From an uncultured Candidatus Saccharibacteria bacterium (lineage in GTDB: Bacteria > Patescibacteriota > Minisyncoccia > Phycocordibacterales > UBA918): a stretch of DNA of 64,000 bases. The notes under the pieces were generated by a model. The model saw only the letters and a list, made by a program, of their open reading frames with translations. It was not told the DNA's origin and searched no databases. Position 1 is the first letter of the stretch. Each line of letters starts with the position of its first letter. The position numbers were made by a program, and so were the translations under genes. The stretch is taken from contig CAYOAM010000003.1 of NCBI GenBank assembly GCA_964402035.1, positions 86,480-150,479 on the forward strand, in the 5' to 3' direction. This document shows, in pieces, positions 1-64,000 of this stretch.

Positions 1-362
1 CGTCCGTCGATGATGTATGTGGTGACTGCCTCCCCCACATCATAGGCAAAATCTAAATCTCGATCACGAAAAAGTATGTACTGGGTCGTAGGAGCCGTAT
101 CGATATGCACTCCATATCGCGAAGTAAAGATCGGTTGGCCTGACACATCAACATCCCCCCCGCGCACACTGACTCCCAAGACTTGAGCCTCACGGATCGC
201 GAGTGCTATCTCGTACGCACGGTTGCGGAGCAACAGCTCGCTATCAAAACTGGCAAATTGGGTAAGGAGGACGGCACCGAGGATGCCGACGATACTCAAA
301 ACGACAAGCATCTCCACTAGAGTGAAGCCGCGCTGCAAGACTTTTTGTGTAGAGCGATGCAT
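1..362 (-). CDS. Type IV pilin-like protein, 3' part cut by window edge
   Basis: Reverse strand from ATG at 362 translates MHRSTQKVLQRGFTLVEMLVVLSIVGILGAVLLTQF..., a class III prepilin leader plus hydrophobic helix. ORF runs off the window start. Confidence 0.6.
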   Translation of the reverse strand, partial: MHRSTQKVLQRGFTLVEMLVVLSIVGILGAVLLTQFASFDSELLLRNRAYEIALAIREAQVLGVSVRGGDVDVSGQPIFTSRYGVHIDTAPTTQYILFRDRDLDFAYDVGEAVTTYIIDG

Positions 363-363
363 A

Positions 364-1275
364 TCAATAGATGAAGCGACCCAAAAGCTCCGATACGAGG
401 AGAAATACGTCGACCGAGAGAAACTGCACCAACAGAAAGCCGACGATGAGAAACGGAGCAAATGGTATCTCACTTTTCATTGTAAGTGCGTTCCGAAATA
501 AACGTAAGTGCATTTGTCCCCTATTGTGTAGGGCGCGCGCACAGCGAACAAGACCCAAAAGTGTGAGGCCAACCGCTGCACCAATCCAAAACGACAGCAT
601 AATCATCGAAAGAACACCCGGCCATCCAACAATAAACCCGAGTGGTATCGCCAGTTTTGCATCTCCAAATCCCACCCACCTGCCCTTCGAAACAAACCAC
701 AAAAATGCAAAGAAGAGAAAACCAACTGCTCCACCGAGAAGGTGGTATGCCAGCATGTACACATCGGGGAGAAGGAAAAAATCTGTTGCCATAATAAGTA
801 TCCCCGTAATACTCGTAAGAATGATGAATTCATCAGGGATAATCGTATGAAGCATGTCGTAGACGATGATGAGCACTAACGCCGATATCAGTATGAGATG
901 CGGAAAGATTGATATACCCGAGAATGTATACGCAACAAAGAGAAACAGTAGTCCTGTCAAGAGTTCAACAGCGCTATAGCGGAGTGAAATGCGTGCGCCA
1001 CAATGTCCACAGCGCGCACGGAGTGCTAGGTATGAAAAAACGGGTACCAAATGCCACCACCGTAAATCCTTGCCACAGGAAAGACACCGTGACCTTCCCT
1101 GCAATGTCTTTCCGGTATGCAGTCGATACACCACCACATTGAGAAAACTCCCGATGATGAGCCCAAGGAGAAAAAAGAAAATGTAGCACCATACACTGAA
1201 TACGCCTTCGAGCGGTGCCAGCGGCGACACTCGAACTGATTCATATACTGCAGCTACAAGTCCTTCAAACATCAC
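364..1275 (-). CDS. pilD: Prepilin peptidase (A24 family)
   Basis: 303 aa, multi-TM, with the cytoplasmic Cys motif CLSCGKDLRWWHLVPVFSYLALRARCGHCGARI typical of PilD/GspO. Confidence 0.85.
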   Translation of the reverse strand: MMFEGLVAAVYESVRVSPLAPLEGVFSVWCYIFFFLLGLIIGSFLNVVVYRLHTGKTLQGRSRCLSCGKDLRWWHLVPVFSYLALRARCGHCGARISLRYSAVELLTGLLFLFVAYTFSGISIFPHLILISALVLIIVYDMLHTIIPDEFIILTSITGILIMATDFFLLPDVYMLAYHLLGGAVGFLFFAFLWFVSKGRWVGFGDAKLAIPLGFIVGWPGVLSMIMLSFWIGAAVGLTLLGLVRCARALHNRGQMHLRLFRNALTMKSEIPFAPFLIVGFLLVQFLSVDVFLLVSELLGRFIY

Positions 1276-1307
1276 TATATTTTACAGTACCATTGTACTT
1301 TCCCGAA

Positions 1308-1348
1308 TGAATAAGAAAATCAAAGGCATCCGTATTAGGATGCCTTTC
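1308..1348 (-). terminator. Rho-independent terminator-like hairpin downstream of first pilin gene
   Basis: 10-bp stem AAAGGCATCC/GGATGCCTTT with 6-nt loop, followed on the minus strand by a U-rich tract. Confidence 0.4.
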
Positions 1349-1399
1349 GCTTTAGTACATACACTATACAGTTTGCGTAGCCATGCTCTATAGAAAAAA

Positions 1400-1819
1400 C
1401 TATGGTCCGCAGACGTAGTCTAATGCAAGCGGATCTCCAGAGACAGAGGATGCAACGGAAATAACAGCGTTGCCTGCACTATCAACACAATAGTAGTCTG
1501 TAGATCCCTTTAATTGTGCCTCGAGTGCCCATAAATCGACATCTTCAACGCAGGTTTGACTTGGACTTCCAACAGTAACGGCGCCATTAATAAAAGTAAG
1601 TATTTTTGGATCAGTACAAAGCCCTACATAGGTATTGGCTATTTCATAAAATAATTGCCCTTGAGACCGCGCACTCTGAATATTTGATTTAATAGCAGCG
1701 TCTGCAGCCTTTGTGCGTGCCGTGTTTAAAGAAGCCAGCACAACCGACGCCAAGATACCAATAATTGCAATCACGACAAGGAGTTCGATAAGGGTAAACC
1801 CTTTAATTCTATTATTCAT
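1400..1819 (-). CDS. Type IV pilin (major pilin candidate)
   Basis: 139 aa. N-terminus MNNRIKG/FTLIELLVVIAIIGILASVVLASL is a canonical prepilin cleavage/methylation motif. Confidence 0.85.
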   Translation of the reverse strand: MNNRIKGFTLIELLVVIAIIGILASVVLASLNTARTKAADAAIKSNIQSARSQGQLFYEIANTYVGLCTDPKILTFINGAVTVGSPSQTCVEDVDLWALEAQLKGSTDYYCVDSAGNAVISVASSVSGDPLALDYVCGP

Positions 1820-1929
1820 AATAAGTTACTGATCTTACTCTTAATAATAACATGTCCGATACCCATGGAAATACAGACGTGTGCATGTCTAAATATAATT
1901 TTTATATCAACAGATTGTATAACTCACAA

Positions 1930-1962
1930 AACAGCAAAAAAACCGCTTTCGCGGTCTTTTTG
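1930..1962. terminator. Bidirectional terminator-like hairpin between the two pilin genes
   Basis: ACCGC-TTTC-GCGGT hairpin flanked by an A-run and a T-run. Confidence 0.4.
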
Positions 1963-1983
1963 TTTCTTGTTGCTTACTACCAA

Positions 1984-2475
1984 TTATTCAACACAAGCAC
2001 CTGCCGCAACCTCTGCCGTTACGCCAGCCTGATCATTTGTGGCTATAGTCACTTGTTTCGACTTGCCAGTACTGTCAACACACCAACCTGTGAGTGGGTT
2101 GGTTTTTAATTGCGTCACGACTGCATAAGCAGCTTGATTGGCACTCGAACTGCAAGCATTTAGCCCTGCACTCGCAGCCTTAGCACTGTTGATCAACGTC
2201 AATACTTGGGGTTCCGCAAAAATAGCATCAGCCGACGCTGCGCAAGCACCAGCTGCAATTGCAGCAGCTGCGCAAGCACCAGCACCATCCCCATAACAAC
2301 TTCCTCGGTCAAACTCTATCTCAGCTTGAGAGCGTATTGCTGACATTTCTGACTTTACTTTTGCATCAGCACCCTTTGATCGTGCAGTATTGAGCGAAGC
2401 CAACACAACCGAAGCCAAGATACCGATAATAGCGATCACGACGAGGAGTTCGATAAGGGTGAAACCTCTTTTCAT
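1984..2475 (-). CDS. Type IV pilin, paralog of 1400..1819
   Basis: MKRG/FTLIELLVVIAIIGILASVVLASLNTARSKGAD... The N-terminal 35 aa are near-identical to the neighbouring pilin, with a divergent Ala/Cys-rich C-terminus. Start at the second Met (weak AAAGAG SD); the ORF could extend to 2499. Confidence 0.8.
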   Translation of the reverse strand: MKRGFTLIELLVVIAIIGILASVVLASLNTARSKGADAKVKSEMSAIRSQAEIEFDRGSCYGDGAGACAAAAIAAGACAASADAIFAEPQVLTLINSAKAASAGLNACSSSANQAAYAVVTQLKTNPLTGWCVDSTGKSKQVTIATNDQAGVTAEVAAGACVE

Positions 2476-2626
2476 ACTCTTTTTTATATTAATAGACATA
2501 ATTGATCTAGATGTTACTAAAACTCTTTATTAGCTAATGTTTACCACGAGTTTAGTGGTTCCCCCCATTATACGCCTTTCCCAACGGGTTTTCCGTTACC
2601 CTGTGGAAAACAAATCTTTTGTATGC

Positions 2627-3835
2627 CTAGATTCCCGAAGCAATATTGTAGATTGGCATCAAGATAGCGGAAAGGAGGATGCCGACACCGACACCGAGCG
2701 CTACAATCATGGCTGGCTCGATGAGGTTGATGACGGTATCAACGGCGTTGTTGACCTCACGACGATAGAACTTTGCCAAAGTCTCCAAAATCTTTGAAAG
2801 ATTGCCCGTCTCCTCACCCACCTTGATCATCTGCGACATCACGCCAGGGATTTCGGGAAATTCTCCGAAAGAATCAGATACTGACTTTCCCGCCTTCACA
2901 TCAGCAATCACATCTTCAAGCATGCTTCGATACACTTTGTTGCCAACAAGATCTGCCGTAATCTCAAGTGTTTGCACCATGGAAAGCCCACTCGCAAGGA
3001 GCGTTGAGAACGTGTCCGCTATGCGCGAAAGATAGAGTTTGGTGAAGAGATCTCCAATGTATGGCACCGATAACTTGAGTTCGTCGAGTGCTCGCGCACC
3101 CACCTCCGTGCGCACAAAGCGCCACAGCATCACGGCTCCGATACCTAAGAAAATAAGAATGAATACGATGTAACTGGTGAGAAAATGTGAGAGACCAATG
3201 ATTAATTTCGTGAATAACGGCAATTCCTGACTTGTACCTTCAATAATTTCCGCCAGGCGCGGGATCACCATCGTAAGCATCAGCACCATCACCGTAACAA
3301 AGGTAAAAATCACAAAGGCAGGATAGATGAGTGCGTTGCGTGCCTTGCTCATGACCTCGTACGTTCGGTCGAGGTTGTCTGCAAGCTGCATAAAGACTTG
3401 ATCAAGACGGCCCGACTCCTCACCGGCGCGCACCATGTTGACATAGAAAGATGAAAATGTGTCTGGGTGGCGATTGAGTGCTTTTGAAATGGTGCTTCCC
3501 CCTTGGATATCGTCCGCCACTTCGGTCAAGATACGCTGCAGCATGGGGTTTTCAGCTTCTGACGAGAGGAGACGAAATACGCGGAGCGCAGACACTTGTG
3601 CTTCAAAGAGGGTTGCTATTTGGCGTGAAAAAATAACAATTTCCTTGTTTGAAATGTGTTCGAGAAAGGTGAATTGGATATTTAAAATACCTGTTTTCTC
3701 TGCAAGAGGGTCGATGGCCGTTACGGTGTAGCCACGACGCTGGAGTGAACTGATGGCTACATCAATATTTGAGGCATCGATAGTGCCTTCACGCTTGCTT
3801 CCTTCCTTATCTAGTGCTTTGTAACTAAAAAGCAT
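2627..3835 (-). CDS. pilC: Type IV pilus inner-membrane platform protein (GspF family)
   Basis: 402 aa with a duplicated GspF-like domain architecture and 3-4 TM segments. Confidence 0.9.
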   Translation of the reverse strand: MLFSYKALDKEGSKREGTIDASNIDVAISSLQRRGYTVTAIDPLAEKTGILNIQFTFLEHISNKEIVIFSRQIATLFEAQVSALRVFRLLSSEAENPMLQRILTEVADDIQGGSTISKALNRHPDTFSSFYVNMVRAGEESGRLDQVFMQLADNLDRTYEVMSKARNALIYPAFVIFTFVTVMVLMLTMVIPRLAEIIEGTSQELPLFTKLIIGLSHFLTSYIVFILIFLGIGAVMLWRFVRTEVGARALDELKLSVPYIGDLFTKLYLSRIADTFSTLLASGLSMVQTLEITADLVGNKVYRSMLEDVIADVKAGKSVSDSFGEFPEIPGVMSQMIKVGEETGNLSKILETLAKFYRREVNNAVDTVINLIEPAMIVALGVGVGILLSAILMPIYNIASGI

Positions 3836-3838
3836 ATG

Positions 3839-4909
3839 TTACAGGAGTCGTTTTAGTGACTTTGGGTTGACCGAGTACGCAAAAGCATTTTCAACGGTAA
3901 TCTCGCCTTTGTGTACCAATTCTGCCAATGAGCGATTCATCTCGATCATGCCGTGCTCAGAGCCAGTCTCAATGACAGTATTGACCTCGTGAGTACGTCG
4001 CTCGCGAATGAGGTTTGCGACCGCACTGTTGTTGATCAAAAGCTCGTACGCAGGGATAAGCCCACCCGCAATGCGGGGCACAAGACGTTGTGAGAAGATA
4101 CCCAAAAGTGAACCTGCGAGCTGGACACGGATCTGGTCCTGCTGACCTGCAGGGAATGAGTCGATAATACGATCAATGGTTTGTGCGGCGCTGTTGGTGT
4201 GGAGTGTTGAAAGGACCAGGTGCCCTGTTTCAGCAGCAGTCACAGCAGTCCCAATAGTCTCAGGAGAGCGCATTTCTCCCACCATAATGACGTCGACGTC
4301 TTGGCGAAACGCCGAATGGAGCGCTGCATGAAAATCGACCGTATCGACACGTACTTCACGCTGGTCGATGAGTGAGCGTTTTGGCTCAAAAATGTACTCG
4401 ATCGGATCTTCGATGGTGACAATATGTTCTGCCTTGGAGCTATTGATAATATCGACCATCGCCGCAAGTGTCGTCGATTTGCCTTGTCCCACTGGACCCA
4501 CACAGAGAAAGAACCCTTGTGGACGCGCAGCAAAACTCTCGAGGATCGGCGGCAGTGCAAGCTCAGTCAACGTGCGGATCTTGTTCGGGATATGACGAAG
4601 AGCGACCGATACGCCGCCACGCTGGAAAAAACCATTGCCACGAAAACGAACACCATCGCGATATGCATATGAAAAATCGACTTCTTTGGTTGCCAAGAAA
4701 TCTTTCATCTGCTCCTCATTGAGAAAAACCTCAACAAAGCCCATAGCATCCGCTTCGGTCAAGACTGGTTTTTTGAGAAGCGGAATCAATGACCCCGAGA
4801 CACGGATCATAGGATGACTCCCGACTGAAAGGTGCAAGTCAGAACCACCTTCAGACACGACAATGTCAATTAGTTCATCACGCTCCCCTTTGTAATCAAC
4901 GCTCGACAT
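3839..4909 (-). CDS. pilT: Twitching-motility retraction ATPase
   Basis: 356 aa, Walker A GPVGQGKSTT, Asp box and His box. Short PilT-type protein without the GspE N-terminal domain. Confidence 0.9.
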   Translation of the reverse strand: MSSVDYKGERDELIDIVVSEGGSDLHLSVGSHPMIRVSGSLIPLLKKPVLTEADAMGFVEVFLNEEQMKDFLATKEVDFSYAYRDGVRFRGNGFFQRGGVSVALRHIPNKIRTLTELALPPILESFAARPQGFFLCVGPVGQGKSTTLAAMVDIINSSKAEHIVTIEDPIEYIFEPKRSLIDQREVRVDTVDFHAALHSAFRQDVDVIMVGEMRSPETIGTAVTAAETGHLVLSTLHTNSAAQTIDRIIDSFPAGQQDQIRVQLAGSLLGIFSQRLVPRIAGGLIPAYELLINNSAVANLIRERRTHEVNTVIETGSEHGMIEMNRSLAELVHKGEITVENAFAYSVNPKSLKRLL

Positions 4910-4911
4910 AA

Positions 4912-5298
4912 TTATTCTTTCTTTTTCTTATGGGCAAAGACTGATTTTACTTGGGCGACAACTTCACTCGGAATCACATTTGCTTTGATAATGTACCCGT
5001 CAGCGCCTAATGCTTTTGCCTCTTCGACATCTTCTTTCTCACCCTGGTTTGAAAGGACAATACACACCGGATCTGCACCGAGCGACTCGGACTTTATGGC
5101 ACGCAAAAGATCCATGCCATTGAGATGCGGCATGATCATATCCAGAAGTACAATGTCGTATGTTTTTCCTCCACGCAATTTTGAAAGTGCTTCTTCAACA
5201 CTCTTTGAGGTGTCTACATTAAACTCAGACTCGCCAAACTTGACCGCGTACATATCGAGTAAAAAAGAATCATCGTCAACGATCAGAATTTTTTCCAT
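4912..5298 (-). CDS. Single-domain response regulator (CheY-like receiver)
   Basis: MEKILIVDDDSFLLDMY...DIVLLDMIMPHLNGMDLL...GYIIK receiver signature. Start chosen at the internal Met, 7 nt after the pilB stop. Confidence 0.75.
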   Translation of the reverse strand: MEKILIVDDDSFLLDMYAVKFGESEFNVDTSKSVEEALSKLRGGKTYDIVLLDMIMPHLNGMDLLRAIKSESLGADPVCIVLSNQGEKEDVEEAKALGADGYIIKANVIPSEVVAQVKSVFAHKKKKE

Positions 5299-5305
5299 AT
5301 AAATA

Positions 5306-7126
5306 TTATACTGCTTCAGCCGCAATATCTCGAGTAATGTTATCGACACGTGCTTGAGCCTTCTCTTCTTCTGCTTCAGGGTCTTCTGCCAAAAGCGCTC
5401 CACCCAGAGAATTTATCTCTTCAAAGGGAATCTCATGATTCATCGCTTTAATCATCGCATCTTCGCGCATGGAGATAAAACCATGTGCGCGTGCAACTTT
5501 GTACATCTCTTCTTCTGAACCACCTTTCAAGATGAGCTGCTCAAGTTCATCCGTAATCTCAAATGCCTCCATGACCGCCATACGTCCACGTGTACCATTG
5601 GGACATTCTTTGGTGGCAGCTGCACGAAGCACGCTCATAGAGCTCGGTATAATCCCCCGATGCTCTGCGGGCAAATCGACAAACTGCGCGTCGATCATTG
5701 CCTTGAGGCTGCCCTTGAGCGACAACTCTTTTCCTGAATTAGGACAGATCTTTTTTACCAATCGCTGCGCCATAGCGAGTATCAATGTCGGTGCAATAAG
5801 ATACGGATCAACACCCATGTCGATCAGGCGCGGTACCACACCAATACTGTTGTTGGTGTGAATCGTTGAAAGTACTAAATGTCCGGTGAGCGCAGCTTGG
5901 ATCGCGAGCTGCGCCGTCTCTTTATCGCGGATTTCTCCCACCATGATAATGTCGGGGTCCTGACGCAAGACAGTACGAAGTCCGTTGGCAAACGTATAGC
6001 CAATCTCGGGACGCATCTGCGACTGACTCACGCCATCGATCTTGTACTCAACCGGATCCTCGAGCGATATCACATTTTTTCCAATCCGATCAACCTCATT
6101 TAGCATGGCGTAGAGCGTCGTAGATTTTCCCGAACCGGTAGGTCCTGAAATAAGGACAATGCCATACGGCTGGCGTACCGCCTTCTTTATGAGGTCAAGC
6201 TGGTACTTGGAGATACCAATGTCTTCCAAGGTGCGTACCCCACTCTCCGGGTCCAAAATACGCATCACGACCTTTTCGCCGTACTGTGTAGGGAGTGTCG
6301 AAACACGAAAATCAATCTTTCGATTGTCGATGGTCGCTGAAAAGCGTCCGTCTTGTGGTTTGCGCTTTTCGTCAAGGCGCAAGGACGAGAGAATTTTGAC
6401 ACGTGCCACGATCGCCGTCTGCACTTTCATAGGAAGTTCAATGCTCGTAGCCAGCACACCATCGACACGAAAACGTACACGTACTTTTTCTTCCGTTGGT
6501 TCGATATGAATATCCGAAGCATGGCCATCGACGGCGTAACGGAGAATCGTCGCCACGATACGAGTCACCGGTGCATCTTCCTTGATGATCTCTTTGGCAT
6601 TACCGGGTGTTTTCTCTTCTTCTTTTTCGCGTGTACGCTCCTCTGATTCGCTCGTGAGCTCTGTTTCAAGGTCAGTCAAAGCCTCGTCGACCTCTCCGGT
6701 GATATTGGCATACATTTCAAGCACTTTTTCCAAATCTTGCTCCAAAATGAGCATGAGCTTGTAGGGCAAGGCATTTTTTGATGATATGAAGTTTAAGGCA
6801 TCAAGAGCAGTGAGGTTATCGGGGTCTGTGACCCCAACTTCCAATACCCCATCTTTCTCTTCGAGCGGTACCAGGCGGTAGTGTCTCGCAGACTCCTCCG
6901 GTAAATAGCGCAAAATAGCTGGAGCAATTTTTTCCTGTGGCTGCAACCTTCGTGTCGGTAATCGATAGTATTCTCCTAATGCCGCCAGAAGCACATCGGG
7001 GTCAATGCCATTTTTCATGAGCGCACTCTCTAGTTTTGCGCTATTACCACCCGACTCAGCCAAAACAGCATCCGCAACCTCCTGCGTTAAAAGATTCTTC
7101 TCTTTGAGAGTATCGAGGATATGCAT
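5306..7126 (-). CDS. pilB: Type IV pilus assembly (extension) ATPase, GspE family
   Basis: 606 aa with N-terminal T2SSE_N-like domain, Walker A GPTGSGKSTT and GspE His/Asp boxes. Confidence 0.9.
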   Translation of the reverse strand: MHILDTLKEKNLLTQEVADAVLAESGGNSAKLESALMKNGIDPDVLLAALGEYYRLPTRRLQPQEKIAPAILRYLPEESARHYRLVPLEEKDGVLEVGVTDPDNLTALDALNFISSKNALPYKLMLILEQDLEKVLEMYANITGEVDEALTDLETELTSESEERTREKEEEKTPGNAKEIIKEDAPVTRIVATILRYAVDGHASDIHIEPTEEKVRVRFRVDGVLATSIELPMKVQTAIVARVKILSSLRLDEKRKPQDGRFSATIDNRKIDFRVSTLPTQYGEKVVMRILDPESGVRTLEDIGISKYQLDLIKKAVRQPYGIVLISGPTGSGKSTTLYAMLNEVDRIGKNVISLEDPVEYKIDGVSQSQMRPEIGYTFANGLRTVLRQDPDIIMVGEIRDKETAQLAIQAALTGHLVLSTIHTNNSIGVVPRLIDMGVDPYLIAPTLILAMAQRLVKKICPNSGKELSLKGSLKAMIDAQFVDLPAEHRGIIPSSMSVLRAAATKECPNGTRGRMAVMEAFEITDELEQLILKGGSEEEMYKVARAHGFISMREDAMIKAMNHEIPFEEINSLGGALLAEDPEAEEEKAQARVDNITRDIAAEAV

Positions 7127-7145
7127 ACCACGATCACACTAGACA

Positions 7146-7451
7146 CTACTTCTTTTTTGGGTTGACCGGCAAGAATGGATTCTCACGCCCAGCGTCTTCT
7201 GGGATGTCAGGTTTGCGAATATCATCAAGTGAAGTGAACCGAGGATCGCTAAGAACATCACCTTTGAGCTCTATAGCTTTGAGCTGCTGCAGGGTTGCAA
7301 GAAATTCTTGTGCGCTCAACAGTGCCTCGCTCGTCGCAGCACCACTCACGGACGTCGCCGCATCATCAGTCTGAATAAAGACAACATACCCAAGATAGAG
7401 AATGACTGCGAGGCCGAGAGCGAGTAGTAAGTTACGAATGAGTCCTGACAT
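7146..7451 (-). CDS. Small membrane-anchored hypothetical protein in pilus operon (PilP-like position)
   Basis: 101 aa, N-terminal TM helix, Ser/Ala-rich. Synteny only; no family recognised. Confidence 0.45.
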   Translation of the reverse strand: MSGLIRNLLLALGLAVILYLGYVVFIQTDDAATSVSGAATSEALLSAQEFLATLQQLKAIELKGDVLSDPRFTSLDDIRKPDIPEDAGRENPFLPVNPKKK

Positions 7452-7454
7452 AGA

Positions 7455-8054
7455 TTATTTTGCTACACTGTTTACAAATGCATAGGTACGAAGTGTGATA
7501 TCGAATGTCATAAGATCACCTTCTGAGGCAGTAAATGTGAGATCCGTGACATCCAAAAACACCAGACTTTTTTCAAGATCGATCATCAGGGCGCGAAAAT
7601 CCTCGTACGTACCAAGAAGCCCAAGCTTAATATCGCGCGACGTATAGTGCTTTGGCACTTCTCCTTCAGGAGTAACGCCAACACTTGCTTCCGCAGCTGC
7701 TGCAGCGCGGCTACCCTTTGGAGCAACTTCCTTTGATTTTTCAACACTCACACTCGTGAGTGAGATTTTATGCATTCGCGTGAGCTCGTCCAAGTCTCGC
7801 ACGAGCGCTACTTCCTTGACCTCTGTCGGCAACATGGTCTTGAGGTTATCCATCGCCACCGGATCAAAACTCTTCATAAGATTGATTTTTCGCACCAACT
7901 CAGCTTGAAGAGCATCAGCTTGCTGTATGGCTTCGTCATATTCTGCCGACTGTTTCTGCACCTCCTTTACCGATTCAAACGTCGGTTTGATATACGTAAA
8001 ACCGAGACCGATGGCGATCAAGATTGCGATAATAGGTGCTAGTGCTTTAAACAT
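7455..8054 (-). CDS. pilO: PilO-like pilus assembly protein
   Basis: 199 aa, N-terminal TM helix then coiled coil. Position between pilN and pilB. Confidence 0.6.
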   Translation of the reverse strand: MFKALAPIIAILIAIGLGFTYIKPTFESVKEVQKQSAEYDEAIQQADALQAELVRKINLMKSFDPVAMDNLKTMLPTEVKEVALVRDLDELTRMHKISLTSVSVEKSKEVAPKGSRAAAAAEASVGVTPEGEVPKHYTSRDIKLGLLGTYEDFRALMIDLEKSLVFLDVTDLTFTASEGDLMTFDITLRTYAFVNSVAK

Positions 8055-8055
8055 A

Positions 8056-8742
8056 TTATGGATTTTGTACTTCGGTCACGGGAACCGTATCTGTCACAGG
8101 GTTTGGATCAAGGATGTCACCCTCATTTTCCTCTATATCTGGCAATACCTCGTAAGCCACAGCCTTTGGATCGAGTTCGGATGATACCTTAAACGTAATT
8201 TTGTCGTCTTCTTCGTCCTCGCCGGGCGTTATGGTTAAATCAGAAAAAATGAGGGAGCCCTCCTCAAACGATTTTTCTTCCTTGAACCCACGCTCTTGAA
8301 GGACGATGGTATTAAAGGTCGGTCCTGAACCAGCAAGCGCTACTTTTGCGGTACCAGATTCTTCACGTTTGAAACTAAAGCTAGTGAGCTCAACCTTTCC
8401 TTGTGTGCGCACCTCCAAGGCATCAAAAAGTCGTGTTAGTGAGAGATGCTGATTGAGGAGCAGATTCGCCGTTTGAAACTTATAGTCAAGATTGCGAATT
8501 TCCTCAATATTGGTCTGAGGAAATTTTGAGCGTTTTTCCGTAAGCGCTATTTTTTTTGCGGCCAAATCGTCCGCATTGTACTTTTTGTAAAAGAAGACCC
8601 CGACCGAAAGAGCGAGTGTTGCCAAAAAAATGGTCGTTGAGATAAAGGTGAGTACGTTGAAACTGCGGTGTTGACGTGAACCGCCAGCTGCGGGACCTGC
8701 AGACTGCTTTGGAATGAACGATGTTTGCGGAGTTGGAGGCAT
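8056..8742 (-). CDS. pilN: PilN-like pilus assembly protein
   Basis: Single TM, coiled coil, acidic C-terminus. Start set at internal Met 8742 (MPPTPQTS...); the longer ORF to 8835 would run into the palindrome. Confidence 0.6.
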   Translation of the reverse strand: MPPTPQTSFIPKQSAGPAAGGSRQHRSFNVLTFISTTIFLATLALSVGVFFYKKYNADDLAAKKIALTEKRSKFPQTNIEEIRNLDYKFQTANLLLNQHLSLTRLFDALEVRTQGKVELTSFSFKREESGTAKVALAGSGPTFNTIVLQERGFKEEKSFEEGSLIFSDLTITPGEDEEDDKITFKVSSELDPKAVAYEVLPDIEENEGDILDPNPVTDTVPVTEVQNP

Positions 8743-8791
8743 TGTTACCAGTATAAAGATAATGTGTCTGTATTGATAGCAAACGATGTGG

Positions 8792-8841
8792 ACATGAATG
8801 CACGGTGTGCCAAAATATTTTGGCACACCGTGCATTCATGT
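8792..8841. promoter_or_regulatory. 50-bp perfect palindrome in the pilM-pilN intercistronic region
   Basis: ACATGAATGCACGGTGTGCCAAAAT|ATTTTGGCACACCGTGCATTCATGT, verified base by base. No flanking U-run. Confidence 0.6.
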
Positions 8842-8969
8842 AGATAATTCTAAGCACACTAAAAATTTCAGATACGAGGCGCCAAGGAACGAGGACCCGA
8901 GTCGTACCTGATGTACGGTGAGCGGTACGAGTGACGATGGTAACGACGTAGATGGATTTTTTGGTGTGC

Positions 8970-10076
8970 TTAGCGTTCAGAAAGTCGTCGGAGCGCAGCA
9001 CCAACAGCAACAGCAAACGAGGGTCCGATTGTTTTTAAGGTATCTTGAAGAAATGCAGGATATTCAACTTTTGCAAAGGGATCGGCATTAAGAATCCGAC
9101 GACCGAGTACATTTTGTGCATACTCCGCAACGCCCGCGAGCGTTGCTCCACCACCTGAAAGCATCACGGACGACACTGGTACGGCTCCGTTGGTACGCTC
9201 GTATGCCTCAAGCAAGCGTCGAGACTCGATAAACATACGTTCGAGCGGCAAACTGAGCGCACGCTCAATCCGCGGATTCTCATGCGCCAAAAGTCCCACT
9301 TGACGCTTCATTTCTTCAGCATCAGATATAGTGAGTTCGAGAGACTTTGAAAGAGCCGACGTGAGATCTTGTCCACCCACTGTAATACTGTGTGTTGCCT
9401 GCACAATACCTCCGGCCACGACATAGAGTTTTGTTGTTGCGGCACCGATGTCCATAATAAGTATGGTCTCATCAATCTTTTGCACGCTCGAACGGATGGT
9501 ACTAAAGACTTCTATTTCGTTAAAACTCGAAAGCATCCCCGCCCCCTCGATCACCGTCTTAAATTTGCTCAGCGCTTCATTGTGAATAGCGGCCAAGAGT
9601 ACACGAGTTGTTGTCACTCGCCCCGCTGATTCAGCCCCATTTTTATTAGGCACCACAAACCAATCGAGCGTCACCTGCGAGACGGGCACTGGCACATATT
9701 TGCGGGCTTCAATCGGTATCATCGCCTCAAGGAGTGCCGGATCCTCAACCTGGAGTGAAATCACCGTCACGAAACTTGCAGCATACGGGACCGCAACACC
9801 AACGTTGCGGCTTGTGACAGATGCTTCTCGTACAATATCCAACAGCGCCTCCGTTGTTTTTCCCGGCTCAAGATTGGTGGCACGACCGACGTCCACGTTT
9901 GCATACGGCCCAAGCTGCAGTTCTCCATACGTCTCCAAAACCGCTCGCTGATGCTCGCGACGTAGTTGCACAATCTTTATAGAAGAAGAACCAAAATCAA
10001 TACCAACGACACTACCGCCATGCGCAGGCGCGGCGGCATTAAATAATTTACCGAGTGACTTAAAAGACAGATCCAT
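8970..10076 (-). CDS. pilM: Type IV pilus assembly protein PilM (actin-like ATPase fold)
   Basis: 368 aa with N-terminal GIDFGSSSIKIVQL and the PilM/FtsA-like fold signature. First gene of the operon. Confidence 0.85.
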   Translation of the reverse strand: MDLSFKSLGKLFNAAAPAHGGSVVGIDFGSSSIKIVQLRREHQRAVLETYGELQLGPYANVDVGRATNLEPGKTTEALLDIVREASVTSRNVGVAVPYAASFVTVISLQVEDPALLEAMIPIEARKYVPVPVSQVTLDWFVVPNKNGAESAGRVTTTRVLLAAIHNEALSKFKTVIEGAGMLSSFNEIEVFSTIRSSVQKIDETILIMDIGAATTKLYVVAGGIVQATHSITVGGQDLTSALSKSLELTISDAEEMKRQVGLLAHENPRIERALSLPLERMFIESRRLLEAYERTNGAVPVSSVMLSGGGATLAGVAEYAQNVLGRRILNADPFAKVEYPAFLQDTLKTIGPSFAVAVGAALRRLSER

Positions 10077-10131
10077 CTCAAAAACATTTTAACACGCAAA
10101 TAGCAACATTCGATCAAAAAACACGTAGTAT

Positions 10132-10755
10132 GTGTATGAGACTATGTTTCGGCATTTTTTCACACTAGTGCTCGATAGTATCTTTCCGCCATCAAAGATG
10201 GAGCTCCTGGTACGCCACGCAACACAAGAGCAGCTCCATGCACATGCACTACAAAATAGCGTCTTTGAGACACGGACGATTTTTGAATATCGTGATCCGC
10301 TGGTCCGTGCACTTATTTGGCAGACGAAATATAGTGACAACATGAGCGCTGCAACGCTTCTTGGCAACGCGCTCCGCGAAGAACTACTGACGTCAATAAC
10401 GACACCGTACGTGGTGATCCCGATGCCACTCTCATCGCAGCGGCTACGGGAACGAGGTTACAATCAGACAGAACGGATTGCTGAGATTGCTGTGCTCGAT
10501 CTCCCATTTCTCACCTATGAACCATCGGTCCTTGTTCGAAAGAATACTGAATCGACGCAGACAAAATTAACGAAAAAGCAACGTGAAGAAAACATTGCCG
10601 GTGCATTTTATGTGAAAAATACCGAAATCCTCAAAAAGAAGAAGGTGATTTTGATCGACGATGTGGTGACGACTGGCGCCACGCTGCGAGAAGCCGCCCG
10701 CGCGCTAAAGCGCGCTGGCGCAAAGTCCGTCCTCTGTGTCGCTCTCGCCCACTAG
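10132..10755 (+). CDS. comFC: ComF-family phosphoribosyltransferase-domain competence protein
   Basis: C-terminal PRTase motif VILIDDVVTTGATLREAARALKRAGAKSV. Divergent from pilM. Confidence 0.8.
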   Translation: MYETMFRHFFTLVLDSIFPPSKMELLVRHATQEQLHAHALQNSVFETRTIFEYRDPLVRALIWQTKYSDNMSAATLLGNALREELLTSITTPYVVIPMPLSSQRLRERGYNQTERIAEIAVLDLPFLTYEPSVLVRKNTESTQTKLTKKQREENIAGAFYVKNTEILKKKKVILIDDVVTTGATLREAARALKRAGAKSVLCVALAH

Positions 10756-10799
10756 GCATCTTTCAAAAACCTATGCTATTCTAGGCGAATACAAATTTT

Positions 10800-10814
10800 G
10801 GAGACGTGGCTGAG
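10800..10814 (+). repeat. Duplicate of the first 15 nt of tRNA-Ser (GGAGACGTGGCTGAG), 103 nt upstream of the intact gene
   Basis: Exact 15/15 match to positions 10918-10932, followed by a long imperfect hairpin (GTGGCTGAG...CTCAGCCAC). Confidence 0.6.
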
Positions 10815-10917
10815 CTGGGTGAGAAAGAAATAATCTTCTTTCGAACCGACACATCGTGTCGGACCACTCAGCCACGGAACCGCGCAAGCGGGCTTCATTT
10901 GAACAAAGTGAATATAT

Positions 10918-11005
10918 GGAGACGTGGCTGAGTGGTCGAAAGCACCTCACTGCTAACGAGGCAGGGCCGAAACGCCCTCGACGGTTCGAATCCGTCCGTC
11001 TCCGC
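10918..11005 (+). tRNA. tRNA-Ser (anticodon GCU)
   Basis: Acceptor GGAGACG/CGTCTCC, anticodon loop CUGCUAA, 18-nt variable arm with AGGGC/GCCCT stem, T-arm GACGG-TTCGAAT-CCGTC, discriminator G. One A:C mismatch at 31:39. No CCA encoded. Confidence 0.8.
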
Positions 11006-11054
11006 AACTGTTTTGAAAAGCACCACTTGCGGGTGTTTTTTGAAACAGGAGGAT

Positions 11055-11086
11055 GGGATTCGAAGCTGTTGCGAGATATTTTGGGA
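11055..11086 (+). repeat. Copy 1 of a 32-nt direct repeat (GGGATTCGAAGCTGTTGCGAGATATTTTGGGAG)
   Basis: Repeated at 11280-11309 with 3 mismatches. Confidence 0.5.
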
Positions 11087-11129
11087 GTGAAACGAACAGA
11101 ATATCGACAACGGGTACTGAACGTGTCAA

Positions 11130-11153
11130 CGTTCGAATCCGTCCGTCTCCGCA
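11130..11153 (+). repeat. Duplicate of the tRNA-Ser 3' end (T-arm plus acceptor), 125 nt downstream of the gene
   Basis: CGTTCGAATCCGTCCGTCTCCGCA matches 10983-11006 at 23 of 24 positions. Confidence 0.6.
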
Positions 11154-11177
11154 AATAACGAAGTGAGCGAAGGAGAC

Positions 11178-11309
11178 CAAACAGTCTGGGCTGAACATGC
11201 TGGGAGCATGTTCAGGACCTTGCGAGGTATCTTTAGAAAAGTACCCGCAAGGTGTACTGCTTCTGTCAGAAGACTGTTTGGGATTCGAAACTGTTGCCAG
11301 ATATTTTGG
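11178..11309 (+). ncRNA. Candidate structured RNA or repeat module, unclassified
   Basis: Long-range helix AAACAGTCT...AGACTGTTT encloses two stem-loops (CTGAACATGC-TGGGA-GCATGTTCAG and CCTTGCG...CGCAAGG). It is followed by repeat copy 2 and the 16-bp palindrome TCCGCCAGCTGGCGGA. No protein-coding signal. Confidence 0.3.
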
Positions 11310-11433
11310 AAGCCATAGTCCGCCAGCTGGCGGAGAACAAAAATAGCTGCAACGGATACTGAAACGGTACGTTTTAGTATCGCACTCTCCGCGAAAACTT
11401 GAGCGAATCACCTTTATAGATATGCTAATATAA

Positions 11434-12063
11434 ATGTGTCTTAATCACCTCACCTACACTATGCTTACTCAAAAAAGAAATGCGGCGATCGTGGCTATCA
11501 GTTGTGTTATTGGCGTTGCTACCGCACTTTTCTTTTATTTTGAAAAAGCCGAAGCGCCAGCCATTGTCACTGACGTACCAGGAGCGGAGACAATAAACCA
11601 AGAGACCAAGGAAACTGCCACCACGACCGACAACAATCAAACAACCACACCAACCGAGACTAAAGGTGTCGAGCCTACAACACCTAAAACAACTAGTGCC
11701 ACATCAAAACCAGTGGCCAAACCGGCACCCGCTCCGACATCGAAAGTTGTATATAGCGCTGTGGTTAGCTATACGGATAAAGGATTCAAACCGTTTCGCG
11801 TCACGATAGAACCCGGCCAGACAGTACGATTTCTCAATCAATCGAGTCGCGAGATGTGGGTTGCTTCTAATATTCACCCCACACACTCCAACTACCTGAT
11901 TAAAGGCTCCAACGACTGTCTTGGGAGCAGCTTTGATCAGTGCAAGGCCGTCGGCAAAGGCGAATACTGGGACTTCAAATTTGATCCCGTCGGCTCTTGG
12001 GATTTCCACAATCACATGCGACCGACCGACGATGGTACTATCTACGTTGTGAAGCCTCGTTAA
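11434..12063 (+). CDS. Membrane-anchored protein with Thr/Pro-rich linker and C-terminal cupredoxin-like domain
   Basis: N-terminal TM helix, TTTPTETKGVEPTTPKTTSATSKP linker, then FKPFRVTIEPGQTVRFLNQSS...IHPTHS...DFHNHM, which resembles EfeO-type cupredoxin domains. Confidence 0.5.
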   Translation: MCLNHLTYTMLTQKRNAAIVAISCVIGVATALFFYFEKAEAPAIVTDVPGAETINQETKETATTTDNNQTTTPTETKGVEPTTPKTTSATSKPVAKPAPAPTSKVVYSAVVSYTDKGFKPFRVTIEPGQTVRFLNQSSREMWVASNIHPTHSNYLIKGSNDCLGSSFDQCKAVGKGEYWDFKFDPVGSWDFHNHMRPTDDGTIYVVKPR

Positions 12064-12155
12064 TTTGAAACCGAGAAAGCCCTTGAAACACCCTCTTCTG
12101 GAGTTTTCTTATGACGTAAGATAGGCTATTCTGATACCAGAAAGTGAGGTATGTC

Positions 12156-12425
12156 ATGATCGACCTATTGTTCATCGCCCTCATAAGCACACTTTGCTTC
12201 TTCATCCTTGGAAAATGCATAGAGCTCAGCGACGCCGTGAGCGAGAGTCGATATGTGCGATCACTGGCGGCACTCTGTGGAACACTATTGCTTGTAACTA
12301 TTTTTATGAGCTGTGCGCATTTTGGCATCAGGGGACTAGCGATTGGAATATCATCCTGTATCGCGTTCACCGTAGGAGTGCTTGACGCCCGAGCATGTAT
12401 TCGAGATATCAAGACTTCTTCGTAA
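12156..12425 (+). CDS. Small hypothetical membrane protein
   Basis: 89 aa with three hydrophobic segments; GAGGT SD 5 nt upstream of the ATG. No homology recognised. Confidence 0.3.
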   Translation: MIDLLFIALISTLCFFILGKCIELSDAVSESRYVRSLAALCGTLLLVTIFMSCAHFGIRGLAIGISSCIAFTVGVLDARACIRDIKTSS

Positions 12426-12428
12426 CAC

Positions 12429-12458
12429 AAAACGGTCTCACAGCCGTTTTTTCTTTTC
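12429..12458. terminator. Bidirectional terminator between convergent genes
   Basis: AAAACGG-8 nt-CCGTTTT hairpin followed by TTCTTTTCC. Confidence 0.5.
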
Positions 12459-12470
12459 CACCGCACCCAC

Positions 12471-13649
12471 TCATCGCACCGTCTTTGCGATAGTTCCCAC
12501 CACTCGTTTATCAAAAACCCGAGGAATGATTTCTTGAGCGGTTGGTTTTTTCACCAGTCCTGCAAGCGCTTTTGCGGCTCGCAATTTCATATCGTCGGTA
12601 ATCGCTTGCACGCCCCGATCAAGTGCACCACGGAATAAGCCTGGGAACACCAATGCGTTATTAATCTGATTTGGGTAATCAGAGCGACCAGTTGCAACAA
12701 CACGCGCGCCCGCCTTTTGCGCAAGCTCTGGCATGATCTCAGGTGTTGGATTTGCAAGTCCAAAAACTATCGAGTCTTTTGCCATACGTGCCACATGTTC
12801 CGGCGTAATACTTCCCGGACCTGATACACCAATGATCGCGTCTGCTCCCTCAATCGCTTGCAGAACATCTCCACCAATGTTTCGAGGATTGGTCATTGAA
12901 ACCAAGTCTTTTTTATACCCATTAATATTAAAACGATTTTTCGAAAGTATCCCTTTGCTATCACATACAATCACATCTTTGATGCCATATTGGGTAAGCA
13001 GCAGTGCAACAGCGCGACCTGCAGCACCCGCGCCAACAATCACCACCCGCATCTTTTCAATCTTTTTCTTCACCACTTTCGCGGCATTGATAAGACCAGC
13101 AAGGACGACGATCGCCGTACCATGTTGATCATCGTGCATCACGGGAATAGTCAGCTCTTTCTTGAGACGTGACTCAATCTCAAAGCAGCGCGGCGCGCTG
13201 ATGTCTTCGAGATTGATCCCCCCAAACACGGGTGCGATACGCTTCACGGTCTCCACGATCTCGTCTGCATCCTGTGTATCAAGCACTATCGGAAATGCAT
13301 CAATACCCGCCATCTCTTTAAAAATGACGCATTTCCCTTCCATGACCGGCAGCGCTCCATAGTGACCAATGTTGCCAAGACCCAAGACCGCTGATCCGTC
13401 CGAAACGACCGCAACGGTATTGCGTTTAATGGTATACACACGCGCATCTTTTGGATTTTTTGCGAGATGTAGTGAAACTGCCGCAACTCCCGGTGTGTAG
13501 TACGTACTCCAATCTTCTCGTACCTTGAGTTTCGCTTTCGAAACCACTTCGAGTTTGCCATGCAGCCTTTTGTGTTCCTTGAGAGCGCGCTCACCAAAGT
13601 TTATCTTCTTTTTTGGGCTTTTGTTTGGTGCTAATTTTTCTGATTTCAT
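12471..13649 (-). CDS. NAD(P)-dependent malic enzyme (short bacterial form)
   Basis: Malic enzyme N-terminal and NAD-binding domains: YTPGVAAVS, GLGNIGHYGALPVMEGK, GAGAAG. Confidence 0.85.
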   Translation of the reverse strand: MKSEKLAPNKSPKKKINFGERALKEHKRLHGKLEVVSKAKLKVREDWSTYYTPGVAAVSLHLAKNPKDARVYTIKRNTVAVVSDGSAVLGLGNIGHYGALPVMEGKCVIFKEMAGIDAFPIVLDTQDADEIVETVKRIAPVFGGINLEDISAPRCFEIESRLKKELTIPVMHDDQHGTAIVVLAGLINAAKVVKKKIEKMRVVIVGAGAAGRAVALLLTQYGIKDVIVCDSKGILSKNRFNINGYKKDLVSMTNPRNIGGDVLQAIEGADAIIGVSGPGSITPEHVARMAKDSIVFGLANPTPEIMPELAQKAGARVVATGRSDYPNQINNALVFPGLFRGALDRGVQAITDDMKLRAAKALAGLVKKPTAQEIIPRVFDKRVVGTIAKTVR

Positions 13650-13720
13650 ATCATGGGTGCGGTTTATATGTATGACTAACTCGGCTATACTGTAACTATC
13701 GAAGGCTCGATTACCGTATT

Positions 13721-15961
13721 ATGCATCAAAACGACCCTCTAGCGAAACATTTTCGTATTGACGTAGCACATACCAAAGCGCTCAAACGGCTCAATGTTGA
13801 GACTGTGTCTGATCTCCTCTATCACCTCCCTACCCGGTATGAAGATATTTCTGCCATACAATCCGTTGGTGGGCTCATGGTTGGCACTGACGCTATCGTC
13901 TATGGAAAGGTGGGCGGCCTCAAGACACGCAAGACATGGAAAAGTAGACGCGCTATTGCCGAAGGGTGGGTTGAAGATGGTACGGCTCGGATTAAGATCA
14001 TGTGGTTTAACCAGCCGTATATTGCCAAGATGCTAACCGATGGGGTCTACGTCAAACTGGCAGGAAAAGTTGCTGGCTCCGCAGATAAACCCTACCTTTC
14101 AAACCCTGAGATCGAAATCATCGGCGACCTACCTATCGACCGGCACGATTCCCTGTTCAAGGGCACGGGGAACCAAGATGAAACACTCTATCCAGTCTAT
14201 CGAGAAACAAAAGGCGTCACCTCAAAGTGGGTGTATCACACCATTCAAAAATGTTTTAAAACAGGAGTGCTCGATACGCTTTTTGACCCACTACCGGCAG
14301 AGATACTCAAAACATACAATCTCCCCAATCTGCGCACTGCGCTCGTATGGATTCATGCACCCAAAAAAGCAGAGCATACCGAAGCGGCGCGCAAGCGATT
14401 TGCATTTGAAGAAGTGTTTTACATTCAAGTGGCAAAACAAAAAGAACGTGCCACCGTACAAAACATAGAGACCTACACCATAACCACCGACGATGCGCAC
14501 ATTCGCTCCTTTACCGAACGATTTCCATTTGCGCTCACCGACGCACAGATAAAAGCGATATCGGTGATCCTTCAAAATTTTACGGCGAAACACGCCATGT
14601 CTCGCCTCCTTGAAGGTGATGTTGGTTCTGGAAAGACCGCAGTCGCTGCAACAACCGCATATGCGGTAGCAACGAGTAGACCTCCGCGCATAGAACCCCC
14701 CAAACCAAAGGGTGTCCCTGAACTACGAAAACCATCGCTCATTCCAAAAGAGTTTGGGAATCTGCAAGTTGCATATATGGCACCCACCGAAATTCTCGCA
14801 CGCCAGCATTTTGAATCCTTTATCGAATATTTTCATCACCTCCCTATTCAAATTGGTCTTATTACCGGCAGTGGCTGTATGAAATTCCCTTCCAAGGTCA
14901 ACCCCACAAAACCAACCGACATTTCACGCTCGCAACTCCTCAAATGGGTTAAAAATGGCGAAATACCCATTCTCATTGGTACCCATGCATTGATTCAAAA
15001 AGCAGTGTCGTTTAAACATTTGGCGTATGTCATCATCGACGAACAACATCGATTTGGCACCAACCAGCGACGCATGCTCGCAAAGAAAGATAGCTCCAAC
15101 GGAAACTCCGCCAGCTGGCGGATTCCACACCTCCTTTCAATGACCGCAACGCCGATACCGCGCACACTGGCGCTCACCGTTTATGGCGACCTCGATCTCA
15201 CACTTCTTGATCAAATGCCCGTCGGACGAAAACCGATCATCACCAAGATTGTCACCAACACTGAACGCAAAAGCGTGTACGAAGAAATGAAGCGGGATCT
15301 CGCGCGCGGCCGCCAAGCGTATGTGATTTGTCCTCGTATTGAGGAACCCGATCCAGCAAAAGAAATGGCTATCCAAGCGAAGTCAGTCATTGCTGAAGCA
15401 GCACGTCTCAAAAAAAGTGTTTTTGCAGACTCCACGATCGGTATCTTGCATAGCAAGATGAACCCCAAAGAAAAAGAGTCGGTCATGAAACGATTTCTTG
15501 CGCACGATATCGACATTCTGGTCGCCACGTCCGTGGTGGAAGTCGGTGTCAATGTACCCAATGCAACTTCGATACTGATCGAAGGTGCTGAACGGTTTGG
15601 ACTTTCGCAGCTCCATCAGCTTCGTGGTCGCGTGATGCGCTCATCAGACCAAGCATATTGCTACGCGCTGACCGATAGCAAAAGCGAAAAGACGATCGCC
15701 CGCCTTAAAGCACTTGCCACTGCAAAAAATGGCTTCGAACTCGCTGAGTACGACCTCGCGCAACGTGGATCGGGTGAACTCTATGGCATGCGCCAGTGGG
15801 GACTCACCGATCTCGGCATGGAAGCAATCAAAAACCTCAAAATGGTCGAAGCGGCCCGCAAAGAAGCAACCAGTATGATCGAGCGCGATCCCGACCTCCG
15901 CATGCATCCCGAAATATTGAAACGGGTAGAGTCGATCACGAAAACCCTGCATTTGGAATGA
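13721..15961 (+). CDS. recG: ATP-dependent DNA helicase RecG
   Basis: 746 aa with wedge/OB N-terminus, DEQHRFG, SMTATPIPRT and QLHQLRGRV helicase motifs. Ends in TGA. Confidence 0.9.
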   Translation: MHQNDPLAKHFRIDVAHTKALKRLNVETVSDLLYHLPTRYEDISAIQSVGGLMVGTDAIVYGKVGGLKTRKTWKSRRAIAEGWVEDGTARIKIMWFNQPYIAKMLTDGVYVKLAGKVAGSADKPYLSNPEIEIIGDLPIDRHDSLFKGTGNQDETLYPVYRETKGVTSKWVYHTIQKCFKTGVLDTLFDPLPAEILKTYNLPNLRTALVWIHAPKKAEHTEAARKRFAFEEVFYIQVAKQKERATVQNIETYTITTDDAHIRSFTERFPFALTDAQIKAISVILQNFTAKHAMSRLLEGDVGSGKTAVAATTAYAVATSRPPRIEPPKPKGVPELRKPSLIPKEFGNLQVAYMAPTEILARQHFESFIEYFHHLPIQIGLITGSGCMKFPSKVNPTKPTDISRSQLLKWVKNGEIPILIGTHALIQKAVSFKHLAYVIIDEQHRFGTNQRRMLAKKDSSNGNSASWRIPHLLSMTATPIPRTLALTVYGDLDLTLLDQMPVGRKPIITKIVTNTERKSVYEEMKRDLARGRQAYVICPRIEEPDPAKEMAIQAKSVIAEAARLKKSVFADSTIGILHSKMNPKEKESVMKRFLAHDIDILVATSVVEVGVNVPNATSILIEGAERFGLSQLHQLRGRVMRSSDQAYCYALTDSKSEKTIARLKALATAKNGFELAEYDLAQRGSGELYGMRQWGLTDLGMEAIKNLKMVEAARKEATSMIERDPDLRMHPEILKRVESITKTLHLE

Positions 15962-16210
15962 TTGACACATAGTGCCCCCTATGCGAGCATGTTGCAAACG
16001 TTCTTGGGGATTCTGATGGATCGGAAAAAATATTGGCACAACGGTATCTGTCGCCGATGTGGTGGGACAGGATGGCTGTTGCGGAAAAATCAAAAGGACC
16101 AACCTGCTAAAAGCTGGAAAGGGAGCTTCAAAAACTGCACGACGTGCGCAGCTAGAGGTTCTCACGGACGAAAAATGAGACCAGTCCCAACACCCATGCT
16201 GCACCCCTAG
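15962..16210 (+). CDS. Small Cys-containing hypothetical protein, zinc-ribbon-like
   Basis: 82 aa with CRRCGGTGW...CTTCAARG. Starts with TTG directly after the recG stop. Weak support. Confidence 0.25.
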   Translation: MTHSAPYASMLQTFLGILMDRKKYWHNGICRRCGGTGWLLRKNQKDQPAKSWKGSFKNCTTCAARGSHGRKMRPVPTPMLHP

Positions 16211-16298
16211 GTGCCTCATGGGTTTTTCAATATTCTTCCTATTTGAGAAAGCCTATACTACAGGACGTTTAGCCATATTTAGTACTCTTGATCCTAAC

Positions 16299-16787
16299 TT
16301 AGAAGTACACCGTTGGAAAAAGCTTTAGAATTATCATATAGGCGGCACCAATGAGTCCAATCAAAATAAGAACATAAGCCACCGCGCGGAAGAGTAAAAT
16401 TGGAATTGACACAACACTTATCCAAAAGGACTTTTTTGCTATGCGTTTAGTATCAACATTTGCAACAATGATTTCATATATTTGTTGCATGTCTTCAAAA
16501 TGAGAAAGTGTCACACTACCATCCCAGAAACCTCCCTCTGCTCTTTCTACAGTAATGGCTTTTATTTTCCCAGATTTATTTTGAAAGAAATCCACATGTT
16601 CAATATCTCGGAAGAGAACTCTACGCATATTAAAATCATGAGAACTACTAGTGCGACCAGAGGACGACCACATTAACAGACAAAGACCCTCCTCAGTGAT
16701 TTCAAGTACTTGCTCATTGTTGAGTAACAAATCAAGTAACGATCGTGACTTTCTCAGAATAATCTTCTCCATAGTCGCAGAATGCAC
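16299..16787 (-). CDS. Hypothetical protein with C-terminal membrane anchor
   Basis: 162 aa in an AT-rich segment; C-terminal hydrophobic helix. No family recognised. Confidence 0.4.
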   Translation of the reverse strand: MHSATMEKIILRKSRSLLDLLLNNEQVLEITEEGLCLLMWSSSGRTSSSHDFNMRRVLFRDIEHVDFFQNKSGKIKAITVERAEGGFWDGSVTLSHFEDMQQIYEIIVANVDTKRIAKKSFWISVVSIPILLFRAVAYVLILIGLIGAAYMIILKLFPTVYF

Positions 16788-16878
16788 TAGTTTAACAGAA
16801 CATTGTATATAGGATTATTGTTGAACATAAGCCCCTTTTTGCGGTATAGTCATGGCACGCTGACTTACAGCACATCAC

Positions 16879-16952
16879 CCGTCCTTAGCTCAGTTGGTTA
16901 GAGCATTCCGCTTATACCGGAAGGGTCCCTGGTTCGAGTCCAGGAGGACGGA
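16879..16952 (+). tRNA. tRNA-Ile with anticodon UAU (decodes AUA)
   Basis: Acceptor CCGTCCT/AGGACGG, D-arm GCTC-AGTTGGTTA-GAGC, anticodon stem TTCCG/CGGAA with loop CTTATAC (U33, anticodon TAT, A37), T-arm CCTGG-TTCGAGT-CCAGG, discriminator A. Confidence 0.75.
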
Positions 16953-16961
16953 CAAGATCAG

Positions 16962-16996
16962 AAACAGCCAAGCCCTTTGGGTGCTCGGCTGTTTTA
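16962..16996 (+). terminator. Terminator-like imperfect hairpin after tRNA-Ile
   Basis: AACAGCCAAGC...GCTCGGCTGTT followed by TTTATTATG. Confidence 0.4.
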
Positions 16997-17674
16997 TTAT
17001 GTCGTCCGTCTCACCCTTATTCCTAACTCACCAAAATGTTTCAAAGCCATCAGGACATACTCCCATAGTGCTATGTCTCCGTATATTACATTGCATGTCC
17101 CGTGCCCAAAGCCATTCTTATACGTAAGACCAGATAATGTTGATGTCTTAACATATGGCTTTCTAAACTGACTCCGTGGTATACCCAAACGTTCTGACCA
17201 ATAGGATGAAACAGTCTCAATATCCATATCAGAGTACAGATGTAGTTTTATTTTTACTTTCCTTATGTCTACCTCCATTAATAACAGCCACTGTAAGAAA
17301 AAATACACAATGTCAGGATCTGTGTTTGCAATGAGGGTAGTGCCCCGCATAGATTTTGCACCCTCTCCCCAATAGAGAAATAGCCCCCCAAGAAACAATT
17401 CTCTTTTTGAAAGTATCCCAATGTCTTTTTTTGCTTTTTGATACGCTAGCGAGAGACGCGCCTCTCGCTTTCGCTGTGTGGTTATTCGATAGTTTTCAAT
17501 CCTGCGTGGATTCCAGTCCCGAACTGTACGCATCTGTTCATCAGATAGCGGCATATCGCGCAGCCACAGACTGAGTGTACTCTTGCTGACTCTCAAAATA
17601 CGTTTTATTTCGGAGTACGTTTTGCCCTCCTTGCGCAGTTTTCGAGCTTTTTCTCTATCCTGAAACCGTGCCAT
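16997..17674 (-). CDS. HTH-domain protein with possible degenerate LAGLIDADG-type homing-endonuclease fold
   Basis: N-terminal helix-turn-helix KEGKTYSEIKRILRVSKSTLSLWL, then FLGGLFLYWGEGAK (compare LAYWFMDDGG of I-SceI) with downstream spacing similar to single-motif LAGLIDADG enzymes. AT-rich, and TATACT lies 4 nt before the ATG. Confidence 0.4.
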   Translation of the reverse strand: MARFQDREKARKLRKEGKTYSEIKRILRVSKSTLSLWLRDMPLSDEQMRTVRDWNPRRIENYRITTQRKREARLSLAYQKAKKDIGILSKRELFLGGLFLYWGEGAKSMRGTTLIANTDPDIVYFFLQWLLLMEVDIRKVKIKLHLYSDMDIETVSSYWSERLGIPRSQFRKPYVKTSTLSGLTYKNGFGHGTCNVIYGDIALWEYVLMALKHFGELGIRVRRTT

Positions 17675-17860
17675 ATGTATAGTATAGAACATTAAACCGT
17701 ATATATAAATAACACTATCCACTAGTTCGATACTCAAAATAGGGCTGATTATTAACCTCGTTGATCATGCCATTACAGGTGCACCAAAATAGCATCGTCA
17801 CATTGTTTGTATTTGACACAGGCCCACTATCAAAGTACCCTTCCCGAGGAAAAGGAGAAG

Positions 17861-18097
17861 ATGATGATGCCGATAATGCCGCACTGCTCAGGTCCGTATA
17901 CATGCAGAGAGGGGACGACTTGCCCATGCTGCAAGAACGCGGCGGAACTTGATGCATTTTTGAAAGAGCATCTCGGTCCCACCCAATACGAAGCCTTTAC
18001 AGCACTTGTCGCAACAGGATTTGTGCTATCTCTCAAACGTGACGGCCTCTACACCTTGGGTGATCCCAGAATATCGATAACTTCACCTACGCGGTGA
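17861..18097 (+). CDS. Small Cys-rich hypothetical protein
   Basis: 78 aa, MMMPIMPHCSGPYTCREGTTCPCCKNAAELDAFLK..., with a hydrophobic C-terminal third. Strong AAGGAG SD at 17852-17857. Confidence 0.4.
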   Translation: MMMPIMPHCSGPYTCREGTTCPCCKNAAELDAFLKEHLGPTQYEAFTALVATGFVLSLKRDGLYTLGDPRISITSPTR

Positions 18098-18130
18098 CCG
18101 CCGCGCAATCACAAGATTGCGCGTTTTTTA
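18091..18130 (+). terminator. Rho-independent terminator
   Basis: GCGCAATC-ACAA-GATTGCGC followed by TTTTTTA. Confidence 0.6.
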
Positions 18131-18194
18131 TTTCTTCTCCTACACATCTGCAACTCTCTGAAAAAACCGTATCGATTGCTATACTAAAGCTGTC

Positions 18195-19706
18195 ATGGAA
18201 CTCCTCTTTGCACAAAAGAAGATTGGAATGATCCTGTTGGGTATTTTTGCTGTTTTCCTCGTGGGATTTTTTGGAAAAACATATCTATTTCCCGCTAAAG
18301 ACATGCGCGAGACGGCCACTGTCACTCGTGGCACAGTATCTCAAATCGTGTCAGTGTCGGGCACAGTGCGGACGCCGAACACCGCGACGCTTGGCTTCCC
18401 CACAACAGGAGTCATCAGCGACATATCAGTCAAAGAAGGCGACTTGGTTAAAAAAGGACAAGTACTTGCGACACTAAAGCAGTCAGGACCACTTGCTGAA
18501 TACAACGATGCATTAGCAGGACTCACGAGCGCAGAAGCTACCCGCGACGAAATGGTTGCAGGACCCCGCCAAGAAGCACGCACACTCACCGACGCTGCTA
18601 TCAATAACGCAGAAGCAGAGCTTGCACGTGTCACAAAAAAACAAGATGAAATCATCGAAAATGCATTGCATACGCTGTACTCTTCGGATCTTGCCGCAAA
18701 ACCAGTACAGGGCACAAACAATGACGACGTCCCACTGGTGACCGGCACCTATACGTGCACTAAAGCACAAACATATCGGTTTGTAGTCTATCCATCCAAT
18801 GCCTATTCGGGGTATTCATACAAAGTATTGGAAGGTGACGCCCTCATAACCGAAAATGCCGTAGCGGAAACCGCACAGCCGTTTGGAAGTTGCGGACTCT
18901 TTATACAATTTGTCATGGGCGCTCGCTATAACCGTGGCGAATGGCAGATCTCCATACCAAATACTGAAGGCGCGAGTTACACCGCAAATCAGAACGCCTA
19001 CACACTGGCACAAAAAGAGAGAGAAAATGTTATCGCGCGGGCAAAAGACGACCTGGACCTCGCACGCAAGGAAGCGACACTCGACAATGCTGCACCTCGC
19101 GCAGAAGCACTCTCCCGCGCGAGCGCTGACATAGCGAAGGCCCAAGCAAAACTCAAGGCAGCCGAAGCAAGAATTGCTGACTTTACCATACGTGCACCAT
19201 TCGACGGTATCGTAAGCGCAGTCGACATAGTGCCGGGTGAAATCAACAATGCAAGCAAAGGGATCATCATGACTGCAAACGACACCTACGAATTAAAAAT
19301 CCGCATACCAGAGATTGAAATTACGCACATCAAGGTTGGTAATACCGCAGTCGCTTCATTTGACGCAAAAGCTGAAGAGCTCATACCGGCAACTATTTCT
19401 TTCATTTCCCCGCTCCCCACACTCATAGATGGCGTTTCATACTTTGAAGCTTTTCTCACCATCAACACCATACCGCCCTGGATGCGAACAGGACTCAATG
19501 CTGATGTTGACATCACCACAGCAGCAACTCCCAACACCCTCATGCTGCCAAAACGATTTATCAAAACAGACGGAAATGTGCACGCTGTACTTATAATCGA
19601 AAATGGAAAGGAGGTTGAAAAAAATATTGAACTAGGTATTGCTGGGAATGACGGCTTTGTTGAGGTGCAAGGCGTCCCAGAAGGAACAGTGGTAATCGCA
19701 CCCTAA
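18195..19706 (+). CDS. HlyD-family periplasmic adaptor / membrane fusion protein
   Basis: 503 aa with N-terminal TM helix, biotinyl-lipoyl-like and long coiled-coil segments, and a C-terminal beta-barrel region typical of MacA/DevB-type MFPs. Confidence 0.8.
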   Translation: MELLFAQKKIGMILLGIFAVFLVGFFGKTYLFPAKDMRETATVTRGTVSQIVSVSGTVRTPNTATLGFPTTGVISDISVKEGDLVKKGQVLATLKQSGPLAEYNDALAGLTSAEATRDEMVAGPRQEARTLTDAAINNAEAELARVTKKQDEIIENALHTLYSSDLAAKPVQGTNNDDVPLVTGTYTCTKAQTYRFVVYPSNAYSGYSYKVLEGDALITENAVAETAQPFGSCGLFIQFVMGARYNRGEWQISIPNTEGASYTANQNAYTLAQKERENVIARAKDDLDLARKEATLDNAAPRAEALSRASADIAKAQAKLKAAEARIADFTIRAPFDGIVSAVDIVPGEINNASKGIIMTANDTYELKIRIPEIEITHIKVGNTAVASFDAKAEELIPATISFISPLPTLIDGVSYFEAFLTINTIPPWMRTGLNADVDITTAATPNTLMLPKRFIKTDGNVHAVLIIENGKEVEKNIELGIAGNDGFVEVQGVPEGTVVIAP

Positions 19707-19708
19707 CT

Positions 19709-20953
19709 ATGCGCAGTCTTCGTATCGGCCTCCTGTTGGGAATTCGCCAAATACAACGTGCAAACAAATGGGCTACGCTCTTAATTGTGTTTGTGTTGAT
19801 GCTTACCTTTCTTAACCTTGTTGCGGTCTCCGGCATCCTCGTTGGCCTCATTGAAGGGGCGGTGCGCGCAGTCAAAGAACAATCACTCGGTGACATAGTG
19901 ATTTCTCCATTGGCAGCAGAGGATCGCATCTTGGAAACTGAGCGCATTGTGCGCGAACTTGAGACATTTGGAGAAATCGAATCGTTTACCCCTCGATACA
20001 AAGATGGTGCAACTATCGAAGCAAATTACAAAGAACGGCGCGACTTGCGAGCCGAACGCGATATTGCAAACGTCAATGTCACCGGTATCGATACGGCACG
20101 CGAAGCACAAGCGACCGACCTTCCAGGCAACTTGATTGAAGGAGAATACCTTGCGCCCGATGATCAGGGCCAGATCTTGATCGGTAAATATTATATTGAT
20201 CGGTACGCAGAACAGTTTACCGATATCTTTGACTCCCTCGAAAATATCTACCCTGGCGATACCGTGCGCGTGACCGCTGGCAACACGAGCAAAGAATTTA
20301 TCGTCAAAGGCATCATCGATTCAAAAGTCGATGAAGTATCACTCAATACCTATATACCGGAACGTGAATTCAGGCGACTCTTTGCTCGCGACGACCACAA
20401 CGCGGACCAAATCGCGGTTTTTCTAAAGACGGGATCCGATGCTGAAAAGATGCGCACGACCCTACTTTCTGGAGGTCTTGGATCGCTCGCAAAAATTGAG
20501 ACATTTGAAGAAGCGCAGCCAAAATTTATCACCGATATCAAAAACACATTCGACGTCTTGGGAACCTTCATCGGCTCGATCGGCATCGTCGTCGCGTCGA
20601 TCACTATTTTCATCATTATTTTTATCAATGCCCTTTCCCGCAGACGTCAGATTGGTATCTTAAAAGCGGTGGGAATCGAACGTACGGTGATCGAGATCGC
20701 CTATGTCACTCAAGCGGCGTTTTACGCATTGACCGGATCAACATTGGGTATGCTCCTCACTTTTTTAGTGCTCGTCCCCTACTTTGATCGAAACCCAATC
20801 AGTTTTCCATTTTCAGACGGCATACTACTCGTGGAGTTTGGCGGCGCCATGATCCGCTTTGGTGTACTCTTTTTTGTGACACTGCTTGCAGGTTTTATTC
20901 CCGCATGGTTAATAGTCCGACAGAACACCTTAAACGCCATTTTGGGACGATAA
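19709..20953 (+). CDS. ABC transporter permease, FtsX/MacB-like
   Basis: 414 aa: N-terminal TM helix, large extracytoplasmic domain, three C-terminal TM helices (FtsX fold). 2-nt gap from the MFP gene. Confidence 0.8.
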   Translation: MRSLRIGLLLGIRQIQRANKWATLLIVFVLMLTFLNLVAVSGILVGLIEGAVRAVKEQSLGDIVISPLAAEDRILETERIVRELETFGEIESFTPRYKDGATIEANYKERRDLRAERDIANVNVTGIDTAREAQATDLPGNLIEGEYLAPDDQGQILIGKYYIDRYAEQFTDIFDSLENIYPGDTVRVTAGNTSKEFIVKGIIDSKVDEVSLNTYIPEREFRRLFARDDHNADQIAVFLKTGSDAEKMRTTLLSGGLGSLAKIETFEEAQPKFITDIKNTFDVLGTFIGSIGIVVASITIFIIIFINALSRRRQIGILKAVGIERTVIEIAYVTQAAFYALTGSTLGMLLTFLVLVPYFDRNPISFPFSDGILLVEFGGAMIRFGVLFFVTLLAGFIPAWLIVRQNTLNAILGR

Positions 20954-21113
20954 ACATGCAAAAGTATCTCATCTACTTCGTTGGGCGCTGCGGTACTCCT
21001 TCACCATATACATATAAGGCTCGGTTCATTCCTCGCACCCGCCTCGTATCTGAAACACTTTTGCACGTTTATACTATACTTTGTACATTCGATATTTTGG
21101 AAAATTTCTGACT

Positions 21114-21788
21114 ATGATCACCGCAAAAAACATCACAAGGACATTCACGACTGGTACTATTGAGACCAAGGTCTTAAAAGGTATTGATGTATCGATCGAG
21201 ACCGGAGAATTTGTCGCTATTATGGGAAAGTCTGGCGCGGGCAAATCGACTCTGCTCTATCAACTTTCTCTCCTCGACGAACCCACATCGGGCACGATAT
21301 CGATCGACAACATTGATGTCCTTGCACTTTCTGAAAGTGAAAAGACGACGTTCAGGCTGCACACCCTTGGTTTTATTTTTCAAGACTATGCTCTTCTTCC
21401 TGATCTTTCTGCGCGCGAAAATGTGATGGTGCCACTCTTGATGCGCGGTCTCTCGTGGAGTGAAGCACAAACAATGGCTGAAAAAGCACTCACGAGCGTT
21501 GGTCTCGGGCACCGGTATGACAATCTTCCAAACCAGCTTTCGGGCGGCGAGCAACAACGCGCATCGATAGCCCGCGCTGTTGCAGGGAAACCAAAAATCC
21601 TGTTTGCCGATGAACCGACAGCAAACCTCGATACGATTTCAGGCAACCAAGTCATAGACCTCTTGGGCGCACTTCACAAAGAAGGTCAAACGATCGTGAT
21701 GGTGACCCACGAACTAGAGTACACAAAACACTGCAACCGCATAATCAGCATGGAAGATGGGTTGGTCGTGAGTGACACAAGACAGTAG
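21114..21788 (+). CDS. ABC transporter ATP-binding protein (MacB/LolD type)
   Basis: Walker A GKSGAGKST, signature LSGGEQQRASIARA, Walker B LFADEPTANLD. Confidence 0.9.
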   Translation: MITAKNITRTFTTGTIETKVLKGIDVSIETGEFVAIMGKSGAGKSTLLYQLSLLDEPTSGTISIDNIDVLALSESEKTTFRLHTLGFIFQDYALLPDLSARENVMVPLLMRGLSWSEAQTMAEKALTSVGLGHRYDNLPNQLSGGEQQRASIARAVAGKPKILFADEPTANLDTISGNQVIDLLGALHKEGQTIVMVTHELEYTKHCNRIISMEDGLVVSDTRQ

Positions 21789-21851
21789 CGAAACAATTGC
21801 AAAATACAATCTCACCTGCTACTCTGCTCGCAGAAACAACAGGAGTAACCG

Positions 21852-22166
21852 ATGCAGAAAATAGCAGGCAGCTATCCCAGATTGACGCTGTCTCTCATGG
21901 TTGCGTTCTGGCCATTAACATGGGTACTAGCAGCATGTACCCGCAAGCAAACTGAACACACCACAAATGCTGAAATTGTCTTGGTGCTGATCGGTCTTGG
22001 ACTGCTGGTGACCAGCATCATTGGATTCGGAGGATCACTTTTCTTCGAACCATCAGACAGACTCTATACGATAGGGCTCGCGGCACTTGAATGGTATGCG
22101 ATCTACTGTACCGTGCTCTTTTTATGCGCACTTGACCGCGACAGTACAAACCGCCGAGCACCCTAG
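21852..22166 (+). CDS. Small hypothetical membrane protein
   Basis: 104 aa with three hydrophobic helices and a good AGGAG SD. Confidence 0.4.
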   Translation: MQKIAGSYPRLTLSLMVAFWPLTWVLAACTRKQTEHTTNAEIVLVLIGLGLLVTSIIGFGGSLFFEPSDRLYTIGLAALEWYAIYCTVLFLCALDRDSTNRRAP

Positions 22167-22190
22167 GGTGCTCGGCGGTTTTTTCTTTTT
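22151..22190. terminator. Strong bidirectional terminator
   Basis: CCGCCGAGCACCC-TA-GGGTGCTCGGCGG followed by TTTTTTCTTTTTT, between convergent genes. Confidence 0.7.
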
Positions 22191-22199
22191 TAAAGTTGA

Positions 22200-24272
22200 T
22201 TAAATTGATTCGTGGAGGGTGGTTGCCAGTTCTTTGCTAGGATCCGCAAGATTCATCGGATCTTTTTCTCGCACCTTGATGCCATGTTCACGCAAAAGGT
22301 CTTCATACTCTTTCCGTTCAAGAGTTTCAACCTTGAGGAGTCGCTGCGCAATCGCATCAAATGCCGTACGGTTAGTGGTCAATATGTTTCGTGCTTTTTC
22401 ATACGCCTCATCGATCATACGCTTTACCTCCGCATCAATAGACTCAGAAACTTTTTCAGAAAATTCTTGACCATCAACACCAGAACCAAATAGTGCACGG
22501 CCGCCAGCTCCCTCAAGTGCCATCGGACCGATCTTGTCGCTCATGCCGTACTTTGTGACCATGTCACGCGCAAGTGCGGTCAATACCTGGAGGTCATTTG
22601 AAGGACCTGTCGTCACGTCGTCAAAGATAATTTTTTCGGCTGCATACCCACCAAGAGATACCGCAATGTCATCAAGGAACTCTTTGCGAGACTGCATGCG
22701 GCGGTCTTCAAACGGTAGCTTGAGCGTATACCCCGCAGCGCGTCCACGAGAAACAATAGAGATTTTGTGCACAGGATCAGCAAACGGCAACATCGAAGAG
22801 ATGAGTGCGTGCCCAGCCTCATGGTACGCCGTGACTTCACGCTCTTTCTTTGAGAGGAGGTGTGATCTGCGCTCAGGACCAAGCATCACTTTTTCGATTG
22901 AACGGATCAAATCAAATTGCGATACTTTCTTGCGGTTTTCACGCGCAGCAAGGATTGCTCCCTCATTCATGAGCGAATAGAGATCAGCTCCTGAAAAACC
23001 TGGCGTGCGCTCCGCGATAACATTGAGATCCACATCTTCGGCAAACGGTTTCTTGCGGCTATGAATTTTCAAAATTTCCAATCGATCATTGCGATCGGGA
23101 TTATCAATGACTACACGTCGGTCAAAACGTCCTGGACGAAGCAGTGCAGGATCAAGAACATCCGGTCTGTTTGTTGCCGCAAGAACGATCACCTTTTCAT
23201 TGGGTTCAAAACCATCCATCTCAACCAAGATCTGGTTTAGGGTCTGCTCGCGCTCGTCGTTGCCACCACCCACACCTGTACCACGCACCCGTCCCACTGC
23301 ATCTATTTCATCAACAAAGATGATCGCAGGTGCTGCTTTTTTCGCCATGCGAAACAGATCACGCACACGAGACGCTCCCACCCCCACAAACATCTCGACA
23401 AACTCTGATCCTGAAATTGAGAAAAACGGCACACCAGCTTCGCCCGCGACCGCGCGCGCAAGGAGTGTCTTTCCGGTACCTGGAGCTCCCATGAGCAGCA
23501 CACCCTTCGGTATCTGCGCGCCAATATCGAGAAATTTCTTTGGATTTTTTAGAAAGTCGACAATCTCTTTGAGTTCTTCTTTTGCCTCCTTTGCACCCGC
23601 CACATCTTTGAAGGTCACTTTTTGACTCTGGTCATTGGGGTCTATAATACGCGCCTTCGACATACCAAAATTGAGCGCCTGTACACCAGCGCCTTTCACC
23701 TGACGCAAAAAGAACCATGCGAGGAAACCAAGCAAGATCAATGGGAAAAGAAACGGAGCAAGTGTTAAAAGCCAATATCGTGCTCCCGTTTGATCCTTGA
23801 CTTCAATCGTCACAGTCGCCAACTGTTCACCCGTCACACCATAGTTGCTCATCGTCTCAGTGAGCGCCGCATCAGACTCTTTCTTTGATTCTCCAACCGT
23901 CTTTCCTTCTTCTTTATAGGCAATCTCCAGCGCATTGCCACGAACCGTAATAGTCTTTACCTCCCCCTTCTTCACTTGTTCAGCGAGCACTGAAAGTGCC
24001 ACTTCGTCTTTCTTTTCGGTACTACTCGCAATAAACGAGTATGCCGTCGAGAGGAGGAGCAAGATCACAATCGTCGTCAAAAGGTTATTCCAAAACTGCC
24101 CGGGTCCAAGCGGGATATTGTGGTGAAAACCACCACCTTCTGGTTTTCGTGCTGGAGGGACATCCGGAATCTCCTGCTTTAGGAGCGCAGCCTCTTCATT
24201 GTGAGCAGAATGTGGCTCATTCCCTTGTTTTTTTTCCCGCTCAACATCCTTACTAAATGTGTAATATGGCAT
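22200..24272 (-). CDS. ftsH: ATP-dependent zinc metalloprotease FtsH
   Basis: AAA+ Walker [22 protein letters not shown] motif, HEAGHAL zinc site, two N-terminal TM helices. Start set at internal Met (MPYYTF...); the ORF extends to 24332. Confidence 0.9.
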
Positions 24273-24404
24273 AGTGGGGTCATTATACAGAAAATGAACA
24301 TAAATGCGAGCAAAATCAATAGTGACAAACACCGTCCAAGGTTTCCAAGGTCCAGCCTTGGAATCCGCCTATGACCCTTTGCACAAAAATGAGGTATAGT
24401 TTTA

Positions 24405-24866
24405 GTGTCTATGAACAAACCGATCTACCACAGCCGCGCACGGTACGACTATGAAATCCTTGAGACTTTTGAGGCTGGGATGGTGCTGTCTGGCCAGGAA
24501 GTGAAGTCTGTTCGCACGGGCAAAATAAAGCTTGAGGGGGGCTTTGTCATCGTGCGTGGCGGCGAGGCATTTTTGGTCGGTGTGTCTATCCATCCCTATC
24601 AGCCGGGCAATACGCCAAAAGAGTATGAACCCGACCACGCACGAAAGCTCCTTTTGACCAAAAAACAGCTAGAAACCTTATCTGCGCAGGGTGAAAAGAA
24701 AGGATTGACAATAGTGCCACTTATGGTGTATAATAAAGGGCGGAATTTGAAGATCCAGGTAGGTGTTGCGCGCGGCAAAAAGGAGTATGACAAGCGCGAA
24801 AGGACCAAGGAGCGCGAGACTGACCGTACGATCGAACGCACCATCAAACGCAGTATCGGGAGGTAG
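24405..24866 (+). CDS. smpB: SsrA-binding protein SmpB
   Basis: 153 aa with KKQLETL, GLTIVPLMVYNKGRNLKIQVGVARGKKEYDKRE and a basic C-terminal tail. Confidence 0.9.
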   Translation: MSMNKPIYHSRARYDYEILETFEAGMVLSGQEVKSVRTGKIKLEGGFVIVRGGEAFLVGVSIHPYQPGNTPKEYEPDHARKLLLTKKQLETLSAQGEKKGLTIVPLMVYNKGRNLKIQVGVARGKKEYDKRERTKERETDRTIERTIKRSIGR

Positions 24867-24988
24867 AAAGCTTCCCCACTCCACAACGTCTATACTAGTA
24901 TTGCGTTCTTTGAAAACTCAAAAGCAAAAACTCTACTGACTTAGAGTCAGTCGTTCCGCTTGAGCATGTTTACGAAAGTATGCTTCAG

Positions 24989-25391
24989 GGGGATGATCGG
25001 CTTAGACGGTTAGTGAGTATGTATGTGTGCAGTGTGAGAGCCTCTCGAATCTCTCTAAAAAATCGAGAAAATTCACGTGCTAAAACTGCTGTGAAATCTC
25101 CATACTTTAGCGGTATGGAGCTCGCCTACGCCTAAGCGTTTACGCTTTTCGCGTCGCGACGCGGACATGTCTGACACCCACTACGGCGTGTTCGTGTCAT
25201 ATTAGTTGGGTTATAAGGTACTACGTCGTTTCAGTGCACCTTGAATCAAAGAAACTCGGCACATAGTGATTTCGCTTACTTCAAACACTATGGACTTAAA
25301 TCTTCTTCGGAGGAATGAAAGTATCCTAGACACCGTAGATGCACATACATCCACTTCCTCGGACGGGGGTTCGACTCCTCCCATCTCCACA
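24989..25391 (+). ncRNA. ssrA: tmRNA (SsrA)
   Basis: 5' GGGGATGATCGGCTTAGACGG and 3' GGACGGGGGTTCGACTCCTCCCATCTCCACA match the tmRNA tRNA-like domain. Acceptor GGGGATG/CATCTCC has a G3:U70 pair and discriminator A. Internal frame GCT AAA ACT GCT GTG ... GAG CTC GCC TAC GCC TAA is tag-like. Directly downstream of smpB. Confidence 0.75.
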
Positions 25392-25402
25392 GATAACGCA
25401 AT

Positions 25403-25423
25403 CCGCCCTTTGGGCGGTTTTTG
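25403..25423 (+). terminator. Terminator after tmRNA
   Basis: CCGCCC-TTT-GGGCGG followed by TTTTTG. Confidence 0.6.
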
Positions 25424-25639
25424 CGTTCTGTGGAGTGGAGAAAGCAAATAGTTTTGCTTTCGTGAGGAGTCGAAAGTCGTAGCTAACTCACTTCCGCCTA
25501 TAAGCGGAAGTGAGTGCGAGACGTGGTCAAGAGCACTTAGTACACATGCGGAGCATGTTACTTAGTGACTCGTGACCGACACCGCCGTCCAAGAATCTTA
25601 GTGCAATCAAACGTAGTATTGATGTGCACTTAGAATTCT

Positions 25640-25700
25640 GGGGATCACTCCTCCCATCTCCACAAAATGAAAACCGCCTTCGGGCGGATTTTCTATTTTG
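25640..25700 (+). repeat. Degenerate duplicate of tmRNA termini plus terminator
   Basis: GGGGAT-CACTCCTCCC-ATCTCCACA: the 5' 6 nt and 3' 19 nt of ssrA are fused, then CCGCC-TTCG-GGCGG and a T-run. Confidence 0.55.
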
Positions 25701-25713
25701 GGAATATGAAAAC

Positions 25714-26427
25714 ATGCTGGGAGTATGTTTGGTGAAGTTGCAAAATAATTGTTTATATGGCATAATAATGCCCGTTTTTGTTCCAACCCAAACATTGAGG
25801 TTTGCCGTGGATATTTCATCTATCTTTAGACATGGGAGCGGCTGTACTCCCATCAACCCCTGTATATCCTGTCAGGGCGTAGCGTTCCTTAGACGTGAAC
25901 TTGGGGAAGCAAAATTCTCTGAATTCGTGAATATATTCTCGTGCGCGACAGAAGAGACTCGACCGCCAGCTGCGCCAGATTTTTCACTTGCAACATCTGT
26001 CCATGCTCTCGGACTTAAAAGGAGAACACTCAATTGTCTTGTGGGCCACGGTGTACGCACGGTCAGTGACATACTTCCTCTGTCAGCGGCGCAATTGCTG
26101 CGTATCCCCGGCATGGGCCAGGTCTCCCTAGAAGATTTGGAGATGCAGCTACAGAGTCGGGGGTTGCGTATCGTTGAATTCTCTATTCCACAAACCTCAT
26201 TGGATACAGAAATCTCGCAGCTGGATTTTGATCAGATGGCACATGGCTCAAGTGTGACACAGTACCTCAATAAATCGGGAGTAATGACCCTTGGAGATCT
26301 GCAAAGAAAGACTAGGGGGGAGCTGCTGCTAATACCTGGTATTGGCCCTGCCGCCATAAAAAAAATAGAACAAAGACTAAGGGAAAGAAACTTAAGTCTA
26401 AGGAAGTTTACGCACCAAAGACCGTAG
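25714..26427 (+). CDS. Protein with two tandem RNA polymerase alpha-subunit C-terminal-domain-like (helix-hairpin-helix) repeats
   Basis: SVHALGLKRRTLNCLVGHGVRTVSDILPLSAAQLLRIPGMGQVSLEDLEMQLQSRGL and VTQYLNKSGVMTLGDLQRKTRGELLLIPGIGPAAIKKIEQRLRERNLSL both resemble the RpoA C-terminal DNA-binding domain. Start uncertain: the ORF opens at 25624, and the first Met after the upstream terminator was chosen. Confidence 0.5.
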   Translation: MLGVCLVKLQNNCLYGIIMPVFVPTQTLRFAVDISSIFRHGSGCTPINPCISCQGVAFLRRELGEAKFSEFVNIFSCATEETRPPAAPDFSLATSVHALGLKRRTLNCLVGHGVRTVSDILPLSAAQLLRIPGMGQVSLEDLEMQLQSRGLRIVEFSIPQTSLDTEISQLDFDQMAHGSSVTQYLNKSGVMTLGDLQRKTRGELLLIPGIGPAAIKKIEQRLRERNLSLRKFTHQRP

Positions 26428-26621
26428 CGGCTTACCCACAGAGGATATCGGCAAACATTTGCAGTCTCTCCTCCGGCAACAACGCCTTGGTCCAGAAGTA
26501 TAGAACTTCACGCATCACGTGTGTGAAGTGTTTTTATTTTGGATGTAATTTTGTATGTATGTAACAAATTTGCCATTTGCAACGTCATATAGAATGGACA
26601 ACTGATCTTTGAGGGGAAATC

Positions 26622-26741
26622 ATGAAACTTCTTGTAACTTTCTGCGCATTGGTCAGCATTGCAGCGGGATTGCTTGGCCCATTCGCAGTACATACAGGCA
26701 AACTTCCCTTTCTCCACCCCAACACTTTCAACTCTCGATAA
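26622..26741 (+). CDS. Possible 39-aa small ORF / leader peptide
   Basis: MKLLVTFCALVSIAAGLLGPFAVHTGKLPFLHPNTFNSR with GAGGGGA SD. The 3' end overlaps hairpin CCCCAACACT...AGTGTTGGGG followed by ATTTTTT. Confidence 0.25.
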   Translation: MKLLVTFCALVSIAAGLLGPFAVHTGKLPFLHPNTFNSR

Positions 26742-26807
26742 GTGTTGGGGATTTTTTATGTTCACAGAAAAAATGAGCGTCATTTCTTTCTGTGCCATAC
26801 TTAGGGT

Positions 26808-27566
26808 ATGCGACGCGTCAAAGACTTTTTCGAGAAAGGTACGGTGGGCGGCATTGCCCTTGCCGTAAGCGCTCTGTTTGGCCTCCTTGCTGCAGCAAGC
26901 TTGCTTGCGGTTCCTATCATGACCAAACCGGTCGCCAGCATGCTGCTTGAGCCACGAGAAGGTGTTGCCGCTGTCGGAGATACCTTTGAAGTACAGATAC
27001 TGGTCGCATCAAGTATACCCGTCAATGTGTTCAGCGGTACCCTCACCTTTGACCCCTTGGTACTCTCAATTGAAAAAATTGACTACAACACTTCGGTTGC
27101 TGATCTGTGGGCCGAAAAGCCATGGTACAGCAATGGTGATGGGACCCTCACCTTTATCGGCGGCACCACACGACCCGGTGGATTTACGGGGAGTGAGCAG
27201 CTTATCACGGTGACCTTCAAGACCAACACTACGGGTGCTGGCCTACTTACACTCTACGACGCGCGCATCTTACAACATGATGGGCTCGGGACCGATGCCG
27301 AGCTCCACAAACCTATCGACGCACTGTTTACCGTTGAAGATCCAACGTTGGTTAAAGATGCACTCAAAGTTTCTGAGGGTCCACGAGCAGACTATCGGGT
27401 TGTAAAAGAGCTCCCCTCAACCGACCTCAATCATGATGGAAAACATGGCATTGCTGATATCAGTATTTTCTTGCTCAATGTCGGGTCAGATAATCCTATT
27501 TATGACTTCAATCAAGACGGATCCGTCGACACTGGCGACCTAAGCATTATCGTGAGTGCACACTAA
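26808..27566 (+). CDS. Cohesin-like domain protein with C-terminal dockerin-type Ca-binding repeats
   Basis: N-terminal TM/signal, cohesin-like FEVQILVASSIPVNVFSGTLTFDP, and C-terminal DLNHDGKHGIADISIFLLNVG...DFNQDGSVDTGDLSIIV dockerin type I repeats. Confidence 0.6.
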   Translation: MRRVKDFFEKGTVGGIALAVSALFGLLAAASLLAVPIMTKPVASMLLEPREGVAAVGDTFEVQILVASSIPVNVFSGTLTFDPLVLSIEKIDYNTSVADLWAEKPWYSNGDGTLTFIGGTTRPGGFTGSEQLITVTFKTNTTGAGLLTLYDARILQHDGLGTDAELHKPIDALFTVEDPTLVKDALKVSEGPRADYRVVKELPSTDLNHDGKHGIADISIFLLNVGSDNPIYDFNQDGSVDTGDLSIIVSAH

Positions 27567-27639
27567 ATTATCGCCCTACCCCTTGTTTCAAATACCGCAC
27601 AATTTGCTACACTAGATCTACTACCCATTAATTTCCCAT

Positions 27640-28017
27640 ATGCCAGAAAAAGCAAAAATACTGATTGTTGATGATGCAAAGGACCTCAGTGATGCCATTG
27701 GTGATATTTTGCAGTTTAAAGGCTATCAGACTATAGTCGCGCACGACGGCGCGAGCGCCATCACGATCGCACTTGAAGAACATCCTGACCTTATCCTACT
27801 CGATCTTCGTATGCCGGGACTAACCGGTTTTGATGTCATTCGAAAACTCCACGAAGATGATTGGGGAAAGACCGTCAAGATACTCATGCTCACCGCCGTA
27901 GATCGCGTTGATGAAATCCCTGCTGATATCGATATCAAACCTGAAGACTATCTCATGAAATCACGCTGGGGAATCGACAATATTGCACAGCGGATCGAAA
28001 AGAAGCTTGCTGAATAA
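27640..28017 (+). CDS. Single-domain response regulator (receiver only)
   Basis: ILIVDDAKDLSDAIGDIL...DLILLDLRMPGLTGFDVI...LMLTA. Confidence 0.8.
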   Translation: MPEKAKILIVDDAKDLSDAIGDILQFKGYQTIVAHDGASAITIALEEHPDLILLDLRMPGLTGFDVIRKLHEDDWGKTVKILMLTAVDRVDEIPADIDIKPEDYLMKSRWGIDNIAQRIEKKLAE

Positions 28018-28030
28018 CTAGAACATCTTA

Positions 28031-28076
28031 AAAACCCCGCGAGTGCCCTGGGCACTCGCGGGGTTTTTGTTTTTTA
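28031..28076. terminator. Strong bidirectional terminator
   Basis: CCCCGCGAGTGCC-CT-GGGCACTCGCGGGG followed by TTTTTGTTTTTTATT. Confidence 0.7.
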
Positions 28077-28079
28077 TTG

Positions 28080-29354
28080 CTACTGCGGCAATGTCACTGT
28101 AAACGTGGTGCCAATATTTTGTGCCGATATGAACGCAATCTTGCCCCCCAACACCTTTACCGCCTCTGAGACTACATAGAGCCCCAACCCAGTACCATCA
28201 GGGACATCCTTCATCGCATTGCTCGCACGGAACATCTTGGTAAACAATTTGTCTTGCTCATCCTGTGGTATACCCATACCCGAGTCCGCGACGGTGATGA
28301 TTGATGACTTGCCCGTATGAACGACGGACACTCGGACTGCACTACCCTCACGAGAATATTTAATGGCGTTTGAAACCAAGTTCCCGACAATCATGCGCAG
28401 CAAGTGAGCATCCGAAAGAAATGGTGTTGTCGTAGCCGCATAGTCTTTCTCCAGCGAAATATGCTTGTCATGTGCCCGTCCCATATGCTCATCCAACACA
28501 CCGTCAAAAAAGGCTACTGGATCTATTTTTATTTTATCCGCAACAAGTGTCCCTAATTCAAAGCGTGACACATTGAGAAAATCATCGACAAGTGCTTCCA
28601 TGCGACCGACACTGACCGTCGCCTTGCTCACATATACTTTTGCCTCCTCGCTTACTTGCGTACCAAACTTTGCAAGCAGGAGCTCTAGATTCCACTTCAT
28701 GGCAGCAATCGGTGTGCGCAACTGATGCGAAGCAAGCGAGACAAACTCTGTCTTAGCTCGATCTATCTCCTTTTGTTTGGTCATATCAACAAGCGTTAAA
28801 AGTCCCTTTTGTGCGCCGGACGCATCTCTAAATGAAAAGAGCGACAACAGCACCCACCGCTCTGCCCCATCTAAGCGTGTGATACGAACTTCTTCGTCGT
28901 TTACTGAGAGTCCCTGCTTAAGCTTCGCCGCAAACAGTGAAATATGCTGCTCATTTTCACCAGAAATTAAGGAAAAGATATTTTTACCAACGATCTCTTC
29001 TTTTGTCGTATTAAATAAACGAAATGTCGAAAAGTTTGCTGACGTAATCTGTCCATCCACCTCAATCAACAGATACGGGACTGGGCTGCTTTTATATACT
29101 TCAGAAAAGAGCTCATGGGATTCCGTAAGAAGATCCTCTGTCATATGGACCGCAATCTTTTCTGCATCATGTGAGATGCGCAGTGACTGAAATACACCTA
29201 CAGCAATAAGCGCAATACAGAAAAAAACAAGCCCGACAAACAATTTCTGAAAATCGAGCGCCGCTATATCGACACTCATCCACAAAGCCCCTGCACCAGC
29301 ACAGAGGAGTAAAAGTGTAGCGAGCGCAATACTTAACGCCTTCAGATTTCCCAT
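28080..29354 (-). CDS. Sensor histidine kinase with PAS domain
   Basis: Two N-terminal TM helices, PAS-like segment, HisKA H-box SHQLRTPIAAM and HATPase_c G-boxes GTGLGLYVV. Confidence 0.85.
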   Translation of the reverse strand: MGNLKALSIALATLLLLCAGAGALWMSVDIAALDFQKLFVGLVFFCIALIAVGVFQSLRISHDAEKIAVHMTEDLLTESHELFSEVYKSSPVPYLLIEVDGQITSANFSTFRLFNTTKEEIVGKNIFSLISGENEQHISLFAAKLKQGLSVNDEEVRITRLDGAERWVLLSLFSFRDASGAQKGLLTLVDMTKQKEIDRAKTEFVSLASHQLRTPIAAMKWNLELLLAKFGTQVSEEAKVYVSKATVSVGRMEALVDDFLNVSRFELGTLVADKIKIDPVAFFDGVLDEHMGRAHDKHISLEKDYAATTTPFLSDAHLLRMIVGNLVSNAIKYSREGSAVRVSVVHTGKSSIITVADSGMGIPQDEQDKLFTKMFRASNAMKDVPDGTGLGLYVVSEAVKVLGGKIAFISAQNIGTTFTVTLPQ

Positions 29355-29406
29355 AACTCTATTGTAGTATGCTCTCGATCAATGTACATCACGTATCGAG
29401 GAGAGC

Positions 29407-30633
29407 TTACACAATTTCCGATGTCTTTTTTTGCTGCATGCCAACAACTGCAAACAATCCTAGAAGCACGAGTGCAGCAATACCCATCCCTACCCACGGC
29501 ACCCACGTGTACCGCTCCGTCAAGCGACTCTCCTCTTGATCACAGGCATCACCAATCTGATCTCCGTCAACATCCGCCTGGGATGCATTCGGTACTTGTG
29601 GACAATTGTCGGCACTATTCAAAATAAAGTCTCGATCAAAATCATCACATGCATCCCCCCGGAGGTTGCGGTCAATATCGAGCTGGTCTGCGTTGGGAAC
29701 GGAAACACAATTGTCGAGCGTGTCGGGTCTACCATCATGATCAATGTCAGCGCGAATGTACACCGGGTTACTCTCTGTCGTACCTTCAAGTATGGTCATC
29801 ACACCGTCGTCCGAGCGCAGGTCGCCACTTTCAGGGAGTGCCACGCTGACACTACGATCGGGGTTATAGAAAATATCATACGACCGTCCAGGTTGAGCCA
29901 GGAATCGGAGCCCATATAGTGTTTCAAGAGTTGCGTCTTTTTCTATCATACGTAGCTCACTGATGCGGAGCGGCTGAATGTACTCAAAATCAATGATCCA
30001 TGCTTGTGCACTTACTGCAGGAAATGTGACTACATCGTCATACATACGCGTTTTCGCAACCACAATACGCTCGGTACCGTCCGCTTGTCGTGCGCGTATA
30101 GAAACTGAAATGGGAAGTGCTACATGTTCAGAGAGTTCAACGTGTAGTGCGGCAGAAGAAAAGATTCTGTCCGCGGAAAGGACGATGCGCGTCGATCCAA
30201 CCCCAACTTCAGGGACGAGGAAATCACTCCATGTGTACGACAAGCCATCAATCATGGTCGGTGGGTTTGGAACTCCGTCGACCGACACCACATAGGTGAG
30301 CGGGTTTGTGTGTGCCGTAGTGCGCAGATACGACGGTAAAAAAGTCTGAGTCTCATTTTCACGAACTAAAAAACTAGTATTTCTCAACATTGATGGTTCA
30401 AAACGCACTTCAACGACCTTTGGTACCAGAACATCTGCCAGGTAGGGCGACATCACATCCCGATATGCTGCTGTTTGATCGGTGGGTTCGTCGTTGCGAA
30501 CAGGTACACGCATTTCGCGCGAATTATATTTTTGACCATACTCACTATTGGGATCCACCATGAGTGCCAAAACAGGCTGACTGGAGATAACCATGAGAGC
30601 AAGAGCGAGTACACTAGTAATTGAAAGTTTCAT
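29407..30633 (-). CDS. Secreted, C-terminally anchored protein with thrombospondin type-3 Ca-binding repeats
   Basis: Signal peptide, then repeats [31 protein letters not shown] and [24 protein letters not shown], and a C-terminal TM helix. Confidence 0.6.
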
Positions 30634-30634
30634 A

Positions 30635-32386
30635 TTATTGTTTGGTTACAATTGTCTCCTGCGTACGTTTCTTCCCCATAAATGCGGTTGAGATGAGCAG
30701 TGCACCAATGACAAAGAAGGTGATAATGCGTCCAGCAAGCTCCATCTGCCATACGTCAACAAACAGTAGTCGCGCAACGACAAAGCCGAGGAGCACCCAT
30801 CCCCCCAGACGCAAATTCTTTTGATCCGTATTTGTGCCCGCAACGTGCAGCAACAGGCCAAGAATTGTATAGATGACAAGCGACAGCATGACGGCAACAT
30901 CTGTATCGAGAAGCGCATGCAATATGAGCCACACGAGCGAGAGCGCGTAGAAGGTACCCACAACACCAAAAGCAATACCGACACCGCGTGTCTCCTCATC
31001 GTCCGCAGGTGCATTCTCAAAGACGTATGCGCCTGTCACCCACAAGGCACACATAAGAATTAGGAGTACAAAGAAATCATTATGGAGGACTCCTGTCTGC
31101 CACAATGGTGAAACAAAACTTGGTAACGACATCAGGGCAGGTATCGTAAAGAGCCAACCGAGATTGCGCGAAAGCGCAATCGGTACAAACATTCGTGAGA
31201 GTGCGACAATCGCCCCCACTTCGATCGTATAGGCGATCGTAAGCATAGCGCCATCTAGTTCCGCCGCAGTAGCCGCTCCGAGAAGCGCGAGGCTTGTAGC
31301 TCCATAGATGTAAAATGGCACACGGTTTGCTGTTCCTCGATATACAGCAAATGCACCGAGACTGAAAACCAACATCCATGCAACATAGAGGAGGCTCTGC
31401 CATTCTGCGGCAACTGAGGAGGCAATCCACGCAATGAGGTAAGCGCTCGTACCGAAAGCGGTAAACATGGTCGCTGATGACGCTACACCCTGCCTCTCGT
31501 AGAGAATGCTCATCACGTTTGTTGCGAAAAAGAGTGCTGTGAATACAAAGGCGAATAAGAGCGCCACGTCGTTTCCTGTACTGAACCAATTTGATCCCAT
31601 ATACGAGGCTCCATACACGGCAACAACAGCGAGCGCTACAGGAGTAAGTGTCTTCCATCCGGTGTAGTACACCACCCACAGTGTTCCAAGAACTACAACA
31701 AGCAGGTACGAAAGAATCTCAAATGCACTCCAGTGTGGTGCATTGACGAGGAGTGGAGCAATACTACCCAAGAGCAAGCCCGCCATCGCCAGCTTTGGAC
31801 TGTTGTAGCGAACACTCACGAATGCGACAAAGACAACAGCACCAAACATCATCATGAGCGCAGAAAGCGGTGTAAAGAAGCCGTAGATCATCCGCGCTGC
31901 ACATATGGTGAGCAGGATGATCGTTGAACCCAACACCACAAAGATACCTCCTTGGTGTGTAAAGCGCTGTATGCGCCACACACCAAGAGCCAAGACTCCT
32001 GCGCCAATCAAAAGTCCTAGTGTAATACGACCATAGGGACCAATCCAGTCATGCAAGAACGCATAACTCACAAACCAGCCAAAACCAATCAAGATAAGAA
32101 ACGCTCCAAGCTTTACCAAGAAATCTTCCTTGATCCAGCGCATAAAGCGCTCTTCGGTATCTGAAGAGGGTACGTGCGGGATCGTGTGCGGCATAGTACC
32201 CTGCTCTATACGAGGTGTCGCAGGTACAATATCAGGTACCCTCGGTGATGCTATCGGTGCAACAACTGCATCGATCGGTGTAAAGCCGCGCTGTTCCAAT
32301 TGCTTCAATCGATCTTGGAGATTGCGAACCTTACTGCCGACATAGAGCGCATATCCCAGAGCAACGCACGCAATAACAAATTCCAT
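30635..32386 (-). CDS. Large polytopic integral membrane protein (DUF2339-like architecture)
   Basis: 583 aa with N-terminal coiled coil [11 protein letters not shown] followed by at least 14 hydrophobic helices. The DUF assignment is a guess. Confidence 0.5.
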
Positions 32387-32473
32387 AGTTAAAAGTAAGC
32401 TAGTAGTACCTACAGTGTACTCCTGTCACTCACTACTTTACATATCGAGAACTGGACAACAGCGGCTTCAAAA

Positions 32474-32815
32474 CTATTGTGCAGGTGGTGTATTTTCTGG
32501 TGTCGGTGTTTCTTGAACAGTACCCTCCTCTGCGATCGGTGCGGTTGATGTTGCAGATGCTTCGGTCGTACTTGCCTCAACAGGCGCTACAGGCGCTGGC
32601 TCCGGTGGACGAGGGACGTCGCCTGTCTGTGGACGCAATCCTCCATTGGGAACTACTGCCCGTGTATCTTGCTGTACTGGTTTAATAAAATCTTGCTGAT
32701 TGGTCGTAGAAATGCGTTCATTGACATTAATCTCTCCCCCACCATTTTTTGCAAAATATACCGATGCTCCGGTAATAGACGCAACAACAAGTACGGCAAT
32801 AATAAATAGTCTCAT
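32474..32815 (-). CDS. Membrane-anchored Pro/Thr-rich hypothetical protein
   Basis: 113 aa, N-terminal TM, low-complexity PEPAPVAPVEASTTEASATS tail. Confidence 0.4.
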   Translation of the reverse strand: MRLFIIAVLVVASITGASVYFAKNGGGEINVNERISTTNQQDFIKPVQQDTRAVVPNGGLRPQTGDVPRPPEPAPVAPVEASTTEASATSTAPIAEEGTVQETPTPENTPPAQ

Positions 32816-32958
32816 AGTCTCTTGACTATAGTATTACATACTTGAGAGCACATATACAATATGGTAACCGTGTGGTTTGGGCAAAAAAACTATCACACAC
32901 CGCTTGTAAGATACGAGATTATATGGTACATTCTTGCCTGTATTCCTATCGATCTGCG

Positions 32959-33489
32959 ATTCCCTTGAAAGACACTAGAGTACGTATCAACCAAGCAATT
33001 CGGGCACCAGAGCTTCGGGTTATTGGCGCGGACGGTGAAAACGTAGGGGTGATCACGCTTGCCGAAGCGCTTGCTCTCGCACAGACCGCAGCACTCGATC
33101 TTATCGAGATTTCGCCCACGGCCGTGCCGCCGGTTGCCAAGATCATGGATTTTGGCAAATACCAGTACGAACTCAAGAAAAAGCAGCGCGAAATGAAGGC
33201 AAAGTCGCATACGACTGAAACCAAGGGTGTGCAGGTAAAAATTGGTACTGGTGACCATGACCTCGCACTCAAGGCAAAACGTGCAGCAGAGTGGCTTGGA
33301 GAAGGTCACCGGGTGAAGATTGACCTCTTTTTGTGGGGTAGGTACAAGTACATGGAATTTGGCTTTCTCAAAGAACGCCTCGAACGCTTTGTAAAATTGA
33401 TACCGGCCGAATACAAAATTGCTGAAGTTATCAAAAAAAGTCCAAAAGGTCTTTCAGTCACTATCGAACGAGACACCGCCAAAACCTAG
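32959..33489 (+). CDS. infC: Translation initiation factor IF-3
   Basis: INQAIRAPELRVIGADGENVGVITLAEAL...LIEISPTAVPPVAKIMDFGKYQYE. No in-frame ATG close upstream; the start is probably ATT (32959) or TTG (32965). Confidence 0.8.
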   Translation: MPLKDTRVRINQAIRAPELRVIGADGENVGVITLAEALALAQTAALDLIEISPTAVPPVAKIMDFGKYQYELKKKQREMKAKSHTTETKGVQVKIGTGDHDLALKAKRAAEWLGEGHRVKIDLFLWGRYKYMEFGFLKERLERFVKLIPAEYKIAEVIKKSPKGLSVTIERDTAKT

Positions 33490-33579
33490 ATCTTGCTAGT
33501 TGCAAACGTAAAAATTCTTTAGTATAACCATACACACAGAACAGCGCTCGGTACCGCCCTGCCCTGATCTACACTATTT

Positions 33580-33765
33580 ATGAAAACCAACAAATCATAC
33601 ACAAAGCGTCTGCGCGTAACCAAGAACGGCAAGATTATGGCGCGCAAGGCAGGTCAAAACCATTTCAACGCAAAGCAGTCAGGTACCAAGCGCCTCAACC
33701 GCAAGCGAACAGCAACATTGGTCATGAGTGCTCGCGATCGACGTCGTTTCCTTCCCGCTTCCTAA
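33580..33765 (+). CDS. rpmI: Ribosomal protein bL35
   Basis: 61 aa, basic. KRLRVTKNGKIMARKAG...KRLNRKR is L35-like. Sits in the infC-rpmI-rplT arrangement. Confidence 0.85.
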   Translation: MKTNKSYTKRLRVTKNGKIMARKAGQNHFNAKQSGTKRLNRKRTATLVMSARDRRRFLPAS

Positions 33766-33811
33766 GAACTACTAAGATTCAATCTCTTAATTCAAGACTA
33801 ATAAATATAAT

Positions 33812-34156
33812 ATGGCCCGAGTAAAAGGTGGAGTCCAATCAAACAAACGACGACGAAATATCCTCGATGAGGTGAAGGGATATCGTTTTGGTCGTTCAAC
33901 AAAAAAGCGCTCAGCACGTGATGCTATTTACCACGCCCAGCTTCATGCATTTGCACACCGGAAAGACAAAAAGGTAGATTTCCGACAACTCTGGATCGCC
34001 CGCATGAATGCAGCACTTCGCGCACAAGGCACAACGTACAGCAAGTTTATTGGTGCAATGGGCAAGAAGAAAGGGGCCTTGAACCGCAAAGTGCTTTCAG
34101 AGATCGCACATGAACGACCAGCATCATTTGCACGGATTGTTGCGCACGTAAAATAG
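33812..34156 (+). CDS. rplT: Ribosomal protein bL20
   Basis: MARVKGGVQSNKRRRNILDEVKGYRFGRS...DFRQLWIARMNAAL. Confidence 0.9.
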   Translation: MARVKGGVQSNKRRRNILDEVKGYRFGRSTKKRSARDAIYHAQLHAFAHRKDKKVDFRQLWIARMNAALRAQGTTYSKFIGAMGKKKGALNRKVLSEIAHERPASFARIVAHVK

Positions 34157-34186
34157 TCTCCCAAGCGTAAAACCGTCAGCACAAAA

Positions 34187-34223
34187 CCCCCGCGATTCCC
34201 CTCAAGGAATCGCGGGGGTTTTG
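34187..34223 (+). terminator. Strong terminator after rplT
   Basis: CCCCCGCGATTCC-6 nt-GGAATCGCGGGGG followed by TTTTGC. Confidence 0.7.
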
Positions 34224-34236
34224 CTATACTGTACCC

Positions 34237-34572
34237 ATGAAAAATTATAAAGGAAGCTGCCATTGTGGTGCAGTCGCATTTAAAGCTGACATGGAACTCA
34301 CGGGAGGTATGGTGTGCAATTGCTCACACTGCCATAAGAAAGGTGTGGTACTTGCCTTCGTCCCAAAGAGCCAGTTTACCCTTGAGAAAGGAGCAGACAA
34401 CCTCACCGAATATCGTTTTAATAAAAAAGTCATCAGCCATCAATTTTGCAAGACCTGTGGAGTCCAAGGATTCGGCAGCGCAGGCGAACAAGTCGCCATC
34501 AACCTCCGGTGTGTCGACGAAGTCGACCTCGACACCCTCCCCACCCAAAAATACAATGGGAAGGATTTGTAA
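34237..34572 (+). CDS. GFA-family (glutathione-dependent formaldehyde-activating / CENP-V-like) zinc protein
   Basis: GSCHCGAVAF...CNCSHCHKKG...FCKTCGVQ Cys motifs characteristic of the GFA fold. Confidence 0.7.
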   Translation: MKNYKGSCHCGAVAFKADMELTGGMVCNCSHCHKKGVVLAFVPKSQFTLEKGADNLTEYRFNKKVISHQFCKTCGVQGFGSAGEQVAINLRCVDEVDLDTLPTQKYNGKDL

Positions 34573-34735
34573 GAATCCAGTGTAGTCGCGCTTTATTCAT
34601 TTTCCTTCAGTTCAAGATCCGGCCTTGAACGACCCTGAACTGTTGTGTCAAGGCAGCCCTTGGGAACTTTATGATTTGCATATAGTCCATACTGTGAGAG
34701 TATAGAGACAGTTCTTCTCTTACTCTGGAGGTCAC

Positions 34736-34945
34736 ATGAATGTCCACCGGCCAGAAATACATGTGTCTGCAGAACTACTTCATGACACCGAAACATGTCC
34801 TTCTTGTTCCCAAGAATTCACTGTTGGAGATGGTAGGACATATGAGGGCCCACTCACTGACGGAAAGAAAAATGTGTGGGGCTGCTTGCTGTTTTGCTCC
34901 CTTCTATGCATCACACGCTGTGTTCCTGCAGAAGGGCGAGCATAG
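34736..34945 (+). CDS. Small hypothetical Cys-rich protein
   Basis: 69 aa, GGAGGT SD 8 nt upstream, followed by a palindromic terminator. No homology recognised. Confidence 0.25.
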   Translation: MNVHRPEIHVSAELLHDTETCPSCSQEFTVGDGRTYEGPLTDGKKNVWGCLLFCSLLCITRCVPAEGRA

Positions 34946-34961
34946 AAAATGGTTCGTTATT

Positions 34962-34995
34962 GAAAAGACCTCTACGTAGAGGTCATTTTATTTTC
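34962..34995. terminator. Bidirectional terminator with perfect 18-bp palindrome
   Basis: GACCTCTAC|GTAGAGGTC flanked by GAAAA and ATTTTATTTT, between convergent genes. Confidence 0.65.
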
Positions 34996-35836
34996 ACGAC
35001 TTAATAAACGTCCCCTGTTGGAGTTCGGTGAATGCCTGCTTTATTTCCTCATCGGTATTCATCACAATCGGCCCACGCCATGAGATAGGTTCGCCAAGTG
35101 GCGTGCCTGCGACCACAAGCAGTCGCGCCCCGTCTTTGCCTGCCGCTAGTTTGAGCTCGTCGCCATTTGAGGTAAGCCCGATCTCGCCCGCACTCACCCA
35201 CTGCTCACTTTGGTTTTTAAAAACTACACTACTCTCGATCACATAGATAAATAGAGTGTCATCGGTGTTTGTCGTAAAAGAAAATACTGCCTCTTTCTGA
35301 AGTGAGACATCAAGATAGGTAGGACTCCCGGCAATATCAGAAACAGGACCCTTTGTATCTCCATATGCACCCGCAATCACTTTTACCACTACACCATCCT
35401 GCTCCACAATCGGCACCTGTGCCGCTTTGATATCCTGATACTGTGGCATTGTCATTTTTTTCGCACGCGGCAAATTGACCCACAACTGAAAGCCCTGTAT
35501 GCCACCCTCACTCACAACCGGCATCTCTTCATGCACAATGCCGCTGCCTGCGCTCATCCACTGGATATCGCCAGCGCCGATCTTCCCTGCATTTCCAAGA
35601 CTGTCGCGATGCTCCACTTCACCCCGCAACATGTAGGTCACGGTCTCAATGCCACGGTGTGGATGCCACGGAAATCCTTCAACATAAGCACGTGGATCGT
35701 CGTTACTAAAATCATCAAACAAGAGAAAGGGGTCAAATTGTGGCACTTCAAAAAATCCAAATCCCCGCTTGAGATGTACACCTGCACCTTCCAGAGTTGG
35801 CTTTAGTGGAAAGACTTTTTCAATCGTGCGCATCAT
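34994..35836 (-). CDS. Pirin-family protein (bicupin)
   Basis: HPHRGIETVTYMLRGEVEHRDSLGN and QWMSAGSGIVHEEMP cupin motifs. Confidence 0.85.
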   Translation of the reverse strand: MMRTIEKVFPLKPTLEGAGVHLKRGFGFFEVPQFDPFLLFDDFSNDDPRAYVEGFPWHPHRGIETVTYMLRGEVEHRDSLGNAGKIGAGDIQWMSAGSGIVHEEMPVVSEGGIQGFQLWVNLPRAKKMTMPQYQDIKAAQVPIVEQDGVVVKVIAGAYGDTKGPVSDIAGSPTYLDVSLQKEAVFSFTTNTDDTLFIYVIESSVVFKNQSEQWVSAGEIGLTSNGDELKLAAGKDGARLLVVAGTPLGEPISWRGPIVMNTDEEIKQAFTELQQGTFIKS

Positions 35837-36007
35837 TGGTTTACTATACTAGATAGTGGGACGAATAAGAAAAGTGTGTTCAAAAATCTGTTAGCACGAG
35901 TCTACTAGTATTGTTGTCGGCCTTCCTTTTAGAAGGCCGACGTGAAATTGCGGCGCGGTGGCGCCATCCTTAGCTAGAAAGCCACCCGGGTACCCAAATA
36001 AAAAAAT

Positions 36008-36046
36008 GCCGCCTCACTGGCGGCATCTTTTTTATTTGAGTGTGGC
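36008..36046. terminator. Bidirectional terminator downstream of rpsJ
   Basis: A-run, ATGCCGCC-TCACT-GGCGGCAT, T-run. Confidence 0.7.
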
Positions 36047-36427
36047 TTACATCATTTTTACGTCAATCGAAACTCCAGAGGGCAACGAGAGGTTCGTGAG
36101 AGCCTCAATCACCTTTGGAGAAGGAGCCACAATGTCAATCACACGCTTATGCACTCGCATTTCGAATTGTTCTCGCGCATCTTTAAATACGAATGAGGCA
36201 CGATTGACCGTGTACTTCTTGATTTCCGTTGGTAGTGGTATCGGACCGACAACAGTAGCATCAAAGCGGAGTGCAGTATCCATGATCTGCTTTATTGAAG
36301 CATCAAGAATCTTGTGCTCGTACGCACGCACACGGATGCGCAGCTTCTGAATTTCAGCCGCTGCGACTGCTGCACGTTTCGTCGGTCGCTTTTTTGCTTC
36401 CGTTTTATCTGCTTTTGCTGTCGCCAT
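36047..36427 (-). CDS. rpsJ: Ribosomal protein uS10 with Lys/Ala-rich N-terminal extension
   Basis: C-terminal 100 aa QKLRIRVRAYEHKILDASIKQI...PIPLPTEIKKYTVNRASFVFKDAREQFEMRVHKRVIDI matches the S10 core. Confidence 0.9.
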   Translation of the reverse strand: MATAKADKTEAKKRPTKRAAVAAAEIQKLRIRVRAYEHKILDASIKQIMDTALRFDATVVGPIPLPTEIKKYTVNRASFVFKDAREQFEMRVHKRVIDIVAPSPKVIEALTNLSLPSGVSIDVKMM

Positions 36428-36446
36428 AATAAATGTTTCTAAGCGA

Positions 36447-37640
36447 TTAGGCTACGATCTTCGTCACAACACCAGCTCCCACCGTCTTGCCTCCTTCGCG
36501 GATGGCAAAGCGCTGCTGCTCTTCGAGCGCAACTGGCGCTACGAGCTTCACTTTGAAAGTGACAGTGTCTCCTGGCATAACCATTTCGACTCCCTCTTTC
36601 AAGGTCACATCTCCGGTCACGTCAGTCGTGCGGATGTAGAACTGTGGCTTGTATCCAGAGAAAAATGGTGTGTGGCGACCTCCTTCATCCTTAGAAAGGA
36701 CGTACACTTCCGCTTCAAATTCGGTGTGTGGATTTACTGAACCCTTTGCTGCAAGCACCTGTCCACGATGGACATCATCCTTGGCTGTACCGCGGAGCAA
36801 AATACCCGCATTGTCTCCCGCCATAGCTGAATCAAGTGACTTGTTGAACATTTCAATACCGGTAACTGCTGTCTTTGTTGTTGGCTTGATACCCACAATC
36901 TCAACTTCAGTACCAACCTTGAGCTGTCCGCGCTCTACGCGTCCAGTGACCACCGTACCTCGTCCTTCAATTGAGAAAATGTCCTCAATTGGCATAAGGA
37001 ATGGCTTATCAGTATCACGAACGGGCATTGGGAAATAGGTATCCATGGCATCAACGAGCTCGAGAACCTTGGCACCCCATGGGCTAGAAGGATCTTCGAG
37101 AGCCTTGAGTCCAGAACCTTTGATGATTGGTACGTTCTTTCCATCAAAACCATGCTTATCCAAAAGCTCACGGAGCTCCTCTTCGACGAGCATAATCATC
37201 TCCTCATCATCAACCATGTCGCACTTGTTGAGGAATACGATAATCTTTGGTACTCCCACCTGGCGAGCCAAAAGTACGTGTTCCTTTGTTTGAGGCATCG
37301 CTCCGTCAGTCGCAGCAACCACAAGTACCGCGCCGTCCATTTGGGCTGCTCCCGTGATCATGTTCTTGATATAGTCTGCGTGACCCGGCGCATCGATGTG
37401 TGCGTAGTGACGATTTGGTGTCTCATACTCTGAGTGAGAAAGAGAAATCGTAATACCACGAGCCTTTTCTTCTGGCGCCTTATCAATATCGTCAACACCC
37501 TTTACCGATGCTGAGTATCCACCCCCCTTCTTGTTGAGCACGCTCAAAATCGCCGCAGTGAGCGTCGTTTTTCCGTGGTCAACGTGTCCGATCGTGCCCA
37601 CATTGATGTGTGGCTTTGATCGATTAAATGCTTCAGCCAT
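36447..37640 (-). CDS. tuf: Elongation factor Tu
   Basis: [25 protein letters not shown] and full-length EF-Tu conservation. Confidence 0.95.
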
Positions 37641-37892
37641 AATAATCTTAGATTAATACGTTTATAATGCTGCTGAAATGGTCCGTTGTAGAGGCGCGAG
37701 AAGTGCCCTATGACCAACCACTTCGACGTCTTCCTCTTAAATTTTCAAAAAACAAGGGTTGGGGAATAGAAATACCCAACACGAGCGAAAAAAAGAGCAA
37801 GGTGCAGTGCCGCCCATAGTACAGGAATCACCCCGAAGCGTCAAGAAATAATAAAGCCCCGAGGAGCGATGCTCAAAGGGGCTGTCAACACG

Positions 37893-37935
37893 TTTACAAA
37901 AAACTGCCGAGCTCCATGATGCTTCGGCAGTTTCT
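37893..37935 (-). terminator. Terminator-like hairpin after paralog 1
   Basis: Minus-strand hairpin CUGCCGAAGCAUCAUGGAGCUCGGCAG followed by UUUUUUG. Confidence 0.45.
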
Positions 37936-37954
37936 TGTTTCGATGTTACGGTGA

Positions 37955-38449
37955 TTATACAGCTGGAGTCGTTGTCGGAGTCGTAGGATTTACGAGTACA
38001 CACCCTGCGGTAATCTGTGCCCCTGAAAAACTCTGAGTCGGACCTGCGCCGGTATTGTAACTAAACGATTGTACGGAACTTGGCATGGTCGTTATGATTT
38101 GCCCGCCACCAGGAAATGTACAGACATAATGCGCACCAGTCGGACGCTGGATAACGCGGCGGGTCCCGGCGGCGACTGCGGCATCCTGCCCATCCGGCGT
38201 TTCTGCATCGACATATGACAAACTATCTTCATACACCATTTCAGCATCATCATAGACACCTTCATCAACATATGCGACATCATCTTCATACAGTGCACTC
38301 TCTGCAACCATAGACTTGAGTTGTTGTGCCTGCGTTGATAGCACGGACACACTACCACCCGTCGCAATAACTTGTCCAAGTGAAAAAGTGCTGATGGCAA
38401 ACGCTGCAATCGTGAGAACAGTTACTGGCATATTGTACTTTTCATCCAT
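37955..38449 (-). CDS. Small secreted/membrane-anchored protein, paralog 1 (with acidic Tyr-rich insertion)
   Basis: MDEKYNMPVTVLTIAAFAISTFSLGQVI... It shares the N-terminal signal-anchor and the C-terminal two-Cys domain VCTFPGGGQIITTMPSSVQSFSYNTGAGPTQSF...GC with 38611..38949 and 39114..39446. Start at internal Met. Confidence 0.55.
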   Translation of the reverse strand: MDEKYNMPVTVLTIAAFAISTFSLGQVIATGGSVSVLSTQAQQLKSMVAESALYEDDVAYVDEGVYDDAEMVYEDSLSYVDAETPDGQDAAVAAGTRRVIQRPTGAHYVCTFPGGGQIITTMPSSVQSFSYNTGAGPTQSFSGAQITAGCVLVNPTTPTTTPAV

Positions 38450-38552
38450 GTAAATTCTTTTGAGATCTGATAACACTACTACATAAAAACAATAGCATGC
38501 GACATACCCACGAACAATCGATGTCGTGCACAAGTAGCGATCACAACCAGTG

Positions 38553-38585
38553 TACGAAAAATCCGCATGGTGGCGGATTTTCATG
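38553..38585 (-). terminator. Terminator after paralog 2
   Basis: AAAATCCGC...GCGGATTTT hairpin. Confidence 0.5.
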
Positions 38586-38610
38586 TGCACATTGTGAAGC
38601 TAGTTTCTGC

Positions 38611-38949
38611 TTAGTAAGGAACGCAGGTTGGAGCAATTTGACCTCCATTGAACGTTTCTGTTGGACCGCTTCCCGTATTGTAGCTCACTGTCTGTACTGC
38701 AGTTGGATGTGACGTAATTATAGTCATTTGTCCAATTTGACATTTGAACAGACCGGCTCCTGGTCGAGCTATTGAACTTCCTAAAATTGTCCTTCGTGCA
38801 ACTGCAGCATCTTGAGATATTGATTCCTGTGTTGCTGAAAGCACCTGGACACTTCCATTTACACCGATCACTTGACCGAGGGAAAAAGCGCTCACACCAA
38901 ATGCGACAACAGCGAGAATTGCAACCGATAGACTATACTTCTGATCCAT
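38611..38949 (-). CDS. Small secreted protein, paralog 2
   Basis: MDQKYSLSVAILAVVAFGVSAFSLGQVIGVNGSVQVLSATQESISQDAAVA...KCQIGQMTIITSHPTAVQTVSYNTGSGPTETF...CVPY. Confidence 0.55.
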   Translation of the reverse strand: MDQKYSLSVAILAVVAFGVSAFSLGQVIGVNGSVQVLSATQESISQDAAVARRTILGSSIARPGAGLFKCQIGQMTIITSHPTAVQTVSYNTGSGPTETFNGGQIAPTCVPY

Positions 38950-39062
38950 ATGTTTAAATAAGAGAACTAATAAGTCCACTACACATAAAAACAATAGCAT
39001 GGGTCTAGACCTGCAACAATTGGGCATAGTGCATAGGTAGGAAATGTAAAAATTATTGAAGT

Positions 39063-39094
39063 ATAAAAAATCCGCCTAATGGCGGATTTTTTAT
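39063..39094 (-). terminator. Terminator after paralog 3
   Basis: AAAATCCGCC-TAAT-GGCGGATTTT, near-identical to the 38553 hairpin. Confidence 0.5.
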
Positions 39095-39113
39095 ACAGAC
39101 CTTTTGTCTAGAC

Positions 39114-39446
39114 TTAGATGGCTACGCAGGTCGGCGTCACTTGGCTTCCTGTGAAAGTCTGTGTCGCTCCACTTCCTGTATTGTAGCTCACGGTCTGTAC
39201 TGCAGTTGGATGTGACGTAACAATCGTCATCTGCCCTACTGTACATCGATAAAAACCAGCATTTGCGGGTGGTACAAAAACAGCACGCTGACGTGCAACA
39301 GCGGCATCTTGTGATATTGATTCTTGTGTTGCTGAAAGCACCTGGACGCTTCCGTTGACACCGATCACCTGACCGAGTGAAAACGTACTGACCCCAAATG
39401 CGACAACAGCGAGAATTGCAACGGATAGACTATACTTCTGATCCAT
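39114..39446 (-). CDS. Small secreted protein, paralog 3
   Basis: First 52 aa are 51/52 identical to paralog 2; divergent middle; conserved C-terminal RCTVGQMTIVTSHPTAVQTVSYNTGSGATQTF...CVAI. Confidence 0.55.
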   Translation of the reverse strand: MDQKYSLSVAILAVVAFGVSTFSLGQVIGVNGSVQVLSATQESISQDAAVARQRAVFVPPANAGFYRCTVGQMTIVTSHPTAVQTVSYNTGSGATQTFTGSQVTPTCVAI

Positions 39447-39540
39447 ATGTTTAAATAAGAACTAATAAGTCCACTACACATAAAAACAATAGCATGGGTT
39501 ACCTTGTGTATCCATCGGGTATGGTGCATAACTTCGAACG

Positions 39541-39582
39541 AAAAAGCCCGCGGAGACAAATGTCTCCGCGGGCTTTTTCTAC
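39541..39582. terminator. Terminator after fusA (bidirectional hairpin)
   Basis: AGCCCGCGGAGACA-AA-TGTCTCCGCGGGCT with T-runs on both sides. Confidence 0.65.
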
Positions 39583-39600
39583 CTTCTCACGCTTCGCTAA

Positions 39601-41748
39601 TTACGCGCGCGCCGCCTTAATCTCTGCTGCTACGTTACCAGGCACAACCTCGTAGTGGTCAAACTCCATAGTCATCGACGCACGCCCTTCAGTCATTGAT
39701 CGGAGAGTGGTCGTATACCCGAACATCTCTGAAAGTGGTACTTTCGCTGTGATGACGCGCACCATATCGCGGTCATCCATACTCTCGATCATTCCACGCT
39801 TACTTGAGATATTTCCCGTAATGTCACCCATGAACTGTTCAGGTGTTGTTACTTCAATCTTCATAATCGGCTCCAGAATCACTGGATCAGCCTTTTCTGC
39901 CGCTTCCTTAAAGGCGTGAATACCCGCAAGACGGAACGCAATTTCACTTGAGTCCACATCGTGATAGCTACCATCGTAGAGCTCAACTGAGACATCTTCC
40001 ATCTTGTATCCCGCAACAAAACCGCGTTCCATTGCCTCCTTAACCCCCTTTTGTACTGCAGGGATAAATTCTCCGGGGATGGCACCTCCCTTGATAGCAT
40101 TAACAAACTCAAAGTGATCTTCGCGGTGTATGTTCTTTTGGAGTTTTGCTCCCTCTTCAAGCGGTTGCATGGGGCGAATACGAATCTTCACGTGACCATA
40201 CTGACCCTTTCCACCTGACTGCTTTACATACTTATGTTCTGCTTCGGCTGCGCGACGGATCGTCTCACGATACGCAACCTGTGGCTTCCCTGTATCTGCC
40301 GTCACTCCAAACTCTCGTTTCATGCGATCAACCAAGATCTCAAGGTGAAGTTCACCCATCCCTGAAATAATGGTTTCCATTGTTTCAGGATCCGTTGACA
40401 CACGGAAGGTTGGATCTTCATCAGAAAGCTTCTTAAGCGCCATACCCATTTTTTCCTGGTCATTCTTGGTCTTTGGTTCAATACGCATCGCAACCACCGG
40501 CTCAGGAAATACAATCTGCTCAAGTACGATTGGTTTGGTTTCGTCACAGAGTGTGTGTGATGTACGCGTATCTTTGAGTCCCACTGCAGCAGCAATCTCT
40601 CCAGCAAACACCTCTTCAATCTCTTCACGTTTATCAGCCTGGAGTCGCACGATACGTCCCAAGCGCTCTCGTGAACCAGTCGTAGAGTTATAAATATAAC
40701 TTCCAGCTTTCACGACACCCGAATAGACACGGAAGAATGTAAGTTGTCCCACAAATGGGTCAGTTTGAAGCTTAAACGCCAACGCACAGAATGGCTCGCT
40801 ATCGAGCGGCTTACGAATCTCTTCGGCTTCAGTGTTTGGATTCGTACCCTTAACCGGCGCAAGCTCTGCTGGAGAAGGAAGGAAATCAACCACAGCATCG
40901 AGGACGAGTTGCACACCCTTGTTCTTGAGCGCAGAACCCGTCATGACGGGGAAAATCATATTTCCAATAACTGCTTTTCGAAGTGTTGCACGAATCTGAT
41001 CGTTTGTTGGTTCGTTTCCTTCGAGGTATGCCGTCATCAACGCATCATCATGCTCGACAATCTTTTCAATCATCTCACCTCGAGCCTTTTCAGCCTCAGC
41101 TTTAAGTTCATCTGGGATATCATACTCAATAACTTGCATACCCATCTCTCCTTCAAACTTGAACGCCTTCATCTTGATAAGGTCAATAACTCCCGCAAAA
41201 TCACCCTCAGCTCCAATCGGAAGCTGAATACGTACAGCCTTCTTTGAAAGACGCTTGAGAATACTCTCGTATGATCGTTCAAATGATGCTCCCGTGCGAT
41301 CCATTTTGTTGATGAAACAGATACGAGGTACTTTCGCCTCATCCGCATAGCGCCAGTTGGTCTCACTCTGCGGCTCCACACCCGCAACTCCATCAAAAAC
41401 GACGATAGCGCCATCGAGTACGCGCATCGAACGCTTTACCTCAGCCGTAAAGTCAATGTGACCAGGAGTATCGATGATGTTGAAGGTAAACTTCTTCGCC
41501 ATATCGTTGCGGTCTGTTTCCTCTGACTTTGTCCAGTTGCAGGAAATAGCCGCCGCCGTAATCGTGATACCACGCTCACGCTCTTGTTCCATCCAGTCAG
41601 TCACAGTCGCGCCATCGTGCACTTCCCCGATTTTGTGGGACATACCCGTATAAAAGAGCACACGCTCAGATGTTGTGGTCTTGCCCGCGTCAATGTGGGC
41701 GATGATGCCGAAGTTACGTACTTTTTCTAGAGGAAATGCTCGAGCCAT
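39601..41748 (-). CDS. fusA: Elongation factor G
   Basis: [23 protein letters not shown] and full five-domain EF-G conservation; 715 aa. Confidence 0.95.
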
Positions 41749-41783
41749 AAACGATAAAAATCAAATAATAAATGAATAAAAGC

Positions 41784-41820
41784 TAAAAAAATCCTGCGGC
41801 TGTGAGGCAGGATGTTTTTA
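41784..41820. promoter_or_regulatory. Terminator-like hairpin in the fusA 5' leader / divergent intergenic region
   Basis: A-run, ATCCTGC-GGCTGTGAG-GCAGGAT, then GTTTTTA, lying 40-70 nt upstream of the fusA start codon. Confidence 0.35.
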
Positions 41821-41888
41821 ACCTAACAGTGCGAACACTATATACTAAAGCTGTCTAGGCTGCAACGAAAATAGCCTATAATGATGCT

Positions 41889-42902
41889 ATGCTCCGATAT
41901 AACACATTTCTGATACTCCTAAGCATTCTTCTATTACCCACGACAGGCTTTGCCGAAGAAATCAATGCTGGCTTCGTGCAGGGACTATGGTACTCGGCTC
42001 GCAACGTATTTGTTGATACACCAGTCCGTATATACGTGGCAGTACGCAATAACAGTGAAAAAGATCTCTCAGGAACCGTTGTGTTTTCTGACAATGGGGC
42101 ACGGGTTGGCACCTTGAGCGTGAATGCGCTCCCTGGCCGCATCGTTGAAGCATGGGCTGACTGGAAACCGCTCTATGGGAATCACAAAATTGTTGCGACG
42201 TTTATTGATACGCGAATACTAAACGTCGGCACTACGTCTGAGCGCATCGACGTTGAAAGCACCCTTGCTGAAGATACTATTTTTGTTGACTATGACACCG
42301 ACAACGACGGGTCCGGGAACACGACTGACACGGATGATGACAATGACACCGTATCGGATGAGGATGAGAAGAAACAGCAGAGCGATCCTTTAGTTCCCAA
42401 TCATAAAAAAGAGGTCCTGACAGAAGCGGTGCAAACTCCTACAAACAGCACTTCGACGGAAGAAGAGGCTCCTATAGTACCAGCCGAGCAGACCCAACGC
42501 CTACCCCAAGGACTTGAACGCTATTTTGCCGACAGCGGAAGAATCGACTCCGTTCTGAAACAAACGACGAATAAGATCGAGCAAACAAAGAGCGCAATCG
42601 ACGAATATCGTACCAAGAGGTCTCACTCAAGCGCGAGCACCGGCTCCTCAATCGGGTCAAGCACAATAACAAATACGAGCCAAACAGATGATGGTACTCA
42701 AAAAAGTGGAACGGGAATCTTTGCAATGATGATCGATGGCCTCAGCAGTATTGTGTCAGGCGCCTATACCCTTATCCTCTGGCTACTATCACATCTTTTT
42801 GCAAATCCAATAGTTGTGCAGGTTCTACTACTGTTTCTGATCCCATATGTTTTGGTTAAAATAGCACGAAGAATGTCGCGTCGCCCTGATGGGTTTACAT
42901 AA
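41889..42902 (+). CDS. Secreted protein with CARDB-like beta-sandwich domain, acidic low-complexity region and C-terminal TM anchor
   Basis: Signal peptide MLRYNTFLILLSILLLPTTGFA. VRIYVAVRNNSEKDLSGTVVFSDNGARVGT resembles CARDB. Then DYDTDNDGSGNTTDTDDDNDTVSDEDE, and a C-terminal hydrophobic helix. Confidence 0.45.
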   Translation: MLRYNTFLILLSILLLPTTGFAEEINAGFVQGLWYSARNVFVDTPVRIYVAVRNNSEKDLSGTVVFSDNGARVGTLSVNALPGRIVEAWADWKPLYGNHKIVATFIDTRILNVGTTSERIDVESTLAEDTIFVDYDTDNDGSGNTTDTDDDNDTVSDEDEKKQQSDPLVPNHKKEVLTEAVQTPTNSTSTEEEAPIVPAEQTQRLPQGLERYFADSGRIDSVLKQTTNKIEQTKSAIDEYRTKRSHSSASTGSSIGSSTITNTSQTDDGTQKSGTGIFAMMIDGLSSIVSGAYTLILWLLSHLFANPIVVQVLLLFLIPYVLVKIARRMSRRPDGFT

Positions 42903-42904
42903 AA

Positions 42905-42945
42905 AACCACTATCATGTACGTACATGATAGTGGTTCACGTTTTT
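42905..42945. terminator. Bidirectional terminator with perfect 32-bp palindrome
   Basis: AACCACTATCATGTAC|GTACATGATAGTGGTT followed by CACGTTTTT, between convergent genes. Confidence 0.65.
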
Positions 42946-42956
42946 AGAGCTACACG

Positions 42957-43382
42957 CTACGACTGTATAAAAATTACAGCTTCTAGGTGTGTATTTCCGC
43001 CCTTAAGGCTCTGAACTACAAGGCGAAGTCGAGTAAATCCCTCTGCCGATTTCTCAGGCAACTCTTCAAACTTCACTTTTACGACACCGCGACTACACCA
43101 CACAGGTCTGCGGATCCGCGAACTCTCAATACCGCAAAAGAGCTTCCCTGGATACAACGCGCACACAGGACCAGCTGCTGCGGTGTTGAGAATCAATGCT
43201 CCCGGCACTATGGCTCTTTGGTTTATTTCTATGTCATGGAGCTCATAGTTTGTGTCACCAACATTGAGCATGTGATGTCGAATTTGCTCTCTAGAGAACT
43301 CCAAAATGATCGCCTGTGGCTCTTCAGGAATCTTCCTGATAGTCGCATGCCAATCTTCTCGTCCCGCAGAAATAGTATCCAC
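42957..43382 (-). CDS. Hotdog-fold protein resembling FabZ/FabA dehydratase (possible non-canonical active site)
   Basis: IVPGALILNTAAAGPVCAL and FCGIESSRIRRPVWCSRGVVKVKFEEL align with FabZ [20 protein letters not shown] and [27 protein letters not shown]. The position of the FabZ catalytic Glu is Asn here. Confidence 0.4.
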   Translation of the reverse strand: MDTISAGREDWHATIRKIPEEPQAIILEFSREQIRHHMLNVGDTNYELHDIEINQRAIVPGALILNTAAAGPVCALYPGKLFCGIESSRIRRPVWCSRGVVKVKFEELPEKSAEGFTRLRLVVQSLKGGNTHLEAVIFIQS

Positions 43383-43490
43383 AATATCCTCCCTATGCGT
43401 TCGTACATGAATGACAAATTCATTCCATAGCGCATTAAATACTCTTATCTTGGAGAAGTCAAAAAAGCCAACCTTTCGGTTGGCATAATA

Positions 43491-44048
43491 TTATTTCGAG
43501 ATAGCTAGGACGCCACCCGAGTAGGTCATTGTTCCTCTAGGAACCCATTTATTACTCTCCTCACCGCCACCGACGTTTTTGTATAGATTGGCAGTACCAG
43601 AAAACAGATAGAATGGGAAGCCCTGAAGAGGAGCTACGTGGCTATACTCACCATCTTTGTCACTACCACCAAATACCCCTTCAAACCTCCCCGCTTTGCT
43701 GGCACACACAAGTGCATGCCAAAGAAAACTATTTACATCCTCACTCAGAGGATAGGTATGCTGGTACGCACACTGCCACAATCTCTGTTGTGGCAAGTCA
43801 CCCCTCTTTACAAGATAGATGCTCACAAAGCCTCCGCCCTGGTAACACTTCCACCGTAGGCGCAACCGCCGATTACCTGTCTTTGAATATGAATCATGCA
43901 CACTTTCATTTCGTGTGATGAACGATAGTCGAACGCCGTTGCCCCCAAGGGATTTCTGCACATCATCAATCTGCTTTATTGACTGACAGAAGAATGCTTC
44001 CATTTCCTCCGCAGTGGGAACCTTGCTCATTGTCCCAGGATCAAACAT
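43491..44048 (-). CDS. Hypothetical protein (Gly/Tyr/Trp-rich), no family recognised
   Basis: 185 aa from the Met with AAGGAG SD (MFDPGTMSKVPTAEEMEAFF...). Lies between rpsG and the FabZ-like gene. Confidence 0.4.
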   Translation of the reverse strand: MFDPGTMSKVPTAEEMEAFFCQSIKQIDDVQKSLGGNGVRLSFITRNESVHDSYSKTGNRRLRLRWKCYQGGGFVSIYLVKRGDLPQQRLWQCAYQHTYPLSEDVNSFLWHALVCASKAGRFEGVFGGSDKDGEYSHVAPLQGFPFYLFSGTANLYKNVGGGEESNKWVPRGTMTYSGGVLAISK

Positions 44049-44104
44049 GACATATACTCCTTTTTCCAAACCCACTGCACACTACCTTATTTCACCCAAA
44101 ACAG

Positions 44105-44145
44105 CAAAAGCTCCCTTACGGGAGCTTTTGCTGTTTTATTTTTTT
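44105..44145. terminator. Terminator after rpsG
   Basis: AAAAGCTCCC-TTAC-GGGAGCTTTT followed by GCTGTTTTATTTTTTT. Confidence 0.6.
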
Positions 44146-44149
44146 ACTT

Positions 44150-44623
44150 CTACCAGGCAAAGTGCGCGAATGCGCGGTTCGCTTCGGCCATGCGGTGCGT
44201 ATCTTCCTTCTTCTTGACCGCTACCCCCTCTTCCTTTGCAGCTGACATAAGTTCTGCGGCGAGTGCTTCTGCCATTGGCTTTCCCTTGTGACCGCGAGCT
44301 GCAGCGATAATCCATCGGAGCGCAAGAGCAGTGCGGCGTTCTGGACGAACCTCTCGAGGAACCTGGTAGTTGGCACCTCCCACACGTCGTGAGCGGACTT
44401 CCATTTGCGGACCTGCGTTACGAATTGCCGTTTCCAAAATTTCAACCGGTGCTCCACCTCCCTCTTTTGCATCCTTGATAATCGCAAATGCGCTATGGAC
44501 GATAATGCGGGCAGTCGCCTTTTGTCCACGCTGCATGACATAGTTGATAAGGCGCGCAACATACACCGAGTTAAAAGTCTCGTCTGCCTTCAAGGCTGGT
44601 CGTCGTTTAATAGGTCGTCGCAT
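44150..44623 (-). CDS. rpsG: Ribosomal protein uS7
   Basis: 157 aa with INYVMQRGQKATARIIV and GANYQVPREVRPERR motifs. Confidence 0.9.
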   Translation of the reverse strand: MRRPIKRRPALKADETFNSVYVARLINYVMQRGQKATARIIVHSAFAIIKDAKEGGGAPVEILETAIRNAGPQMEVRSRRVGGANYQVPREVRPERRTALALRWIIAAARGHKGKPMAEALAAELMSAAKEEGVAVKKKEDTHRMAEANRAFAHFAW

Positions 44624-44649
44624 AAATAAATTGTATTGAAATTAGTGGT

Positions 44650-45057
44650 CTACTTTGGCTTCTTTGCTCCATAACGTGAACGGCCCATCATACGCTTTGC
44701 AACAGCAGTAGCATCATATTTTCCACGTACAATCGTGTACTGCACACCAATGTCCTTCACGCGACCTCCGCGAACAAGAACCACTGAGTGCTCCTGGAGC
44801 GTATGGCCGATACCAGGGATATAGGCGGTGATTTCCTGATGGTTGGTGAGACGAACGCGGGCAATCTTTCGAATAGCCGAGTTTGGCTTTCGAGGAGTCT
44901 TTGTCGTCACACGCGTACACACCCCTCGCTTGAATGGAGAATTGAAATAATTTGGCTGGTTTTTGAGGGTATTGAAACCGGTACTCAAAGCACCCGTCTT
45001 GCTTTTGCGGACGGAATTTTTACGCTTTTTGCGTGTGAGTTGATTGATGGTTGACAT
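44650..45057 (-). CDS. rpsL: Ribosomal protein uS12
   Basis: [18 protein letters not shown]...[35 protein letters not shown]. Confidence 0.9.
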
Positions 45058-45169
45058 TGTGAGTATGCGGCAAAATAAAAGGCCGTTGATACGGTGCGTG
45101 TACTGTACTATCTCCCTCTACTATTTGCAAGTACGACGACATTCTTCCCCTAACGGGGAGGGGTTAAAA

Positions 45170-45202
45170 ACACAGAAGATCTCCGAAGAGATCTTTTTTT
45201 GC
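45170..45202. terminator. Terminator between M50 peptidase gene and rpsL promoter region
   Basis: AAGATCTC-CGAA-GAGATCTT with a T-run on each side. Confidence 0.55.
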
Positions 45203-45354
45203 TATCATATAGATAGCGAGCGAAACGTCCATTGCAATCAATGGACCTGAAACTCATCTCGGTATAAAAATGACCGAGCACACGTGCTTTCCAAAAAGGA
45301 GAGCAAACAATCTATCCGTGATTATAACCTACTTTGTACCCGAAAACAACCACG

Positions 45355-45978
45355 CTATAACCCCGTCAACAAGCCATGAAAAGAAGCAACCAAGCCATAA
45401 AATGGGGCCCCGAAGTAGATTATGAACATGAAAAGAAAGATCATTCCAAAAATGCCGAGCTGCTCCCCAAACTGCTGATAGCGAACTTGGATATGTGCTG
45501 GCAAAAACGGTGCAATAACTTTTGATCCATCAGCGGGCGGAATCGGTATAAGGTTAAAAAAGGCGAGAAGAATATTGATATGGACTATTGCTGAAGCTAT
45601 TTCAATAAAAGGGGCTGCGAGGTCCATGCTGACGGCAAAACGCACACAGAGTGCAAAAACAAAGGCGATGATGAGATTGACTCCTGGACCCGCAAAACCG
45701 ACGAGTGCCTCACCCCACTTCTGATTTCGCAAGTTGTAGGGGTTATAGGGAACCGGCTTTGCATATCCAAAGAGCAGTGGCGATTGCGAAATGACCAAAA
45801 GGAGTGGGAGAATCACTGATCCTACAAGGTCAATATGAGAGATAGGATTGAGGGTCAATCGCCCGGCCAGGCGGGCGGTGGGGTCCCCAAGAAAATTTGC
45901 CATAAAACCATGCGCGACCTCGTGGATCACGATCGACATGATAAGTGCGGCTACAAGAAGAATAGTGCTCGGCTCCAT
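45355..45978 (-). CDS. M50-family (site-2 protease-like) membrane metallopeptidase
   Basis: HEVAHG zinc motif in a TM helix, a second motif around NLIPIPPADG, and multiple TM helices. Confidence 0.75.
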   Translation of the reverse strand: MEPSTILLVAALIMSIVIHEVAHGFMANFLGDPTARLAGRLTLNPISHIDLVGSVILPLLLVISQSPLLFGYAKPVPYNPYNLRNQKWGEALVGFAGPGVNLIIAFVFALCVRFAVSMDLAAPFIEIASAIVHINILLAFFNLIPIPPADGSKVIAPFLPAHIQVRYQQFGEQLGIFGMIFLFMFIIYFGAPFYGLVASFHGLLTGL

Positions 45979-46033
45979 ACTTGAAAAATATTGAATCTAT
46001 GATAGCATAGCGCGATACTAAACAGAAAAAACT

Positions 46034-46276
46034 ATGTCACGCATCTGCCAAATAACCGGAAAGAAATCCCAAATGGGAGGACGATACAGCAACCGCACTC
46101 GTGCGACACAGTTTAATCCGTGCGGAAAAGTTCGCCGAAGCCCAAATCTCCAGAAGAAGAAAATCTATGTGCCTGAACTTGGCAAGAGTGTATCAGTTTC
46201 TATTTCAACAAACGCAATCCGTACGATTGCAAAAAATGGTGCTTTTGCGACACTCAAAGCTGCTGGATTGATCTAA
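46034..46276 (+). CDS. rpmB: Ribosomal protein bL28
   Basis: MSRICQITGKKSQMGGRYSNRTRATQFNP... 80 aa and basic. Confidence 0.85.
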   Translation: MSRICQITGKKSQMGGRYSNRTRATQFNPCGKVRRSPNLQKKKIYVPELGKSVSVSISTNAIRTIAKNGAFATLKAAGLI

Positions 46277-46287
46277 GACATTCGAAG

Positions 46288-46328
46288 AAAAAGCGCCGAG
46301 TACCAATGGGTACTCGGCGCTTTTTCTG
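46288..46328. terminator. Strong bidirectional terminator
   Basis: GCGCCGAGTACC-AAT-GGGTACTCGGCGC followed by TTTTTCTG. Confidence 0.7.
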
Positions 46329-47204
46329 TTACCTCACTCGCGTAAGCGTCACGCCATCGCTCTCAAAAGCAATAGACCCTTCTTCTGCAGTATTCAAGAA
46401 CGGAATATTTCTCTCTTTCAAAAGATCAGTGACCTCTTTATGCGGGTGACCATACCGATTGTCTTTGCCCGCAGAGACAATTGCGTACTCTGGATGCACC
46501 GCATCGAGGAACACAGCACTCGAGGAAGTCCGTGATCCGTGATGTCCGAGCTTCAGTACGTCACTTTTAAGTACAGAAGGATCAAGAGATACTAAATACT
46601 CTTCAATATTTGTTGGTGAATCACCGGTTAGTAGAAATTCTGTTTCTCCATAGGTGAGCCGCGCCACGATCGATGAGGTATTGCTATCGAGCATAGTGGG
46701 ATCATGGTTAGGAAATAGTACCGTGAGCAATGTCCCGCCGCCGAGATCAAATGCCATACCCCTGCGCGCATTGATAATCTCGGATCCTTCGGTCACTTGA
46801 AAATTATCGACAGCGTCCGCAACAAAACTTTCTCCTTGATTTTCCGTACGGACAAACGTACCGACTTCATATCGTCGAAATACTTCGCTCATACCTCCCG
46901 CATGATCAGCATCTTCATGCGTCATCACGACCATATCGATTGTTCGATCCCAAAAGCCAAGTTCGCGAGAAAGTCTGCGTACTACGCGGCGACCAGGTCC
47001 CGCATCTACTAACACTTGCGCACCAGTGGGTGATTCTATAAAAATAGCGTCGCCTTGCCCAATGTCGAAGAATACGACACGAAGTTTTTCGGAAGCGGGT
47101 GCGCGATAAAAAGAGAGCGTCAGCGTAAAAATAGCGACAAGAGCGACTGTAAAAAGAATTGCGAGGCGAGCACGTTGTGTCAACCGTGCAACCGAATCAA
47201 ACAT
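46329..47204 (-). CDS. ComEC/Rec2-type metallo-beta-lactamase domain protein (stand-alone, membrane-anchored)
   Basis: FFDIGQGDAIFIESPTGAQVLVDAG, VMTHEDADHAGG and LKLGHHGSRTSSS match the C-terminal MBL domain of ComEC; N-terminal TM anchor. Confidence 0.7.
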   Translation of the reverse strand: MFDSVARLTQRARLAILFTVALVAIFTLTLSFYRAPASEKLRVVFFDIGQGDAIFIESPTGAQVLVDAGPGRRVVRRLSRELGFWDRTIDMVVMTHEDADHAGGMSEVFRRYEVGTFVRTENQGESFVADAVDNFQVTEGSEIINARRGMAFDLGGGTLLTVLFPNHDPTMLDSNTSSIVARLTYGETEFLLTGDSPTNIEEYLVSLDPSVLKSDVLKLGHHGSRTSSSAVFLDAVHPEYAIVSAGKDNRYGHPHKEVTDLLKERNIPFLNTAEEGSIAFESDGVTLTRVR

Positions 47205-47207
47205 ACT

Positions 47208-47420
47208 TTACCAGCAACCTTGAGCAAATTGAGCAAAACGATCCCCGTAACTTAAAATCTGTTCACCTTCCACATCTTTTTTAAACTTGTCGCAGCGAGT
47301 GTCGGTATTTGCATCACTGATCGTACCACCAAAATTCAGATTGGGATGCGAGGACTCATACATAAGAAAACCCCACACGACGAGCCCAATAAGGATGAGG
47401 TATCTGAGTGCCTTATTCAT
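47208..47420 (-). CDS. Small hypothetical secreted/membrane protein
   Basis: 71 aa from internal Met, MNKALRYLILIGLVVWGFLMY... Weak support. Confidence 0.3.
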   Translation of the reverse strand: MNKALRYLILIGLVVWGFLMYESSHPNLNFGGTISDANTDTRCDKFKKDVEGEQILSYGDRFAQFAQGCW

Positions 47421-47524
47421 ATATATGTATGATACGCCCCAACTACAAATACGCAATGCGCATGATCTATTATAAAAAAGAGGCGCATTCGTATGAGTGC
47501 GCCTGTTGATATAGTGACCATAAG

Positions 47525-48352
47525 TCAGGTGAGCTTCCGCGATGCTCTTGGTGATGCTAGACCAAGAGCAATGCAGAGCGCGATAAACCATTTACCCGGA
47601 TCAAAATCGAAGCGACCATGTCCAAGTTTCCAGCTTGTGTCATCGACGTGGTGATTAGCATGATAGGACTCACCAACAGTGAGGAGTCCCAGCATGGGAA
47701 TGTTCCTTGATGATCCACAACCATGCACTTCTTGCCCAAAAACATGACACACAGAGTTTACCACCCAGGTGAAATGATATTGAAATACAAGGCGCGCAGC
47801 AACAGCAACTAAGAAACCTCCGGCCCAGTCATGGAAAAAGAATCCACAAAAGACAACAGGGATAATAAGACCCATGAGTATCGAAAGTGGCCAGTGATAC
47901 TGATACTGCCACCTGAGATACCCGCGCTCATCTTTCCCAGATCGCATGTAGCGCACATCAGCAGGCGCAATTCCTTCTTTGGTACACATCCACCCCATGT
48001 GTGCCCAGAAAAAACCAAACAACGGACTATGCGGATCTGCCACGGTGTCTGTTGCTGCATGGTGTGCAACGTGCTTCCCCTTCCACCACTGCATTGGACC
48101 TTGCCCAACCGCCGAAAAAAAGAGGAGGAGAAAGTACTGAAGTGCTGGACTCGCTTTGTACGACACGTGCGAGTACAGACGATGCGCGCCGCATGAGATC
48201 GAAAGATGACAGAGAAAATAGAAGACGATCGCAAACACGATCGTTCCAGTTTCCGCTCCAACGATTGCATACACCGTCCCGATGATCCCAAGTATGTGCA
48301 CAAGCACAAACCAAGAGACCCAGCCGTAGTGTAGTTCGCGTGACGTACGCAT
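47525..48352 (-). CDS. Membrane fatty-acid desaturase (delta-9 acyl-CoA/acyl-lipid desaturase family)
   Basis: Three His boxes HRLYSH, HVAHHAATDTVADPHSP and HANHH, plus four TM helices. Confidence 0.75.
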   Translation of the reverse strand: MRTSRELHYGWVSWFVLVHILGIIGTVYAIVGAETGTIVFAIVFYFLCHLSISCGAHRLYSHVSYKASPALQYFLLLFFSAVGQGPMQWWKGKHVAHHAATDTVADPHSPLFGFFWAHMGWMCTKEGIAPADVRYMRSGKDERGYLRWQYQYHWPLSILMGLIIPVVFCGFFFHDWAGGFLVAVAARLVFQYHFTWVVNSVCHVFGQEVHGCGSSRNIPMLGLLTVGESYHANHHVDDTSWKLGHGRFDFDPGKWFIALCIALGLASPRASRKLT

Positions 48353-48475
48353 TGCATGGCCTCCTGTGCCAATGATTAAGAACGTCTCTCGCCATCATGA
48401 CATCACCTGCGATATTTGCAAGAGAAAGCAAAATGCTATACTGCACGCACACACTACTAATACACATATATATAT

Positions 48476-49066
48476 ATGCACACCTACGAAAAAAAAATAT
48501 TCGCACTACCAACCATGGAAGGAATTTCTGAGCGTCAAGTTGCGGCACATCTTGGTCTTTACGAAGGATATGTAAAACACGTCAATGTACTGCGCGAAGC
48601 GATCGCACACCTAGAAACCGATAAAGAAAAAAATGCGTACGCCATCATGGAAGTACGTCGTCGTCTTGGTTTTGAATTCAATGGCATGCGCATGCATGAA
48701 TTGTATTTCTCACAATTTGAAGGCGGGCCGGTAGCACACACAACGGGTAGTGTTTTTGAAAAAGCTGTATCAGAAAAATATGGATCATGGGACGGCTTCA
48801 TTGAGCATGTCACTGCCGTCGCACTTTCTCGCGGCATCGGCTGGTCTGTCCTCTACCATGATCCTGTGGGAAATACACCACACACTGCATGGGTCAGCGA
48901 TCATGAGGTGGGGCAACTCGGCAGTCTCCCCATCATCCTTGCGCTTGATATGTGGGAACACGCATTTATGGTTGACTACCTTCCAAGTGAAAAGAAAAAA
49001 TATGTTGAGGCTTTTTTCAAAAACCTCAACTGGAGTGTGATTGAAAAGAGATTTGAATCCATATAA
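48476..49066 (+). CDS. Fe/Mn superoxide dismutase
   Basis: C-terminal DMWEHAF(M/Y) motif and QLGSLPIILALDMWEHAFMVDY; N-terminal helical domain. Fe versus Mn is not assignable from sequence alone. Confidence 0.8.
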   Translation: MHTYEKKIFALPTMEGISERQVAAHLGLYEGYVKHVNVLREAIAHLETDKEKNAYAIMEVRRRLGFEFNGMRMHELYFSQFEGGPVAHTTGSVFEKAVSEKYGSWDGFIEHVTAVALSRGIGWSVLYHDPVGNTPHTAWVSDHEVGQLGSLPIILALDMWEHAFMVDYLPSEKKKYVEAFFKNLNWSVIEKRFESI

Positions 49067-49069
49067 AAA

Positions 49070-49102
49070 GATGACGCCGCGCATTGCGCGGCGTTTTAGT
49101 TT
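49070..49102 (+). terminator. Terminator after superoxide dismutase gene
   Basis: ACGCCGCGCA-TT-GCGCGGCGT followed by TTTAGTTT. Confidence 0.55.
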
Positions 49103-49218
49103 CCGAGATTCCAGCGTCCAGGTTCTGCATCTGCATCTGCCATGCAAGAAGTAACTGCACGTAAAGTTTCTCGTTTATCTTGTTTCTTTTTGCACCCGAA
49201 TCATCCTACATTAGTTTG

Positions 49219-50739
49219 TCAGACATTAGAAGTCTTATGCTGATCAACGTGTAGTTCTTCGCGCATGTACAGATATCGAATTCCCGCTGTTAGCAATATA
49301 TATGCTGCCACGACAAACCACATTGAAAAACGCTCCACGGAAATTGACGCATATGGAACGCGAGAACCCCATTCGGCTATAGCAAGAATATACGCAAGCA
49401 GGAGATATGCAGGATACGCGAAGAGGAGTGCGCTCATGCCAAAGACCATACCCGCTAACCCTATAAAAAATGTGACGAGCATCGTCAGCGGTACAAAAAG
49501 TAGTACAAACACATTTACAAAAAGTGCGACGAGAGAAACAGAACCAATTGCATAGAGCAAAAATGGGAGTACGAATATTTGTGTTGCAATAGTTGCTGTC
49601 ACATATTCGCGAACACCAAGCCGCGAGGGGACATATCCGAGTTTCCGTTCAACAATCGGTGCACAAAAAATAAGTCCCAGCGTTGCGAGAAACGAAAGTT
49701 GGAAGCCGGGATCAAACGCCAATACGTAGGGGTTCCACAACAGCATAATTCCCGCAGTGCACATAAGTGCGCGCAAGACGGCGTACGTTCTGCCAGTAGC
49801 GCGCGCCAAGAGTACGAGAAGTGCCATCACTGATGCACGTACCACCGTCGCGGAGAGACCCACGAGTAGGGCAAAAATAAAAATAGCGCATGCGCCAATA
49901 AAAAGTCGCACACGTATTCGTGGAATGAACGCAAGGAGTCGCATGATTGATTCTGCAACAATAGTGAGGTTGTATCCTGAAAGTACAATGATGTGGATAA
50001 TGCCAACGGTGCGGAACCACATTTCAACTTCTGGGCCAAGTGCACGTTTTTCTCCCAGCAACAACCCTGTCGCGAGTCCCGCATGTGGTTCAGGGAGTAA
50101 CAACTCAATACTTTCAATAAAACGATGCTTCAACACAAAGAGTGGGCGGAGTATGTAGGGCCCGCTTGTGTGCTCGATCATGGAAACGTGAGCAAACGAA
50201 ATAGTGTGTGTCACATCCTGCGCCCGTAAATATTCTTCATAATAAAATGTTCGGCCAAGATCTGTTTCAAAAGCAGACGGACGCTCGAGTCGTCCTTCAA
50301 CACGCACACGATCACCATACATGAGATCGTTTCGCAGATTCGCTTGTGCACGTACAACGGTGTCGATGCTCGTGCTTCCAACATGATCAACTGCTACATA
50401 GAGAGCAATCCCATTGTCTCGCTTCTCTACATCACGAACTACCACGCCCTCGATCGCAATAGTCGAAGACTCATAGGGTGCCACGGCGGAAACCGTACGC
50501 TCATATGCTTGCTCTACAAACGCAAAGCGACACACACCGACTATAAAAAAAAGTATTCCTGCACATGATGCTGCTGCAGCACGCATGGTGAGTAGTTGAC
50601 TAAAACAAAGAAGAGCAATGACGAGAGCGATCGTGGCACAGACCATACCCACCGTGACAACATCAAAAAAGAAAAACGAGCGGAATACTATTCCGCTCGC
50701 AAGTCCCACCACACCCCCATAGAGTAGTGCTCCTGACAT
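49219..50739 (-). CDS. comEC: ComEC/Rec2 competence membrane channel (DUF4131 + competence domain, no MBL domain)
   Basis: LATGLLLGEKRALGPEVEMWFRTVGIIHIIVLSGYNLTIV is the competence-domain signature; about 10 TM helices. Confidence 0.8.
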   Translation of the reverse strand: MSGALLYGGVVGLASGIVFRSFFFFDVVTVGMVCATIALVIALLCFSQLLTMRAAAASCAGILFFIVGVCRFAFVEQAYERTVSAVAPYESSTIAIEGVVVRDVEKRDNGIALYVAVDHVGSTSIDTVVRAQANLRNDLMYGDRVRVEGRLERPSAFETDLGRTFYYEEYLRAQDVTHTISFAHVSMIEHTSGPYILRPLFVLKHRFIESIELLLPEPHAGLATGLLLGEKRALGPEVEMWFRTVGIIHIIVLSGYNLTIVAESIMRLLAFIPRIRVRLFIGACAIFIFALLVGLSATVVRASVMALLVLLARATGRTYAVLRALMCTAGIMLLWNPYVLAFDPGFQLSFLATLGLIFCAPIVERKLGYVPSRLGVREYVTATIATQIFVLPFLLYAIGSVSLVALFVNVFVLLFVPLTMLVTFFIGLAGMVFGMSALLFAYPAYLLLAYILAIAEWGSRVPYASISVERFSMWFVVAAYILLTAGIRYLYMREELHVDQHKTSNV

Positions 50740-50747
50740 GAAGACAC

Positions 50748-51170
50748 TTACGATTTTCGATCCATCGCTTCATTTGCAAGTCGATCTGCATGCGTATTTT
50801 GTTCACGACGCACATGAGAAAACGTGAGATGTGGAAATGCTGCGACGCGCAGATTGTGAATCTCTATAAACTGAGGAACCAGTGATGGTTCTTTGATCTG
50901 GTACACGCTAGAGAGTTGTCGTTGGACCAGCTCACTGTCCATTTTCACTTCTACTGCCATGTGCTTGGTGTCTTTGCCAAAACGTCGTTTAAGTTCCGTG
51001 AGCACAAGAATGACCGCAGCATACTCAGCAAAATTATTTGTCGCATTTCCCAAAAACTGTGAACCTTCAAAAATAACTTTGTCATGACTATCAAAGGCAA
51101 CACAACCTGCTCCTGCAGGTCCTGGGTTGCCACGAGCTCCTCCATCGGTGTAACACACGACTTTCTTCAT
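50748..51170 (-). CDS. rnhA: Ribonuclease HI
   Basis: MKKVVCYTDGGARGNPGPAGAG...NNFAEYAAVILVL...HADRLANEA contains the DEDD catalytic residues. Start at internal Met. Confidence 0.85.
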   Translation of the reverse strand: MKKVVCYTDGGARGNPGPAGAGCVAFDSHDKVIFEGSQFLGNATNNFAEYAAVILVLTELKRRFGKDTKHMAVEVKMDSELVQRQLSSVYQIKEPSLVPQFIEIHNLRVAAFPHLTFSHVRREQNTHADRLANEAMDRKS

Positions 51171-51217
51171 GAGGGCATTATATACCTCAAAAGACACATC
51201 CGTCCAAGCACCCTCTT

Positions 51218-52957
51218 CTACCCTTGAGCAGGTGAAACCTCAACAAGACGTAGTCGTACCTCACGTCGACCACCAAAAAAACTCTCCTCAACATGCGCAA
51301 TTACGTCTACAAACTCATCCGCCACCAGTGGCGCTTTATACGCATCGGCTTGCTTAAAAAAACCTATAGCAGTAATACTCCGTATGCCTTGTTTAAATAT
51401 CACCTTTACGTGCCCTTTTTCTTTTCCAAACATTGTTACTTGATATGGCTTAACATTTCTAAACAGAAATAGTGGTTTGTGATTTCCAACACCAAACGGT
51501 GCAAAGCGTGCGAGAGTACGCGCAAGAGCATCGCCAACGTGATCCAACGTGAGCTCCGCATCAACGACTATTGGTTTCGTCGCACGTGCTGCCTGTGTTT
51601 CGTCGCCCACCAAAGTTGCGTGCGCTTGAAGTAGTGCATTACTCAGTGTGTGTATACGATCTTCATGCACAGAAAATCCACCAGACATGTGATGTCCACC
51701 GTATTCCAAAAACGACTCTCGCGCCTCATGCATGAGATCGACAACACTCACACCACCACCCGAGCGACACGAACCTTTCAAAATATTTCGTCCATCGCGA
51801 CCCCAGATAAAAACGGGTCGAGCAAATGACTCCGCAAGTGTGTTTGCGGCGAGACCAACAAGTGCGGGACGCCACGAAGGATCACCGACAACTAACACTG
51901 ATCCTATCTGCTCAAGTTCCGCTACTTTTTTATTAATTTCTTTTACCATCGAACCAACGACTCCTTTGCGTTCATTATTGATATGATCAAGATGCTGTGC
52001 AAACATTCCAGCTTCGCCCGGAGTAGCTGCTGTCAACAGTTTAAACGCATCTTCGGGTGAATCCATTCGTGATGCTGCATTGATGCGAGGCGCAATCATA
52101 AAACCAACATCATCTTCGGTTATCGATGAGGCCTGCATCTTCATGGTACGAAATAAATGTTGCAAACCGAGCCTGCGATTTTTTTTCATCACAAGCAATC
52201 CATAATGTGCAAACAATCGGTTCTCGTCAGTGAGTGGCACCATATCAGCAATCGTTGCGATACCGACCATATCAAGTAGCCATTTTTCTTGACCTTGTGT
52301 TAGTGAGAAATTCCCACGTGCAATCAGAGCCAAAACAAGTTTGTATGCAACACCTGACCCACAGAGACCTGAAAATGGGTAAGCGCTATCTACACGCTTA
52401 GGATTTATGACAGCAATCGCAGGCGGCAACAAGGGCCCTGGTTCATGATGATCAGTCACAATAGCATCAATACCAATTTTTTGAGCATGCATCACTTGAT
52501 CCACATCAGTAATACCACAATCGACAGTAATCATCAGAGTCACCCCATCACGCTGCAAACTATCAATTGCCACTGTATTGAGACCATACCCTTCATGGTG
52601 GCGGTGTGGAATATAATTTTGAACATGCGGATACGCAATAAGCTTAAAAAAATCGTGAAGCAAAACCCCACCAGGAATACCATCACAATCATAATCACTA
52701 TAAATCGCTATCTTCTCACCTTGTGCAATAGCACCCAAAATACGCATTACAGCTACTTCCATATCAGGAAGTAGAAATGGGTCATGGAGACCGCACTCAT
52801 ACGATCGATCAAAAAAAATCTGTGCATCCTTGGCAGTCACAATGCCGCGACCGAACAGCAGTGTCTGTGTCAATGAATCAAAGTCAACGAGTGCATCACG
52901 CAGGATTGGCGATGGCTCTTCACGCAATTGATAATGGGCAGACGACATGATTCGCAC
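51218..52957 (-). CDS. recJ: Single-stranded-DNA-specific exonuclease RecJ
   Basis: DHH motifs IYSDYDCDGI, ITVDCG and VTDHHEPG; DHHA1 domain GGGH; C-terminal OB region. Confidence 0.85.
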   Translation of the reverse strand: MRIMSSAHYQLREEPSPILRDALVDFDSLTQTLLFGRGIVTAKDAQIFFDRSYECGLHDPFLLPDMEVAVMRILGAIAQGEKIAIYSDYDCDGIPGGVLLHDFFKLIAYPHVQNYIPHRHHEGYGLNTVAIDSLQRDGVTLMITVDCGITDVDQVMHAQKIGIDAIVTDHHEPGPLLPPAIAVINPKRVDSAYPFSGLCGSGVAYKLVLALIARGNFSLTQGQEKWLLDMVGIATIADMVPLTDENRLFAHYGLLVMKKNRRLGLQHLFRTMKMQASSITEDDVGFMIAPRINAASRMDSPEDAFKLLTAATPGEAGMFAQHLDHINNERKGVVGSMVKEINKKVAELEQIGSVLVVGDPSWRPALVGLAANTLAESFARPVFIWGRDGRNILKGSCRSGGGVSVVDLMHEARESFLEYGGHHMSGGFSVHEDRIHTLSNALLQAHATLVGDETQAARATKPIVVDAELTLDHVGDALARTLARFAPFGVGNHKPLFLFRNVKPYQVTMFGKEKGHVKVIFKQGIRSITAIGFFKQADAYKAPLVADEFVDVIAHVEESFFGGRREVRLRLVEVSPAQG

Positions 52958-52983
52958 ATGGTACCATAGTAAGAAATATACGT

Positions 52984-53394
52984 ATGGACGACCTTTTTTT
53001 AAAAATTATCAGTGGCGACATACCGAGCGCTAAAGTCTACGAGGACGCGCAGGTCGTCGCTTTTTTAGACATCCGTCCCTGCAACAAAGGACACACACTG
53101 GTCATACCACGTACACACTATCGCAATATTTTTGATATGGACAAGGAAGCGTTTGGCACACTCGCAGCCGCGACGCACACGGTTGCTCTTGCGGTACAAA
53201 AAGCTACCGATGCCGATGGTATCAATATTGTCATCAACAATGAGAAAGCAGCGGGCCAAGAAATATTTCACGCGCACTTCCATATAATTCCACGCTTTAA
53301 CGACGATGGTGTGTTTGCGCCGCCTGCACACACGACCTATGCGCCCGGTGAAATAGAAACAATGGCAGAGAAAATAAAAGCAATGCTCTCGTAA
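52984..53394 (+). CDS. HIT-family (histidine triad) nucleotide hydrolase
   Basis: HAHFHIIPR histidine triad. Confidence 0.8.
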   Translation: MDDLFLKIISGDIPSAKVYEDAQVVAFLDIRPCNKGHTLVIPRTHYRNIFDMDKEAFGTLAAATHTVALAVQKATDADGINIVINNEKAAGQEIFHAHFHIIPRFNDDGVFAPPAHTTYAPGEIETMAEKIKAMLS

Positions 53395-53437
53395 CCCCTA
53401 GCGGGCGCCCCCGGGCGAAACACCCTCATATCTTAGA

Positions 53438-54604
53438 CTAGCTCGTCTGCGCAGTACGTAGTGCTTCAATGCCAGGCAGCGTTCCTTTTTCTAGAAACGT
53501 AAGCATTGCTCCTCCAGCCGTTGAGACAAATGTAAACCGGTCAGTCAATGCGCTATCTTGGATTGACGCGACCGTATCTCCGCCACCAACAATCGAAATA
53601 CCTGGAGCATGTGCGACAGCTTGCGCAAACTGTTTAGTGCCCGCATCAAAGCCACGCTCATAATCACCCAAAGGACCATTCCATAATAGTGTCTCAACAA
53701 AACGCAGCTCTTCGGTCAGCATCGCTATGGTTTCCGGTCCAGCGTCCAAGATCGCATCATCGTGAGCAACTTCAGAAAGCTTACGCATCATAGGTCCTCC
53801 CGGCGTTAGTACCGCAACATCAATAGGCAACAAGAGTTTTGGATGCTGATACAGCGATGTTGTCTTGATATCAATGTCTGAGATTAACGATTTTCCGATA
53901 GATAAACCGTTTGCGACAAAAAAATTGTTCGCGAGCGCCCCACCAACAAAAACACGATCATACCGCTCGATCAAAAGCTCCACTAAGGGGAGTTTTGTCT
54001 CAAATTTTGCTCCCCCAAGTACAAAGAGCGAAGGTGATTTTGGTGTACGCGCCAATGACAAATGCTCCAATTCGTCCATAAAAAGCAGGCCCGCGTACGA
54101 CGGCAAAAATTTTGGTATTCCCACAATTGATGCATGCTCACGATGCGCGACAGAAAAAGCATCATTAACATATATATCGCCGTACGAAGCAAGCGTTTGT
54201 GCAAACGCAGGATCATTGTCTTTTTCACCCGGGTGCAACCGCAGATTCTCGAGCAGCAACAACTCCCCTTCTTTGAGCGACGCAATCTTTGCATCAACCT
54301 CGGGACCAACTGATGTTCCTACCCACGCGACAGGTATATAGGTATTCAAGACTTCGCATACCCCCTTCAGAGAATCGTCCGAAGACCCATCTGCCCGTGA
54401 ACTATGAGCGATAATAACGACTTTTGCTCCTGCAGCCCGTAACAGCTGCAATGTCGGTAAGGCTTTTTTTATACGAAACGTGTGTGTGACTGCGCCCTCT
54501 GCAGAAAGTGGCACATCAAGTCCTGCACGGACGAGCACACGCTTGCCGCGCAAATCTGTTCGTTCACTTATTTTATGAAGCAATGGTATGAAATCAACGT
54601 TCAT
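53438..54604 (-). CDS. pgk: Phosphoglycerate kinase
   Basis: VRAGLDVP and GGGDT motifs, full-length PGK conservation. Confidence 0.9.
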   Translation of the reverse strand: MNVDFIPLLHKISERTDLRGKRVLVRAGLDVPLSAEGAVTHTFRIKKALPTLQLLRAAGAKVVIIAHSSRADGSSDDSLKGVCEVLNTYIPVAWVGTSVGPEVDAKIASLKEGELLLLENLRLHPGEKDNDPAFAQTLASYGDIYVNDAFSVAHREHASIVGIPKFLPSYAGLLFMDELEHLSLARTPKSPSLFVLGGAKFETKLPLVELLIERYDRVFVGGALANNFFVANGLSIGKSLISDIDIKTTSLYQHPKLLLPIDVAVLTPGGPMMRKLSEVAHDDAILDAGPETIAMLTEELRFVETLLWNGPLGDYERGFDAGTKQFAQAVAHAPGISIVGGGDTVASIQDSALTDRFTFVSTAGGAMLTFLEKGTLPGIEALRTAQTS

Positions 54605-55373
54605 AGGTTGTCGTAATAATAGTACTAAAATCTAAAGGACGTAAGCTGGCACCTCCTACGAGAAAACCTTGACTGCCGCCTCCCGCTACGAGCGCTGCCA
54701 CATTCTTTTGATCAACTGACCCACCATAGAGAATGCGCACACGCTCTGCAGCACCTCGACCATAGAGATCCGTCAAAATCTTCCGGATAAAGAGCACCAT
54801 CTCATGTGCATCGTCGGGTGTTGCGGCTCGCGCAGTCGCGCTCGCTGTACTAATCGCCCACACCGGTTCATACGCAACTACCAGATGTGCGAGTTTAGTT
54901 GCGACTACGCCGCGCAGCGCAGCGCGCAGTTGCTCTTCGACAACACCAAAATATTTCCCTGAGGTGTCACGTTCGCGCTCTCCCACACAGACGACTGCAG
55001 TAAGTCCTGCTTTTAGGACAAGCGCCGTCTTTTTTTCAATTTCAAGATCTGTCTCTCCACGTGCACGACGTTCTGAATGCCCAATAATGACATGGGAAAC
55101 TCCAAAGCCCTGCAACATACCGACAGACACTTCCCCCGTCAATGCTCCCATAACTTCACTTGAAACATTTTGTGCTCCGAGCAATAGCGGACTTTTTCCT
55201 ATGTTTTTTTGCAAATCGGCCAGGTACACAAACGGTGGAGCAATAACAACCTCAGTTTCAGACACCTTTTTTAGATGCTTCTTAATCGCCAAAAAAAGCA
55301 CCTTCGCTTCTCCTAAAGCACGAGGATTCATTTTCCAATTGGCAATGATGAGCATTCCTCGATGTGTGCGCAT
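54594..55373 (-). CDS. tpiA: Triosephosphate isomerase
   Basis: IANWKMN, AYEPVWAIST and IGHSERR motifs; 11-nt overlap with pgk. Confidence 0.9.
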   Translation of the reverse strand: MRTHRGMLIIANWKMNPRALGEAKVLFLAIKKHLKKVSETEVVIAPPFVYLADLQKNIGKSPLLLGAQNVSSEVMGALTGEVSVGMLQGFGVSHVIIGHSERRARGETDLEIEKKTALVLKAGLTAVVCVGERERDTSGKYFGVVEEQLRAALRGVVATKLAHLVVAYEPVWAISTASATARAATPDDAHEMVLFIRKILTDLYGRGAAERVRILYGGSVDQKNVAALVAGGGSQGFLVGGASLRPLDFSTIITTTYER

Positions 55374-55433
55374 AGATAGTGTATCGGTATCGCAATTGTA
55401 CCATAGAGCAGACCTCGTAACTGCAAAGCAAAG

Positions 55434-56852
55434 CTAGTTCATCTCGCGCCACTCGATAAAGCGGTAGGTATCCGACGTATACGGTGTTAGAGGTGGCGGA
55501 CTCGACACCAGTGAACGATCATACGAATTGAAACGTGTAGTATATCCTGATGTCTGAACACCACCCGATACCCACTTTGTACCCTCACGTCCATTGCTGA
55601 CTATCGTACCCTGCACAGTGAGTGAGTTTCTAAATACGTATGGGTCAAGTGAATTGGGGCTCGTATTTGCAGCGGTGTAGTGGTTTCGTCCAAATCTACC
55701 GTTTTGTGCGATAAAAATACCTTTGATTGTCATATTATTCGGTGAATCAAGACCAATGAGTATAGAGTCCTCCGCGATCGCCAATATGCCCACAGACCCG
55801 TCGTTTGTGGTGTAGGTGATGTTATCGGGAATAATGATGCTTGGGTTCACACCAACAGTAATGACATTTGCGGCGGCGACCGTCACTTTTTTACTAATTA
55901 CCCCCTCAAGCCATACCTTATCTTCAACATACACGAGACTGCAACTTGGTGGTATGGGGTAGTTAGCAACAAATACTTCAGTGCGTATGACGTGTCTCTC
56001 AAATTGCCATCCTGCTTCAGTTGTATATCCTTGAAAATTTTCGGTATTGGTCACGCGATACACATCAAATGTGTCATTGTTCTTGAAAATAAGGTGATAC
56101 CCGTAGTTACCTGATGGGGCGATGTATCGACCGCCTGCAGAAACGGCTTTGGTTTTCATGTTCGTAAGATCAACCGATAAGCCCGCAAAACTAATAGGTG
56201 GCGATGGAAAACTCCAGAGCGCACTGTTAGGCCCCGCACCGAAAACACCATCCTCGGTGGAGTTTGGAGAGCAGCCAAATGTTGCCGTACATAGCCAATC
56301 CTCTAGGCCACTTGAAACACTTGAATTATTGGTACCATCCATACGTATACCTCCATTTGAATGATACGGACCAATAATGGTGCGATCAGCACCAGCCCAC
56401 ACATTTGAATTGATAATGTATGAGAACTCCGTCACCGTTGGGCGCGCGTATTTACCATAGACAGTACGCGGTACCGATGGGGCACTTGTCGAGACACCCG
56501 TTGAGAGAATGTCGATCGATGCAATGTCACCGCACACATTATTGCCGGTAATGTCAAGCGAGTATGTACCAATGAGACCCCCTTCTGGATCAAAATAATT
56601 GTGCACATAGGGTCCCGTTGTTGCTGTACCATTCGTCACATCATTGGGATAATGCGAAAGATACCATTTATAATAATCGAGACCAGCTTCAGCGACCGCT
56701 AGCGCTCGCTCTTTTTCAACTTTTGTATTTTCTGAACGATGTTCTGTAATAATAAATCCTAACAACGCACTCACCATGACAAAAAACACTGAGCCAAATA
56801 CCAACACGATAACAATCAGATAGCCACGTGAATATAATGATGTTGGATGCAT
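55434..56852 (-). CDS. Large pilus-associated protein with PilX-like N-terminus (minor pilin / tip protein candidate)
   Basis: SRGYLIVIVLVFGSVFFVMVSALLGFI N-terminal hydrophobic segment, then a 430-aa Gly/Asn/Thr-rich domain. Last gene of the pilB2-pilC2 cluster. Confidence 0.45.
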   Translation of the reverse strand: MHPTSLYSRGYLIVIVLVFGSVFFVMVSALLGFIITEHRSENTKVEKERALAVAEAGLDYYKWYLSHYPNDVTNGTATTGPYVHNYFDPEGGLIGTYSLDITGNNVCGDIASIDILSTGVSTSAPSVPRTVYGKYARPTVTEFSYIINSNVWAGADRTIIGPYHSNGGIRMDGTNNSSVSSGLEDWLCTATFGCSPNSTEDGVFGAGPNSALWSFPSPPISFAGLSVDLTNMKTKAVSAGGRYIAPSGNYGYHLIFKNNDTFDVYRVTNTENFQGYTTEAGWQFERHVIRTEVFVANYPIPPSCSLVYVEDKVWLEGVISKKVTVAAANVITVGVNPSIIIPDNITYTTNDGSVGILAIAEDSILIGLDSPNNMTIKGIFIAQNGRFGRNHYTAANTSPNSLDPYVFRNSLTVQGTIVSNGREGTKWVSGGVQTSGYTTRFNSYDRSLVSSPPPLTPYTSDTYRFIEWREMN

Positions 56853-56855
56853 ATA

Positions 56856-57476
56856 TTAAAATCTAGTTTTTAGATTGCGAGGTGCAGCGCTCGAGTTTAT
56901 TTTAAATTCACCAGGCGTCTGAATAGGGTTCACATTCACAATCATATTCACTTCAATATACCGTATATCGGTGATACTCGTCGTTGCAACTGCAGCACTC
57001 CCATTCTCAAGAAAATATAAAAACGTCGATGTGGCCTGTTCACCATTGCGAATATACTCCGAAATAGTGATGTGTTCATCAGGTGTCGTTGAACTATAAC
57101 CCACCGGTGTTCCTGTCGCATTATAAATATCCTTGTACAACGTGGTTGTGGCGAGATAGTAGCGAACATACTCGACGCTATTATCTCGATCAATATCACT
57201 ATAAAACGCAATCGTGCTGGTACCCATGAGAACCAACGGATACGTACCATCATCCCCGTAGGTCATTTCACGAAGATCGCGCGTAATCAGTGCCATACCC
57301 CGTCGTCCATTACTCACTTCATAGGTCTGCGCTATTGTGTATGCATTGGTTTTATATAAATAGTTAATCGAGGAAAAAATTGCAAGTATCGTGATCGTAA
57401 AGAGAGAGACGGTGACGACCACCTCAACAAGAGTGAAGCCGGTACGATGACTACGGTGTAAAAGAAACGTGCTCAT
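56856..57476 (-). CDS. Minor pilin / pseudopilin
   Basis: HRSHRTG/FTLVEVVVTVSLFTITILAIF prepilin motif; 206 aa. Confidence 0.7.
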   Translation of the reverse strand: MSTFLLHRSHRTGFTLVEVVVTVSLFTITILAIFSSINYLYKTNAYTIAQTYEVSNGRRGMALITRDLREMTYGDDGTYPLVLMGTSTIAFYSDIDRDNSVEYVRYYLATTTLYKDIYNATGTPVGYSSTTPDEHITISEYIRNGEQATSTFLYFLENGSAAVATTSITDIRYIEVNMIVNVNPIQTPGEFKINSSAAPRNLKTRF

Positions 57477-59227
57477 GGTGTAAGGACGATGACGTTTTGC
57501 TGCATACCACTGACTGAGAGCGGCGAGAGTGAATACGAAGTATATCCGGGAGCAGACACGTCGACGGTATACCCCACTGCGTTTGACATACCGCTAAAAA
57601 AAGTCTGTCCGCACGCTGACGATGTTTCTGTTTTATCAAATACTCCAGCATGCACACGTACGGTCGCGCCAGGAATCGATGCCCCTACTGCAGTGCGTAC
57701 ATGCACACGAAGGGAGTGTGTTGTATGAGGCTCGAGTATTAAAGTCGTGGTAGCTGCAACGCCAGGACTTAAAGCAAATGGCGTCACTGGACAAGCATCG
57801 CTAATATCGTACCCTTCGGCTTGACCATTGATCGAAATATCATATTGGTCCCATTCTAAATTATTGATTTGTACGACACCACTTGCATTAGTGGTGTGCG
57901 TTTTAGAATATTTCAAAACGGGAACTCCAAAAGTATCCGTACCAATATTTTTTGTCCCCTCAAGTGTGAACGTTATATCGGGAATAGGTACGTTTGCCAT
58001 CATGTACGAGAATCGCCATTCATGAACCTGAGGCGTGGCACTTCCATCAAGACTTTGCAAAACCGCCCCAATAGCAAGACGTGGATACGTCGCGACTGGC
58101 AACGTCGCAAGATCAACAGGACTCACGGTCAATCCCGCACTATTGCCAGGCAGATCACTATCTGGAATGAGCGTATACGCACCCGATCCATCCACTGCAT
58201 ATATATAGTATGCTGTTTGTGTTTGTGGATTCAAAACTTCAGACCATTCTGCACGCTCCCATGAAAGCAGCGAGGAAGCAGCTGGCTCAACTACAGTACT
58301 TGTTGCACTTCCCTCTGCTGCATACACGCCAAGCACATTGGTGAGTACCAAATCTCCCCCAAGGGCTTCAACAGATGATGACGATACGGTACCAGTCATA
58401 TCAGGAAATAATCTTGACGTTGTTTGCTCAGTCGGTGGCTCTACCGTCTTTACAGCAAGCGTACTGACCCGATCTATACCAAGATTGACTGTCGAAACAC
58501 CATTTGCTACGACCGCAACATGTGGTGGATTTGGATTTGGGTTCGATGTCGAGGCACTATATGTTTGATCCAAAGAATACCCTACTGCTGTAGCGCTCAC
58601 TTCATATCCACCTGACGCAGGTGCGCCGGGAAACATGGTAATCCCTGCAATGTTCGTGTACGAAGTCACATCGATTGTCGAAGTGGTCGTGTTGTTTACA
58701 ATCCGCACTGCTGCGCCGTCAACCGGTGCAGCTACCGCATCGAATACATTAACAACCAAGGTCCCTCCACCCGCCAGTGTTTCAATTCCTGGCGGGATCA
58801 AGTTCGTAATGAGCGCCACTTCATGAGGGACCCCTTTTATCGTCCACGACACCTCAACTTTTGCACGTTTATAATCGGCAGCAATGCCATTGCTATCAGC
58901 AACACCAGAACCATCCGATGGATCATCAACATATTGAACCAACACGCGTCGATTATATGAAATCCCATTAAGGTCTACAGTCGAATTCTGTGGAATAAGT
59001 CCAGCAGGAATACCCGCAACAGTGCCGACAGAGTCGTATGGAAGACCATGCATGTACTCAAGGTACTTGTTTGCAATCCCAACCGCGCCTGCTTGCGCAC
59101 GCGTCTGTGAACTTACTGCAAGCGTATATTGAAAAACGGTAAAAAGAGCGCCAAACACCACAAGCATGAGTGCAGAAGCAACCAGCACCTCGACAAGTGT
59201 CATGCCTCGCGTGCGGTGATTTTGCAT
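57473..59227 (-). CDS. Large minor pilin (PilV-like N-terminus with about 550-aa extracellular domain)
   Basis: MQNHRTRG/MTLVEVLVASALMLVVFGAL prepilin motif. Start chosen at a Met that avoids overlap with pilC2; the ORF extends to 59278. Confidence 0.6.
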   Translation of the reverse strand: MQNHRTRGMTLVEVLVASALMLVVFGALFTVFQYTLAVSSQTRAQAGAVGIANKYLEYMHGLPYDSVGTVAGIPAGLIPQNSTVDLNGISYNRRVLVQYVDDPSDGSGVADSNGIAADYKRAKVEVSWTIKGVPHEVALITNLIPPGIETLAGGGTLVVNVFDAVAAPVDGAAVRIVNNTTTSTIDVTSYTNIAGITMFPGAPASGGYEVSATAVGYSLDQTYSASTSNPNPNPPHVAVVANGVSTVNLGIDRVSTLAVKTVEPPTEQTTSRLFPDMTGTVSSSSVEALGGDLVLTNVLGVYAAEGSATSTVVEPAASSLLSWERAEWSEVLNPQTQTAYYIYAVDGSGAYTLIPDSDLPGNSAGLTVSPVDLATLPVATYPRLAIGAVLQSLDGSATPQVHEWRFSYMMANVPIPDITFTLEGTKNIGTDTFGVPVLKYSKTHTTNASGVVQINNLEWDQYDISINGQAEGYDISDACPVTPFALSPGVAATTTLILEPHTTHSLRVHVRTAVGASIPGATVRVHAGVFDKTETSSACGQTFFSGMSNAVGYTVDVSAPGYTSYSLSPLSVSGMQQNVIVLTP

Positions 59228-59240
59228 ATTAAACATATGG

Positions 59241-60470
59241 TTATGAGATGCCATCACCAACGGAATAGATAGGTGCAATCATCGCTAGTGCAAAGAAACC
59301 GACACCGCCACCTATCACCACCATAAGTAGCGGCTCAATGATCGTCGAGAGATCTTTTGTCTTGCGATCAACCTCAGACTCATAAAAATCCGCAACCTCA
59401 AGGAGCATATTCGAAATTTGCCCCGTCTCTTCCCCCACCGAAATCATCTCTCCCACTAAGACTGGATAAAGATCCGTGCGTTCAATGAACACCTCCGAGA
59501 GCGATTTGCCTTTTTCAACGCGCACGGCAGCTTCCTTGATAATTTCTTTATAAAATGTGTTTTGTACGACATCACCCGTGATTGTAAGTGCCCCAACAAC
59601 ATCAACACCTGAAGAAAGTAACGAGGAAAGTGTGCGCGCAGTACGTGCGGAATTTACCTCTTTTGCAATATTTCCGATAACCGGAAGACGCACCAAGACC
59701 CATTCAAAACCGCGCCTCCCACGCTTGGTCCGCAAGAGTGACACAAACCCAAAGATGACGAGTGCAATAATGCCAAATGCGGCAAGCGTGTGCTGACTCA
59801 AGAAATCGCTGATTGCAATAATGACTTTTGTTGGGAGTGGCAGATCAATTTTCATCTCTTTGAATGTCGAGGTGAGTGTCGGCACCACATAGATCATCAT
59901 CAAAATACCAATGAGAAACATGATGGCAATGACGATCAAAGGATAGATCATGGCCCCCCTCACTTTTTTTCGAAGTTCCGACGAACGATGGAGTTCGGTG
60001 CCGATGATCGTAAGCGCTTCGGCGAGCGTGCCCCCCTCTTCTCCCGCTCGTACCATCGCAATATAGAGCGAAGAAAAAACTTTTGGATGGCGTGCAAGCG
60101 CCACGTTGAGCTGATCGCCTTTGTTGATATCTTCACGAAGCGAAACCAACACGGATTTCAATTTCAAATTTTTTGTTTGCCGCTCCGCAACCGAAAATGC
60201 ACGGGTGAGTGCAAGTCCGGCTTTGAGCATCGCTGAGAGGTTGCGCGTGAACATCACCAACTCATCACGCTTCACACGTGCAAGGGCTACATTAATGCGG
60301 TCCATCTTGATAAATGCCGAAAAAGAAAACTTCCCTTCCTCGCTTATGGAAATAACTTCGTGGCCATTTTTGCGCGCCACATCATACACATCATAACGAT
60401 CAGCAACTTCCACTTCTTGCTCCACGATGGTGCCGTCAGCTGCTTTTCCTTTATAGGTAAATTTTTTCAC
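59241..60470 (-). CDS. Second GspF-family pilus platform protein
   Basis: 409 aa, GspF domain duplicated, 3 TM helices. About 30% similar to the first pilC. Confidence 0.85.
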   Translation of the reverse strand: MKKFTYKGKAADGTIVEQEVEVADRYDVYDVARKNGHEVISISEEGKFSFSAFIKMDRINVALARVKRDELVMFTRNLSAMLKAGLALTRAFSVAERQTKNLKLKSVLVSLREDINKGDQLNVALARHPKVFSSLYIAMVRAGEEGGTLAEALTIIGTELHRSSELRKKVRGAMIYPLIVIAIMFLIGILMMIYVVPTLTSTFKEMKIDLPLPTKVIIAISDFLSQHTLAAFGIIALVIFGFVSLLRTKRGRRGFEWVLVRLPVIGNIAKEVNSARTARTLSSLLSSGVDVVGALTITGDVVQNTFYKEIIKEAAVRVEKGKSLSEVFIERTDLYPVLVGEMISVGEETGQISNMLLEVADFYESEVDRKTKDLSTIIEPLLMVVIGGGVGFFALAMIAPIYSVGDGIS

Positions 60471-60493
60471 AAAAAGATATTTAGTAAATATGT

Positions 60494-62242
60494 TTATTCC
60501 GAAATAACACGGAGAACTTCTTCTATGGAAGTACGTTTTTGTGCAGCCTTAAAAATCCCATCTTCAACCATCGTCAACATCCCCTCTTTTCGCGCTTGTA
60601 CTTGGATCTCATCTGCCGTTGCATTGCGCATCACCATCTCTTTGAGTGAATTGCTCATGAGCAGTACTTCGTGAATACCGATTCGTCCCTTGTACCCATC
60701 CTCACACTCCGTTGACGCTTTCGGTCGATAAAACGGAATGTTGTTCCACTTTGTTTTTTCATCAATTACTTTTTCGTCGCGCATCACCTGCATCACATGT
60801 TCAAAATCAACATGCTTATCAAGATCCGCCTTCTCTTCTGCCGATAGAAAATATTCTTCTGCTTCGCCACAAAGCTGTCGCACCAAACGCTGCCCGATGA
60901 TGACGCGCAGTGTCGATACGAGGAGAAATGGTTCCATACCCATGTCGCTCAAACGAGCGACTGTTGCGGCAGCTGAGTTCGTGTGCACGGTTGCAAAGAG
61001 CAAGTGTCCCGTGAGCGCTGCATTGACGGCAAGTGACGCCGTTTCTGTATCGCGAATTTCTCCAACCATGATAACGTCAGGGTCTTGACGCATGAGTGAA
61101 CGCAGACCATTCGCAAAGGTGAAGCCCACATTGGGACGCACCTGCGTCTGGTTGATGCGAGGCATCTGATACTCGATCGGATCTTCAATGGTTGAGATAT
61201 TCACTTCGGGCGTATTCAAAACATCGAGCGCAGTGTAGAGCGTTGTTGTCTTTCCAGAACCCGTCGGACCAGTAACCAAGATCATACCCGTCGTTTGCTT
61301 TGTTGCACGATGAATACGCTCGAGTGATTCTCCATGGAAACCTAAACCTTCGAGCGTATAGCCATTGCGCCCTTCACGCAACAGACGCATGACGATCTTT
61401 TCCCCAAAATAGACTGGGAGAACCGACACGCGAAATGCGACTTTCTGTCCCTCAACTTCCATTTTAAATCGTCCGTCTTGCGGTACTCGTTTTTCATCGA
61501 GCTTGAGGTTTGAAAGCACCTTGATACGCGCAACAATCGTTGGCGCAGCACGAGGTGGCAGCGTCATAGCGTCTCGCAAAATACCGTCGATACGATAACG
61601 GACCAGCACCTCGTTCTCCATCGGCTCAATGTGAATATCTGACGCATTCTGCATGATGGCATGCCGCAAGAGTGTATCGACAATACGCACTACCGGCAGA
61701 TCTTCCGCCATTTTCTTGAGATCTTCCTCACTCGTCTCATCGCCCCCTTCCTCCAAGACCTTGAGCGCAGCCGTCTCCTTCATAATGATGTCGCCAAACT
61801 CATCCTTGAGCGTTTTTTGGTACTGACGAAGCGCAATTTTCATTGACTCCGTGTCTGTGAGTCGTGGCAAAATCTTGAGTCCCACCTTTTTCTTAATAAA
61901 ATCGATCGCGGGAAGATCAGCAGTATCGAGCATCGCAACCTCAAGTGAGTCTGCGTGTTTCTCAAATGCAATAATGTTGTGGTTGCGCGCAACCGGTTCG
62001 GGGATGAGCGAGAGCACCTCAAAATCAATCTTGCGATCGGCAAGTGCAATAAACGGAATCCCTAGAACATATGACTCGACACGACGAAGATCATCTTCAC
62101 TGATCGAACCTTGGTTCACGAGCGCTGTTGCAAGCGAGATGTGACTATCTTTTGCAATTTTCGCTGCCGCATCAATATCTTTTTGAGATACGAGGCCGGA
62201 GTCTAGAATGAACCGCTTCAATTGTGTGTCTTGTATACGCAT
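60494..62242 (-). CDS. Second GspE-family pilus/pseudopilus assembly ATPase
   Basis: N-terminal T2SSE_N domain, Walker A GPTGSGKTTT, tetracysteine-less GspE core. Start at internal Met MRIQDTQ. Confidence 0.9.
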   Translation of the reverse strand: MRIQDTQLKRFILDSGLVSQKDIDAAAKIAKDSHISLATALVNQGSISEDDLRRVESYVLGIPFIALADRKIDFEVLSLIPEPVARNHNIIAFEKHADSLEVAMLDTADLPAIDFIKKKVGLKILPRLTDTESMKIALRQYQKTLKDEFGDIIMKETAALKVLEEGGDETSEEDLKKMAEDLPVVRIVDTLLRHAIMQNASDIHIEPMENEVLVRYRIDGILRDAMTLPPRAAPTIVARIKVLSNLKLDEKRVPQDGRFKMEVEGQKVAFRVSVLPVYFGEKIVMRLLREGRNGYTLEGLGFHGESLERIHRATKQTTGMILVTGPTGSGKTTTLYTALDVLNTPEVNISTIEDPIEYQMPRINQTQVRPNVGFTFANGLRSLMRQDPDVIMVGEIRDTETASLAVNAALTGHLLFATVHTNSAAATVARLSDMGMEPFLLVSTLRVIIGQRLVRQLCGEAEEYFLSAEEKADLDKHVDFEHVMQVMRDEKVIDEKTKWNNIPFYRPKASTECEDGYKGRIGIHEVLLMSNSLKEMVMRNATADEIQVQARKEGMLTMVEDGIFKAAQKRTSIEEVLRVISE

Positions 62243-62394
62243 AGCGCACTCACCAAAAGTGAAGTGAATGACTTTAGTATAGCAAGCACTCGCAGAAAAA
62301 AATGCACACAATTATTTTTTACGTGTATAAAAAATAATTGTGTGCCGAAGCAAATGCCCCGTGCATAAAACGCAGCAAAATTGTTTGAGCACTT

Positions 62395-62949
62395 CTAGCT
62401 CGCCATCCGCATTTTGTCTGGCGTATCTGGTCGCAATGTATGAATTATGCGCTCCACTAAAAAGACAGGACTACTTGCATCATCAGGAGTAATGAGCAAC
62501 CTATCACCTCGTTCATCTTTCAAAGGATTTTTGGTGATGTCGAATAAAATACGCGCACCTCGTTCATCTTCAATAAAACAATCGACACCATGTTTGGTAT
62601 CTAACAAGGAACCACGCGAATCAAACAAAGTCAGATGATCCAACCCCTTCTCTTGAAGTAGATGTAGAATTCTGCCCATCACGCTATGCACCGGAGGCAC
62701 TATAGGCCCACGTGCATGTACAAATCTCAGTGCATGCAGGAAATCATCATATTTTTCTAAAGTTTTTGAAAACCGGAACTGAGAAGGGCCCAGCACATCA
62801 TCTTCAAACTGATGACCTGTCTCATCTGAATATAAATCCTCTACACTTTTAATACTCTCACCAGCTGTTGAAACACCTCTCACATTTTCTTTTCGAACGA
62901 GCTGTGGAACCGGTGGTTTTGCTCTGAAATTTTGTTCCCCTAAACGCAT
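62395..62949 (-). CDS. Hypothetical protein upstream of second pilus cluster
   Basis: 184 aa from Met 62949, soluble, no TM, no family recognised. Co-directional and 83 bp upstream of pilB2. Confidence 0.35.
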   Translation of the reverse strand: MRLGEQNFRAKPPVPQLVRKENVRGVSTAGESIKSVEDLYSDETGHQFEDDVLGPSQFRFSKTLEKYDDFLHALRFVHARGPIVPPVHSVMGRILHLLQEKGLDHLTLFDSRGSLLDTKHGVDCFIEDERGARILFDITKNPLKDERGDRLLITPDDASSPVFLVERIIHTLRPDTPDKMRMAS

Positions 62950-63269
62950 AGGGATAGTATAGCAATAATTTTGTACATGCCTCAATTCTAGAATCAATAC
63001 TATAGCAGTAACGTTTCTATTTTTTGACAAACCCAAAAAAGAGAGTACTATGAGGGGACCTGTTTCTGTCGACCGCGCGGTCGGCATTTTTGTTAGGAAA
63101 CTGCGGGAAATTTTATAAAAATACCAAGTAAAATAAGGGTTTTTATAAAATCGATGCCATACGAGACGCCGACGAGTAAAGATCCCGAGGCGTATTTGAT
63201 ATACGATGAGGGTCTTTGCAAGGAAGGCAACGATGTAGGGCGCGATTTTAGGAAAACCCGCACCATATT

Positions 63270-64000
63270 ATGTTTGATTTAAAGGTAATAAATTCGGTAA
63301 TCGATCAACTCGAAGAAGAGCGGGGTATTCCACGTGCCAAAATGATCGATGCCGTGGAGCAAGCGCTCGCAACCGCCTATAAAAAGGAGTTTGGGAAACG
63401 CGGACAGATCGTACGTGCCAAGTTTGATATTACAACTGGCACCACGGAGTTCAACCAGATCAAGATTGTAGTGGATGAAACGACCATTTTTGAGAGCGAT
63501 GAAGCGCTCCCTGAAGAGCCAGAGCGCGACCGCCGTGAGTCTCGCGAAGCCGCCGAAAAAGTACCCACCGAAGACGCACGTGTACGCTTTGACCCTGAAA
63601 AACACATAATGATCGCTGATGCGCGCTATATAAAGAACGATGTGAAAGTGGGCGACGAACTGGTGTTCCCGCTTGAGTCAAAGGACGACTTTGGTCGTAT
63701 TGCCGCACAAACTGCTAAGCAGGTCATCATCCAGAAGATTCGTGAAGCAGAAAAAGAGTCAGCACTTGCTGAATTTGAAAAGAAAGAAGGCGAAATTATC
63801 GTTGGTATAGTGCAGCGCTTTGAACGCGGCAATCTCTATGTAGATCTCGGACGTATAACGGGCGTGATGCCATACGACCAGCAGATCCCCGGGGAACGCT
63901 ACCGACCAGGTGAGCGCATCCGTGCACTTCTCCTCTCGGTTGAAGAAACACCACGCGGCATTTTCCTCAAATTGTCACGATCACACCCTGATTTCCTCGC
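63270..64000 (+). CDS. nusA: Transcription termination/antitermination factor NusA (5' part, continues past window)
   Basis: MFDLKVINSVIDQLEEERGIPRAKMIDAVEQALATAYKKEFGKRGQIVRAKFD (NusA N-terminal domain), then S1-like GEIIVGIVQRFERGNLYVDLG. Confidence 0.85.
   Translation, partial: MFDLKVINSVIDQLEEERGIPRAKMIDAVEQALATAYKKEFGKRGQIVRAKFDITTGTTEFNQIKIVVDETTIFESDEALPEEPERDRRESREAAEKVPTEDARVRFDPEKHIMIADARYIKNDVKVGDELVFPLESKDDFGRIAAQTAKQVIIQKIREAEKESALAEFEKKEGEIIVGIVQRFERGNLYVDLGRITGVMPYDQQIPGERYRPGERIRALLLSVEETPRGIFLKLSRSHPDFL

Follow-up and report, generated by a model that had tools for sequence, protein, structure and literature searches.

The window analysed here, a 64,000-nt stretch of DNA from an uncultured Candidatus Saccharibacteria bacterium with a tiny genome, a member of the Patescibacteria (CPR) of Paceibacteria/Kaiserbacteria type, contains rpsL at 44650–45057 and rpsG, encoding ribosomal protein S7 (Pfam Ribosomal_S7, E = 3e-54), at 44150–44623, both on the minus strand, with rpsG as the last gene of an rpsL-rpsG unit. 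The EF-G gene fusA (39601–41748, minus strand, identified by Pfam) appears to be monocistronic, with its own promoter and its own terminator at ~39541–39578 (ΔG −37). In the ORF listing, 2,401 bp separate the rpsG stop codon from the fusA start codon, in agreement with the original prediction that the rpsL-rpsG-fusA-tuf order is broken by about 2.4 kb, and this area holds three ORFs and four strong hairpins. The ORFs u185 (43491–44048) and u141 (42957–43382) lie on the minus strand and u337 (41889–42902) on the plus strand; the three ORFs had been predicted and, with their Shine-Dalgarno sites and the hairpins of the gap, are all present in the sequence. Thus rpsG and fusA are not adjacent as in a canonical single transcription unit: the gap between them contains one gene in antisense orientation, three hairpins of terminator type and the fusA promoter, which, like that of rpsL, is conserved.

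Directly after rpsG, a hairpin at 44098–44137 on the minus strand has 18-bp arms (ΔG −31.7 kcal/mol, z −7.9), with a 5′ A-tract and a 3′ UUUU on the gene strand, and strong hairpins are found 3′ of rpsG in 13 of 16 relatives. The better U-run of this hairpin lies on the plus strand, and since the gene strand has only UUUU, read-through from rpsG into u185 is possible. u185 is followed by an intrinsic-terminator-type hairpin at 43467–43484 (minus strand), in which GCCAACC, a GAAA loop and GGUUGGC precede a U6 run (ΔG −13.1 kcal/mol, z −4.1). Between the convergent u141 and u337 lies a perfect 32-bp palindrome at 42905–42936, assigned to neither strand (16 + 16 nt, 100% complementary; ΔG −22.5/−20 kcal/mol), which had been predicted as a palindromic terminator beside u337 and which we infer to be a bidirectional terminator of the two genes. 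A consensus scan of 39400–45400 returned 12 terminator-like sites compared with 5.6 ± 2.2 in shuffled sequences.

The putative fusA promoter (41837–41865, minus strand) consists of a −35 element TTGCAG at 41860–41865, a 17-nt spacer and a −10 element TATAGT at 41837–41842. The arrangement TTGCnn-17-TATA(G/T)T occurs at the same place in the window and in 14 related loci, and TTGCAA-17-TATAGT-type sites precede fusA in many more distant Paceibacteria. Downstream of the promoter, the minus strand carries a hairpin at 41785–41819 composed of an A-tract, AUCCUGC, a 9-nt loop, GCAGGAU and U7 (ΔG −17.9 kcal/mol, z −4.5), matching the terminator-like hairpin that had been placed at 41784–41820 within a leader belonging to fusA itself. 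Individual minimum-free-energy folds indicate that the leader architecture is shared across relatives: a promoter-proximal hairpin P1, to which the window's hairpin is the counterpart, is joined by P2, a pyrimidine tract paired with GAAAGGGGAG around a variable hairpin, and some genomes have an extra 90-nt domain. The leader in the window is without this additional pyrimidine/purine helix.

The hairpin at 41785–41819 could instead serve in both directions as an insulator or terminator against stray transcription between the divergent u337 and fusA: an A-tract flanks it on one side and a U-tract on the other, the same bidirectional form as the hairpins after rpsG and fusA, and GUUUUU follows it on the plus strand too. 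However, it lies between a promoter conserved in 15 genomes and the fusA ATG, no plus-strand gene ends at this position, and in relatives a hairpin recurs at an unchanged distance from the −10 box, its pairing kept although the stem sequences differ (GGCC/GGCC, GCC/GGC, CGCC/GGCG, AACC/GGUU and ACCC/GGGU), which makes the insulator reading improbable. We consider the element most likely a 5′ stem-loop by which the stability of the fusA mRNA is tuned or its transcription partly attenuated. This leader would lack a preceding sensor domain, as the hairpin starts only ~10–20 nt after the predicted transcription start. RNAalifold on MAFFT alignments of fusA leaders gave no consensus structure, as the leaders had been aligned out of register, and Rfam, permissive E-values included, returned no relevant family in 36000–46000 of the window or in the fusA leaders of relatives. 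The Rfam matches to mir-3926 and His_leader on the fusA terminator were rejected as spurious hairpin matches.

The plus-strand gene u337 encodes a 337-aa protein with a signal peptide, a probable Ig-like Big_3_5 domain, Asp-rich TSP3-type repeats, a helical region, a C-terminal transmembrane segment and an RRxxRR tail, features suggesting a cell-surface or adhesion protein whose repeats are of the calcium-binding type. The window protein matches Big_3_5 (PF16640) with E = 3.2e-5 and 24.9 bits, below the Pfam gathering cutoff of 35.5. Among 41 members of its family, 31 match Big_3_5 at E ≤ 0.01 (best 1.4e-7) and 16 match TSP3_bac (PF18884). Pfam gave no CARDB match on u337 at E ≤ 1, so the label ‘CARDB-like’ in the original prediction was imprecise.

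The u337 family comprises at least 254 members, which align over the full length at 38–47% identity, and a u337-family gene is present in all six genomes with an EF-G at 80–81% identity. In 19 of 23 informative loci rpsG lies 0.16–3.4 kb from the 3′ end of the u337-family gene, invariably on the opposite strand, and in 14 of 19 fusA lies 0.19–3.9 kb upstream, invariably divergent. u337 is therefore an old fixed resident and the ancestral anchor of the rpsG-fusA interval in this clade, and comparison of synteny refutes the proposal that it is inserted lineage-specific cargo.

The two minus-strand ORFs differ from u337 in their distribution. Each matched only itself in 5.8 billion proteins, and neither has a homologue in 131 related loci. 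u185 encodes a 185-aa protein, cytoplasmic by hydropathy, starting with ATG at 44048 with AGGAG 8 nt upstream; a 194-aa version extended to a GTG is unlikely, as strain SNPs fall inside the extension. It occurs on five contigs from several samples, identical or with one residue different. The annotated frame of u185 is the best of six, with a codon score of −0.002 that lies about 2.5 SD below the gene mean of 0.26. No convincing promoter was found for it, and searches of Pfam, NCBIfam, PHROG, PADLOC, the PDB and phage and plasmid collections returned no match. A single-sequence AlphaFold2 model reached a pLDDT of 37, too low to be usable. We also compared u185 with the neighbours of fabZ (skp, lpxD, lpxA and lpxB), from one of which it might have decayed, and found no similarity. 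We take u185 to be a young or fast-evolving accessory protein, which, given its atypical codon usage, could be non-functional or recently acquired.

u141 encodes a 141-aa protein starting with GTG at 43382, with GGAGG 5 nt upstream, and its codon score of 0.13 is the best of six frames by a margin of 0.22, typical of real genes. A HMMER search over 1.84 billion representatives recovered u141 itself and two tandem-repeat proteins with spurious summed chance matches. It had been predicted to be a FabZ-like hotdog protein, and several comparisons support a similarity to FabZ beyond chance. In an unbiased PDB search the top match was FabZ 6n3p (E = 0.093), which reproduced the alignment of LILNTA with LILEAM, and blastp against E. 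coli FabZ gave 29.5% identity over 122 aa (34.7 bits). hhalign aligned residues 54–137 with positions 56–143 of a FabZ profile with a score of 29.4 (P = 2.9e-4), compared with best scores of 19.8 among 250 shuffles and 26.9 among 519 real ORFs. An HMM built from four FabZ sequences ranked u141 first among 10,691 background ORFs, yet with only 10.3 bits and E = 0.26. MAFFT aligned u141 with FabZ colinearly from end to end, keeping LP..P, KNV, N, PG.LI, F.GI, R..R.V and G...EA, and a hydrophobic segment at residues 58–76 occupies the aligned place of the central hotdog helix.

The part of the prediction concerning the hotdog fold itself fared less well. Pfam, including PF07977, and NCBIfam gave no hotdog family at E ≤ 1, and the single-sequence AlphaFold2 model (pLDDT 37) had no central helix; Foldseek on that model yielded noise, with no match at E ≤ 0.001. 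The FabZ-profile evidence is thus moderate rather than decisive, and marginal at database scale. As predicted, the column of the catalytic Glu (E. coli Glu68, in LILEAM of the central helix) is Asn66 in LILNTA. In the MAFFT alignment, the column of the catalytic His (E. coli His54, GHFP motif) holds Glu52, with His49 three residues upstream, so that the catalytic His, whose retention was to be checked, has no in-register equivalent. With this His/Glu dyad lost, u141 is not expected to be a 3-hydroxyacyl-ACP dehydratase; at best it would bind acyl or hydrophobic ligands, or it would have no conserved role. A MaoC-type (R)-hydratase reading has weak support and was set aside in favour of FabZ: hhalign against eight MaoC sequences gave P = 0.025, with 6 of 300 shuffles scoring as high, and u141 was not among the top ORFs with a MaoC HMM. 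The segment GDTNYELH resembles the hydratase-2 motif GDxNPxH but is one residue longer. The best tblastn match of u141 to plasmids, the C-terminus of an SDR epimerase on pSymB, was discarded as a chance match of strength similar to that with FabZ. Taking these observations together, u141 is probably a diverged hotdog protein of FabZ-like type, most likely descended from a FabZ-type hotdog protein through fast divergence.

Such orphans might also be chance or decaying ORFs in a long spacer, the FabZ likeness then being coincidental or all that is left of a dead fabZ acquired horizontally. Consistent with this, neither ORF has a detectable homologue, u185 has the low codon score given above, u141 combines lost catalytic residues with the lack of a Pfam match, a 147-aa antisense ORF overlapping u141 illustrates how easily long ORFs arise here, and chance matches of 30% identity over 100 aa do occur. 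By contrast, both ORFs have a canonical Shine-Dalgarno site at the correct spacing and a hairpin terminator of their own, in both the annotated frame is the best of six, with a margin for u141 like that of real genes, and both are intact on the five contigs from several samples, the SNPs clustering in the spacer and not in the ORFs. In addition, these genomes are compact, and in relatives the same interval is filled by genes and not by spacer. We regard the chance or decaying ORF explanation as unlikely.

Across 19 loci, the rpsG-fusA interval contains 73 ORF clusters, 60 of which occur at a single locus, and its length varies on both sides of the anchor, with an rpsG-u337 gap of 162 to 3,362 bp and a u337-fusA gap of 140 to more than 7,000 bp. 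The syntenic flanks are kept (SodFe, Lactamase_B, L28, M50, S12 and S7). More widely in Paceibacteria, a distance of 1 kb or more separates rpsG from fusA in 14 of 65 loci and fusA from tuf in 32 of 52; across related Paceibacteria the fusA-tuf gap has a median of 1.7 kb, and rpsG and fusA often lie 0.5–7 kb apart. The original claim of an insertion hotspot is supported clade-wide for rpsG-fusA, which appears to be a site of gene flux across the clade, as judged from counts for this interval in genomes that evolve fast. Of the proposed lineage-specific cargo, u185 and u141 are unique to the species, whereas u337 is clade-conserved.

Gene flux at this site could in principle reflect a recently integrated mobile or defence island, with u185 and u141 as a two-gene system acquired by horizontal transfer. 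The restriction of both genes to this species, the atypical codon usage of u185 and the unrelated genes in the relatives' intervals, in one relative a PemK/MazE toxin-antitoxin pair with GIY-YIG and HD genes, would be compatible with such an origin. However, the interval has no integrase or recombinase, 34000–48000 contains no tRNA, and the flanking repeats are only short chance ones. GC content is 0.43–0.49 within the interval and 0.42–0.53 around it, with no deviation. Moreover, neither PADLOC nor PHROG gave a match, searches of phage and plasmid collections with u185 and u141 found none, each of the two has a terminator of its own, so that they do not form an obvious operon, and the ancestral position of the neighbouring u337 makes the interval older than either of them. 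The locus thus shows none of these hallmarks of a mobile island, and we consider this origin very unlikely.

We favour a model in which the ancestral str operon of the clade would no longer be one operon. In this model, rpsL-rpsG would be transcribed from its own promoter and end at a strong hairpin terminator, and fusA would form a separate unit, led by a conserved promoter of sigma-70 type and a structured 5′ leader and closed by a terminator of its own. Uncoupling rpsL-rpsG from fusA would leave a transcriptionally insulated rpsG-fusA interval that tolerates gene gain and loss. Around the u337 anchor, content would turn over from genome to genome, and in this species the rpsG-u337 sub-interval would hold two orphans, one of them the FabZ-like u141. 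The transcription units, promoters and terminators in this model are deduced from sequence and conservation, and we regard the model as a whole as probable.

A more far-reaching combination, which we put forward tentatively and doubt as a whole, is that the fusA leader is an undescribed cis-regulatory RNA for EF-G synthesis and that the rpsG-fusA interval is a dedicated accessory slot of an episymbiont in which a dead FabZ, u141, is re-used. On the first part, the window would contain a reduced, terminator-like version of the leader, with the rpsL leader as its sister element, which, if true, would be in keeping with shared control of the split str genes. On the second part, the conserved surface protein may anchor the slot while accessory genes swap fast, and u141 may bind host-derived acyl chains.

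Returning to the favoured model, one of the most conserved bacterial operons would be broken up in a CPR clade into pieces that are independently promoted and terminated, while in the freed space a single surface protein found a fixed home and accessory genes turn over. To our knowledge, the CPR host group generally lacks fatty-acid synthesis, and u141, as a probable dead FabZ derivative, would be a small case of enzyme-fold decay or re-use in such a lineage. Our literature search found no description of the str operon in Patescibacteria. The arrangement may be useful to studies of operon evolution and to the annotation of CPR genomes, the conserved leaders of fusA and rpsL are candidate new regulatory RNAs, and the case cautions that a gene within a ribosomal operon need not be a recent insertion. 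None of this overturns current understanding.

Compared with the canonical str operon of E. coli (rpsL-rpsG-fusA-tufA), the window retains the order and strand of the four genes, with rpsJ after tuf, and differs in that rpsG is followed by a terminator, fusA has a promoter, a leader and a terminator to itself, and three genes are interposed at each of two places: between rpsG and fusA, where one is antisense, and between fusA and tuf. The u337 family resembles Big_3_5 and TSP3-repeat surface proteins in its domain matches, which for the window protein fall below the Pfam gathering thresholds, and in its signal peptide and C-terminal anchor; by contrast, its members are single-domain proteins of 335–350 aa with motifs specific to the CPR clade (NAGFVQGLWYS, GLExY and SLDxYRxER), encoded by a gene fixed antisense within the str region. 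u141 shares with FabZ (PDB 6n3p, 4h4g and 4i83) the colinear end-to-end alignment, the landmark residues and the hydrophobic segment at the central helix, whereas the His54-to-Glu52 and Glu68-to-Asn66 replacements, the failure to match Pfam and NCBIfam models, the lack of homologues and a surrounding gene context free of fatty-acid and lipid A genes set it apart. Leaders and attenuators of rpsL and fusA have been described (Naville and Gautheret 2010, PMC2965389; Meyer et al. 2009, cited there). The likeness lies in a terminator-like hairpin within the fusA 5′ leader, accompanied here by one like it in that genome's rpsL leader; the window's leader shows no sequence or Rfam similarity to those described there, and its hairpin begins ~10–20 nt past the predicted transcription start.

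In this contig of the Patescibacteria (CPR), the str operon, canonically ordered rpsL-rpsG-fusA-tuf, is split, a finding that is real and mostly ordinary for a CPR genome. On the minus strand, rpsL (44650-45057) and rpsG (44150-44623) precede fusA (39601-41748), tuf (36447-37640) and rpsJ (36047-36427), with gene identities backed by Pfam, and 2,401 bp separate rpsG from fusA. This interval holds u185 (43491-44048, minus), u141 (42957-43382, minus) and u337 (41889-42902, plus), named for their lengths in amino acids, and by comparison with relatives its content appears to be an ancestral, clade-specific surface protein (u337) and two species-specific orphans. The region recurs with identical sequence on a metagenome contig of 461.7 kb (ENA ERZ3430527) and, in other samples, on four shorter contigs; the closest species representatives by EF-G share at most 81% identity, and these MAGs bear the labels Kaiserbacteria, Paceibacterota, Patescibacteria or uncultured Saccharibacteria. 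Between fusA and tuf lie three tandem paralogous ORFs (37955-39446, minus) encoding small proteins of 110, 129 and 209 aa, which share MDQKYSLSVAILAVVAFGVS... as a hydrophobic N-terminus and TSHPTAVQTVSYNTGSG.. as a conserved motif at the C-terminus and matched no family in Pfam or NCBIfam.

The u337 family comprises at least 254 proteins, 320-390 aa long and 38-47% identical over the full length, and its alignment contains a signal peptide, the invariant motif NAGFVQGLWY, an Ig-like domain, a block rich in Asp (VDYDTDxDGxGNxxDTDDDND), a helical region (GLExY...SLDxYRxER) and a C-terminal hydrophobic anchor followed by an RRxGRR tail. The label "CARDB-like" was not borne out, as CARDB had no Pfam match in u337 or family members and Pfam instead gave Big_3_5 in 31 of 41 members and TSP3_bac in 16 of 41; no solved structure was related to u337 by sequence. 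In the two nearest GTDB species (loci L006 and L007), and on four contigs reached via family members (L086-L089), rpsG and fusA flank a u337-family gene that runs on the opposite strand; a family-profile scan of metagenomes added 47 further loci. When every locus with a full-length homologue was counted, rpsG lay 0.16-3.4 kb from the 3′ end of the homologue, always on the other strand, in 19 of 23 informative loci, and fusA lay 0.19-3.9 kb upstream, always divergent, in 14 of 19. This conserved position and orientation contradict the original prediction that u337 is inserted cargo; it is instead an ancestral gene of the interval.

Among 80 fusA-anchored Paceibacteria loci, the rpsG-fusA gap had a median of 196 bp (at least 1 kb in 14 of the 65 compared), and the fusA-tuf gap a median of 1.7 kb (at least 1 kb in 32 of 52). 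Within the u337 clade, that is, the relatives carrying a u337 homologue, the rpsG-u337 gap ranged from 162 to 3,362 bp (19 compared) and the u337-fusA gap from 140 to more than 7,000 bp (20 compared). Interval ORFs from 19 loci formed 73 clusters, 60 of them confined to a single locus, with a DUF2103-like protein (5 loci), glutamate dehydrogenase (5) and a GFA-like protein (3) among the recurrent ones; the flanks (SodFe, Lactamase_B, L28, M50 peptidase, S12 and S7) kept their synteny. Neither a tRNA nor a meaningful flanking repeat turned up at the rpsG-fusA region, and its GC content does not shift. These counts, made inside the interval only, support its reading as an insulated interval with long-standing turnover, so that the proposed insertion hotspot holds for turnover across the clade and fails for a recent insertion event. 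At L088, a 1.08-Mb contig of one relative, the u337-fusA side exceeds 6 kb and carries (1052-1623 and neighbours) a PemK/MazE toxin-antitoxin pair and GIY-YIG, HD, NADAR, DUF924 and DUF1761 genes, indicating that cargo of a defence or stress type can enter the slot.

u141 and u185 matched only themselves in a collection of 5.8 billion proteins, and neither had a relative in 131 related loci or a match in Pfam, NCBIfam, PHROGs or PADLOC. A full HMMER scan of u141 against 1.84 billion representatives returned only u141 itself and two repeat proteins, the latter artefacts. u185 had no match in PDB or in phage or plasmid collections, and it does not resemble skp, lpxD, lpxA or lpxB, which usually neighbour fabZ. 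By these searches both are true, species-specific orphans. They are probably real genes because the annotated frame has the best codon score of six for each, each has its own terminator and Shine-Dalgarno site (AGGAG 8 nt upstream of ATG for u185; GGAGG 5 nt upstream of GTG for u141), and both ORFs are intact on five contigs. The codon score was 0.13 (margin 0.22) for u141 and −0.002 (margin 0.10) for u185, whose codon usage is atypical, against a mean of 0.26 (SD 0.11) for confident genes. Strain SNPs concentrate in the rpsG-u185 spacer, not in the ORFs. A 147-aa ORF wholly antisense to u141 (42987-43430, plus) was rejected as non-coding, scoring −0.09 to −0.23 versus +0.13 for u141.

The FabZ alignment originally described for u141 was reproduced by an unbiased PDB search, in which FabZ (6n3p) was the top hit (E = 0.093). 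When hhalign compared u141 with a profile built from four FabZ sequences of the PDB alignments, the score was 29.4 (P = 2.9e-4, aa 54-137); the best of 250 shuffles reached 19.8, and the highest score among 519 real ORFs, comparable in length and drawn from related CPR DNA, was 26.9. By FabZ HMM, u141 ranked first among 10,691 background ORFs, at E = 0.26 only. An ORF antisense to rpsL in a relative (L017 8517-9008, minus) was second-best against the profile (HMMER 8.5 bits, hhalign 26.9), a reminder that real sequences give the null a heavier tail than shuffles do. Pairwise, u141 and E. coli FabZ share 29.5% identity over 122 aa (blastp, 34.7 bits) and align end to end in MAFFT with landmark residues kept, and the sole strongly hydrophobic segment of u141 (aa 58-76) coincides with the aligned central helix. 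Counter to this reading, u141 matches an SDR epimerase by chance with comparable strength; no curated hotdog model in Pfam or NCBIfam matched it, and the FabZ likeness has no significance at database scale. A MaoC-type reading was weaker (P = 0.025; 6 of 300 shuffles as high), and the single-sequence AlphaFold model was too poor for use (pLDDT 37). We consider descent from FabZ reasonably likely. The catalytic Glu68 column of FabZ is Asn66 in u141, as originally noted, and the His54 column is Glu52, with His49 three residues upstream; as both catalytic positions are replaced, dehydratase activity is unlikely, and u141 probably represents a FabZ derivative that is catalytically dead.

The hairpins originally named are all real and far stabler than shuffled sequence: one 3′ of rpsG (44098-44137; ΔG −31.7 kcal/mol, z −7.9), one 3′ of u185 (43467-43484; ΔG −13.1, then U6), a perfect 32-bp palindrome between convergent u141 and u337 (42905-42936), and a fusA-proximal hairpin (41785-41819; ΔG −17.9, z −4.5). 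fusA ends in its own terminator, an 18-bp perfect hairpin at about 39540-39579 (ΔG −37 with flanks), on which Rfam matches to mir-3926, His_leader and Thr_leader (both strands) are spurious. In 13 of 16 relatives, rpsG is followed by a strong A-tract/hairpin/U-tract terminator. In a comparison of the window with L004, one strain variant (an ERZ3430528 contig, coverage about 2.6) differs at 10 positions, all within the 70-bp rpsG terminator and spacer (44062-44132), with none in the surrounding 2.7 kb. Possible explanations are a patch of local hypervariability, an allele altered by recombination, or an assembly error caused by low coverage.

A promoter belonging to fusA itself is supported by conservation: TTGCAG (41860-41865), a 17-nt spacer and TATAGT (41837-41842) on the minus strand correspond to a TTGCnn-17-TATA(G/T)T element that 14 related loci carry in the same position, where conservation runs through the spacer as AAATAYCG, and TTGCAA-17-TATAGT stands 75-130 nt upstream of fusA in many more distant Paceibacteria. 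In the split operon, fusA is predicted to be transcribed from this promoter. rpsL has a similarly conserved putative promoter (minus; TTGCAA 45125-45130, 17-nt spacer, TACAGT 45102-45107).

The most promising lead is the clade's conserved, unannotated leader structures of fusA (and rpsL), partly beyond the interval first described. The 41785-41819 hairpin sits in the fusA 5′ UTR, about 10-45 nt past the predicted start, and in relatives the matching place holds a small GC hairpin (P1), with differing stem sequences and pairing kept. In individual MFE folds, from which these helices are described, the pyrimidine tract UUUUUCUUUUC that comes after P1 forms a helix with GAAAGGGGAG, enclosing a variable hairpin. 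The window's leader is without the 3′ partner GAAAGGGGAG, and its P1 is lengthened by A:U pairs into a terminator-like stem, then U7. The leader, with promoter TTGCCGAA..TAAATAYCGTATAGT, is conserved across the u337-bearing clade (L006 9875-10000, L087 5259-5470 and L089 2055-2225, and upstream of fusA in L091, L094, L101, L103, L105, L107, L108 and L119). An A/U-rich UAUUCAUUAUUU precedes the relatives' fusA start, which has no Shine-Dalgarno site, and an additional structured insert, about 90 nt long, is present in L086 and L101. Rfam matched no family in the fusA leaders of the window or relatives, and consensus folding on MAFFT alignments, which lack register, gave no structure. The rpsL leader (45061-45130, minus) has the same build as the fusA leaders, with CCUUUUAUUUU coming after a small hairpin, CCGU-AUCA-ACGG (45083-45094); those of L101, L107 and L007 are alike, and in most relatives it is very short. 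We propose the clade's fusA leader as a candidate new leader RNA. For other bacteria, a published study (PMC2965389) has reported candidate attenuators in the rpsG-fusA gap as well as twin structures that precede rpsL and fusA.

Follow-up and report, generated by a model that had tools for sequence, protein, structure and literature searches.

The closest described counterparts of the locus analysed here are tip pilins with large inserted domains and pilus systems with a second assembly apparatus. ComZ of Thermus thermophilus (pilA1-3/comZ/pilA4 locus, PDB 6QVI) is a competence-associated, GspK-like tip pilin with an inserted β-solenoid (PMC6561018). The same β-solenoid design is found in cyanobacterial PilX, which has been proposed to plug the tip in place of PilY1 as part of FimT-PilW-PilV-PilX priming complexes; in these organisms, distinct minor-pilin sets specify distinct filaments (bioRxiv 10.64898/2026.02.12.705559). 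The T4P-2 system of Saccharibacteria (TM7x) represents a second, thin and non-essential pilus (PMC11623550).

Here we describe an ultrasmall Patescibacteria bacterium carrying a second type IV pilus motor joined to three large, putative tip pilins. The window, i.e., the whole stretch of DNA analysed, is 64 kb long and part of a contig that measures at least 462 kb, and the inventory of pilins and PilMNO covers this window. Its relevant features are as follows:

62304..62345, minus strand: intrinsic terminator (inverted repeat and RNA fold) that ends the transcript of a 184-aa ORF and forms the 5′ boundary of the operon
62275..62285, minus strand: extended −10 promoter-like motif TTGCTATACTA, 32 nt 5′ of the ATPase ATG (motif count)
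60494..62242, minus strand: PilB2, PilB/GspE-type assembly ATPase of 582 aa with an N-terminal MshEN (N1) domain (Pfam)
59241..60470, minus strand: PilC2, PilC/GspF-type inner-membrane platform of 409 aa with two T2SSF domains (Pfam, 4.9e-60)
57473..59236, minus strand: modular minor pilin of 584–587 aa with class III leader RG|MTLVE, α1 helix, pilin head and four β-sandwich domains
56856..57476, minus strand: minor pilin of 206 aa (GspJ/PilW/ComGE-like candidate) with a canonical TG|FTLVE site
55434..56852, minus strand: ComZ/PilX/GspK-type cap pilin of 472 aa with leader RG|YLIVIV, lacking Glu5
364..10076, minus strand: cluster 1, encoding PilM, a PilN-like protein, PilO, PilB1, a response regulator, PilT, PilC1, two major-type pilins (171 and 139 aa) and PilD

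The five genes from pilB2 to the 472-aa pilin (cluster 2) form a minus-strand operon. Reading of the sequence showed closely spaced ORFs, with gaps of 23 nt between ATPase and platform, about 5 nt between platform and the 584-aa gene and 3 nt between the 206-aa and 472-aa genes, while the 584-aa and 206-aa genes overlap by 4 nt. It was from these tight junctions, together with the terminator and the promoter-like motif at the 5′ end, that the operon architecture was deduced. The terminator consists of two 18-nt arms in perfect inverted repeat, separated by a 6-nt spacer and followed by a T7 run (U7); its RNA fold contains 19 pairs at −27.8 kcal/mol (z −8.19), a value equalled by none of 200 shuffles. 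The motif TTGCTATACTA occurs six times in the window compared to 0.56 expected occurrences (six were reached in 0/100 shuffles), every time just 5′ of a gene start, and probably functions as a promoter element. The first-pass annotation had regarded the upstream 184-aa ORF (62949..62395) as co-transcribed with the cluster. This is very unlikely, since a strong terminator and a promoter-like motif lie in between and no homolog of the ORF was found in 80 related loci; it would rather constitute a separate, non-conserved transcription unit.

PilB2 matched T2SSE (PF00437, 5.8e-127) and MshEN (1.9e-12) and has intact Walker motifs. Its NCBIfam scores for PilB (537 bits) and GspE (532 bits) are nearly identical, and neither reaches the equivalog cutoff. 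The ATG at 62242, also chosen by gene callers, is most likely the start codon rather than the TTG at 62311. PilC2 scored 331 bits for GspF and 294 bits for PilC, each below its own cutoff. With identities of 36% (PilB2 to PilB1) and 33% (PilC2 to PilC1), the pair can be classified on sequence grounds as old paralogs of the cluster-1 motor and platform. A second ATPase-platform pair followed by three large pilin-like genes, with no PilT, PilMNO or major-pilin-sized gene inside the cluster, had been proposed at the outset, and all of this was borne out: the ORF list and a motif scan of the 64-kb window revealed neither PilT, PilMNO, PilD nor a major pilin in or near cluster 2, and the three pilin-like proteins have the appearance of tip components.

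Only two of these three proteins carry the full prepilin motif that had been claimed for all of them. The predicted site G|(F/M)(T/S)LxE is conserved in the 584-aa (G|MTL) and 206-aa (G|FTL) pilins, both of which matched N_methyl above the Pfam cutoff, but not in the 472-aa protein, whose N-terminus reads R-G|YLIVIVLVFG. The 584-aa gene could begin at any of three ATG codons (59227, 59236 or 59254), gene callers opting for a 587-aa product; Glu5 is kept in 55 of 63 orthologs. Its structure model places CnaB/transthyretin-like and glycan-binding-like domains behind the helix and head: D1 is transthyretin/CnaB-like, D2 a lectin-like jelly roll resembling Fbs1/CBM, D3 SpaA-like and D4 CarboxypepD_reg, so that three of the domains would be of the transthyretin/CnaB type. 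The distal domains are the least conserved part of the protein, and some orthologs have a pentaxin/LamG module added distally. In the 206-aa pilin, N_methyl (1.5e-5) is detected also in 66 of 76 orthologs; Glu5 is kept in all 76 and Gly(−1) in 73 of them. Matches of this family to gspJ (20 members), ComGE (26) and others were sub-threshold and confined to the N-terminus, and in a profile search against the PDB the α1 helix alone gave a match.

The 472-aa protein was modelled as an α1 helix (residues 11–67), a four-stranded pilin head, a large ice-binding-protein-like β-solenoid and a conserved last strand (464–470). Its orthologs possess Gly(−1) in 59 of 61 cases and Glu at +5 in 0 of 63, a combination that corresponds to the GspK/PilX signature. 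Neither ComZ nor the TM7x proteins PilX1 and PilX2 are predicted to be processed by PilD (PMC6561018, PMC11623550). Thermus ComZ was by a wide margin the best structural match of the model; the global TM-score is only 0.29, owing to a different arrangement of the domains relative to each other. Sequence identity to ComZ amounts to 12–14%, and a profile search against PDB sequences returned no match. The globular part of the family is strongly acidic (median pI 4.6, net charge −17).

The genes of cluster 2 are real and unusually conserved, as all five are kept in the same order in 73–81 related loci. As a cassette with tpiA-pgk behind it, the cluster is present in 80 related species genomes. 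Conservation is highest for PilB2 (median identity 73% in 72 related loci), PilC2 reaches 59%, and the cap pilin, at 55%, exceeds tpiA or pgk (48%). Motor, platform and pilins constitute one unit in all 73 loci that include the flank. Downstream of the cassette, at a distance of about 2–8 kb, recJ is present in 61 and comEC in 53 of 81 related loci; both genes also lie downstream of cluster 2 in the window, while this linkage is lacking at L004 as well as at the distant loci L085–L087. In distant Patescibacteria, PilM-N-O (L085, L086) or a canonical 161-aa pilin (L087) directly follows the same cassette, which is therefore part of a genuine type IV pilus.

Taken as a whole, cluster 2 probably encodes a second motor for type IV filament assembly along with a priming/tip complex of its own. 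The gene content of the two clusters is complementary: Pfam matches in cluster 1 comprise PilM_2, PilO (weak), two T2SSE, Response_reg, T2SSF, two N_methyl and A24_N_bact with Peptidase_A24, so that all major pilins of the window, together with PilD, PilT and PilMNO, are located there. Across the window, the motif scan detected no more than five N-termini of class III type: two in cluster 1, neither of them a minor pilin, and three in cluster 2, which holds the only minor pilins. This distribution agrees with the earlier suggestion that cluster 2 may borrow the major pilins of cluster 1. PilD of cluster 1 would process the prepilins of 584 and 206 aa and might also act on the 472-aa protein. 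Via their α1 helices, the three pilins would join on PilC2 into an initiation complex similar to GspI/J/K or PilV/W/X, although they number three and not four as in a full FimU/FimT-PilV-W-X set. The Glu5-less 472-aa protein may sit on top as a cap, its rigid β-solenoid acting as the 'tip plug' proposed for Thermus ComZ and cyanobacterial PilX. PilB2 would then power polymerisation of cluster-1 major pilins beneath the tip complex, yielding a filament or a short pseudopilus that spans the cell envelope. The 584-aa pilin may extend a stalk of Ig-like domains with a lectin-like module at its end, and the variable distal part of this pilin would be the likeliest ligand-binding (adhesive) element. 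The near-invariant cap may mainly serve assembly or have a structural role, and could additionally bind some universal ligand, for instance DNA.

The latter option leads to a tentative alternative that differs from the preferred reading in ligand and purpose alone and otherwise overlaps with it: a dedicated DNA-uptake (competence) pilus or pseudopilus, in which the ComZ-like cap is the DNA receptor at the tip and retraction by cluster-1 PilT hands the DNA over to ComEC, serving transformation or the scavenging of nucleotides. The closest structural match is indeed a competence-specific, DNA-binding tip pilin (PMC6561018), the linkage to recJ and comEC fits, extreme conservation of the cap suits a universal ligand, and Patescibacteria are naturally competent via ComEC and thought to employ type IV pili (PMC10633639). 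However, the strong acidity of the cap family speaks against DNA binding, and the β-solenoid fold does not specify it, because motility/EPS pili of cyanobacteria use the same PilX design (bioRxiv 10.64898/2026.02.12.705559). The recJ/comEC linkage, absent from L004 and L085–L087, may mirror nothing but general conservation of gene order. Moreover, T4P-2 mutants of Saccharibacteria stay normally competent (PMC11623550), and type IV pilus genes in this group are essential independently of comEC (PMC10633639).

We consider it unlikely that the three minor pilins simply prime a single cluster-1 pilus, with PilB2/PilC2 being redundant or condition-specific and only one kind of filament produced. 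Priming complexes are generally required (bioRxiv 10.64898/2026.02.12.705559), yet cluster 1 lacks minor pilins, and in distant lineages, where PilMNO or a major pilin is its immediate neighbour, the cassette looks like the principal pilus operon. Against this, the unit intact in 73 loci and the top conservation of PilB2 argue for a specific partnership of motor and tip complex, and PilB2/PilC2 are merely 33–36% identical to their cluster-1 counterparts. Considerably less probable still is a type II secretion-like pseudopilus, i.e., a GspE/GspF-driven piston with a GspI/J/K-like tip pushing proteins through the wall of a single-membrane cell. Such systems have been annotated in Saccharibacteria (PMC10633639), GspF is the top NCBIfam match of the platform, and the ATPase scores almost as high for GspE as for PilB; but the equivalog cutoffs for both are missed, GspC/D/L/M and a GspG-like major pseudopilin are lacking in the cluster (no further prepilin ORFs within ±9 kb of the cassette in 80 loci), distant relatives pair the cassette with PilMNO and a T4a-type pilin, and large Ig-like/lectin-like modules fit an exposed tip better than a piston. 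Membership in the ComG type, proposed in the first-pass annotation from a comGA-comGB-pseudopilin layout, is most improbable and was rejected, since, despite a similar order of ATPase, platform and pilins without PilT/PilMNO and weak, sub-threshold ComGE/ComGD/ComGF matches at the N-terminal helices, the ATPase (252 bits for ComGA, cutoff 300, covering only residues 213–478 of the 605-aa ORF) is of the full-length PilB/GspE type and carries MshEN as an additional N-terminal domain, the platform stays below the ComGB cutoff (145 versus 240 bits), a ComGC-like major pilin is absent from the cluster, and the pilins (206–587 aa) have folds unlike ComGD-G. A link to competence returns by another route, namely the ComZ fold predicted for the 472-aa protein.

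The preferred reading, a second motor with its own tip complex, can be set against known systems. As in the T2SS GspI-GspJ-GspK tip complex (PDB 3CI0) and P. aeruginosa FimU-PilVWX, three minor (pseudo)pilins are encoded side by side; one subunit, with about 200 aa, matches GspJ in length, a likeness by size and not an assignment to GspI/GspJ. The insertion of GspK is α-helical and located at another point, whereas that of the 472-aa protein is a β-solenoid (PMC6561018); in contrast to T2SS, secretin and GspC/L/M are absent. Streptococcus sanguinis, also a single-membrane cell, grafts adhesive modules onto pilins (PilB with vWA, PilC with lectin; PMC8179133), but the modules found here, transthyretin/CnaB-like beads and an Fbs1/CBM-like jelly roll, have no sequence relationship to them. 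TM7x shares with our bacterium two PilB/PilC pairs in a Patescibacteria genome, a second system without its own retraction ATPase, large, non-canonical 'PilX' pilins at the tip that contain lectin-like domains, and adjoining recombination genes (recA/recX in TM7x, recJ/comEC here). Unlike cluster 2, locus 2 of TM7x encodes a dedicated PilM2N2O2, while the pilins of that system are found at another locus together with the major pilin PilA2. PilX2 is a β-propeller and PilX1 a jelly roll, neither being a β-solenoid, and TM7x pilins show little conservation between phyla, while the cassette pilins are 42–55% identical across at least 80 species.

With ComZ, the 472-aa protein has in common a GspK-like head with a large ice-binding-protein-like triangular β-solenoid, the lack of a canonical PilD/Glu5 motif and other minor pilins encoded alongside. 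It differs in showing no detectable sequence homology, in domain orientation and in its acidity, with DNA binding being putative; furthermore, its host has one membrane and no secretin, and its gene is joined in one operon to those of a dedicated PilB/PilC motor. Cyanobacterial PilX (Com and EPS subfamilies) is likewise a PilX-type minor pilin interrupted by a β-solenoid, although it belongs to sets of four minor pilins instead of three and the partner pilin here bears four extra Ig-like/lectin-like domains. In cyanobacteria, two minor-pilin sets rely on a common motor, while the set described here is physically coupled to a second motor.

Cluster 2 comprised five head-to-tail open reading frames on the minus strand (62242..55434), with junctions, in cassette order, of 23, about 5, –4 and 3 nt (gap or overlap):

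62242 (most likely start ATG, also used by the gene callers on the source contig), minus strand: PilB2 ATPase, 582 aa
60470..59241, minus strand: PilC2 platform, 409 aa, two T2SSF domains
59236/59227..57473, minus strand: 584-aa pilin (587 or 584 aa), leader ...RTRG/MTLVE
57476..56856, minus strand: 206-aa pilin, leader ...HRTG/FTLVE
56852..55434, minus strand: 472-aa protein (the cap pilin), leader ...YSRG/YLIVIV

The first two products form a motor of the type IV filament superfamily. The ATPase matched Pfam T2SSE (5.8e-127; 423.8 bits vs. a cutoff of 24.9), carried an N-terminal MshEN domain, and its translation contained GPTGSGKT and DPDVIMVGEIRD as Walker A and B motifs. The platform matched T2SSF in two stretches (201.4 bits vs. 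25.2). Both proteins remained below the NCBIfam equivalog cutoffs (ATPase: PilB 536.9 vs. 675.65, GspE 531.7 vs. 630.25; platform: GspF 331.2 vs. 424, Thermus-type PilC 294 vs. 700), indicating a divergent lineage inside the superfamily. A second motor is encoded in cluster 1 (364..10076, minus strand), which contains PilM, a PilN-like protein, PilO, PilB1, a response regulator, PilT, PilC1, two major-type pilins and PilD. PilB2 and PilB1 were 36% identical, PilC2 and PilC1 33%, and the two motors are old paralogs. Binding of c-di-GMP by the MshEN domain was considered and is not claimed, as the NCBIfam motif scored 23.2 bits vs. a cutoff of 38 and the motif was imperfect by eye.

At one end the five-gene operon is delimited by a terminator and a promoter-like motif, at the other by tpiA. 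The elements concerned were the following:

62345..62304, minus strand: terminator hairpin, perfect 18-bp arms, 19 pairs in the RNA fold, then U7
62395-62949, minus strand: 184-aa open reading frame, with its own copy of TTGCTATACTA 6 nt before the ATG and a strong terminator
62275-62285 and 62955-62965, minus strand: TTGCTATACTA, the former after the hairpin and before the ATPase gene
18176-18186, 27604-27614, 34221-34231 and 35841-35851, plus strand: further copies of TTGCTATACTA

The first-pass annotation had regarded the 184-aa reading frame as co-transcribed upstream of the cassette. This assignment had to be abandoned: the hairpin (fold energy –27.8 kcal/mol, z –8.2), the sole find of a repeat scan, lies between this frame and the ATPase gene, and the 184-aa product had neither a Pfam, NCBIfam or PHROGs match nor a homolog in 80 related loci. 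Together with the promoter-like motifs, these findings mark it as a separate, lineage-specific transcription unit outside the system, and the motif directly before the ATG suggests that its transcript is leaderless. An Rfam search of 54000..64000 (E ≤ 0.1) gave no match. On the other side, tpiA follows 60 nt downstream of the cassette with its own –10-like element (TGgTACAAT); no terminator was found in between. The TTGCTATACTA sequence resembles an extended –10 motif (TGnTATACT), and its six copies in the window compare with 0.56 expected. Nearly every copy lay between a few and about 30 nt 5′ of a start codon. It is probably the main promoter element of the organism, and several of the genes it precedes may be leaderless.

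Other genes in the window deserve mention in their own right. Three small paralogous reading frames in tandem (37955-39446, minus strand) are inserted in the otherwise classic region from fusA (39601-41748) to tuf (36447-37640); these uncharacterised, membrane-anchored proteins have in common the N-terminus MD(Q/E)KY..SVAILAVVAFGVS.FSLGQVIG and, at the other end, a domain that contains Cys. A 252-aa protein (26808-27566, plus strand) is anchored in the membrane by its N-terminus and carries dockerin-like repeats of the calcium-binding type at its C-terminus (DLNHDGKHGIADISIFL..., DFNQDGSVDTGDLSII); it may be a cell-surface docking protein. A secreted, C-terminally anchored 408-aa protein with thrombospondin-type-3-like Asp-rich repeats (29407-30633, minus strand) adjoins a histidine kinase (28080-29354) and a response regulator (27640-28017). 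Finally, a tRNA-Ile with anticodon TAT (16879-16953, plus strand) reads AUA directly, a solution that bacteria use less often than a CAT anticodon modified with lysidine.

The N-termini divided the three pilin-like proteins into two kinds. The 584-aa and 206-aa proteins carried a class III signal (short basic leader, Gly(–1), hydrophobic α1N, Glu5) and exceeded the Pfam N_methyl cutoff of 21.2 with 25.0 and 24.8 bits, respectively. Among orthologs, Gly(–1) was present in 60/60 and Glu5 in 55/63 members of the 584-aa family, and in 73/76 and 76/76 members of the 206-aa family. A PilD with A24_N_bact and Peptidase_A24 domains is encoded at 364..1275. The 472-aa family retained Gly(–1) in 59 of 61 orthologs, followed by Tyr or Phe at +1, and Glu5 occurred in none of 63, all of which had Leu, Ile, Val, Thr or Met at +5. 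The expectation that the PilD site (G/FTL, G/MTL) is intact in all three thus held for the 584-aa and 206-aa proteins and failed for the 472-aa protein. A pilin-like N-terminus with Gly(–1) and without Glu5 is the pattern of GspK/PilX-type cap subunits. The Thermus pilin ComZ is likewise not a predicted PilD substrate (PMC6561018).

For the 472-aa protein, structure prediction alone was informative. It had no Pfam, NCBIfam or PHROG match, just two weak PilX_N matches were obtained when 63 orthologs were searched against Pfam, and a profile of these orthologs retrieved nothing from all PDB sequences at E ≤ 10. The family itself is large and remarkably well conserved (>2115 homologs, 645 clusters at 50% identity, nearly all about 470 aa, mean column identity 67%), and it alone among the three pilin families had conserved cysteines, four in number and invariant in its alignment; the 206-aa pilin had none. 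The AlphaFold model was confident (pLDDT 87.6, pTM 0.83) and consisted of a 57-residue N-terminal helix, four β-strands, a long series of short strands and a final strand. In their order along the chain, these elements (head strands at 82-136, a solenoid at 145-443 and a highly conserved strand at 464-470) fit a solenoid placed, as in ComZ and PilX, between the penultimate and last strands of the pilin sheet. Structural comparison of the model yielded the following scores:

Thermus ComZ: 16.9 (299 residues aligned)
DUF3494 ice-binding β-solenoids: 13-15
GspK: 10.0
S. sanguinis minor pilin PilA: 9.1
XcpX: 8.5
Tapirins: 7-8

The predicted structure thus combines a GspK-like pilin head with a triangular β-solenoid resembling ice-binding proteins. 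In an independent Foldseek search, ComZ alone matched strongly, with an E-value of 2.7e-11; because the relative domain orientation differs, the global TM-score to ComZ was low (0.29). ComZ is described as a DNA-binding tip pilin in which an ice-binding-protein-like β-solenoid is inserted ahead of the last strand of a GspK-like pilin fold (PMC6561018). The same design was described for all cyanobacterial PilX proteins, in which the solenoid has been suggested to plug the tip in the manner of PilY1 (bioRxiv 10.64898/2026.02.12.705559). We therefore place the 472-aa protein architecturally in the ComZ/PilX class. Identity in the structural alignments with ComZ was 12–14%, and in the absence of demonstrable sequence homology the likeness is one of architecture, common descent being unproven.

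The AF2 model of the 584-aa pilin (pLDDT 90.6) showed an α1 helix (11-61), a small pilin head and four successive β-sandwich domains (D1–D4). Ortholog identity fell from about 60% in the proximal parts to about 38% in the distal D2 and D4. Furthermore, about one in ten orthologs reached ~960 aa (proteins P0209 and P0222 and about 10 more, e.g., in the related loci L009 and L014) and carried DUF2341 and a pentaxin/LamG domain (concanavalin-like lectin) at the C-terminus after residue 590, a module that the pilin has gained distally. Such a pattern of conservation and extension is what a modular pilin should show if its distal end contacts a variable ligand. The 206-aa protein had a canonical pilin N-terminus, beyond which nothing was matched; its profile reached only the α1 helix of geopilins in the PDB, and NCBIfam gave nothing but sub-cutoff matches, split between ComGE, GspJ, Verru_Chthon C and further models. 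We infer a GspJ/PilW-like role solely from its size and position.

A scan with one genome per species revealed 428 loci encoding the 472-aa family, and the cassette was found in at least 428 species genomes. The relatives were labelled Kaiserbacteria, Paceibacterota, Nomurabacteria or Parcubacteria. In the best 80 of the 428 loci the order ATPase–platform–584–206–472–tpiA–pgk was kept, and recJ (61/81 loci analysed) and comEC (53/81) were found downstream. Median identities of the related loci to the window proteins were:

ATPase: 73%
platform: 59%
472-aa pilin: 55%
recJ: 52%
206-aa pilin: 48.5%
pgk: 48%
tpiA: 48%
comEC: 44%
584-aa pilin: 42%

It is unusual that a putative tip pilin is better conserved than glycolytic enzymes. 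This favours a structural or assembly function of the cap, or a universal ligand, over a host-specific adhesin. The three pilin genes were co-located and co-conserved in 76–81 loci, which is at most circumstantial evidence that the cap would top a heterotrimer or tetramer with I/V- and J/W-type subunits. In the window itself, ComEC (49219-50739, minus strand) is a 506-aa protein with the Pfam domains DUF4131 and Competence only. About 2 kb downstream, a 291-aa Lactamase_B gene (46329-47204, minus strand) encodes what we take to be the usual C-terminal nuclease domain of ComEC, which thus appears to be split over two genes.

Examination of the reading frames and flanks confirmed that cluster 2 has neither a major-pilin-sized gene nor PilMNO, as noted in the first-pass annotation, and 80 related loci yielded no further prepilin frames over a span of ±9 kb. 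Cluster 1 has no minor pilins; the only ones in the window belong to cluster 2. This complementary content supports, and does not prove, the use of cluster-1 PilD, PilT, PilMNO and major pilins by cluster 2. On the best reading, cluster 2 provides a second motor for assembly together with a priming/tip complex of its own. The Glu5-less β-solenoid protein would cap this complex, the 206-aa and 584-aa pilins would lie beneath it, and cluster-1 major pilins would polymerise below these minor pilins, with the 584-aa pilin displaying a lectin-like, variable distal end. In distant Patescibacteria, PilM-PilN-PilO directly follows the cassette (loci L085, 5108-13955, and L086, 188-7591), or a canonical 161-aa pilin does (L087, 4117-12013), and the cassette therefore belongs to a true type IV pilus. 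The cap pilins of these three loci were 29–37% identical to the query P0359, a distant family member that shares 33% identity with the window protein; the L087 cassette encodes a shorter ATPase (424 aa) and includes an additional 406-aa non-pilin membrane protein.

The filament may serve in adhesion, in DNA capture or in both. The structural match of the cap to ComZ and the linkage to recJ and comEC point to DNA capture, although this linkage is lost in L085–L087 and in a further related locus (L004). A basic DNA-binding surface, sought via pI, was not found; in each of the three pilin families the globular part was instead strongly acidic (median pI 4.0–4.6, net charge –9 to –38 in the ortholog alignments A1–A3), and the acidity of the cap family (median pI 4.62) speaks against DNA capture. 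ComZ is described as having no obvious basic patch (PMC6561018). Moreover, the cap fold also serves cyanobacterial non-competence pili, the second, thin pilus of Saccharibacteria (T4P-2) is dispensable for competence (PMC11623550), and type IV pilus genes of Saccharibacteria are essential independently of comEC (PMC10633639). It seems unlikely that the cassette builds an autonomous, Patescibacteria-specific, short pseudopilus of minor pilins only, with the near-invariant, ComZ-like β-solenoid cap as the universal contact device of the ultrasmall cells (a DNA/nucleotide-scavenging receptor feeding ComEC, or a means of host-envelope engagement); if true, this would explain a cap conserved above glycolytic enzymes across hundreds of species.

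Among known systems, a ComG competence pseudopilus, to whose comGA–comGB–pseudopilin layout cluster 2 had been likened, was rejected. The ATPase reached 252.4 bits for ComGA (cutoff 300; match confined to residues 213-478) and the platform 145.4 bits for ComGB (cutoff 240). The ComG operon combines ComGC with the small pilins ComGD–G, whereas the pilins of cluster 2 measure 206–587 aa and no ComGC-like, major-pilin-sized prepilin frame was detected in cluster 2 or within ±9 kb in the 80 related loci. A type II secretion system was likewise dismissed on equivalog scores below cutoff and gene content, the five-gene operon lacking the secretin GspD, GspC/L/M and GspG.

A large part of bacterial diversity belongs to the Patescibacteria (CPR), which are mostly uncultured and are believed to rely on type IV pili for contacting hosts and taking up DNA. 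So far, only Saccharibacteria have been studied by experiment; two pilus systems are already known from them, and their pilins show poor conservation elsewhere (PMC11623550). By its description, T4P-2 of Saccharibacteria TM7x pairs PilB2/PilC2 with a PilM2N2O2 of its own and encodes PilA2 and a β-propeller PilX2 at a separate pilin locus (PMC11623550), whereas cluster 2 and its flanks have no PilMNO and the cap is a predicted β-solenoid. Cap pilins of the latter kind are already known from Thermus and cyanobacteria; among the papers listed in a literature search, none linked ComZ with Patescibacteria, CPR or Parcubacteria. The cassette is thus a solid, widely conserved, unannotated module and not a new principle. 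Our analysis defines it as a five-gene cassette of the Paceibacteria/Kaiserbacteria branch, and its cap pilin family, which has no Pfam family and a ComZ/PilX β-solenoid architecture, offers a concrete and widely applicable annotation target; the analysis also extends the β-solenoid tip-plug design from Deinococcota and Cyanobacteria to single-membrane bacteria.
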